The notes beneath the pieces are model-generated. The model had not been told where the DNA came from, did no database searches, and saw only the letters and a list, made by a program, of their open reading frames with translations. From the sequence record SRR31156797_1028: a stretch of 39,575 nucleotides of DNA, one strand, 5' to 3'. This document shows positions 1 to 39,575 of this stretch, piece by piece (position 1 is the first letter of the stretch; each line of letters begins with the position of its first letter). Made by a program: the position numbers and the translations under genes.

Positions 1-396
1 GAAGCACCTTCGTTCTGCAACTATGACAAAGAGCCAATCCTGCATTTAATCTTTAGAGCGGATCACCTAGGCAAGAAACGCCGCTTTTTGGTTGCACTCG
101 TTGCCACATTGAACCAATTTATACAGCAATGTGTTCAGGAAGTGACTTAACACGAGAATTTTCGTACAACATCGCCCAAGTTGCCCTGAAGAAAGGGGTC
201 AGCTTTCTCCTACAGCCACCCATTCATCCCACTGTCTAGAATAGAGCATTCTTTCTGGAACCGTTACCTTCTGCTGGGTATGGTAGCACTATATTTGCAA
301 GAAAATACTCAGAGTGAGTATCGCAATAATGGAGCCAACCTTTTGGCTGTCAATCCAAAAGATACAGCAAGGTATTAAATTCCTCTCCAATTTTAC

Positions 397-1341
397 CTAA
401 TCAAAAATAGTTTTATCTATAATGCCCTCATCAATTAAGCGAGTAAGGATATTGGTACATTTCTTACTGATTGTTTCCCTTAGGAGCCTAGCTGCTGGAG
501 TAATTACTTGCCTGCTAGGGAAAATCAACCATAATTCTGTTGAGGTTGGCCTAAATTCAGGCATAATAGGTACAAGTTCTCCTGATAACAGTTCTGTTGA
601 TATGTCAAAACAGGACTTTAGCGCCAGCCCTTTTCCATCCACGCACCATCGTCGTACAAGATCACCATCGTTTGTGATACGATTACTTTTCATTCTGACT
701 TTATACTCCTTCTCCTCTTTTATAAACGTCCAGACATCGTGTGTAATATCGTAGAGCTGATACAGTAGACCGTTGTGCATGGTCAAGTCGTCTGAATGTG
801 CTGGCATTCCATTTTTATCAAGATAATCAGGTGATGCGCAGAGTATATGCTGGACGTTGCAGACCTTGAATCCATAAAGATTAGCATCATTAAGTGATCC
901 AGGGCGAACATAACGTATGGCCATGTCAATGGAATCTCTGAACAGGTCCACATTGGAGTCGCTGAGATTAAGCCGCACCCTCACGTCAGGGTAGGCGTCC
1001 ATGAATTCATTGAGCCACGGTCTGATAAAATTTCTACCCAAATCCGATGAAACAGCTATCCGCAACTCGCCTTCAACAATAGCTAAATCACTATGTATTT
1101 GCTGCCTGCCCTGTTCCAAAGCAAACAGGGCTTGCTCGCAGTGAGGAATATACCTCTCCCCAATACTTGAAAGTCTGAGTCGTCTTGTTGTGCGGACAAA
1201 TAATTCTGCACCAAGCGCTTCTTCTATCCGTTTTAACGCCATGCTAACTCTTGGTGTGCTCATGTCAAGGTGCGTTGCCGCTCCTGTAATCGATAGTAAT
1301 TCCGCTATTTTGAGTACTATTTTTAGATCTTGTATATTCAT
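397..1341 (-). CDS. LysR-family transcriptional regulator (CrgA/DmlR-like)
   Basis: N-terminal HTH (SITGAATHLDMS...LKRIEEALGAELFVRTTRRLRLS) and CrgA-like substrate-binding domain (NDGDLVRRWCVDGKGLA); divergent from the 1487-7367 cluster. Confidence 0.95.
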   Translation of the reverse strand: MNIQDLKIVLKIAELLSITGAATHLDMSTPRVSMALKRIEEALGAELFVRTTRRLRLSSIGERYIPHCEQALFALEQGRQQIHSDLAIVEGELRIAVSSDLGRNFIRPWLNEFMDAYPDVRVRLNLSDSNVDLFRDSIDMAIRYVRPGSLNDANLYGFKVCNVQHILCASPDYLDKNGMPAHSDDLTMHNGLLYQLYDITHDVWTFIKEEKEYKVRMKSNRITNDGDLVRRWCVDGKGLALKSCFDISTELLSGELVPIMPEFRPTSTELWLIFPSRQVITPAARLLRETISKKCTNILTRLIDEGIIDKTIFD

Positions 1342-1486
1342 ATTGTTAAATATTTTTTAATAATGTTTTAAAGGTGGCCCCGTTTATATTTATCAAATTA
1401 ACACCTACTATGCAAATCACAGTAGGGAGATAAGCAACACTTCAAATTTGCAAACAAAGCTACATGTTCAAAAAGAGGAAGGAAAT

Positions 1487-2332
1487 ATGAAATACGAAGG
1501 GTTCACCACATTCACAACAGAAAAAGCAGACGGCGTGCTCACTGTAACCTTTGATTATGGCCCTGTAAACGTCCAGGGGCTCCCAATGCTGGCAGACCTT
1601 AATGGACTTGCCATGAATCTCGAGCGGGACCGTGAAGTGAAAGTGGTTGTTTTCCAGTCTGCGCATCCAGAAATCTGGGTTGCTCATTACGACACAAACT
1701 TGCTGAGATATATGTCCACCGACGCTGTTTCCCGTGAAGATGCAGAATTGCTCGATTTGCAGGCAATACTTGAGCGTATCAGCAAACTACCTCAGGCTAC
1801 AATTGCAAAAATTGAAGGTTTTGCACGAGGCGGTGAACATGAATTCGCCCTTGCCTGTGATATGCGTTTTGCGGCTCGTGGTAAATTCAAATTCATGCAG
1901 ATGGAAGTTGGTATGGGGATCCTTCCTTGCGGTGGTGGTGCTTCCCGCATGGCACGCCAGGTCGGTTTAGGTCGTGCCCTGGAAATTATCCTGAGTGCTC
2001 GCGATTTTACAGCTGATGAAGCAGAAACATATGGCACCATCAACAAGGCGCTTGATCCTGAAGAGATAGGTCCATACGTAGATGAACTGGCCAAACGCAT
2101 CGCCAAATTCCCAGCAGAATCCATCAATGCCTGTAAACAGATGGTATACGAGTCCATTGACAAACCGATTGATGAAGCTCTTAAGGCGGAAGCGTACTGG
2201 CTCTATCAGGCGACCAGTAAAACTCCCGCAGTCAAGCGTTTCACCGTCGCCGATGAAAAAGGTATGGAGCATGACATGGACAACCAGCGTAACTGGAATG
2301 ATCTGGTAATGCAGGTTCAGGAAATCAACTAA
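1487..2332 (+). CDS. Enoyl-CoA hydratase/isomerase (crotonase) family protein
   Basis: Crotonase motifs PQATIAKIEGFARGGxHEFALACDMRFA and EVGMGILPCGGGA; ATG 1487 follows the RBS GAGGAAGG and is preferred over TTG 1448. Confidence 0.92.
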   Translation: MKYEGFTTFTTEKADGVLTVTFDYGPVNVQGLPMLADLNGLAMNLERDREVKVVVFQSAHPEIWVAHYDTNLLRYMSTDAVSREDAELLDLQAILERISKLPQATIAKIEGFARGGEHEFALACDMRFAARGKFKFMQMEVGMGILPCGGGASRMARQVGLGRALEIILSARDFTADEAETYGTINKALDPEEIGPYVDELAKRIAKFPAESINACKQMVYESIDKPIDEALKAEAYWLYQATSKTPAVKRFTVADEKGMEHDMDNQRNWNDLVMQVQEIN

Positions 2333-2359
2333 CTGTTTACTTAAAAGGAAAATAGAAAA

Positions 2360-3145
2360 ATGACCAGCTGGAAAGAATTAAGCACAGATCTTGAAGAGCT
2401 GCTGCAGCTTGACTCACGGGCTATTGCAGTCAAGCGTATGGAAAAGAAAGATGGGTTGATGGACATCCCAGGTATTGAAAAGCCAAAAGCAGCTTTCACC
2501 TATTGTCAACTGCCGTACCTGGTGAGAAAAGAGGGGAAGACCATCGGAATTACTAAAGATGACGCCACCCCTTTAGCCGAAAAAATGCAACTTCGTTACC
2601 GCTGCTTAAGGATCCAGGGGCTGGCGCCTGCTGATGAGCAGCAGATTGAATATGAAGCAAAGGGGTTTAACGGTTTCTGGTTTGATAGCTATCAAACAGC
2701 CAAAGCGGCGGTTGGATCATACTATGATGCCTCGCCCATTGAAGCCCTTGTTATGTCACCTCTTGATGAAGAAAAGTTTGAGCCTGATTACGTACTGGTT
2801 TATGCAAACGGCGCTCAGATGACACTCTTGATGAATGGGCTGCAATATTTTGAGTATGAAAAAGTTGACTCCACTTTCTCCGGCGAAGGCTCCTGCACCG
2901 ATGCGCTGCCACGCTGTGTTGCAACAGGCAAGCCTTCTCTGTGTCTGCCCTGTTTAGGTGAACGTTCCTTTGGATTGATAGAAGATAGCGAAATGGTGAT
3001 CGCCATGCCTGCCGACAGACTTGAGCGTACCGTAAAGGGTCTTAGAGTGTTGAAGGAGAAAGGGCTTGCCTACCCGATTGCCCATGCAGAGCCTGGAATG
3101 GATGTGACACCGCTTTTTGAACAGTGGTATCCCATTCAGGACTAA
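2360..3145 (+). CDS. DUF169 (ArCR-like) domain protein
   Basis: Pattern YCQ...C...PL..EPDYVLVYAN.AQM..L..GL...GEGSC...PCLGER...EM; RBS AAGGA upstream. Confidence 0.8.
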   Translation: MTSWKELSTDLEELLQLDSRAIAVKRMEKKDGLMDIPGIEKPKAAFTYCQLPYLVRKEGKTIGITKDDATPLAEKMQLRYRCLRIQGLAPADEQQIEYEAKGFNGFWFDSYQTAKAAVGSYYDASPIEALVMSPLDEEKFEPDYVLVYANGAQMTLLMNGLQYFEYEKVDSTFSGEGSCTDALPRCVATGKPSLCLPCLGERSFGLIEDSEMVIAMPADRLERTVKGLRVLKEKGLAYPIAHAEPGMDVTPLFEQWYPIQD

Positions 3146-3211
3146 AATTATGCCATAATTCTCCAGTTCTTTTATGACAGAGCTGGAGCAGCCCAACTAA
3201 GGAGACAAACA

Positions 3212-4012
3212 ATGCAAAAAACAATTCTTATCACTGGAGCTACCGACGGGATCGGGCTTGAGACAGCAAAAATGCTTGTCTCCCAGGGCCATAATGTTCT
3301 GGTGCACGGACGAAATAAGGAAAAACTGGGAAAGGTGATCAAAGAGCTGGATACGCTCTCTGGCGGAGCACGGATTGAGAGTTACCTCGCTGATTTGTCA
3401 CGTTTACCAGATGTGGAAGCTTTTGCAGCAGCAGTGTCTGAAAAGCATGAAAAGCTGGATGTGCTCATCAACAATGCCGGGGTTTTTGTAACCTCAAACC
3501 CTGTCACTGGGGGCGGACTGGATGTACGGTTTGTGGTGAATACTATTGCGCCATACCTGCTGACCCAAAAACTGCTCCCCTTGATGGATGCTGCCGGAAG
3601 GGTAGTGAACCTCTCGTCTGCCGCGCAGACTCCGGTTGACCTGGAAGCAATGGCTGGAAAATATAGGATCAGCTCTGACGGGGAAGCCTATGCCCAAAGC
3701 AAACTAGCTCTTACCATGTGGTCTCGGGACATGGCACGGGAACTGGGAAGTAAGGGGCCTGCAATCATTGCTGTCAATCCGAAATCCTTTCTTGGTTCAA
3801 AGATGGTGAAGCAGGCATATGGTGCAGTAGGGCACGATCTACGCATCGGTGCCGATATTCTTTATAGAGCTGCTCTAGCTGATGAATTTGCCGATGCATC
3901 AGGTAAGTATTTTGATAATGACATTGAGCGGTTTACAAATCCTCATCCTGATGCCCTTGATCCCCAAAAATGCAAAGGGCTTGTCCGTATGATTGAAGCA
4001 ATGTTGGCATAG
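3212..4012 (+). CDS. Short-chain dehydrogenase/reductase (retinol-DH-like)
   Basis: TGATDGIG Rossmann motif, LDVLINNAG, catalytic YAQSK; RBS AAGGAG. Confidence 0.95.
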   Translation: MQKTILITGATDGIGLETAKMLVSQGHNVLVHGRNKEKLGKVIKELDTLSGGARIESYLADLSRLPDVEAFAAAVSEKHEKLDVLINNAGVFVTSNPVTGGGLDVRFVVNTIAPYLLTQKLLPLMDAAGRVVNLSSAAQTPVDLEAMAGKYRISSDGEAYAQSKLALTMWSRDMARELGSKGPAIIAVNPKSFLGSKMVKQAYGAVGHDLRIGADILYRAALADEFADASGKYFDNDIERFTNPHPDALDPQKCKGLVRMIEAMLA

Positions 4013-4046
4013 GACGCGTACGGAAAAAAGGAATGAAGAGAGAGTT

Positions 4047-4922
4047 ATGAATTACGAAGGAAAAGTGTATCGTCCTTGGATGGAAGCAGACAGCTTTTTG
4101 ATCCAAACAACCATCGGCTGCACTCACAATAAGTGCACCTTTTGCGACATGTTTAGGGAGAAAAGATTCCGCATCAGGGATCTTGAAGATATTTTTCAAG
4201 ATATTGAAGAAGCGAGACATTACCTAGGCCATATCAGGTCAATCTTTCTCGTCGACGGAAACGTATTGGCCCTGAAAACAGACTTTCTCGTAAAAGTGTT
4301 GAACAAAGTTGCTACCACCTTTCCAGAGTGTAAAAAAATATCAGTTTACGCAGGCTTAAATGACCTCAGGCGGAAGTCTGTTGAGGAACTCAAACAACTC
4401 AAAGATGCTGGTTTGAATAAGGTGTATACAGGTCTGGAGTCTGGCGATGTCGTAACCTTAGAGCAGATCCAAAAGGGCTTGACTCCTGAGCAGGCAATAG
4501 AGGGCATGTCACATGCCAAGGCAGCAGGTATTGAAGTACTCCTCTCCATTATTTTCGGACTTGGCGGGAAAGAACGATCCCGAATTCATGCAGAAGAAAC
4601 GACAAAACTGCTCAATATCCTGCAACCCGAAGAACTGGCCCCCATGGCTCTAACGATCCAGCCTGGAACCATTTTGGCAGAACAAGTTGAATCCGGTGAA
4701 TTCATTCAGGCGACCCCTTTACAAATCCTTGAAGAGGAGAAATACCTCCTGGATAACCTGGAAGACTTTGAAATGGTGTACTGGGGAGATCACAGCAATA
4801 ATATTGAAACGTTGAAGGGTGTGATGCCGGCATATAGGGATGTATTCCTTGAAAAGGTTGAGCAAGCAATTGCCCACCATCCAGTTACCAGCCAGGATGT
4901 GCTCAGAACTACCCCATGGTAG
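4047..4922 (+). CDS. Radical SAM protein (COG1032-like core, no B12-binding domain), copy 1
   Basis: CTHNKCTFC iron-sulfur motif, YEGKVYRP N-terminus, GLESG; ATG at 4047 after purine-rich GAAGAGAGAG. Confidence 0.92.
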   Translation: MNYEGKVYRPWMEADSFLIQTTIGCTHNKCTFCDMFREKRFRIRDLEDIFQDIEEARHYLGHIRSIFLVDGNVLALKTDFLVKVLNKVATTFPECKKISVYAGLNDLRRKSVEELKQLKDAGLNKVYTGLESGDVVTLEQIQKGLTPEQAIEGMSHAKAAGIEVLLSIIFGLGGKERSRIHAEETTKLLNILQPEELAPMALTIQPGTILAEQVESGEFIQATPLQILEEEKYLLDNLEDFEMVYWGDHSNNIETLKGVMPAYRDVFLEKVEQAIAHHPVTSQDVLRTTPW

Positions 4923-5041
4923 GAAAATAGGCCCGGCCAAGCTTAGCTGTACTTATTTTGTACGGTTACGGGGGGGATGGAACATTACGTTCGGTTGATA
5001 AATAACACCTGGATAAATTTATATAAAGAGGAATAAATTCG

Positions 5042-5161
5042 ATGAAAGCAATGATTCTTAATGAATATGGTGATGATGCCCAGTTTCAGTTAACTGAGTT
5101 GCCACAGCCTGAAGTAAAGGATGGACATGTAATGGTTCGTGTCATCGCAACCAGTGTGTGA
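5042..5161 (+). pseudogene. 5' fragment of an MDR-family (zinc-binding ADH / quinone oxidoreductase) gene
   Basis: RBS AGAGGA then MKAMILNEYGDDAQFQLTELPQPEVKDGHVMVRVIATSV*, a typical MDR N-terminus that stops where NPVD normally follows. Confidence 0.85.
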
Positions 5162-5250
5162 TTTTGATCAAATTAAAGTGACATGTTAGTTGATCAATAA
5201 ATCATATCACAAATGCTAAAGGATCTATACGCTTCCTAAGTAAAATAAAT

Positions 5251-5338
5251 AGTAACCGTTCACCAGTACCCCACGCATAGCCAACTATAGCTCGGAGGCC
5301 TGTTTGAACGAACCTGGAGCACCGGTTGAACGGTTACT
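5251..5338. repeat. REP/MITE-like palindromic intergenic repeat
   Basis: Perfect 12-bp inverted repeat AGTAACCGTTCA (5251-5262) / TGAACGGTTACT (5327-5338) with imperfect inward extension; resembles 28837-28931. Confidence 0.6.
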
Positions 5339-5411
5339 GATCCGAGTTATATAGTTACCTATTACGCTCCTGTGAACGATTACAAAAAATATAAAATAAA
5401 GGTATTGGAAA

Positions 5412-6287
5412 ATGAAATATACAGGGCCAGTTTACAGACCTCCTTACGAGGCAAATACCCTGTTACTTCAGGTGACAGTGGGATGCGCACATAACAAGTG
5501 TACGTTTTGTACAATGTACCGCGATGTGAAATTTGAAAGAGAGAGCTTAGAACAGATTGAAAAAGATTTACAGGAAGCGCAGCAATTATACCCAAATGCA
5601 AAGCGGATATTCCTGGTTAATGGAGATGCTTTTGTACTTCCTGCAAAGCGCTTAAAGGAGATTGCTGAAAAGATACATCACTATCTGCCGAAGGTTGAAA
5701 AGATAACCATGTATTCATCTATCAACAATATCAAGCATAAGTCTGATGAAGATTTGGCAGAGTTGGCAAAGTTGGGAATTTGCGACCTGTGGGTTGGTGT
5801 CGAAACAGGCCATGGCGAGGCACTTAAGTATCTCAATAAAGGTTCTTCGATTGAGGATGTTTACGAGCAGTTGGAGCGTTTAAATAAGGCCGGCATCACC
5901 TTCTTTTATGGATTTATGTTTGGCGCTGCAGGAAGAGGGAAAGGAGTTGAAAATGCCGAGGCCAATGCAAAACTCATTAATAAGGTTAAGCCATTAGGTA
6001 TTGTTCCAACCACGCTAAACTCTAATGACGGTACCCAACTGGCTCAAGACATCGCTGCTGGCACTTTTGAGTTGGCTACAGAGCGTGAAGTATTGGAAGA
6101 GCAGAAGAAAACGTTGGAACTCATTGATGTGCCATCCTATTACATGGGAATACACGTCATAAATTCATTAAGTTTTGATGCAGAACTCCCACAAGGCAAA
6201 CAAGGAGCAATCGATAGGGTTAACCATGCTCTATCAAACACGGATGAAGCAGTTTTGGATAGTGTGCCTGAACGTCATTCTATATGA
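5412..6287 (+). CDS. Radical SAM protein (same family as 4047-4922), copy 2
   Basis: CAHNKCTFC motif, YTGPVYRPPYEA N-terminus, GVETG. Confidence 0.93.
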   Translation: MKYTGPVYRPPYEANTLLLQVTVGCAHNKCTFCTMYRDVKFERESLEQIEKDLQEAQQLYPNAKRIFLVNGDAFVLPAKRLKEIAEKIHHYLPKVEKITMYSSINNIKHKSDEDLAELAKLGICDLWVGVETGHGEALKYLNKGSSIEDVYEQLERLNKAGITFFYGFMFGAAGRGKGVENAEANAKLINKVKPLGIVPTTLNSNDGTQLAQDIAAGTFELATEREVLEEQKKTLELIDVPSYYMGIHVINSLSFDAELPQGKQGAIDRVNHALSNTDEAVLDSVPERHSI

Positions 6288-6352
6288 GTCAATAACACCA
6301 TCAATCGCACTCAAAAATCAAATAAATTGAAAAGAGAAAGTAGGAGAATACA

Positions 6353-6907
6353 ATGGATGCAATTACTATGATCAAGGAACGCCGGAGCGTGCGCAAGTTC
6401 AAAGAAGGAGCAGTTGATCGGGAGACCATGAAGGGTATTATTGAGGTTGCCCGCTGGGCACCTTCCTGGGCAAACTTTCAGGTTGCTCGCTAAACCTTGA
6501 TTGATAATAAAGAGACTATCAAAAAACTTTCAACCGATGGTGTCAAAGGGTTTGTCTACAACGTCAAAACCCTTGAAGAGGCAAAAGGTGTTGCAGTATT
6601 GAGTTTTGTTAAGGGAAAGAGTGGCAAACTGGACCCTGAAAAAGATGAGTATGCAACTGGAAAAGCTAATGTTTGGGAAGTTTTTGATTCAGGTATCGCC
6701 TGCCAGACTTTCTGTTTGGCTGCCCATGCTAAAGGCGTTGGGACATGTGTTCTGGGCATCATTGATGATGAATCCATCTCTAAAATTGTCAGTTTGCCGG
6801 AAGAAGAAACTGTAGCAGCACTTATCGTTTATGGTTATTCAGATGAAACTCCTCCAGCGACCAAAAGAAAAGAGGTGGGTGAAATTCTTCGTTTTGTAGA
6901 TGCATGA
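6353..6907 (+). pseudogene. Nitroreductase family protein with in-frame TAA at 6491-6493
   Basis: RBS AGGAG, ATG 6353: MDAITMIKERRSVRKF...ARWAPSWANFQVAR*TLIDNKE... continues in frame into the 6497 ORF (DSGIACQTFCLAAHAKGVGTC). Confidence 0.88.
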
Positions 6908-6914
6908 TCTTGTT

Positions 6915-6947
6915 GAATCAGCGGCAATGCAATATTGTCGCTGATTC
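6915..6947 (+). terminator. Stem-loop, probable terminator after nitroreductase
   Basis: GAATCAGCGGCAAT / ATTGTCGCTGATTC stem followed by pyrimidine tract TTCTCT. Confidence 0.55.
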
Positions 6948-7076
6948 TTCTCTGCCTGCCATGTATCTGTAATGGCATGGTGACATGATGCTGCCCTGCT
7001 TCAAGTTGGCTGATGCAGGTGTGTTTACGGAAATTTTTTATTTTGTTTTTAATGAATTAGGTTAAAGAGTTTTTCT

Positions 7077-7367
7077 ATGCAATTTTTAAATATAGTAGGA
7101 AGTGAAAGGGATAACGAACGTGAAGTTTTTGTTCCAGAGGGTGTATGTGCTAAAGAAATCACTTTTGACATAGAGGATGGCAGATTACGAAATCTTGATT
7201 TTGCTGGTGGCTGTCAGGGGAACCTTCGTGCAATTTCAATATTGCTCGAAGGTATGCCGGTAGAAAAAGTTATTGAGAAGGTAAAAGGTATTACCTGTGG
7301 GAAAAAAAGCACCTCCTGTACTGATCAACTTGCGAAAATCCTTGAGAAACAACTTTCTGTTGCCTGA
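7077..7367 (+). CDS. TIGR03905-like TSCPD-domain protein
   Basis: GVC..EI.F......F.GGC.GNL......EGM......GITCG.KSTSCTDQLA four-Cys pattern. Confidence 0.88.
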   Translation: MQFLNIVGSERDNEREVFVPEGVCAKEITFDIEDGRLRNLDFAGGCQGNLRAISILLEGMPVEKVIEKVKGITCGKKSTSCTDQLAKILEKQLSVA

Positions 7368-7368
7368 T

Positions 7369-7545
7369 TGAACCGCTCCGGTTTTTTCGGAGACGGTTTT
7401 AGTGAACTGCCTCGGGGTAGCCGGAGACTCTAATCTTTGAGAAGATGGAGTCATGAAAACAAAAAAGAGATACAGTCCAGAAGTTTGGGAGCGAGCGGTT
7501 CGATTAGTCATTAAATATCAGGAAGTGCTTCTCGGTACCGGCTAG
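7369..7545 (+). mobile_element. IS3-family (IS51/IS629-group) remnant: two tandem terminal IRs plus orfA 5' fragment
   Basis: TGAACCGCTCCGG..CGGAGAC (7369-7394) and TGAACTGCCTCGG..CGGAGAC (7403-7428), then RBS GGAG and MKTKKRYSPEVWERAVRLV (7453-7545), a typical IS3 OrfA start. Confidence 0.85.
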
Positions 7546-7560
7546 CAGTATTTTTCACTT

Positions 7561-8358
7561 TTAAAACGATTGTTTCATATAGTTATCATATAGCAACTGG
7601 AGTTCTCCGCTCTCTTGTAATTCTTGTAATACACCATTTGCTTTCTGAACAATTTCTTTTGGTACTTTTTTCGAAAAAGGCAACCAGTGGTATGCTTCAT
7701 TTATGACAATTGGGAGCAGAATAATATCTTTTTGATGCCCCATTTTCTTAATGGTTCCTATTCCATCAATATCATTATGAAGCAAAAAGCTTCCTCGTCC
7801 GGCAATGAGTTTGCGAATATTCAGTTCCAGTGAGGAAGTTTCCTCAATTGACATACTCAGGTGACTACTTTGTTTTCGAAACAGTTCCGTGGTAGCTGCT
7901 CCCCGGAGCGCTAACACACTTCCCCCATGTTCTTTCATTTCTTCTAGAGTGTTTATCTTACGAGCTTTTTCATCATTGGCCGATGCGAAAATAACAAATT
8001 TTATAGGGTAGAGCGGAGTATCAGGAAACTGATAAAGGTTTTCCCGTTCCGGATTCTTTGAAACTCCGCACTGAACTTGAATTTTGTTAGCATCTAGGTA
8101 TTTCTTTAACCGTGACCATGGGTACAAATCAGTTGACCAGGTAAAGTGAAATTCGGGAGCTTTTTCATCAATCCTTTTCAGAATGTCAATACATAGTCCG
8201 GCAACTGCTTTTTCACCCTCAATATCTTTAATATAATATCGAGGAAACATCCCGCTAACAGCCGCGGTCTTTAGTTCTATTGATTTTGCATGAGCAGAAT
8301 AGGTCATTCCCAAACAGGCAATAACGCTGAGCACACATAATGTGAACGGATATTTCAT
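7561..8358 (-). CDS. Periplasmic substrate-binding protein, family 3 (orphan)
   Basis: Signal peptide (AHA-K), FPRYY, G.CIDIL, PWSR, PERE...F, KLIAGR, L..LQESGEL. Confidence 0.85.
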   Translation of the reverse strand: MKYPFTLCVLSVIACLGMTYSAHAKSIELKTAAVSGMFPRYYIKDIEGEKAVAGLCIDILKRIDEKAPEFHFTWSTDLYPWSRLKKYLDANKIQVQCGVSKNPERENLYQFPDTPLYPIKFVIFASANDEKARKINTLEEMKEHGGSVLALRGAATTELFRKQSSHLSMSIEETSSLELNIRKLIAGRGSFLLHNDIDGIGTIKKMGHQKDIILLPIVINEAYHWLPFSKKVPKEIVQKANGVLQELQESGELQLLYDNYMKQSF

Positions 8359-8996
8359 GTTTCCCTCACAGTGCGGTTGTGGAACGTTGTAATATCTGAA
8401 CCATAGGCCCTTCCTTCTCAGCTAGCCAAAGCACTATTTTTATTGGATGCAAGCTAACATATAAGAGCCGACTACATTGTTACTGATAGATTTAGAACCA
8501 TGTGGCTGGCGCTCCCTCAGTAAACATCAATATCTCAGTAACAAGATACTCTTTACGTACCTCATCCTTTTAACCGAATTTGAAATTTTAGACTATTCCT
8601 GTTTATTCTCAGAGGCATTACCACATAAGGAAGGAACATTTGTCGTTCGGGAAAAATTCTATCTTTAGGAAACACTTTGATCAAAGGAGGCTGTAACGTT
8701 TTTCATATTGGCAGTGCAAACCTTTGCCCTGTGCCTGCATCGCAGTGTTGTGCTATTGCTCCAGTGGTTAAGTCCACTATTCATAGAACGGATCAGGGGA
8801 AAGACTATTATCAAGTATGAGGGGACACTAGAACTCAGGGTGGATATTAGCAAAACATGGTTCGATATATTCGATAGATTTTGATTCTTATTTGGAAGGT
8901 GACATTACTCGTAATACGGTTTTGTTATGGGAAGAAAAGGATACTTTTTTTTTTGAGATCAAGGGCATGTGCTGCTTCATGACATCTTTATGGCTT

Positions 8997-9695
8997 CTAA
9001 GGGATCGATAGTTCTGTTTTCTGGAGGGACAGGTATCTGGGTGTTTGGAGAGTAGGGGTGCTTTTTATATATGATTGCATTGCCTGTATAAATTGAATAG
9101 GCCATTTTTTTTGGATGATGTTTTTGACAAAAGTGGGGATCCAGCCGCCAAGATCTCCTGAAAAAGTGAACTCAACCTGAGCCGTGCTTGGAGAAAGGGG
9201 GATGATAACAATTTGCATAACTTTGACATTAGCTAACAGATGGTTTTCATCAGCAAGGTGCTTGTTGGTCGAGTTCTGGGCGGTAAACAGAATACGATCA
9301 TGCTTATATTCCACTGTCCCAAGAAGAAGGAATTCTCGATCATAAAAAGGCCATGGGGTGGTGTAGTATTCACTATATTCAAAATGGTTGGTTGAAATTT
9401 CATTGTGAATAGTTGTGTGTTTAAGCTTGGGTGCCCACTTGTTTTTATGTTCAGCATCGACAAGCGCCATAACGATTTTTTGATAGGGTACATTCAGTTT
9501 GGCAATGGCTTTGAATGGGAGAAGGTCATCTGATTCTTCAAGATAGCGAAAGAGGGTGACTCCTTCAGTCGTATCAATCTGTTCCCATTTGTTTGTGCTG
9601 CAGAGCCCCTTCGACAGAGAACCTGCCACAAGAAGAACGCAGAATCCTATTGATAAAATCCATGAGCCTTTCATGATAAGTATTTTGTGCATCAC
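8997..9695 (-). CDS. START/SRPBCC lipid-binding domain protein, exported
   Basis: N-terminal hydrophobic segment; W......GV, W.P, PWPFYDREF and DLGGWIP..VKN START motifs; exact start uncertain. Confidence 0.85.
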   Translation of the reverse strand: MMHKILIMKGSWILSIGFCVLLVAGSLSKGLCSTNKWEQIDTTEGVTLFRYLEESDDLLPFKAIAKLNVPYQKIVMALVDAEHKNKWAPKLKHTTIHNEISTNHFEYSEYYTTPWPFYDREFLLLGTVEYKHDRILFTAQNSTNKHLADENHLLANVKVMQIVIIPLSPSTAQVEFTFSGDLGGWIPTFVKNIIQKKWPIQFIQAMQSYIKSTPTLQTPRYLSLQKTELSIP

Positions 9696-9998
9696 CTAAG
9701 GAGTTTGAGCTCTTTTTCATAAGAATGAATAGCATATATTACTATAAAGTGGGAATGAACAATAAAAAGAAAAAGTTGGCTTAATTTTGACTCCACTTTA
9801 TTATTGCAAGATCACTATTGGACTTGGCTCTCCTTGGACTAAATTTTTATGGCTCTTTGTCAAAATGGCAGATAATAAAGAGGGGTTGACTGGCTATAAG
9901 CTCTGCCATATCAAATAATTGCTGAGGTTATTTAAATTGAGGAATAAATGGTCACAGAGCTTCCATCCAAGGCATGCCCAAATTTAAGAGACCACCTC

Positions 9999-10339
9999 GG
10001 TGATATGGTCAATTCTGGTGTTTGAGAATTCTCAAACGACAGCCCGGTTATATTCGCCTTCCCCTGTGGATTTAACTCGTTCTCCATCCTTGAATTGAAT
10101 CCCTTGTATCACTACAGCTAATAATTAAAAGCCTCATTGTCTGCGCCATTTATCTGTACGCTCAGGCCAAGTTTATAAACATAGCTAACGTGTATGCCTC
10201 GCAACACAGCCTCGTGTTTTTACCGTCCTCAGCCTTACTGTCGCAAAGGTTGACTCAATAGTTTTGTCGATCTGATTCCAGCAGGATACGTGTTTTTCTT
10301 TTTTATGTCTCACTCAAGCATCACTTTGGATCATAACTC
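9999..10339 (-). mobile_element. 341-bp internally deleted IS256-family element with both ends and 9-bp target-site duplication
   Basis: Minus strand encodes a decayed IS256 transposase C-terminus (IESTFATVRLRTVKTRGC...IQGIQFKDGE..., about 10259-10032); ends GAGTTATGATCCAAAGTGATG / GTGATATGGTCAATTCTGGTG; direct repeat GACCACCTC at 9990-9998 and 10340-10348. Confidence 0.88.
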
Positions 10340-10472
10340 GACCACCTCTGGGTTGCAGGTCGGTGGAAAAAATCATATTTTTCTAGTATCATCTTTTGCG
10401 ATAGGCAATAATTACTGAAGCTATTCTGTAAAGTGTATATTCCAGGACCTGTAAAATCGGAGAACTAAATCA

Positions 10473-10706
10473 ATGAGTGTTCCCATGAAAGAAGATCCGA
10501 AATGGGAAGAAATAGTAACGGGGAAAAAAAAATATGTGCTTAAGTTTTTAGGTGCGAAAATATTACTTGGCCGGTTACTTCGCACCATTGAGGTCGACCC
10601 GTCTCCCCATAATATAGCTGTAGCTGTTAATGAGTTGCATGCCTTGTATTCAAAAAACGTAGCAATTAAATCAGCTAAGGATGACCTTAAAACTATTTTT
10701 GGATAA
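10473..10706 (+). CDS. Small hypothetical protein (77 aa) coupled to the FIST-like gene
   Basis: RBS GGAG, plausible helical composition, stop 7 nt before ATG 10714. Confidence 0.75.
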   Translation: MSVPMKEDPKWEEIVTGKKKYVLKFLGAKILLGRLLRTIEVDPSPHNIAVAVNELHALYSKNVAIKSAKDDLKTIFG

Positions 10707-10713
10707 GAAACAT

Positions 10714-11709
10714 ATGTACCAAGGATTATTAAGTATTGATGAAGCACGCCAACTTATTCTAGATGGTAAAATTCTGTTAATCGCAGGGGGTGAAGAGTTG
10801 CTGGCGCAATTGCCAGTAGGCGATTGGGTAGCAGGGACCAGCCCCTGTTTTATTTGCCCAAACCACTATGGCATCGTTGCTCATGATCAGCTCTTTGTTT
10901 CGGATATTTCCCAAGTTGCTGATTCCTGCCATATAAAAGTCTATGATGAAAATGAACTTACTTCTATATACAATGAGGCTGGCGAGGGTGGGTTCAGTGT
11001 TATAATTATTCCAGCAACAAGCTCTGTACATACGGGCTTTGCTTTGGATGCACCAAACTACGATAATTTTGGCAGCCAACCTTTGATAGGTTGGATTGCT
11101 GGTGTCCCCATTGACCAACTGGAAGAAAGACGGCCAAGGGTGTTCAACGGCAAGACAGGGGAATCATATATTGACCAAGCCATTGTTATGCATGTCGATA
11201 TTGTAGAGGGAAAAAGTATTGATATCGGTCATGTGAATATTTTCACCCAAGGCAATGGCGATACATTAACTTTTTCTGAGGATGGCTTTTCCTTTATCGA
11301 TGTAATGGTCAATGGAGTAAAGGTGAACTTCACAGACTACATTGCCAAAAATAATATTGATATTCGATTGCCACTTGTCGCTGATTATTATGGTGCGTTA
11401 GTCAATATCAGCTTACAAGATGTAGACACGAAGAAAGGTGTCCGTTTTTACGCACCAGTTTTTGCTGGAGTTAAGTATAAATGGGCTGCACCTTTTGATA
11501 ATTATAGTGATACTTTCGCTAGTAAAATTAAAGAAATAGGTTTGGAATCATCAGAGATCGTGATTGCCTGTAACTGCATCCTTAATTATTTGCATTCGCA
11601 CCTTGAAGGGAGTGAAAATGAACAGTTCACAGGACTTGTTTCTTACGGTGAAATAGCCTATCAGCTTATGAATCAGACCTTGGTCTATCTCCTTGTGTCT
11701 GATAACTGA
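10714..11709 (+). CDS. Stand-alone FIST-like protein (DUF6976-type)
   Basis: LLIAGGEELLAQLP.GDWVAGT.P N-terminus, PLIGWIAG, PLVADYYG, FYAPVF, CNCILNY, YGEIAYQLMNQT (FIST_C-like end); start set at ATG 10714. Confidence 0.75.
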   Translation: MYQGLLSIDEARQLILDGKILLIAGGEELLAQLPVGDWVAGTSPCFICPNHYGIVAHDQLFVSDISQVADSCHIKVYDENELTSIYNEAGEGGFSVIIIPATSSVHTGFALDAPNYDNFGSQPLIGWIAGVPIDQLEERRPRVFNGKTGESYIDQAIVMHVDIVEGKSIDIGHVNIFTQGNGDTLTFSEDGFSFIDVMVNGVKVNFTDYIAKNNIDIRLPLVADYYGALVNISLQDVDTKKGVRFYAPVFAGVKYKWAAPFDNYSDTFASKIKEIGLESSEIVIACNCILNYLHSHLEGSENEQFTGLVSYGEIAYQLMNQTLVYLLVSDN

Positions 11710-11821
11710 TGTATTTGTCGTTTATATAGGATGTAAAGAGTGCCAGGAGAGAAAAATAAAATTCGTCACAAGCCTTTGTCGCCAGCTGTACATTACTAAG
11801 TATAACATGTTTGGGTTTATA

Positions 11822-12952
11822 ATGAGGATGCATCCATACTTGAGACTTTTTTTAGCCGTTGTCGTAGTTTGTCATACAGTTTTCTTGTTTTCCGGTTGCA
11901 GTCCACGTCAACCGATTAAAATTGGTTTTCTTGGGGGGACGACAGGGAGGGTGGCCGACCTAGGTATATCAGGTCGAGATGCAGTCCAAATGGCGATTGA
12001 AAGTGTGAATACTGACGGAGGTGTTAAGGGAAGACAAATACAGCTGATTGTAAAAGATGACCAGCAGGACCCAGACAAGGCCAGGCAGGGAGTTGAAGAG
12101 TTAATTAAGGAGCAGGTTGACGCTATTATTGGGCCAATGACTAGTGATATGGCAATGGTTGTTGCTCCTCTGGTGAGTGCAGCAAAAATAGTTACTGTTT
12201 CTCCCACTGCCAGTACTGCCAAACTATCCGGACACGATGATTATTTTTTTAAAATTTCAACGAGCACCCGGCAAAACGGGGCAAAGAGCGGAGCGTATCA
12301 TGCTCAAGCGGGAAAGATGCACAGGCTTGCAGTTTTGCATGATTTGGGCAACCAGGCATATAGTGAAAATTGGCTGAAGAACTTTACCCGACCCTTTCTT
12401 GAAAGAAAAGATAATGAAATCTTAGGGGTTATTGGGTTTGATACCCAGTTAGGGGTGAGCTTTACAGAAGTTGTTGGTAAAGCGTTTGTTCTGAATCCGG
12501 ATGGAATTTTAATTATTGCAAATTCAATGGATTCTGCACTTATTTGCCAACAAGTACGAAAAATCAATTCTAAGGTACATATAACACTGGCAGACTGGGG
12601 GGCAACAGAGCGACTTCTTGAGCTTGGCGGAAAGGCCGTTGAAGGAGTGACTGTGATCCAGGTATTTGACAGGAAGAGTGCAAATCCTCGTTACGTGGCA
12701 TTCCGGGAAAAATATATTGAGCGCTTTAAACAGGAGCCTGGTTTTGCTGGTGTACTGGGATATGATGCCGCAACAGCTGTTATCAGCGCATTGCAGCACC
12801 AAAAAAAAGGCCAATCTTTAAAGAGTGTCTTTCTTGAAACTGAATTTGAAGGCCTTCAAGAAGTAATTAATTTTGATACATTTGGTGATAGAGGGCAGAC
12901 ACAGGCAACCATGGGCATGGTTTCTAATCAGAAGTTTATACCGCTAGAGTAA
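11822..12952 (+). CDS. Type 1 (LivJ/K-like) periplasmic binding lipoprotein
   Basis: Lipobox FSGC, PIKIGFLGGTTG, N..GGVKGRQIQLIVKDD, AIIGPMTS, GYDA; start at 11822 or 11828. Confidence 0.9.
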   Translation: MRMHPYLRLFLAVVVVCHTVFLFSGCSPRQPIKIGFLGGTTGRVADLGISGRDAVQMAIESVNTDGGVKGRQIQLIVKDDQQDPDKARQGVEELIKEQVDAIIGPMTSDMAMVVAPLVSAAKIVTVSPTASTAKLSGHDDYFFKISTSTRQNGAKSGAYHAQAGKMHRLAVLHDLGNQAYSENWLKNFTRPFLERKDNEILGVIGFDTQLGVSFTEVVGKAFVLNPDGILIIANSMDSALICQQVRKINSKVHITLADWGATERLLELGGKAVEGVTVIQVFDRKSANPRYVAFREKYIERFKQEPGFAGVLGYDAATAVISALQHQKKGQSLKSVFLETEFEGLQEVINFDTFGDRGQTQATMGMVSNQKFIPLE

Positions 12953-12955
12953 GTA

Positions 12956-15900
12956 ATGGCCAAACGTACCTCTCTCCTCCACTACACCGCTAAACGGTTT
13001 TTCCTGATTATTCTGGTTCCTGTAATTGTTATTACAGCATTGGTTTGGCTTGCACTTTCTCCTGTCATTCGAAGTAGTATCACCAATCAGAACCAATCTT
13101 TGGCAAGAACTGTTTCAGGCCAGATATCTGCCCATCTTGATGGTGGTGAGCGTCAGTTAATTGCTCTTTCAAAAATAATAACTGACAACGGTGGGCTGGG
13201 AAGTGACCCAATAATCGCCATGCTCGACTATACCTGTGGCGATGGTGAGCTTTTTGAGACAGTATATATAGCTTCTGATCAGGGGAAGCATATCAGGTAT
13301 GTCGGTTTGGCGAGCTCAAGGCGTTTTCAGCGTGATGACTTTCTGGGGCTAGATATATCCAGTCGTAACTTTTATTCCAGTGACCTTCAAACCGGGCAGT
13401 TGATCTGGTCAGATCCTTTCCTCTCAACAGTTAGCGGGTGGCAGGCTGTAGCTGTTGTCGTACCCCTTTCACACAGCGTGCTTGTAGGGGAGGTTACCCT
13501 AGAACGCCTTTCTGCATTTATCAGTAATCTACCCCTTGAAGCACAATTTCGTACATTTGTATGGGACAGGAAACAGCGTATTCTGGCAGATTCCAAAATG
13601 TTGCTTGCTGGCCAGCACCTGACCGGCACATTAATTTTCCCTTCTGCTGATAAGGGTAAAGACAAAGGCTTGCGTTCTTTTAGTGTTGCAGGGCAAAAAT
13701 TTGTTGGATCCACAATGGGTATACCTAAACTTGGGTGGACTGTGCAGGTCGCGCAGTCTTCGCAATATGCCTTTCAACCTGTTGTAACTACTTTTATAAT
13801 TATCATTATGGGGCTGGTTGTCAGCCTTGTGTTCATTACATTTGTTTCTATACAGCAAGGGACAATATTTTCTGAACACATTGCAAATTACATTGAATAT
13901 GCACGCTCCATAGCGAGTGGGCAGTACAACATTAAATGCCCATCATTTAGGATTGTGGAGTATCAGGAATTGGCCAGCAGTCTGCAGTCAATGGGAAAAA
14001 CGATTCATGAGCGCGAGCAAAAGCTTATGGAAAGTGAGAACTACATGCGTATTACACTGGATTCCATTGGGGATGCAGTTATTACCACTGATACGCAAGG
14101 AGAGATCACCCAACTTAATCCAGCCGCTGCCATGCTTACCGGTTGGGAGGCCACAGAAGCGTCTGGCCATAAACTGACAGATGTGTACCAGGTTGTTGGT
14201 CTTGATTCAAGGTTGCCGGTGGCTGACCCTGTAGAAAAAGTATTGGCAACAGAATCAACTGTTGAGCGGCCTGAAAATGGTATTTTGATTAGTCGTGAGG
14301 GGGATGAATATCTGGTTACAGAAAATGGATTTCCAATTCTCGATGCTGAAGGTAACTGTATTGGAGTTGTGCTAGTTTTTCGTGACGTAACAGAAGCTTA
14401 TACCCAAGAACTCATCATACGTGATAACGAAAGCAGGCTTAGGCAACTGACTGAAAATATACCCGGTGCTGTAATTCAGATACGGACAACTGTTGATCAT
14501 GTATTCCAGAATGAATTTTTGAGTGCAAAAACGAGTCAGATCTTTGGGCTTGATGTTCAAGGCGACAATCTGTTGGATCAATTTTTTCAATGCATTCCTG
14601 ATCAAGATAAAGAACGCTACACTCTTTCCATGCAACAGGCTGTTAAGAGCGTTGTTCCATGGCATTATGAGGGCCGTTTTAATAGACCGGATGGTCAGTC
14701 AATCTGGTTTAGTGCGGATGCAAATCCCAGAATAGATGGCGACTCTGTCATTTATTATGGGGTGCTAAGAGATATTACTGCCAGGAAGATGATCGAGCAG
14801 CAATTACAAGATAGCGAGGAACGTTTTCGTTTACTTGCAGAATCCTCGCTCACCGGCATTTATCTTATTCAGAATGGTCGGTTTACATACGCAAATAATG
14901 CTATGGCAGCAATGTTTGGCTACGAGGTGGATGACATCGTTGATTGCATGGACGTGGAAAATTTGATTTATCAGGAAGATCTCCCTTTGGTACGTGAAAA
15001 ATTACGCCAGAGAATCACGGGGGAGAGGGAGTCAGCACGTTATTCATTTAGGGGGCTGAAAAAGGACGGTCAGGTTTTTCATGCTGAAGTGCATGGTCGT
15101 GCCATTTTGTATCAGGGCACACGCGGCGTCATTGGTACATTGATAGATGTTACCGATCGTATTCATTTTGAACAGGCTTTACAAAAGAGTGAGAAACGTT
15201 TCAAAAGCCTTTTTAATGATGCTCCCATGATGTACGTCATAACAGATGGCAGTACTGAGAGAAAAATAGTTGATGTGAATGATACCTTTTTAAAACGTCT
15301 TGGGTACTCAAAGGAAAGCGTTTTGAATACACCATTGACCACGTATTATACGGCTGACTCGGTTGACCGTATGGTAAAGAGGTCAAAAGAGACCGAAGCT
15401 TCTAAAGTTGGCAAGCTGCCAGTGGAACGACAACTCCTGACTATTGATGGGCAACTGGTTTCTGCGCTCGTTGATTCTGTTTCTGAGTATGGCGAAGAGG
15501 GGGATGTGACAGGTCTCCGGATTATGTTGCTTGATGATACTGAGCGAAGAAAAGCCGAAGAGGAGGTGAATAAATTGCGAACCTTTCTCACAAACGTCTA
15601 TAATTCAATGCCCTCGGTCCTGATAGGGGTAGATACGCACTTACGGGTGACGCAATGGAACAAGCAGGCAGAGCATTATACAGGTGTTGTCTTTTCAGAT
15701 GCCGCGCTTGAACTGCTGCCGGAAGTGTACCCGGAAATGGCCGAGCATGAGGGTGATATTAGGGTGGCCATTGCAACCGGACAAACCGTTTCGACTTCAA
15801 AGATACCCGTTGCAAGAGATGGGGTGGCTGGGTTTGAGGACATAATAATCTATCCTATCCTCGGAGGCAAAGAGGGGGCTGTAATCCGCATTGAAGACGT

Positions 15901-16708
15901 TACCCACAGGGTACATATGGAGGAAATGATGATCCAGAGTGAGAAAATGCTTTCTATCGGTGGGCTCGCTGCTGGAATGGCACACGAAATCAACAATCCT
16001 CTCGCAGGTCTTATGCATAATTCACAAATAATGGAAAACAGGCTGTTCGGTGACCTTCCGGCAAATGATAAGGCTGCACAGGCTGTTGGGCTTGATATTG
16101 CCGTTCTCCATGAGTATATGCAAAAGCGAAAGTTGCCTAAGTTGCTTGGTCATATACAGGAATCTGGGTCGCGAATTGCCGCAATTGTCAACAATATGCT
16201 CAGCTTTTCCCGAAAGAGTGAAAATGTTTCCTCAACCTATGAATTATGTCACCTGCTTGATCAAACTGTTGAACTGGCCCAAACAGATTATGACATGAAA
16301 AAAGGTTATGATTTCAGGTCAGTTGAGGTAAAAAGAGAATATGATCAAAAAATGTATGTTATTTGTGAGGGGAGTAAACTGCAGCAGGTTTTTCTTAATA
16401 TATTGAAAAATGGTGCCGAAGCTATGGCCGAGTCTCCGAGTAAGGCATCCTCAAAGTTTATTCTCAGGGTCATGGAGGATGGAGGTTGGGCAAAAGTTGA
16501 AATAGAAGACAACGGGCCTGGCATGGATGAGATAACGCGTAAGAGGGTCTTTGAACCGTTTTTTACCACCAAAGGAGTGGGAAAGGGAACAGGCCTGGGG
16601 TTATCTGTATCATATTATATTATTACAGAAGACCATGGTGGTAAAATGCAGGTGCAATCAACACCAGGTCATGGTTCAACATTTATCATTCACCTTCCTA
16701 TGACCTAA
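12956..16708 (+). CDS. Membrane sensor histidine kinase (Cache-like, HAMP, five PAS, HisKA/HATPase)
   Basis: Two TM segments; five PAS starts (LDSIGDAVI, TENIPGAVI, AESSLTGIY, FNDAPMMY, YNSMPSVLI); AHEINNPL H-box; DNGPGM, FFTTK, GTGLGL. Confidence 0.95.
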   Translation: MAKRTSLLHYTAKRFFLIILVPVIVITALVWLALSPVIRSSITNQNQSLARTVSGQISAHLDGGERQLIALSKIITDNGGLGSDPIIAMLDYTCGDGELFETVYIASDQGKHIRYVGLASSRRFQRDDFLGLDISSRNFYSSDLQTGQLIWSDPFLSTVSGWQAVAVVVPLSHSVLVGEVTLERLSAFISNLPLEAQFRTFVWDRKQRILADSKMLLAGQHLTGTLIFPSADKGKDKGLRSFSVAGQKFVGSTMGIPKLGWTVQVAQSSQYAFQPVVTTFIIIIMGLVVSLVFITFVSIQQGTIFSEHIANYIEYARSIASGQYNIKCPSFRIVEYQELASSLQSMGKTIHEREQKLMESENYMRITLDSIGDAVITTDTQGEITQLNPAAAMLTGWEATEASGHKLTDVYQVVGLDSRLPVADPVEKVLATESTVERPENGILISREGDEYLVTENGFPILDAEGNCIGVVLVFRDVTEAYTQELIIRDNESRLRQLTENIPGAVIQIRTTVDHVFQNEFLSAKTSQIFGLDVQGDNLLDQFFQCIPDQDKERYTLSMQQAVKSVVPWHYEGRFNRPDGQSIWFSADANPRIDGDSVIYYGVLRDITARKMIEQQLQDSEERFRLLAESSLTGIYLIQNGRFTYANNAMAAMFGYEVDDIVDCMDVENLIYQEDLPLVREKLRQRITGERESARYSFRGLKKDGQVFHAEVHGRAILYQGTRGVIGTLIDVTDRIHFEQALQKSEKRFKSLFNDAPMMYVITDGSTERKIVDVNDTFLKRLGYSKESVLNTPLTTYYTADSVDRMVKRSKETEASKVGKLPVERQLLTIDGQLVSALVDSVSEYGEEGDVTGLRIMLLDDTERRKAEEEVNKLRTFLTNVYNSMPSVLIGVDTHLRVTQWNKQAEHYTGVVFSDAALELLPEVYPEMAEHEGDIRVAIATGQTVSTSKIPVARDGVAGFEDIIIYPILGGKEGAVIRIEDVTHRVHMEEMMIQSEKMLSIGGLAAGMAHEINNPLAGLMHNSQIMENRLFGDLPANDKAAQAVGLDIAVLHEYMQKRKLPKLLGHIQESGSRIAAIVNNMLSFSRKSENVSSTYELCHLLDQTVELAQTDYDMKKGYDFRSVEVKREYDQKMYVICEGSKLQQVFLNILKNGAEAMAESPSKASSKFILRVMEDGGWAKVEIEDNGPGMDEITRKRVFEPFFTTKGVGKGTGLGLSVSYYIITEDHGGKMQVQSTPGHGSTFIIHLPMT

Positions 16709-16750
16709 TCAGCAAATACTGGAAGAAATATTACAGGCTCCGTTATTAAT

Positions 16751-19213
16751 ATGAGTGACCCACGTATTTTGATAATTGATGATGAAAGAGCGATTCTAGA
16801 TTCGTTTCAAGAATATCTTGAAGACTATGGTTACCATATTTTCACTGCCTCAAATGGTCGCGAAGGTCTGGATGTTTTCAAAGATAAGAAGCCGGATTTA
16901 GTCCTTGTTGATCTTCGTATGCCTAAAGTTGGTGGGCTTGAAGTCTTGAAAGAGGTAAGTGCTTCGTCTCCATTGACCCCTCTTATCGTCGTGTCGGGAA
17001 CTGGTAATGTGGGGGATGCAGCCAAAGCACTGCAAAATGGTGCATGGGATTATTTGTTAAAGCCTCTGGAGGATTTGTCTTTTTTAAGGCATGCAGTGGA
17101 GAAAGGGCTTGAAAAATCACAACTTAAGAAAGAGAACCATCAATATAAAAACTACCTGGAAAAGCTTGTTTTAGAACGGACAGTTGAGCTAAAGCATGCT
17201 AATACCCATCTTGAAGAGGTTAATCAGCGGTTACGCGACATAGTGGAAACCATAAAGACCCTCTCTTTTTGTAAGGATATAAAGGATTTTGGTGTCTTGC
17301 TCCTCAAAGAGTTTAGCCAACACATGAAGGCTGAAGGTGGATCTGTTTACCTGAAGAAAACAAATGGATTGCACTTGCTCTATTCTCTTGAGGGAAATCA
17401 CGCAACAACCTTTATTCCATTTCCTTTACCAGAAAATTCAGTGTTTGACAGGGCTGTAAAGGGCAAAAGGCCTGTGCTGCAGAATAATCTGGGGGCAAGT
17501 GATCCTGTTATCCCAAGCGGGTGGGAAGGGTATAGAAATACCAGTGTATTAGTCTTTCCTATACAAGATGAAACAGGAGACCTTGCGGCACTCATCACTT
17601 TTCATGATAGGGTAACGCCTCCTTTTTTAGAACAGGATATTGAAATTGGTAATATTTTAGCTTCTTACATCGGTGAGGCATTGTATGCTGTTAAGAGTAA
17701 TGAACAGTTAGCAGATAGTGAAAAGCGTTTACGCCAGATCTTGGATTTTCTTCCGGTGGGAATTTTTATCGTTGATGTGGAAACAGATACTGTAAGTTAC
17801 ATTAACCCTCATGCGACATCTATTCTCGATAAAAAAGCCGATGATATATTAGGCAAAAAATATAGAGACGTGCTGCATTCTCAACAACTGCAAGGGCTGG
17901 AGCAATATCAGGCTGATAAAGGGGAGCAGCTGCTTTTGCATGTGAATGATAAAGAAGTCATTGTGTTGCGAGAAGCAGCTCTTGCTGTGATTGGGGGGCG
18001 TGAATCATATATTGAGTGCGTCTTAGACATTACAGATCAGATTAAAACTAAAGAGGAGAAAGAAGCCTTGCATCAGCAACTGTTACATGCTGATAAAATG
18101 AAGGCTCTTGGGACTCTTGCTGGTGGTATCGCGCATGACTTTAACAATGTATTAAGTGCCGTTATTGGGTATTCAGACTTGTGTTTGCTTGAAGTGAAAA
18201 GTCAGGAAGGGACGATTTATAATAAACTACAGGCGATAATTCAAGCGGCATACAGGGCAAGAGATCTTGTTGAACAAATAAGAGCGTTTAGCCGTATACA
18301 GCAACAACTGATGATTCCTTTAAACATTGGCCCTGTTATTCGTGAGGCCGTAAAGTTTCTGTCCTCTTCATTGCCTGCAAACATCAAAATTGAGACAAGT
18401 CTTAATAGTAATAAACCTATAATTGGTGATCCAACCCAAATTCATCAGATAATAATGAACCTGTGCACCAACGCCTATCAGGCTATGGAGGAGACTGGTG
18501 GTACCTTATCGATAGACTTGGCAGAAATAACAATAAATGAGCAGCAATTAATGACCAAGTCACGCCTTGAATCTGGCTCCTATTTAGAACTTACAATTAC
18601 TGATACGGGGACGGGCATATCCCATGACATTTTTGACAAAATCTTTGACCCCTACTTTTCAACAAAAGGGAAAACGCTAGGCACAGGGTTAGGGCTTGCG
18701 ATTGTCAATCGCATTGTCAATCAGCATAATGGGGAGGTATCAGTTCGTAGTGAAATAGGGAAGGGATCAACTTTCCAAATTTACTTACCGATTACCAAGG
18801 CAGAAGTAGGTGAAGAGGCACATCACAACAACACGCTTAGTAAAGGTACTGAGCATGTGCTGTTTATTGATGATGAGGAAACACTTGTGCAGATTGCGAC
18901 AGAAATGTTTCACCATTTGGGCTATAGTGTCACAACAAAAAATGACAGTGTGGATGCTATAGAATGGTTTCGAAAAGATCCTGATCAGTTTGATCTTGTT
19001 TTTACAGACTATAATATGTCGGATTTCAATGGTATGCAGTTGGCTCAAGAATTACATGCTGTTCGTCCAGATATACCGATAATACTTTGTACTGGGTACC
19101 CTGATCAAATCGATCAATCACGAGCGAAAGCCGTAGGGGTAAAAAAAATTGTAAGAAAGCCTTTTTCGATGAGTGAGCTGGCCGATGGGGTTAGAGAAGC
19201 TCTAGACGCATGA
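16751..19213 (+). CDS. Cytoplasmic hybrid kinase/response regulator REC-GAF-PAS-HisKA-HATPase-REC
   Basis: N-terminal REC (IIDDE, VDLRMP), GAF-like segment, PAS, AHDFNN, GTGLGL, C-terminal REC (IDDE, TDYNM, KPF). Confidence 0.93.
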   Translation: MSDPRILIIDDERAILDSFQEYLEDYGYHIFTASNGREGLDVFKDKKPDLVLVDLRMPKVGGLEVLKEVSASSPLTPLIVVSGTGNVGDAAKALQNGAWDYLLKPLEDLSFLRHAVEKGLEKSQLKKENHQYKNYLEKLVLERTVELKHANTHLEEVNQRLRDIVETIKTLSFCKDIKDFGVLLLKEFSQHMKAEGGSVYLKKTNGLHLLYSLEGNHATTFIPFPLPENSVFDRAVKGKRPVLQNNLGASDPVIPSGWEGYRNTSVLVFPIQDETGDLAALITFHDRVTPPFLEQDIEIGNILASYIGEALYAVKSNEQLADSEKRLRQILDFLPVGIFIVDVETDTVSYINPHATSILDKKADDILGKKYRDVLHSQQLQGLEQYQADKGEQLLLHVNDKEVIVLREAALAVIGGRESYIECVLDITDQIKTKEEKEALHQQLLHADKMKALGTLAGGIAHDFNNVLSAVIGYSDLCLLEVKSQEGTIYNKLQAIIQAAYRARDLVEQIRAFSRIQQQLMIPLNIGPVIREAVKFLSSSLPANIKIETSLNSNKPIIGDPTQIHQIIMNLCTNAYQAMEETGGTLSIDLAEITINEQQLMTKSRLESGSYLELTITDTGTGISHDIFDKIFDPYFSTKGKTLGTGLGLAIVNRIVNQHNGEVSVRSEIGKGSTFQIYLPITKAEVGEEAHHNNTLSKGTEHVLFIDDEETLVQIATEMFHHLGYSVTTKNDSVDAIEWFRKDPDQFDLVFTDYNMSDFNGMQLAQELHAVRPDIPIILCTGYPDQIDQSRAKAVGVKKIVRKPFSMSELADGVREALDA

Positions 19214-19346
19214 TTTTTCCTTACGATCCTCTAACTGTACTTAACATCATTAGATGGTAAATCTTTTGTGGTTGTGTGACCTAATAGAGCAAGTAGGTCT
19301 TTTTATTGTCATGGGAAAACGTTTTTGGAATTATAAGGTTTAGCAT

Positions 19347-20726
19347 ATGGCAAAAAATATTTTAATTGTTGATGACGATAAGAACCTTTGCTTAATGATA
19401 GCCAGTTTGTTGGATGCATCAGGGTATAATACGCAAAGTGCATTCAGTTTGAATAGTGGGTACGAGATAGCTTTAACCAGCAGTTTCGATATCATTATGC
19501 TTGATGTACAACTGCCTGATGGGAATGGATTGGAATCCATTCCTCGTTTTTCAGCGCTTCCATCACAGCCAGAAATCATTATTATGACGGCGGCCGCCGA
19601 CTCCGATGGTGCCCAAAAAGCAATTGAGTCTGGAGCCTGGGATTACCTGGAAAAAACAAATATTATCAGGGAGCTAATGCTGCCTGTTACCAGAGCTTTG
19701 CAGTATAGGGAAGAGAAAAAAAAAATTGCATCAGCGCCAATTGTTCTCAAACGTAAAAATATCATAGGTGACAGTGGCGCTATAACTCAGAGTCTGGAGC
19801 AAGTAGCTTATTCGGCCGCAAGTGATGCTGCTGTTTTGATAACCGGTGAAACGGGAACAGGCAAAGAGGTCTTTGCCCATGCAATACATGACAACTCAAA
19901 GAGAGCAAAAAATAATTTTATTATTGTAGACTGTGCTGCATTACCTGCAACATTAATAGAAAGTAATCTTTTTGGTCATTCCAGGGGAGCATTTACAGGG
20001 GCTGATAAAAATAGTAACGGACTTATACTACAAGCGGATAGCGGTACACTTTTTCTTGATGAAATTGGTGAACTTCCCCTGGAGATACAGAAAACATTTC
20101 TCAGAGTTCTTCAAGAACGACGCTACCGGCCTGTTGGCAGTACAAAAGAAGTCTCTTCTGATTTTAGGGTAATTGCTGCTACAAATCGTAATCTAGAAGA
20201 AATGGTAGCCAAGGGTGGGTTCAGGGAGGATTTATTGTTTCGTTTAAGGTCCTTTCATATTGAGCTTCCTCCACTTCGTATGCGAGAAGGGGATATTTCG
20301 GAGTTAACACATTTTATTCTAGGAAGACTATGGCAACGGCAATGCCAGGATCCTAAAGCCATAAGCCGGGAATTTATTGAGTACCTTGAGCTTTACGATT
20401 GGCCGGGTAATGTGCGTGAGCTGCAGCAAACCCTTGAAGAGGTTGTTGCTCGTTCACAAGGTCACCAAACATTATTTGGTTTTCATCTGCCTGGTAGGAT
20501 TCGAATTAAGGCAACACAGGCTAACTTAAGCAATAGTGGGAAAGTAACTTCTGCAAACGGTATTATAGGGCCTAAAACCAAACCGTTGAAATGGAAAAAG
20601 TATAAAGGGGATATGGAGTCACAATACCTTAAACAAGTTATGGCCTACTGTGAAGGGGATGTGAAGCAGGCTTGCGAAGTCTCTGGAATATCCCGTGCAA
20701 GGCTTTATGAACTTTTAAAGAAATAA
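19347..20726 (+). CDS. Sigma54-dependent response regulator (NtrC-family enhancer-binding protein)
   Basis: REC (DVQLPD), Walker A GETGTGKE, intact GAFTGA, FLDEIGE, WPGNVREL, C-terminal Fis-type HTH. Confidence 0.96.
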   Translation: MAKNILIVDDDKNLCLMIASLLDASGYNTQSAFSLNSGYEIALTSSFDIIMLDVQLPDGNGLESIPRFSALPSQPEIIIMTAAADSDGAQKAIESGAWDYLEKTNIIRELMLPVTRALQYREEKKKIASAPIVLKRKNIIGDSGAITQSLEQVAYSAASDAAVLITGETGTGKEVFAHAIHDNSKRAKNNFIIVDCAALPATLIESNLFGHSRGAFTGADKNSNGLILQADSGTLFLDEIGELPLEIQKTFLRVLQERRYRPVGSTKEVSSDFRVIAATNRNLEEMVAKGGFREDLLFRLRSFHIELPPLRMREGDISELTHFILGRLWQRQCQDPKAISREFIEYLELYDWPGNVRELQQTLEEVVARSQGHQTLFGFHLPGRIRIKATQANLSNSGKVTSANGIIGPKTKPLKWKKYKGDMESQYLKQVMAYCEGDVKQACEVSGISRARLYELLKK

Positions 20727-20733
20727 ACTTCCG

Positions 20734-20765
20734 TCTGAAAAAACAGATTTATCTGGTTTCCCAGA
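20734..20765. promoter_or_regulatory. Paired palindromic enhancer (UAS)-like sites, copy 1
   Basis: TCTG-AAAAAA-CAGA (20734-20747) and TCTG-GTTTCC-CAGA (20752-20765), directly after the EBP stop codon. Confidence 0.7.
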
Positions 20766-20967
20766 ATATATTCTATTTACACCTGTTCTGATCGCAGATG
20801 CGCAATAGAACCTATTTTCGCTGTTCTAATATTCTTTTTGTTTCAAACTCTTTTTCGGAAAACAAGGCTTTTAAACTTGCGGGCAGCAAAAACTATGAGT
20901 TGTGTTTTTTGTCCTAAGGTTCTGTAGTTAAGTCTTTTTTGTGCTAGTGGTCGCGTTTTTCTAGATG

Positions 20968-20983
20968 TGGCACATATTCTGTA
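20968..20983 (+). promoter_or_regulatory. Sigma54 -24/-12 promoter (non-canonical -12)
   Basis: TGGCACATATTCTGTA: GG-N10-GT rather than GC; 40 nt upstream of ATG 21024. Confidence 0.55.
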
Positions 20984-21023
20984 ACAGTTTTGTCGATTTA
21001 GTTTATTAAACAAGGACAGAACT

Positions 21024-21410
21024 ATGAACCTGCTTTTTTACAGTTTAACCGACAGTGCGCACCGGTCTGAGCTTCTCCGTAAATTTGAGCTTATTATCCC
21101 CCAGCACCCCATTACAGACTTAGGTGTAGGCGGAGGAGTTGTTTCGCCGCTGTCCTTTACCATGCGTAGTGGTGATGTTATCATTGTGTATGTGGCTGAG
21201 CTCTATGAACTTGAGGTTTTGGTGGGGGCCCAAGAAAAGCTAGAAAGCTTCAGGAAAATCATACTATTGGAAAGCGGAGAGCTAGATCATTATTGGTTCT
21301 CTCTTTGCCGGCAGTTATCCCCCAGGTATATCGCCCACGGGTATTGTGCTGTGGAGGAGGTTGCAATTGTAGCATCAAAAATGATGGGGAATTACCTAAA
21401 AGGTAACTGA
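21024..21410 (+). CDS. Hypothetical protein, receiver-domain sized alpha/beta (128 aa)
   Basis: RBS AAGGA; alternating strand/helix pattern (LLFY, VIIVYV, KIILL, LSPRYI). Confidence 0.7.
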   Translation: MNLLFYSLTDSAHRSELLRKFELIIPQHPITDLGVGGGVVSPLSFTMRSGDVIIVYVAELYELEVLVGAQEKLESFRKIILLESGELDHYWFSLCRQLSPRYIAHGYCAVEEVAIVASKMMGNYLKGN

Positions 21411-21513
21411 AATTAGCCTCGAATAATTTGAGGATTAATACAACATAAAAGATGTACGAGTTGATGCATTTATTCATAACTCAATTTTTTTGGTGTGTGT
21501 CTTGTCTCCCTGG

Positions 21514-22395
21514 TGTCAATGGCAATCTAATAGTGTACCAATGTCGGTAATTGAAAAGTGTACCACCCATAGCCTCTTTACTCCGTGATCAGTTCGATCC
21601 ATTTGTTGCTTTTGTTTCTGTTCTTTGAAAATTTGTTTGAAACGAATGACCTCTGAGTCGTTGGCTAATCGCTATGTAGCTATGGCCTTTGATGTTAACC
21701 ACTCTGTAGTGACGGAGTAGCCTGTCCCGTATGGCCGTTGCAATGACCGGATCACCAACGAGTTCCTGCCAGTCTCCAAAGCTTTTGTTGGAGGGATTGA
21801 TCGTAGAGCTTTGTTCATATCTGTGGGAGGCAAACCTGAAAAAGAGATATACCTCTTTGGTTCTTACTGGCAGTTATCTACCTTGCCAACGAGTACTAGG
21901 TCAGGGAGGTGTACTTGGCCGTGACGGAATCGTTTGGATTTGCAACCTGAAGATTGCACCAGTCGACTTGCGCCTGTAAACCGGGCACAGTTTTAAAACC
22001 AGCATAGGCTAGACGACTACCGCGTTTTTTGGCCGAGCGTCCATGCGTTTTCACTGCTTTATAGGAACCAGAGTATCCCATCTTTTTCAAACCGTCATGG
22101 ATACAGGTGGATTGATAATCGTCTGCAGCGAGGCAGTCGTCTATGATTTGCCGATAAGGATCAAGGATGGAGGCCTGTATCTTTGGTTTGCGACATTGAG
22201 GAAAAGTGGCCTTTAATATGCTTTTTTACAGTGTTCCGTGAATACCAATTTTCTTGCCAAAGGCACGCATACTTGACCCTTGAGGTATACTGAAATAATG
22301 TGCATGGAAACCTCCGCTGTAATCATCCTGCTCACCTCCTCAATGGAGAGGGTAAACCGGAAGGGAGGTGGTACAGTTCTATCTCGCCAGTGACA
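21514..22395 (-). mobile_element. istA/istB: Internally deleted, decayed IS21-family element (istA 5' part joined to istB 3' part)
   Basis: Ends TGTCAATGGCAATCTAATAGTGTACCA and (reverse) TGTCACTGGCGAGATAGAACTGTACCA; IstA from 22326 (SILDPYRQII...MGYSGSY...TVPGLQAQVDW) and IstB tail (SNKSFGDWQELVGDPVIATAIRDRLL...VNIKGHSY, stop 21589-21591). Confidence 0.92.
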
Positions 22396-22537
22396 TGATA
22401 CGGCGGGGTGGGAGTAGGCACGTTAACAGGCAGGTGCAAGTTGGTGAGGGGTTGGTTTTTTCGATGCCTGCATTTTATTCCCCTTAGATCAGCTGGATAT
22501 TAAGGGCCCTATATAGTAACAGGAGTATTGGTATTCC

Positions 22538-24271
22538 GTGAAATCCTTTTCTACCTCTATCCTTGCTTTCCATACTGTCGTGATTGTTCTTACATGCTGC
22601 ATTGCGTGTTCTTCGGCTTGGGGGTTTGAGCGAAAAAGGAAACTACTGGTTTTACATTCATATCACCAAGGTCTCCAGTGGACTGATAGTATCTCGGAGG
22701 GTATTCAATCTGTTTTCAAACAGCTTCAGGGTTCGTATGAAGTTCATTTTGAGTATTTGGATGCGAAAAGAAGTTCGGCGAGCCGTTATCAAAAGAGATT
22801 ACTTGGATACATGGAAGAACCAGATCATTTTCACTACTTTGATGTAGTGATTGTGTCCGATAACATGGGCCTGGAATTTGTTGCCAGTAATTACGTTGCT
22901 CTTTTTCAGGATATACCAATCGTTTTTTGTGGCATCAACGGCTACAGTCCCCAACTAGTAGATTTTACATCTAAGATTACTGGAGTGGTTGAAACTACCG
23001 ATTACCATTCCACAATTGAATTGATGTTGACGCTCCATCCTGAGAAAAATAAAATTTTGGTCATCCTCGACCGAACCCCTACAGGAAACTTAATTGCCCA
23101 AGAGATTAAAGAAGTTGAAAAACAATTTGATCATATTGTATTTGAGTATTACAGAGACTTCGTGCTTCAGGATGTCCCTGCCAAACTGGAATCATTGGAT
23201 AATGACTATCTAATATATCAACTGACCTTTAATCGGGACAGGAATGATGCTTTTATCTCATATTCTGAAGGGATAGAGGTGGTCAGTAGGTATTCGACAG
23301 TCCCTGTATATGGATCATGGGATTTCTATCTTGATAAAGGAATAGTGGGGGGGGTAATTACAACAGGATATGGGCAGGGGCAAACTGCTGCGACCTTAGC
23401 GTTGAGGGTTTTACAAGGTGAGCCTGTTGAAAGTATAAACATTATAGACAATGCTCCTACTAAGGTCATGTTTGATTATACCTATCTCACTCACTATGGT
23501 GTGAACCCCTCTCGGCTGCCAAAGGATTCTGTAATTATAAACAGTCCTCCTTCATGGATGGAACGCAATCACAAAACGGTATACAGGCTTTCAGTAATAA
23601 TTCTTTCTGTTCTCGCGTTGTTTGTATATGTTCACTTCCGTCAGGCCAGAACATTGAGAAGTCAAAAACAGCTAAATGACGAACTTGACCGGAGAGTAAA
23701 GGAGAAAACACTGGAGTTTGAGATGGCTAACAGGGAATTGGCTAGGCTTTCCTATGTTGATGAGCTGACGGAATTATATAACAGAAGATATTTTAATAAG
23801 TGTTTGGATAAAGAATGGCAAAGACTCCAGCGTGTAGCCCAACCCCTGGCACTTCTGTTGTGCGACATAGATTTTTTTAAGCAGTATAATGATACCTATG
23901 GTCACCAAGCTGGCGACTATGCCATAGCTCAAGTTGCATCTCTCATATTAGGAAACGTTCGGAGAGCAGCTGAAATTGCTGCAAGGTATGGCGGGGAAGA
24001 ATTTGCTGTAATTCTCCCTCAGACAGACTTGGAAGGAGCTACATTTGTAGCTGAGAAGATCAGAAAAAGCTTAGGGGAAAAAAATATTCCACATAGCAAT
24101 TCAAGCATAAAAGATCGTTTATCTATAAGCATCGGTGTAGCAAGTGTAATCCCAAGTAATGCTAAGAATCCTACTCAATTACTGAGTCTTGCCGACGAAG
24201 CTCTTTACATGAGCAAAAAACGCGGTAGGGATCAAGTTTCCTCTGTTGATCAAATTGCAGGAAGTCTTTAG
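22538..24271 (+). CDS. Diguanylate cyclase with N-terminal ABC-type substrate-binding sensor domain
   Basis: Signal/TM, LVLHSYHQG..WT, PIVFCGIN, TM, DELT.LYNRR, DIDFFKQYND.YGH, GGEEF; RBS AGGAG. Confidence 0.95.
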   Translation: MKSFSTSILAFHTVVIVLTCCIACSSAWGFERKRKLLVLHSYHQGLQWTDSISEGIQSVFKQLQGSYEVHFEYLDAKRSSASRYQKRLLGYMEEPDHFHYFDVVIVSDNMGLEFVASNYVALFQDIPIVFCGINGYSPQLVDFTSKITGVVETTDYHSTIELMLTLHPEKNKILVILDRTPTGNLIAQEIKEVEKQFDHIVFEYYRDFVLQDVPAKLESLDNDYLIYQLTFNRDRNDAFISYSEGIEVVSRYSTVPVYGSWDFYLDKGIVGGVITTGYGQGQTAATLALRVLQGEPVESINIIDNAPTKVMFDYTYLTHYGVNPSRLPKDSVIINSPPSWMERNHKTVYRLSVIILSVLALFVYVHFRQARTLRSQKQLNDELDRRVKEKTLEFEMANRELARLSYVDELTELYNRRYFNKCLDKEWQRLQRVAQPLALLLCDIDFFKQYNDTYGHQAGDYAIAQVASLILGNVRRAAEIAARYGGEEFAVILPQTDLEGATFVAEKIRKSLGEKNIPHSNSSIKDRLSISIGVASVIPSNAKNPTQLLSLADEALYMSKKRGRDQVSSVDQIAGSL

Positions 24272-24464
24272 TCTCCGGTTGCAGGCAAATCGTTTGTAAT
24301 ATTTTCATATATCCTCAAGTCTATCTATTGCGTACCTCCCTGTTTTTTCAATGTTCAATTGGGCGCTTTAAGTAATAGCCTCCTTTTTTTCCTATCTAGA
24401 GATATTCCTTCTCGCCTATCAGGCTTAGATTCGCTTTGGGAGCAGGTCTCATTGTGTCAACTAT

Positions 24465-24495
24465 TCTGAAAAAACAGACTGTCTGTCTTTCTGGA
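24465..24495. promoter_or_regulatory. Paired palindromic enhancer (UAS)-like sites, copy 2
   Basis: TCTG-AAAAAA-CAGA (24465-24478, identical to 20734-20747) and TCTG-TCTTTC-TGGA (24482-24495). Confidence 0.7.
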
Positions 24496-24705
24496 TTATT
24501 CCGCACAATTTCAGGTTTCGAGGCGCGCTCTTGTTAGTTACCGATTTCACATCATTTTTTTAGCGGTTGTCGTGATAAATACACCTGTGTTTGTAAGGTA
24601 ATGTTTATGGAGGTTGTAAAATGCTCTGACCTTACATGTGCGGATTGTTTGTATCGTATTGACATTGTGGCTATTTTTTTGGATTTCAATCTTGATGGAT
24701 GAAAG

Positions 24706-24721
24706 TGGCATGTAGCTTGCT
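24706..24721 (+). promoter_or_regulatory. Sigma54 -24/-12 promoter
   Basis: TGGCATGTAGCTTGCT fits TGGCAY-N5-TTGCW. Confidence 0.8.
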
Positions 24722-24852
24722 GTAATAAGTGCAAGCACTTTGTACAGGAATTTATTTTTGTTGGTTTAAGGGCTGCATTAATTGGGTCATTTTTGAAACG
24801 ACAGTATTTAATTATTTGAAATGTAAATATTGAAATTACTTCAACAGACAAT

Positions 24853-25119
24853 GGCCTTATTGACCGTATTGATCGTATTAAGACGAATATTCAAAAGACA
24901 AAGGCGTTCATGGATATCGATCACAAGGTTATCTTTGCCTACACTCTTTTTGATGGCTTATCATCCTCAGAATCCTTTTTTATGGAAGCACTCTATGATT
25001 CAGGCCTTTTCCCTTGTCTGTTTGTTGGTGGTTCTGCAGGGGGAAAGCTTGATTTTAAAAACACATGGCTTCATGATGGACAAAAACAGTATAAAAATTA
25101 TGCACTCATAGCATCTTGA
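24853..25119 (+). pseudogene. Internal fragment of a FIST_N domain (FIST-MCP type)
   Basis: Frame open from 24820: DRIDRIKTNI...DIDHKVIFAYTLFDGLSSSESFFMEALYDSGLFPCLFVGGSAGGKLDF, with FIST DGL and GGSAG motifs; both ends missing. Confidence 0.8.
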
Positions 25120-25343
25120 CCTTAGGGAGAAACTGTAGTGCAGTTACCCCCTAGTGCATGACTAATTCTTTCTAGTCATTGCCACCTGGGTTTCCCTTCT
25201 CCTTACATTATCAACTCGTCTTTATATAACTCACGATACGGATACATAGGGATCTTGCGCTCTTTATTCGCAGTTCCTTTTTACACATACAAATACATTT
25301 GTTTCACCGTTCACCAAATCTTAATTTTAGAGGATACGTGTCA

Positions 25344-27515
25344 ATGAACATCAAGTCCGTCAGGAACAAAATTGCAGGTATTGCAGGTGCCTGCCTCGTC
25401 ATCTCTTCTGCTGTTCTGGTTGGTTACAACCTGTATTCAGGAAGAACCAGCCAAGAGTTGGTTAACACCCGTGTCTCATCGCTTATTGAGTCACGGTCAC
25501 TAGATGGTTTAAAAAATTTAGCTGGCAACTATGCTGGCAAAATTCAGGCTGAATTTCAAGTCGCCTTGAATGCAGCCCGTACAATGGCTGATACCTTTAT
25601 GGTGTCTAAATCTCAAGACAGCGGTAACCTGGAGCTGGGGCGAGATCAGATTAACGCTATTTTGTTAAAGGTGTTGAAAAACAACCCTAACTTCAATGGT
25701 ACGTATTCCTGTTGGGAACCAGATGCTCTTGATGGGCAGGATGACATGTTCAAAACTGGCAAGGACGGCAACAATAAAGTAACAGGCCGTTTTACACCTT
25801 ACTGGAATCGTGATAAGCGTGGCAATATTGCTGTTCAGCCTCTGGTTGAATATGACACCATGGACAGGCATCCCAATGGAGTTCTTAAAGGTGGATGGTA
25901 TATTGGACCAAGCCAAAATTTTACGGAAAGCGTGCTCGATCCTTTTCCTTATATTGTTCAGGGTGAGAAAGTGTGGCTCACCACCCTTTCGGTTCCAATT
26001 CGCGTTAACGGTACTTTTTACGGTGTGGCCGGCACTGACTACAACTTGAATTTTGTACAGAAAATGTCTGAAGATGTTGACAAGTTACTGTTTGAAGGAA
26101 AAGGGGAGGTTACCATTGTCAGTAACATGGGGCTGATTGTTGCTGATAGTGAACGTCCGGAATTAATTGGTAAGCATTTCAAGAACATCATTACTGATAA
26201 ATGGGAAAAATATTTAGAAGATATTCAGCAGGGAAAAAGTGTAGCTGAGCTCGATCAGGTTAATAAGATGTTTGAGGTATTTGCACCTATTGAACTTGGA
26301 CGAACAGGTAAACCCTGGTCCATCATGATCACTATTTCTCAAGATACGGTTTTGGCTGATGCGATTGCACTGGATAATGATCTTACTGCCGCAGCTAAGA
26401 CCAGTACAACTATGCTGATTAGTGTGGGGCTTGCAATCGCCGCAGTTTCTATTTTTCTGCTCTGGTATGCAGCAGGCGGAATCGTGCGGCCAATTCGTAA
26501 CACTGTTGATATGCTAAAAGATATCGCAGAAGGTGAAGGTGACCTTACCAAGCGTTTGGAAATAAAGGCTAAAGATGAAATGGGTGAGATGGCTACCTGG
26601 TTTAATCTTTTTATGGACAAACTTCAGGAGATGATTAGTCAAATCGTATCTGATGCGGATTCATTGAATACCTCGTCTTCATCGCTTTCTGCGATTGCGA
26701 CGCAGATGACTTCTGGTGCTCAGTCCATGACGGAAAGATCGAGAACTGTTGCAACAGGTGCAGGAGAAGTTGACAATAATATGGGTAGTGTTGCCTCATC
26801 CAGTGAAGAGGCAGCTACTAACGTGAATATGGTTGCTGCAGCAACTGAGGAAATGACTGCGACAATTAATGAGATTGCTCGTAAGTCTGATGAATCACAA
26901 AAGATCTCACAAGCAGCAGTTGAAAAGGCTGGTGAAGTGTCAGATAAGATAGGCGCACTTGGTAAAGGCGCACAAGAAGCCAGCAAGGTAACTGAAGTTA
27001 TATCTGATATATCAGAGCAGATTAATCTGCTTGCTCTGAATGCAACCATTGAGGCCGCCAGGGCAGGTGAATCAGGAAAAGGCTTTGCCGTTGTTGCTAC
27101 AGAAATAAAAGACTTAGCAAAGCAGACTGCTGAAGCAACCCAGGTAGTAAAGGATCAGATCGATAATATCCAGGGTGCTACAGGGGCAACAGTTACTGAG
27201 GTTGGAGAAATTCTTGAAATTATTCAGGATGTCAGCAATATTGTTTCCTCGATTACCGAAGAAGTTGGAAGCCAGGCGCAAGTAACTCAGGAGATAGCAG
27301 AAAATATTACACAGACCTCCCAGGGGATTCAGGAAGTCAATCAGAGTGTGAGTGAGAGCTCTGTTTTGGTCGGGTCGATCTCTACTGATATTACTGAGGT
27401 TAATCAGGCTGTACAAGAAGTTTCAGGCTCAATTAGCGAGGTGAACCTTAAGTCAGAAGAACTTGCAGCTATATCAGAGAAGTTGCAGGAACTTGTTGGC
27501 AGATTCAGGGTGTAA
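25344..27515 (+). CDS. Methyl-accepting chemotaxis protein (Cache-HAMP-MA)
   Basis: Two TMs, Cache motifs (GRFTPYW, WY.GP, DPFPY), HAMP ([14 protein letters not shown]), tip [35 protein letters not shown] before ATG 25344. Confidence 0.96.
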
Positions 27516-27526
27516 TCGCAATACAA

Positions 27527-27564
27527 GGCAACAAGATAATGCTTGATTACATTATCTTGTTGCC
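27527..27564 (+). terminator. Strong stem-loop after MCP
   Basis: Perfect 15-bp stem GGCAACAAGATAATG / CATTATCTTGTTGCC with 8-nt loop; weak U-tract. Confidence 0.65.
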
Positions 27565-27627
27565 GTAGTAGCCTTTCTCATTTCAGTGATGAACAATTTA
27601 TAACCCCTGGCTGGTATACGAAATAAA

Positions 27628-28800
27628 ATGAAAGTCGCTACCAAAAAGAACATCGTTGATATGCTTGTAACAGGTCGTTCTGAAAAGACCTTTTTGGAAC
27701 ATGTTTGCGAGCTTGGCTTGAGTACAGACCTTGAAAAAAAATGTATTGAAGCTGACCGTGCGTTAAATACCGAAGATATAAATGGTAAACACCTCTACCT
27801 TACAAGGGAAGATGAAGGTGAGCTTGCCACGGAAGTTTTACTGGCAAGGCATAGGTTTACCCAGCTAGTTGCGGAAAATGTAGTTTTTCGCCAGGCAGCT
27901 TTAACCATCATTCAGAATATATATATATCTAAAGAAAGGAAAATTTTCTTTGGAGCTTCATTTGATATCGCTGAGACGGAAAGGCAGGTTGCACTGAATC
28001 TTTTTAGTCAACCTGTAGAAAGCGTTTCCGTCCCACTAGAAAAAACCTTTCAGCACCTGATAATTGCACGAGTGTGGGAACGTATATTGTACAAAGCGAA
28101 CCCGGAATTAATTGCTTCTAAAGCATTTGCTCAACTCAGGGACGTTGTGCAGCGGCTGAATACAGCCCGAAATATATATATCTTGTTGACTACGCGGTTG
28201 GTAGCAAAAATTACCTCCCAGATTCAAAAGACATATCAGCAATCGATAAATCATAGGGATGCTTGCCAAATTGCTAGTTTTGGGGTTGCCCGAGCCGCCT
28301 ATCGCTATCATCCTTGCATTGGGGTTCGTTTTTCTACATATGCCTCTAAGTGGATACAGAGAGAGGTTCAATTACAGGCTTTGAGCGGTCGCTTGATAAA
28401 GGTACCGGCAAGTCTGCTTGAAAAAATTTCAAAGGCATCAAGGACGGGGAATAAAGAAGAGGAGCAGCAGGCTGTAGATACACTTACAAATGCTGTTGTT
28501 GCTTTAAGTAGCGAAGAAAATATCCTTACACAACCTTCCCTTTCCTCTGCAGATCCTGCTGATGCGGCTGAACAAAAACAACTGGCAGGAATCTTGATAG
28601 GGGTAGTCGACTCTTTGTTGCCAGAAAAAAGTGCAGATATAGTTAAGCGAAGGTACGGCTTAAAACCCTATGGTGGTCAGCTCCAGTCGATGGTTGAGAT
28701 TAGTAAAGTCTATGGTGTTAGCAGGGGTAGTATTTATCAGTTGGAAAAAAAGGCTTTAAGGCAACTACGCAAACATCTGAGCTCTAAAGGAATAGCCTGA
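27628..28800 (+). CDS. Divergent RpoD/RpoS-like sigma70-family factor
   Basis: Region 1.2-like LTREDEGELA, region 2 (RLVAKI...FGVARAAYRY...GVRFSTYASKWI...RLIKVP), region 4 (IVKRRYGL...EISKVYGVSRGSIYQLEKKALRQLR). Confidence 0.88.
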   Translation: MKVATKKNIVDMLVTGRSEKTFLEHVCELGLSTDLEKKCIEADRALNTEDINGKHLYLTREDEGELATEVLLARHRFTQLVAENVVFRQAALTIIQNIYISKERKIFFGASFDIAETERQVALNLFSQPVESVSVPLEKTFQHLIIARVWERILYKANPELIASKAFAQLRDVVQRLNTARNIYILLTTRLVAKITSQIQKTYQQSINHRDACQIASFGVARAAYRYHPCIGVRFSTYASKWIQREVQLQALSGRLIKVPASLLEKISKASRTGNKEEEQQAVDTLTNAVVALSSEENILTQPSLSSADPADAAEQKQLAGILIGVVDSLLPEKSADIVKRRYGLKPYGGQLQSMVEISKVYGVSRGSIYQLEKKALRQLRKHLSSKGIA

Positions 28801-28836
28801 CAAGCATTATGCTTTTGTCACATAATTAAACAGGAA

Positions 28837-28931
28837 TGTAACTGCTCTCAGACGCCCCCCGGAGTCGCGGTTGGTCGCTTATCTGCGATAAATAGCACCT
28901 GTCCAAACATGAGGCACCTGTAGCAGTTGCA
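28837..28931. repeat. REP/MITE-like palindromic repeat related to 5251-5338
   Basis: TGTAACTGCT / AGCAGTTGCA termini (9/10), similar length and internal CCTGT...AAC...GCACC layout. Confidence 0.45.
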
Positions 28932-29070
28932 GGTTTTAGGTATGATAAATCAAAGGGTTGTCAACCCCGTTGATAGTTTTTTAAGTGCCTTTCGTCTCTC
29001 ATGTATGCTTTAAAAAAGGAACCAAACTAATCTGTAACTAATTAAACGATAAATTAATCAGGAGTACGAA

Positions 29071-30297
29071 TTGAACTGTCTTAAAATGAGTGAAAATGTC
29101 TTTCAGCTTAAGGTTAACATAGAAGAACCAGGCTATTTGTTTGAAGGGCTATGGCCAGTCCCTAATGGCGTGAGTATCAATAGCTATCTTGTTAAGGGTG
29201 AGAAAACAGCTATCATAGATTTAACACAGGATATTTATGATTTAACGCAATCTTTTGAACTTCAATTAGAGCAAGCTGGCGCAGGGTTGGAAGTCCTTGA
29301 TTATGTGATAATCAATCATATGGAGCCAGATCATTCAGGGCTGCTGCGCGACCTGGTAAAAAGAAATAGTACTTGTCGATTTGTCTGTTCAAAAAAGGCT
29401 GCGCCCTTATTGGAACACTTCAGCTCGGTTCCCATGGACAGGGTAGATACTGTTGAAGACGGCGACAGTTTAGATTTAGGGAATGGAATGGTTTTGCATT
29501 TCTACCTTATTCCCAATGTTCATTGGCCGGAAACCATGGCTACTTATCTTGATAATGATAAGATATTATTTCCGTGTGATGCTTTCGGCTCGTATGGTGC
29601 TGTGAAAGACCAAGTGTTTGATGATCAACTTTCTGAAGAAAGAGCAGCTTTTTTTGAACAGGAGGCCTTGCGCTACTACGCAAATATTGTTGCAACATTC
29701 TCTCCTTTTGTTGAGAAGGCAATCAGTAAGCTCGAAAGTTTGCAGATTAAAGTTATCGCTCCGTCTCATGGCATAGTTTGGCGAAAAGACCCGGCTGTGA
29801 TTATTGATCATTATAAACGTTATGCTTCATACGCAAAGGGGCCTGCAGAACCAGAGGTCTGTTTGGTATGGGCTTCAATGTATGGTAATACAGGGAAATC
29901 CATAGCATCTCTTATCAAAGGGATACGGTCTGAAGGTGTAGGTGTAACTGTTTTTCGTGCTCCCCAGGATGATCTGGGACATATATTAGCTGCGGCGTGG
30001 AAAGCGGCTGGATTGGTTTTTGCGATGCCTACTTATGAGTATAAAATGTTTCCACCAATGGCCCAGGTGATTGAAGACCTAATGGTCAAAAAGGTGAAAA
30101 ATAGAAAGGTGTTGCGGGTTGGTTCATATGGCTGGGTAGGTGGAGCGGAAAAAGACTTTAGAAGAAAAACCGAAAAGGCTGGATGGGATATCATGGAAAG
30201 TATTGAGTTTCAAGGGTGCCCAAGCAGTGCAGATTTAGCTGCAATGGAAGAAGCTGGTAAAAAGTTGGCTATGAATATAAAACAATTCTGCAATTAA
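29071..30297 (+). CDS. fprA: Class A flavodiiron protein (A-type flavoprotein; O2/NO reductase family)
   Basis: Diiron ligands NHMEPDH, HWPET, CDAFG, PSHG; flavodoxin SMYGNT and GSYGW; TTG start after AGGAG. Confidence 0.94.
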   Translation: MNCLKMSENVFQLKVNIEEPGYLFEGLWPVPNGVSINSYLVKGEKTAIIDLTQDIYDLTQSFELQLEQAGAGLEVLDYVIINHMEPDHSGLLRDLVKRNSTCRFVCSKKAAPLLEHFSSVPMDRVDTVEDGDSLDLGNGMVLHFYLIPNVHWPETMATYLDNDKILFPCDAFGSYGAVKDQVFDDQLSEERAAFFEQEALRYYANIVATFSPFVEKAISKLESLQIKVIAPSHGIVWRKDPAVIIDHYKRYASYAKGPAEPEVCLVWASMYGNTGKSIASLIKGIRSEGVGVTVFRAPQDDLGHILAAAWKAAGLVFAMPTYEYKMFPPMAQVIEDLMVKKVKNRKVLRVGSYGWVGGAEKDFRRKTEKAGWDIMESIEFQGCPSSADLAAMEEAGKKLAMNIKQFCN

Positions 30298-30302
30298 GCA
30301 AA

Positions 30303-30460
30303 CTAGCTTGAGTTCTCTCCTGGCTTTTTAAGATCAATGTTTTTGCTTTTTCTCATGACGTATCCTGTTGGAATCAGTTCGCCAAAACTAGAAACCAACA
30401 AAAAAAGATACGTCATTTCATTTTTATGTCTCCAGCAAACACCACTTTCGATCATAACTC
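30303..30460 (-). mobile_element. IS256-family left end plus first transposase codons
   Basis: Minus strand GAGTTATGATCGAAAGTGGTGTTTG matches the left end at 10339 (22/25); leader hairpin, then ATG 30356 MRKSKNIDLKKPGENSS*. Confidence 0.8.
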
Positions 30461-30585
30461 ATTTCTGATGCGGTTGTATTTGCTCCGTTATCTCCAGTTC
30501 GCTTTGTCTGTCTCACTTGGCGAGCTGACTCCATTTTTTAATCGCGCTCCACAAAGATAACCAGATTTGTCGATATTTTAATGCG

Positions 30586-30619
30586 TCCATTTTCCCAGAT
30601 AGTAGTCTGCTTTTCCGGA
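30586..30619. promoter_or_regulatory. Paired palindromic enhancer (UAS)-like sites, copy 3
   Basis: TCCA-TTTTCC-CAGA (30586-30599) and TCTG-CTTTTC-CGGA (30606-30619). Confidence 0.6.
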
Positions 30620-30763
30620 CAAAATGCAATCCTTTTAATCCAATCTCCAGGAAACAAGAATTCTAAAAACAATAATTTTCACTCCTCTTCCCTTTCAGCA
30701 ATTGCTTACTTCTTTTCTATTGTTAAGAGAAAATGAGAAGTGATCATTTAAGCTGAAGTGGTT

Positions 30764-30776
30764 TAAGTGTTTAATA
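30764..30776 (-). promoter_or_regulatory. IHF-like site between UAS and sigma54 promoter
   Basis: Minus strand TATTAAACACTTA, one mismatch to WATCAANNNNTTR, in an AT-rich tract. Confidence 0.4.
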
Positions 30777-30883
30777 TTTATTTGTTTTTATGGGTTTATT
30801 GTTTATGGCTTTCAAGATTTTCTTCGGTGATTGATGGGTTTTGAGTTCATTTTATTCTATGTGAGTAGAAATAAAAATAAAAG

Positions 30884-30899
30884 TGGCACACTCAATGCA
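30884..30899 (+). promoter_or_regulatory. Sigma54 -24/-12 promoter
   Basis: TGGCACACTCAATGCA: GG-N10-GC. Confidence 0.75.
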
Positions 30900-30909
30900 A
30901 TGAACTAAG

Positions 30910-31320
30910 TGTTCAACATTGAGGGAAAGTCGTCCTGCACTTGAAACAAAACAATTCAAGCGACTTATTAGATACAACTATAAAAAAAGATGACCTTGGC
31001 TTTGGTTGCGTGACCGTTAGTAGTTCATACTTTTTGTAAATAAAGGTCGCTTTGTATTTACAGTGGGTCGGCCCCCTTAGGGTGACTATAAAAGTAGGTA
31101 TAGGCCAAATAAGGCCATATCACCTTACTCTGTTGAAGCGATGATTGCTCATTACTGTTGAATATGCGGAGGCCTGACCAGTTAACGTCTATTCAATATT
31201 GTTTAATTTGCACTCACCAGCACCATAGTGCTCCAAGAGCAGCATGATTAATGGTGTACCATGAGAAGGCCCGTTTGTATTTACCGCGACGTACTTCAAC
31301 GGGCCTTCTCTTCTCCTTTC
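30910..31320 (+). ncRNA. Candidate sigma54-dependent structured ncRNA (~400 nt)
   Basis: Lies between a sigma54 promoter and a 13-bp terminal stem; serial hairpins; no ORF with an RBS seen. Confidence 0.5.
31263..31320 (+). terminator. Terminal stem-loop with pyrimidine tail
   Basis: GAGAAGGCCCGTT / AACGGGCCTTCTC perfect 13-bp stem (31263-31310), then TTCTCCTTTC. Confidence 0.65.
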
Positions 31321-32327
31321 ACGCCAATGGCTTATATTAATGAGTAGACTTTGGTGGCGAACGGAAACAATTGATTGGTAAAATAAGTATTTACTGTTTT
31401 TGTAATCCTTTGCTGGGGGTCTGTTCGTTACTCCGCCCTTAGTGAAAGGCTAAAATGAAAATCATGGGTTGAAGTCATTTACGCCGTGACGGTTTTTTTA
31501 TTAGTGGAAAGAAAAAGTAGGATTGCCTTATCAAGCTGCCATATCCGCATCCTGGCTGTTCTACGACACCCCCTCTGTCCTCTTTTAGGATTAAAGGCCC
31601 ATGATAGATGTTACTTGTACAGTAAAAGAGATTGATGCCATGAGATTTTTTTGTTTGCACGACTATGTGATGCAGGGAACTTATCTCCTTACACCTCTGC
31701 ATCACATGGTTAACACCATCGGCTAAATTGATATGCTATTGCAGTTAGTGTATCAGCTTTTATCATCACATTACTCAATGCTCCACCCTTTATGGCATCA
31801 GCGCTTATTGCAATGGATTGCCTGGGTATGGAGTCGTCCTCAAAAAGATAATATTTCGGTAGTGAACTAATTTACGATAACTGTTGTTCGCATTTTCAAG
31901 TTATTTGATGTTTGCATTGTTACCAGAGTCGTATTCTTGGTGGTAAAGACTACTAAAGATGAGACTTCATGCTCCCCAGGAAATATTCTTTTGCTAGTTC
32001 TCCCTTTTTTATCATATTATTAATACTATACTGTGCGTTAATCACACTTAGAGACATTATCTGCTCTCCAGCTCTTTGGAAGTGTGTAAGTGGAAATGTT
32101 CCTGGAATGTGAGGGAGCTGAAGAGATTCAGCCTGATGAGTAATGCGTATCATCTGTTTTGATAATGGAATGACCAACGTCAAATCCTCCCCTCATTCAT
32201 GACGATGTCAGGCAGGTTGTGACCTGTCTCGGGTATTGTTGAGTGGGTTAAGGTTCATATATCTTTGATTTTGATAAACATTACTTTCATGAGTTGGAAC
32301 TTGTAATACGATTGCCAGGAGATTGTA

Positions 32328-33902
32328 ATGATGGTTGATAAGCTGCCTAGGTTATTGCGCGAGGATGAACTTGCAGAAATGCGGGCAATGAGCATGGAGC
32401 GCCATGGCCTCGGGATATACCAGTATACGTTGAAGGGTGTTATAACCTATATAGATCGTGTTACTCTGGATATCTTTGACTTGACAGAAGATTATCCTGA
32501 TCCTTCGGTAGTGATTGGCAAAGAAATCAAGGACCTGATCGTTTATACCGCCAAGCAGGGTAGCGTGAGAGAGCGTGTCCAGGATGAGGGACATTTTTTT
32601 GGCCATACCTATCACTACAAAACACTCAAAGGTGATGATCGATGGTGCCTTCATGATGCCTACATGGTTCAGCACCCGGAAACTGGTCAAGATCTGGTAC
32701 ATATTGTCCTTCGAGACATTACTGAGCTAAAGCTAGCGGAGGAGAGTCAGAAAATTCTTCAAGAGCAACTGTATCAGGCTCAGAAAATGGAGGCCATCGG
32801 CCTGTTGACCGGCGGTATCGCCCATGATTTCAATAATATCCTCCAAGTCATCATAAGTAGCGGGGAAATTGCGATACTTGAAAGCGAAGCCGGAAAGCAA
32901 GTAATGAAGCGCCTAGAGGAAGTCGTGAAAGCTGGAAAAAGGGCTAAGGCGTTGGTGGCTCAGCTACTGGCCTACAGCCGCCAGCAGTTACTGGAGACAC
33001 GAGTTTTGAACCTCCGTGACCATGTACATGATATGCTGCAGATGCTTAAGCGTATCATAGGCGAAACGGTTACATTACGCTTCATTAGTGAGGATGATGG
33101 ATTGGTGGTTAAAGCGGATCCTGGGCAGTTGGGGCAAATACTGACTAATTTATGTGTAAACGCTCGTGACGCGATGTCCGGCCGGGGAGTCATAACTATT
33201 GAGGCGACCAAGGAACGTATTTCGGATGATTATTGTAAGGTGAATTCATGGGCTTCACCGGGCGAGTATATCGTTCTGGCGATATCAGATACTGGTTGCG
33301 GGATGAGCCGGGAAACGTTGTCTCGTATCTTTGAACCTTTCTTTACCACCAAAGAAGTCGGGCAGGGCTCGGGCTTGGGGCTTTCCACGGTATATGGAAT
33401 TGTTAAGCAACACCATGGGTTCACCAATGTGTATAGTGAAATTGGGCAAGGAACCACATTCAGGGTTTATCTGCCGCATGTAAATCAGGCAGTTTCTGCA
33501 GCGACGCAGCATATGGAGAAAAATCTGCCAACCGGTACAGAAACCATTCTTGTGGCAGAGGACGATGATGCTGTTCGGATGTTAACCTGTAACATACTTG
33601 AGCACGCTGGTTACCAGGTAATTGAAGCTCGAGATGGACTTGAAGCTGTTGAACGGTTTAAAAAGAGACACAGTGAGATTAATCTATTGCTGTTTGATGT
33701 TATAATGCCCTGCCTTGGGGGACCTGATGCTTACGCACAAATACGACAATCTCATCCGGATGTCAAAGTGCTGTTTACCAGCGGATACAGTATGAATGCC
33801 ATTTACTCGAATTTTGAACTGCATGACGGGGTTATGTTGCTTCGAAAACCAGCCGGTCGGCGTGATATTCTCGAGAAAGTTCGTGTCACTCTGGACTCCT
33901 GA
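32328..33902 (+). CDS. Cytoplasmic hybrid histidine kinase PAS-HisKA-HATPase-REC
   Basis: PAS-like N-terminus ending RDITE, AHDFNN, NARDAM, DTGCGM, GSGLGL, REC (AEDD, FDVIMP, RKP); RBS AGGAG. Confidence 0.94.
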   Translation: MMVDKLPRLLREDELAEMRAMSMERHGLGIYQYTLKGVITYIDRVTLDIFDLTEDYPDPSVVIGKEIKDLIVYTAKQGSVRERVQDEGHFFGHTYHYKTLKGDDRWCLHDAYMVQHPETGQDLVHIVLRDITELKLAEESQKILQEQLYQAQKMEAIGLLTGGIAHDFNNILQVIISSGEIAILESEAGKQVMKRLEEVVKAGKRAKALVAQLLAYSRQQLLETRVLNLRDHVHDMLQMLKRIIGETVTLRFISEDDGLVVKADPGQLGQILTNLCVNARDAMSGRGVITIEATKERISDDYCKVNSWASPGEYIVLAISDTGCGMSRETLSRIFEPFFTTKEVGQGSGLGLSTVYGIVKQHHGFTNVYSEIGQGTTFRVYLPHVNQAVSAATQHMEKNLPTGTETILVAEDDDAVRMLTCNILEHAGYQVIEARDGLEAVERFKKRHSEINLLLFDVIMPCLGGPDAYAQIRQSHPDVKVLFTSGYSMNAIYSNFELHDGVMLLRKPAGRRDILEKVRVTLDS

Positions 33903-34050
33903 TGTATTGGAATCAAAAAATATCCTACTACGTCTTGAATTTCAAAACTTAGTATTACCCGCCTATATGGAAATGTCTCTCCTTCAGGGGTGCAAGATTT
34001 GATTCTTCCCTGATGGTAGGTAATAATTAAAAATTAAAGATTATATCCCT

Positions 34051-35106
34051 ATGAATACTCAAATTACGGGTAATCTTGTTTCCCTGAAGTCTATCCAACC
34101 AAAAGACCTCCCCGTGCTATGGAAATTAATTTACGGAAAGGATAATCCTGAGTGGAAAAAATGGGATGCTCCGTATTTCCCCCTTAAAGCACAGGTATTG
34201 TCAGAGTACAAGAAGAGTATCACCGTGGCGGGAAGTTATGATTCAATTGCAAAATTAGCAATTTGGACTCCTGGGCAAAGGCTTATTGGCACTGTTGGTT
34301 ATTATTGGGAACATGAGCTCTCAAATTGGTTAGAAATTGGGATTTCTATCTATTTGAAACAATATTGGTCAAATGGTTTGGGAAAAGAGTCGTTAGCGCT
34401 ATGGATTTCTCATCTTTTTGAATCAATGCCACTGGTTCGAGTTGGCCTTACGACGTGGTCAGGAAACACAAGAATGCTAAAATGTGCTGAAAGCCTTGGC
34501 ATGAAACAGGAAGCAAGGCTAAGAAAATGTCGCTTTTGGGAAGGCGAGTATTATGACTCAATTCGGTATGGTGTTCTTCGAGAAGAATGGATAGGCCGTG
34601 AACCGAAGGGGAATCGAGACAAGATCCAGCCTGGCGTAATCATTCGGCAGGCAATGGGGACCGATGCCGAAGCCCTTGATTCTCTATATAGAATGCTGGT
34701 GGATAATCCTAACATTAACGTTTTACCTAAACGTTTGGAGTCAATATCAACAGATCCCCATACCTACCTACTTGTTTGTGAAGTGGATGGTATAGTGTGT
34801 GGAACAATTCTGCTAACTTTATGCTTGGACGCAATGTTTGGAGTACAACCTTTTGGTGTAATTGAGAATATTGTAGTGGCTGAAAGATGGCGTTCCAGTC
34901 GGCTTGGAAGTCAATTGCTAGCTCGCGTGGAAGCAATTTGTCAGCAGCACGATTGTTCTAAAATACTACTTTTGAGCTCAGCTGTGAGAGGGGCGGCACA
35001 TCGTTTTTTCCAGCAGCATGGTTTTTCTTCCTCCAATAAATCTGGTTTTGTCAAATATCGCAGCCAGTTTTCCCGTTCATGTCCGAACTGTGAATGTCAA
35101 CAATGA
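34051..35106 (+). CDS. Tandem GNAT acetyltransferase (RimJ/RimL-type fused to GNAT_1-type)
   Basis: Domain 1: WKKWDAPY, EIGISIY...WSNGLG, TTWSGN.RM; domain 2: IENIVV....RSSRLGSQL, AHRFF. Confidence 0.88.
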   Translation: MNTQITGNLVSLKSIQPKDLPVLWKLIYGKDNPEWKKWDAPYFPLKAQVLSEYKKSITVAGSYDSIAKLAIWTPGQRLIGTVGYYWEHELSNWLEIGISIYLKQYWSNGLGKESLALWISHLFESMPLVRVGLTTWSGNTRMLKCAESLGMKQEARLRKCRFWEGEYYDSIRYGVLREEWIGREPKGNRDKIQPGVIIRQAMGTDAEALDSLYRMLVDNPNINVLPKRLESISTDPHTYLLVCEVDGIVCGTILLTLCLDAMFGVQPFGVIENIVVAERWRSSRLGSQLLARVEAICQQHDCSKILLLSSAVRGAAHRFFQQHGFSSSNKSGFVKYRSQFSRSCPNCECQQ

Positions 35107-35709
35107 AGACGCAGGGGGAATTGAATGTTTATTGCTTTAACAGGTTATAAAAAGTCTGTCCAAATACCCAAAACTACTAGGCAATTTCGGTTTTGTTATA
35201 CTGGTCAATAGGCATGCTCTTTACTTCTGCCGCTCGATTAAAAGTAAGTTTTAGGGCTTCCCACGAACCTCACTCTTTTTCGTCTCTTCCGAAGAACCTG
35301 TGGATGCACAGTTTGTCAATCCTGACCTAACTGTCTCATATTTAGTTGATTTTTAGTGAAAGGGGAGGTGGGCGATAAGGGGCGCATCATGTTGTTTTCT
35401 AGCTTATTCTAAATTTAAACGTCATACCCTGCTATTGCTACCAGGGGAATTAAATCGAATGGCTGCTCTTATTCCCCTGGCGAGAGAACCAGCAATGGTA
35501 CTACCTCAGAATTATTGTAATTGGTGGGGAGAGCTTTATTCTCGGCAATTAATACTCAATAAAATATTTATGAATCCTTCGTGTCTGTCCGTGGTATTTT
35601 TATAACATGCCTTGACTTTAGAAGAAAAATCTAATTATTCAAGCCATCCTGTTGAAAATTGCTACATGCGATGCAGGTGCTAATTTTTTTTAAAACAACA
35701 ATACCACTG

Positions 35710-36132
35710 TCATTTTATACCTGGGGTCGATTCGGATTTACCAAAACGACCAAGCCAAATCGCCGACAGAACGAAAGCTCCAAGCACAGCATGTATTATC
35801 AACATAATGGTTCTTTGGGAGATAAATGACCAATCACCAAGGACTGATTGAGCGTTTGTTAAGGTAATTGCGGTGTCGTTTTTTAATGTGGATAATAAGT
35901 CCAACCGAAGGGCTTCTGTAAATGTGTACGAGCTCCACAGGCCAAATATATTCATCAGGACAAATACTAAGTAGCCTACTGTTATCAACACTTTAAGCTC
36001 CAATCGGAGGATTGCATTGGTCGAAACAAGCCAACCGAACAAAGCAAGTAGTGTGACTGTATAGAAATTCCAGTAAAACTCAATTTTCCCTGTAGACGCA
36101 AGAAACAAGTCCGCAATTTCCTTAATAGTCAC
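35710..36132 (-). CDS. Hypothetical membrane protein (about 3 TM)
   Basis: 140-aa ORF with hydrophobic segments; GTG start after GAGGGA. Confidence 0.7.
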   Translation of the reverse strand: MTIKEIADLFLASTGKIEFYWNFYTVTLLALFGWLVSTNAILRLELKVLITVGYLVFVLMNIFGLWSSYTFTEALRLDLLSTLKNDTAITLTNAQSVLGDWSFISQRTIMLIIHAVLGAFVLSAIWLGRFGKSESTPGIK

Positions 36133-36463
36133 TTTTACAATCCCTCATAATCTTATGCACGAATCTACTCGTACTTATCAATAGTGAGTTTTCAATATAT
36201 TGTACATTAATCACTCAATCCCTCTCAGGTCAAAAAAACCTCCCTTCTTTTGGCAGTGTTCAACCAATGCATATCAGAATGCTATATGGCCGCAGTTGTA
36301 TATGCGTATTTTTAATAGCTTCTGAATCCGTTGAGTGTTGTGTATATGACGCAAGCACCGGAAATCTTTTTGGTGTGGCTTTTAAACGATGTGTTTTGCC
36401 GCTACCATTTCAGGTAACGGCTTTAATAGCTAAAAAAAGTAAAATTTTTTCGGTGATACGTTT

Positions 36464-36643
36464 TTAACCAGAACATCTACAACCTGTTGGTTTCTGATCC
36501 TTACTTACTGATTCTTTTTCAGGTGCCTCATTCTTTAAGTCATCCTGAACTAGAAACTCTTCGAGCTCAATGGCATAACAACTCTCTTTTTTTGAGCCCC
36601 CGAAAATCTTACTGAATATTCCTTTTTGTTCTTTGGCTTTCAT
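36464..36643 (-). CDS. Small Cys-containing protein (59 aa), below the ORF-track cutoff
   Basis: MKAKEQKGIFSKIFGGSKKESCYAIELEEF...KPTGCRCSG*; purine-rich GAGAGAAG upstream; co-oriented directly after the permease. Confidence 0.65.
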   Translation of the reverse strand: MKAKEQKGIFSKIFGGSKKESCYAIELEEFLVQDDLKNEAPEKESVSKDQKPTGCRCSG

Positions 36644-36741
36644 TATTCTTCTCTTTATATTTTTGGTTTCACGGTCGACGATTCACGCCGTGGTTAAAAC
36701 AATCAATTTTAATGATCAAATTTACATTTAGATTCCTTTTC

Positions 36742-37641
36742 TTAGGCTAGCATGAGGTTGAAGGCAAAACCACCTACGACTGCTGTGGTGAAGATTACAA
36801 CAACAACTGATGCCACCAGACGTTTTCGGAAAATGCCAGCTAGCATGCTCATTTCTGGAATAGCCATACCAGCGCCACCTATGATTAGTGCGATTACAGC
36901 ACCCAAGCTCATTCCTTTTTCAGCTAGAGCCATACCAATAGGGATTGCAGTTTCAGCTCGGATATAAAGTGGGATGCCAATAAGAGCAGCAATTGGTATT
37001 GCAAACGGATTTTGAGGGCCAGCGAGGGAGATAACAAACTCTTCTGGCATATAACCGTATATTGCAGCACCGATGGCAACACCAATTAAAAGAAAAGGAA
37101 GGGCACTTACAAAATCTTTCCAGGCAGTAAGAAATGATACTTTCAGTTTACCTGTAAAGCTTAGCGGTTCATCGTTAGCTTCATTACCGCAACAGCTTTG
37201 TCGAAGTTGAACATTCTTCACCCATGCCAGACCACCAACCTTGTCTAGAATGACACCAAAGATAATAGAACCGAGAAATGTTATACCAAAATAGAGCAAA
37301 CATGCTTTTACTCCCATGAGAGCTGCTACCATCGCAATGATAATTGGGTTGAGCAGTGGTGACGCAATAACAAAAGACATAATCGGCCCAAATGGTGCAC
37401 CAGCTTTAAGTAGGCCCAAGGTCATAGGAATAGTGGAACAGGCGCAAAACGGGGTTAATGACCCTACAATCGCTGCTAGAAAATTTCCAGATATTCCACG
37501 TTTAGAGAGCCAGCTTCTTAATTTTTCTTGTGGTATATACATGAGCACCAAGGCAACTAGTGTGCTGATACCCAGAAAAAGGATTGTTAGTTCAGCGGTA
37601 ATGAACAGGAAAAATTCGATAGTCTTTGTAAGTGAATTCAT
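36742..37641 (-). CDS. DUF318 / ArsP-like permease
   Basis: TPFCACSTIP, SPLLNP, central SCCG loop, GIPLYIRAE..IPI, KGMSLGAV.ALIIGGAG..IPE. Confidence 0.9.
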   Translation of the reverse strand: MNSLTKTIEFFLFITAELTILFLGISTLVALVLMYIPQEKLRSWLSKRGISGNFLAAIVGSLTPFCACSTIPMTLGLLKAGAPFGPIMSFVIASPLLNPIIIAMVAALMGVKACLLYFGITFLGSIIFGVILDKVGGLAWVKNVQLRQSCCGNEANDEPLSFTGKLKVSFLTAWKDFVSALPFLLIGVAIGAAIYGYMPEEFVISLAGPQNPFAIPIAALIGIPLYIRAETAIPIGMALAEKGMSLGAVIALIIGGAGMAIPEMSMLAGIFRKRLVASVVVVIFTTAVVGGFAFNLMLA

Positions 37642-37658
37642 TGCACAGATCTCTTTAG

Positions 37659-37673
37659 GTTGACAGTGTCAAC
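37659..37673. promoter_or_regulatory. Putative MarR operator upstream of the permease
   Basis: Perfect palindrome GTTGACA-G-TGTCAAC, 17 nt upstream of the permease ATG; recurs at 38288 and 38316. Confidence 0.7.
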
Positions 37674-37682
37674 TATTTGGTC

Positions 37683-37739
37683 AAAAAAAGTACCAAGCAT
37701 ACATCAATAGGAAATTGCAATTGATGTATGCTTGGTACT
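37683..37739 (-). terminator. Intrinsic terminator after the MarR gene
   Basis: Perfect 20-bp stem (37689-37708 / 37720-37739) followed on the minus strand by a T run. Confidence 0.8.
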
Positions 37740-37763
37740 AGATAAAAATAATTAAAAGATAAG

Positions 37764-38210
37764 TTAGTTTCGTAAGACTTTTGCCAGGGTAAGTAAGGCA
37801 CTTTCGATATTATCAGCTTGATCAGCTGGAACCTTGTTCAGCACTGCTGATAGACGATCAACATAATAATTCCCCACACCTTCAAGCACGTTCTTACCTT
37901 TGTCAGTTGGAACAACGCAGCAAATACGGGCATCTACGCTGGACTTGATTTTGGTAATGTAACCTTTTTTTTCAAGGCGATTAACGATACGAGTAGCACC
38001 GCTCTTTGTGAATCCAAGTTGGTGGCCTATATGTTGTACTGGACAATTAACTGTATTTGCAGACGCTTCAAGCGCAAGATATTCAGGCATTGAAAGGTCT
38101 TCACAGCACTGCCCATCTAGTCCTTTAGGACCAAACTGCCAAACAATTTCTATCAATGCTTTACTGAGCTTGGTAGAGTTTTCTGAATTTACAACATTTA
38201 ACTTGCTCAT
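37764..38210 (-). CDS. Cys-rich MarR-family regulator
   Basis: wHTH (LGFTKSGATRIVNRLEKKGYI, DAR, TDKG); Cys at QCCE, NCP, ICCV; ATG 38210 after GGAG. Confidence 0.92.
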   Translation of the reverse strand: MSKLNVVNSENSTKLSKALIEIVWQFGPKGLDGQCCEDLSMPEYLALEASANTVNCPVQHIGHQLGFTKSGATRIVNRLEKKGYITKIKSSVDARICCVVPTDKGKNVLEGVGNYYVDRLSAVLNKVPADQADNIESALLTLAKVLRN

Positions 38211-38287
38211 GAATTTCTCCAAATTTGTTTTATAGCCAATTCAATAAGCAGTATTATAGGATCAATATTAAAATAGATCTTAAATTA

Positions 38288-38330
38288 GTTGACGGTGATA
38301 ACTATATGGAAAAAGGTTGATGTTGTCAAC
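38288..38330. promoter_or_regulatory. Two putative MarR autoregulatory operators
   Basis: GTTGACGGTGATAAC (38288-38302) and GTTGATGTTGTCAAC (38316-38330), matching 37659-37673. Confidence 0.7.
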
Positions 38331-38521
38331 TAATGTTTCATAAATTCTTACCTCAGAGAAAGAGAATGTGAGACCCGAGAGATGGACAGAGAACAGCTAA
38401 AGCTATATCGCAAGGCAGGGTTGTTTACCTTCGACTTGGTACTATTAAAATTAATCTCACCTTTTGCTATAATTTTTTTTACTGGCAAAGAGTAAGAAAT
38501 AAATACAAAGATGAGCAGCAA

Positions 38522-39001
38522 TCACTCTGAATTATTTGTGTTTATATGTGTAAATAAATCGGACAAAATACTTTGAAATCTGTCTTTATCTGCCAAACTT
38601 AAAGATGACAAAAATTGTTCGTTTACATTCTCAACTAAAGAGTACAAATGAGGTGCAATTTTTCTGCCTTCACTTGTGATATGGATACGGTAGCTTCGTC
38701 GGGACGTCTCATGATTATGGCGCTTTACATATCCGAGCTGTTCAAGTCTGTCAATATTGCGGGTTATTGCACTTCCAGGCATCTTTAGCTGTCGGCCGAT
38801 TTCCGTTTGTGTCAAACCGTCATTTTCAAGGAGTGTCATCATGACAGAAAAATGACTGATTGATAAACCAAGTGGTTTCAGCCCTGCCTCCATATTAGTG
38901 TCCAGCCAGGACCCTAATGACTTGATAATCCAACCAACACTGTTTAGCCGGACCGACCTCGTGTCGACAGGGGCATTTTTTGAATTTGATTGCTTTTTCA
39001 T
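38522..39001 (-). CDS. MarR-family regulator
   Basis: DGLTQTEIG...ITRNIDRLEQLGYVKR....SRRSY.IHITSEG; start set at ATG 39001. Confidence 0.92.
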   Translation of the reverse strand: MKKQSNSKNAPVDTRSVRLNSVGWIIKSLGSWLDTNMEAGLKPLGLSISHFSVMMTLLENDGLTQTEIGRQLKMPGSAITRNIDRLEQLGYVKRHNHETSRRSYRIHITSEGRKIAPHLYSLVENVNEQFLSSLSLADKDRFQSILSDLFTHINTNNSE

Positions 39002-39049
39002 GATCACAACATGATACACATTTGGGCTATTAGCAATAATTACATTTAA

Positions 39050-39071
39050 AATTGTTACAATTGAAACAATT
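39050..39071. promoter_or_regulatory. Near-palindrome between divergent genes, candidate operator of the second MarR
   Basis: AATTGTTACAATTGAAACAATT, 20/22 self-complementary. Confidence 0.45.
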
Positions 39072-39176
39072 ATACTTGAAACCAAATGAGGTGTTATTAT
39101 AGTCAGGTGTAATCTCTAAAATTTTTCAGATTGTAAATCAAGTTTCATAGACAGCCTATCAAGGAGGGGTATTTTA

Positions 39177-39563
39177 ATGAAAAAGTGGATAAGTTTTTTT
39201 CAAGAAATCGGTACTATTATGTACGTAGGGGGCATTTTATCACATATTGTAATTGGCATTGTTCTCGGCCACCCAGATGCACAAACAGCTTACCACGTGT
39301 ACTTGTATAAAGAACCAAGTGCTTACATATTAATTCTTCCAGGTTTAGCGATAAAAATTCTCTGCGACCTCTACCTCTGGCTTGTAATCCAGCCTAGGCC
39401 GAATTGGTTAAAATTAAAATTGTTGTGTATGGCGTTCTTAACCGTAAATGCATTCCTTTTTTTGGTACCAATGATGCCTGAACTTGTGCAATTAGCTGAA
39501 GACTCATTAGCAAGAGACGATATCAGTCAGGCTTTCCTTGATAAAGTGAGTATTCCAGGGTAA
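39177..39563 (+). CDS. Membrane protein (DUF2269-like), probably C-terminally truncated
   Basis: RBS AAGGAGG; three hydrophobic helices, LILPGL and WLKLKL motifs; last codons lie in an IS-end-like sequence. Confidence 0.65.
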   Translation: MKKWISFFQEIGTIMYVGGILSHIVIGIVLGHPDAQTAYHVYLYKEPSAYILILPGLAIKILCDLYLWLVIQPRPNWLKLKLLCMAFLTVNAFLFLVPMMPELVQLAEDSLARDDISQAFLDKVSIPG

Positions 39564-39575
39564 TCCGGCCACTAA
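39547..39575. mobile_element. Probable IS21-family terminal inverted repeat running off the window edge
   Basis: TGAGTATTCCAGGGTAATCCGGCCACT resembles TG.GTATTCC...GGCCAC IS21-type ends; only 29 bp visible. Confidence 0.5.

Follow-up and report, generated by a model that had tools for sequence, protein, structure and literature searches.

Our analysis of a 39,575-nt stretch of DNA (record SRR31156797_1028; hereafter the window) suggests that a gene-free gap in its distal part contains a free-standing sigma-54-dependent transcription unit, the product of which would be a discrete non-coding RNA of about 400 nt with functional ends. We assign this reading, which is drawn from sequence comparison, a probability of about 0.5. 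An initial annotation of this DNA had proposed an undescribed sigma-54-driven RNA built from serial hairpins. The core of that proposal stands, as the promoter core, the first 13 nt of the predicted transcript and the 3' hairpins are kept in a sister species and the candidate finds no counterpart in Rfam; its multi-hairpin architecture does not. The hairpin chain, impressive in one sequence, is mostly unconserved, and the promoter, the stretch at +1 and the last hairpins hold all of the signal.

Results

The locus and its only close relative

The candidate lies in a 2-kb gene-free gap (30298-32327) between a flavodiiron-like gene (29071-30297), which borders the gap upstream, and a hybrid histidine kinase gene (32328-33902, + strand). 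The latter is the next + strand gene after the gap and begins about 1 kb beyond the candidate, in agreement with the initial annotation. Upstream of the gap, a signalling cluster is organized as a five-gene operon (10681-20726) encoding a DUF6976 protein (Pfam E 1e-121), a periplasmic binding protein, two kinases (a 1250-aa Cache/PAS kinase and a REC-GAF-PAS hybrid kinase) and a sigma-54 enhancer-binding protein (19347-20726). The operon is followed by genes for a GGDEF protein, a chemotaxis receptor and a sigma-70-family factor.

One relative carrying the locus was found, the genome G515, which is about 87-90% identical to the window in the neighbouring genes and is the sole match among 119 genomes of the family. 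When a 20-kb DNA query was run against 301 genomes of the order containing a Desulforhopalus-titled metagenome-assembled genome, with two candidates per genome scored, G515 was 82-87% identical over several kb. Between the genes for the enhancer-binding protein and the flavodiiron-like protein, gene order is the same in both genomes, and the BLAST match ends exactly at the stop codon of the flavodiiron-like gene (window position 30300). A further block within the gap (window 31247-31717) aligns to G515:C173:11476-11027 with 71% identity (BLASTN), with contig and strand unchanged. The flavodiiron gene and this block are about 5.9 kb apart in G515, and between them lie an extra 7TMR-DISM GGDEF gene and a frameshifted transposase gene (Transposase_29 fragments; locus L183, G515:C173 12480-16356); downstream of the block there is a LysR fragment. 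The locus is single-copy, with one instance in G515 and no paralogues. The same G515 contig also carries a Pycsar-effector-like gene (PycTM, 8144-8590).

Wider searches returned little. BLASTN with the window copy matched 2 of the 119 family genomes, the second of them (G638) through a palindromic repeat alone, and BLASTN with the G515 copy matched 3 of 119, where, apart from G515, the matches came down to the repeat and 31 nt of low-complexity sequence. The covariance model R1, built on the 3' hairpins, gave hits in 3 of 119 genomes with E ≤ 1, of which two had E ~0.85, and neither BLASTN nor nhmmer with the gap matched anything in a set of 162 loci. The flavodiiron-like neighbour reached at best 57% identity among the matches listed from genome contigs and at best 58% in metagenome contigs. 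The kinase at 32328 had no match in metagenome contigs; its homologues P0001 (69%) and P0002 (64%) lie on short contigs. A protein search with the DUF6976 protein matched 2 of 301 genomes (46% identity) in the order of G001, which is the wrong order. In G582 (locus L166), where the flavodiiron gene is 75% identical, ordinary ORFs lie downstream and no sigma-54 promoter is found there. As far as these searches reach, the element is confined to the organism of the window and one sister species of a Desulfobulbales-like genus.

The surroundings of the candidate also contain remnants and repeats. An IS21-type remnant lies at about 21400-22400 on the - strand (IstB fragment, E 2.6e-16, in a frame with stops), and since window positions 21397-22393 are skipped by the G515 matches, it is an insertion in the genome of the window. 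A short repeat with features of an inverted repeat closely follows the flavodiiron-like gene (30355-30460), has another window copy at 10259-10339 and is present at no fewer than four loci in G515 (contigs C175, C191, C110 and C172), where it matches in either orientation; in appearance it is REP- or MITE-like. Upstream of a 128-aa ORF without a Pfam family (21024-21410), the sequence GTGGCACATATTCTGT at 20967-20982 has a good -24 element and TGT in place of the -12 GC, as judged by eye only.

A perfect sigma-54 promoter and an invariant predicted start

In sigma-54 promoters, a GG at -24 is separated by 10 bases from a GC at -12, within the consensus TGGCAC-N5-TTGCW. The GG-N10-GC promoter of the initial annotation was recovered: TGGCACACTCAATGCA at 30884-30899 (+ strand) reads TGGCAC-N5-ATGCA, with zero mismatches, and is the only zero-mismatch match to TGGCAC-N5-WTGCW in the 39.6-kb window, where 0.17 perfect matches are expected by chance and one or more occurred in 16 of 100 shuffles. 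The orthologous position in G515 carries another perfect sigma-54 promoter, TGGCACGGTGATTGCT, with unchanged spacing; it precedes the BLAST block by about 330 nt, compared with about 348 nt in the window. The two promoters are identical at 11 of 16 positions; TGGCAC and TGC are intact and the spacer alone is altered. The DNA upstream of the promoter (30700-30883) has 46% ungapped identity to G515, which is the level of unrelated flanks, and is unalignable. Sigma-54 itself (rpoN) is encoded in G515, as indicated by the Sigma54_DBD family (9e-63).

Immediately downstream of the promoter, none of the ten positions from -10 to -1 (30900-30909) is identical in G515, and identity jumps to 13 of 13 exactly at the predicted start. 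This invariant 13-mer, TGTTCAACATTGA (30910-30922, + strand), starts in both genomes 12 nt downstream of the C in the -12 GC, and the usual sigma-54 spacing rule places the start of transcription at its first base and thus makes it the predicted 5' end of the transcript. Two palindromes, TGTT-C-AACA and TCAA-CA-TTGA, overlap within it, and it may serve as a seed or as an operator at +1. One exact copy exists in G515; exact and one-mismatch copies together number 13 there against 7 in the control, which is uninformative. Equally uninformative was a count of potential targets, in which the complement of TGTTCAACATTGA with up to three mismatches occurred at 26 sites in the window against 21.8 expected.

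A fast-diverging body

Segment identities were taken from a global alignment of the window with G515 and scored per segment. As a neutral yardstick we used fourfold-degenerate sites in three neighbouring genes, which are 65% (210/324), 84% (121/144) and 77% (120/156) identical. The body of the predicted RNA, about 300 nt in length (30923-31219, + strand), carries hairpins 1-4 of the initial annotation, and its ungapped identity to G515 of 56%, measured over 30923-31220, is below the fourfold-site baseline of 65-84%. Identity rises to 73% at 31221-31310, is 70% at 31311-31717 and falls to 44% past 31717. The homologous non-coding block beyond the hairpin (31323-31717, + strand; 71% to G515) is thus about neutral; locally, nothing but the promoter core, the +1 stretch and the hairpins stands out. 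Every frame of this block is broken by stop codons in G515, and it may or may not be transcribed. At its end lies a palindromic repeat (31648-31716) with 11-bp arms, ATGTGATGCAG and CTGCATCACAT, copies of which are present in G515:C169 and at two loci of G638.

The pentamers TTCAA/TTGAA, which make several of the hairpin arms, occur 7 times in 30909-31320 against 1.2 expected, and none of 2000 shuffles had as many; in the G515 copy the enrichment is absent (2 against 1.3 expected).

Predicted pairing is kept at the 3' end

All six hairpins of the initial annotation are present in the sequence, for example AAGTCG/CGACTT with CTTGAA/TTCAAG at 30927-30966. They do not, however, form a conserved architecture: four of the six, hairpins 1-4, are not preserved in G515, which has other hairpins at broadly similar positions. 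Folding of the 421-nt stretch was stronger than that of every one of 100 dinucleotide shuffles (z -3.5), but the opposite strand folds equally well (z -3.6), so folding energy alone says little. We used RNAalifold on the two sequences, with column shuffles that preserve the conservation pattern. The 5' half (30905-31110) gave no signal (z -1.0, with 13 of 100 shuffles as good; z -0.5 on the - strand), whereas region 31225-31325 had on the + strand a structure conservation index (SCI) of 0.88 with z -6.6, the - strand values being 0.47 and -1.9.

Two hairpins make up this 3' structure. The first, the fifth of the initial annotation, has an outer stem GCACCAT/ATGGTGT (31220-31257, + strand) in which 7 of 7 pairs form in both genomes, with one wobble change; its inner TGCTC/GAGCA stem has no counterpart in G515. 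The second is a 13-bp GC-rich stem with a 4-bp apical extension (31263-31310, + strand; arms 31263-31275 and 31298-31310). This is the perfect 13-bp stem followed by a pyrimidine tail that had been described initially, and it is present with arms one base off the position then implied. All 16 modelled pairs form in both genomes, with two compensatory changes (C-G to U-A and A-U to G-C) and two wobble changes; the stem folds at -24.2 kcal/mol in the window and at -18.1 kcal/mol in G515, and the loop CCGCGACGTA is identical in both. We regard this stem as a putative terminator or 3' stabiliser.

Taken together, the double hairpin keeps 23 of 23 pairs (46/46 cells paired), with two compensatory and three one-sided wobble changes, compared with 32-63% of cells paired in slid-partner controls. 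The observed covariation values were reached in 153 of 500 shuffles, and as there are two sequences only, the covariation carries no statistical weight; the tested structure was also derived from the same two sequences. The conservation of 3' pairing is accordingly read as suggestive, and the structural conservation in a homologue on which the initial proposal depended is seen at the 3' hairpins, in G515 only, and not in the 5' half. The G-U pairs make the 3' structure specific to the + strand, and all stem substitutions preserve pairing, on the + strand alone, which is the best sign to hand that transcription may proceed on this strand through 31310.

The stem is followed by a pyrimidine-rich tail, TTCTCCTTTCAC (31311-31322, + strand; TTTCTTCTTCTAT in G515), which has 7 U in 12 bases with a longest run of 3, and hence no clean U-run. 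The hairpin ending the chemotaxis-receptor gene (27527-27564) likewise lacks a U-run. A consensus terminator scan returned no terminators; the 22-nt loop of the stem is above its limit.

No coding sequence and no recognised family

No ORF longer than 86 codons from stop to stop occurs in the gap, and as possible small-protein genes there are only ORFs of 30-41 codons. In tblastn of all stop-to-stop ORFs of at least 20 codons against G515, none was conserved beyond nucleotide identity, and the longer frames carry stops there. Read through in six frames and compared with Pfam at E ≤ 1, the 2-kb gap matched no family. The claim that the region has no ORF led by a ribosome-binding site was therefore upheld, inasmuch as no credible or conserved ORF was found.

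The initial annotation recognised no known family and had suggested an Rfam scan, which gave no match in the window or in G515, whether at gathering scores or at E-value thresholds, apart from a single chance-level match of the window to an unrelated family at E up to 5. Sponge RNAs of the CsrB/RsmZ type carry many GGA or ANGGA motifs in loops. The candidate differs from them in being poor in GGA (2 in 412 nt against 5.1 expected, with one ANGGA), just as had been noted from the sequence at the outset.

Activator sites and a second sigma-54 promoter

A pair of upstream activator sites and an IHF-like site had been described before the promoter, and neither found support. No palindrome or 12-mer upstream of the 30884 promoter is shared with G515 or with a second sigma-54 promoter (at 24706) beyond shuffled controls, in a comparison of two genomes with a crude shuffled control, which may have missed a degenerate site. 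The IHF consensus has one match, with one mismatch, at about 30776 on the - strand.

The second promoter, TGGCATGTAGCTTGCT at 24706-24721, precedes the chemotaxis-receptor gene by about 590 nt. It is kept in G515, and a similar promoter is found near the orthologous receptor gene in the more distant G464. The leader between this promoter and the receptor gene is unconserved, and in the alignment with G515 most of the window's leader falls opposite gaps or in columns of poor alignment. In both the window and G515, the palindrome ACAGACTGTCTGT (ACAGAC-N-GTCTGT; 24474-24486 in the window) lies 220-232 nt upstream of the promoter and is a candidate enhancer site for it. Right behind the promoter, at about 24920-25107 (+ strand), there is a fragment of a FIST N-domain gene (Pfam E 1.9e-9, with stops in the read-through frame), a decayed gene that follows a promoter of intact appearance.

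Neither the window nor G515 has ACAGAC-N-GTCTGT upstream of the 30884 promoter. The idea that the RNA is the output of the neighbouring cascade is thus unsupported: no enhancer site is common to the two sigma-54 promoters, and nothing in the sequence appears to tie the 30884 promoter to the enhancer-binding protein encoded nearby.

Discussion

Several points stand against an RNA with functional ends. Four of six hairpins are not kept, and the body is 56% identical, compared with 65-84% at fourfold sites. The block past the hairpin (70%) is as conserved as the hairpin region (73%), so the hairpin need not end the functional unit. The tail has no clean U-run, the terminator scan returned nothing and no enhancer site was found for this promoter; moreover, the FIST fragment behind the 24706 promoter indicates that promoters before dead DNA do occur in this genome. 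The body identity, under the neutral range, would also fit a relic: the orphaned sigma-54 promoter and terminator would then be left from a gene that disappeared or decayed before the two species separated, with non-functional DNA in between and any transcript being noise. Decaying and mobile DNA is indeed nearby (the IstB/IS21 fragment at about 21.7 kb, the FIST fragment and the repeats at 30355-30460 and 31648-31716), transposase fragments lie beside the G515 copy, and the element is found in two genomes only. A relic does not sit well, however, with the retention of the promoter core, of 13 of 13 positions at +1 and of six structure-preserving hairpin substitutions, when positions -10 to -1 and the upstream DNA have been randomised, nor with the finding of no protein-family remnant in six frames. 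We consider a relic rather unlikely, while still giving it real weight. The locus might instead act at the level of DNA, with the TGTTCAACATTGA palindromes and the inverted repeats serving as protein-binding or recombination sites and not as RNA features. TGTTCAACATTGA, being palindromic and placed at the start site, could be bound by a repressor, the folding z-scores are equal on both strands, and TTCAA/TTGAA is enriched in the window copy (7 against 1.2 expected). On the other hand, the G-U pairs of the G515 hairpins would turn into A-C mismatches if the opposite strand folded or the DNA formed a cruciform, the TTCAA/TTGAA enrichment is missing in G515 (2 against 1.3), and TGTTCAACATTGA has one exact copy in that genome, with one-mismatch copies (13) not far above the control (7). 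A purely DNA-level element thus seems very improbable.

It is also conceivable that the promoter serves a downstream gene, namely the kinase at 32328, through a long 5' leader or attenuator in which the hairpin is a regulated pause or an attenuator. A long sigma-54 leader exists in this very region, that of the chemotaxis-receptor gene, with a conserved promoter about 590 nt upstream and an unconserved leader; the G515 homology runs about 400 nt past the hairpin, and the tail is an imperfect U-run. Against this, about 1 kb separates the hairpin from the gene, with a second strong palindrome at 31664-31716 on the way. G515 has no kinase orthologue (at best, residues 113-524 are matched with 43-45% identity), the block there gives way to a LysR fragment, and the homology stops at 31717, 600 nt short of the kinase, and these three findings make a conserved leader of the kinase unlikely. 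Transcription may nevertheless read through into the 32328 gene in the window's own genome. Because the flanks differ in G515 and the kinase has no orthologue there, the conserved unit stands alone.

We thus favour a discrete, free-standing sigma-54-dependent RNA. In this model, an enhancer-binding protein would activate the 30884 promoter, and the + strand RNA would start at TGTTCAACATTGA, at about 30910, and would end at, or be stabilised by, the 3' double hairpin, its 3' end falling at 31311-31322. Constraint would act on the 5'-terminal 13 nt and on the 3' hairpins with their conserved apical loop, and the middle of about 300 nt would drift freely. The RNA may act in trans, either via its 5' end by base-pairing or via the 3' hairpin loop by binding a protein or another RNA. 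The Hfq family was not found in G515, a genome that may be incomplete; since no Hfq gene was found in this sister genome, the RNA may act without Hfq. A more specific proposal, which we put forward tentatively and with considerable doubt, is a genus-specific riboregulator of about 400 nt in which only the ends are selected, with a 13-nt seed at +1 and a 3' double hairpin bearing an invariant CCGCGACGUA loop, and which may be Hfq-independent. If this were true, the sulfur-cycling Desulfobulbales would have a class of sigma-54 output RNA that is modular and evolves fast. The Desulfobacterota encode unusually many sigma-54 activators, and a stand-alone RNA of this kind, if real, would add a non-coding output to the sigma-54 network of a lineage without studied RNA regulators, as well as provide an example of a small RNA with constrained ends and a drifting middle.

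Non-coding RNAs that depend on sigma-54, such as Qrr, CrcZ, NrsZ and Pxr, are an established kind. The Qrr RNAs of Vibrio are LuxO/sigma-54-dependent and Hfq-dependent, about 100 nt long and present in several paralogous copies. The predicted arrangement resembles theirs in that a sigma-54 promoter drives a non-coding RNA ending in a hairpin, but differs in that the candidate is about 400 nt long and single-copy, with no Rfam match, no activator sites found and no Hfq in G515. The functional analogy to Qrr RNAs drawn in the initial annotation is therefore unsupported, given the single copy, the length of about 400 nt and the lack of a detected Hfq gene in the sister genome. The CbrB/sigma-54-dependent CrcZ and CrcY of Pseudomonas are protein-sequestering RNAs of about 400 nt with several A-rich AANAANAA motifs. 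The candidate shares with them the sigma-54 promoter, the length and a stand-alone gene in an intergenic gap; in contrast, it has no AANAANAA motif in either the window copy or the G515 copy, no Rfam match and an unconserved body, and no Hfq was found in G515. It belongs to none of the RNA families named here. Pxr of Myxococcus, which is likewise sigma-54-dependent, and NrsZ of Pseudomonas are shorter than the candidate and conserved across many species, whereas the candidate is known from two genomes. In the reconstructed regulome of Desulfovibrio vulgaris, four sigma-54-dependent non-coding RNAs are reported (PMC4641369); they give a precedent within the phylum, in a shared setting of bacteria that are rich in enhancer-binding proteins and have sigma-54 promoters before non-coding RNAs. 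Pxr and NrsZ are reported to be regulator-controlled small RNAs (PMC5684412, PMC4253122), and of the stem-loops of Pxr two are reported to be highly conserved, with a third varying much more. The unequal conservation of the Pxr stem-loops resembles the conserved ends and variable middle of the candidate RNA.
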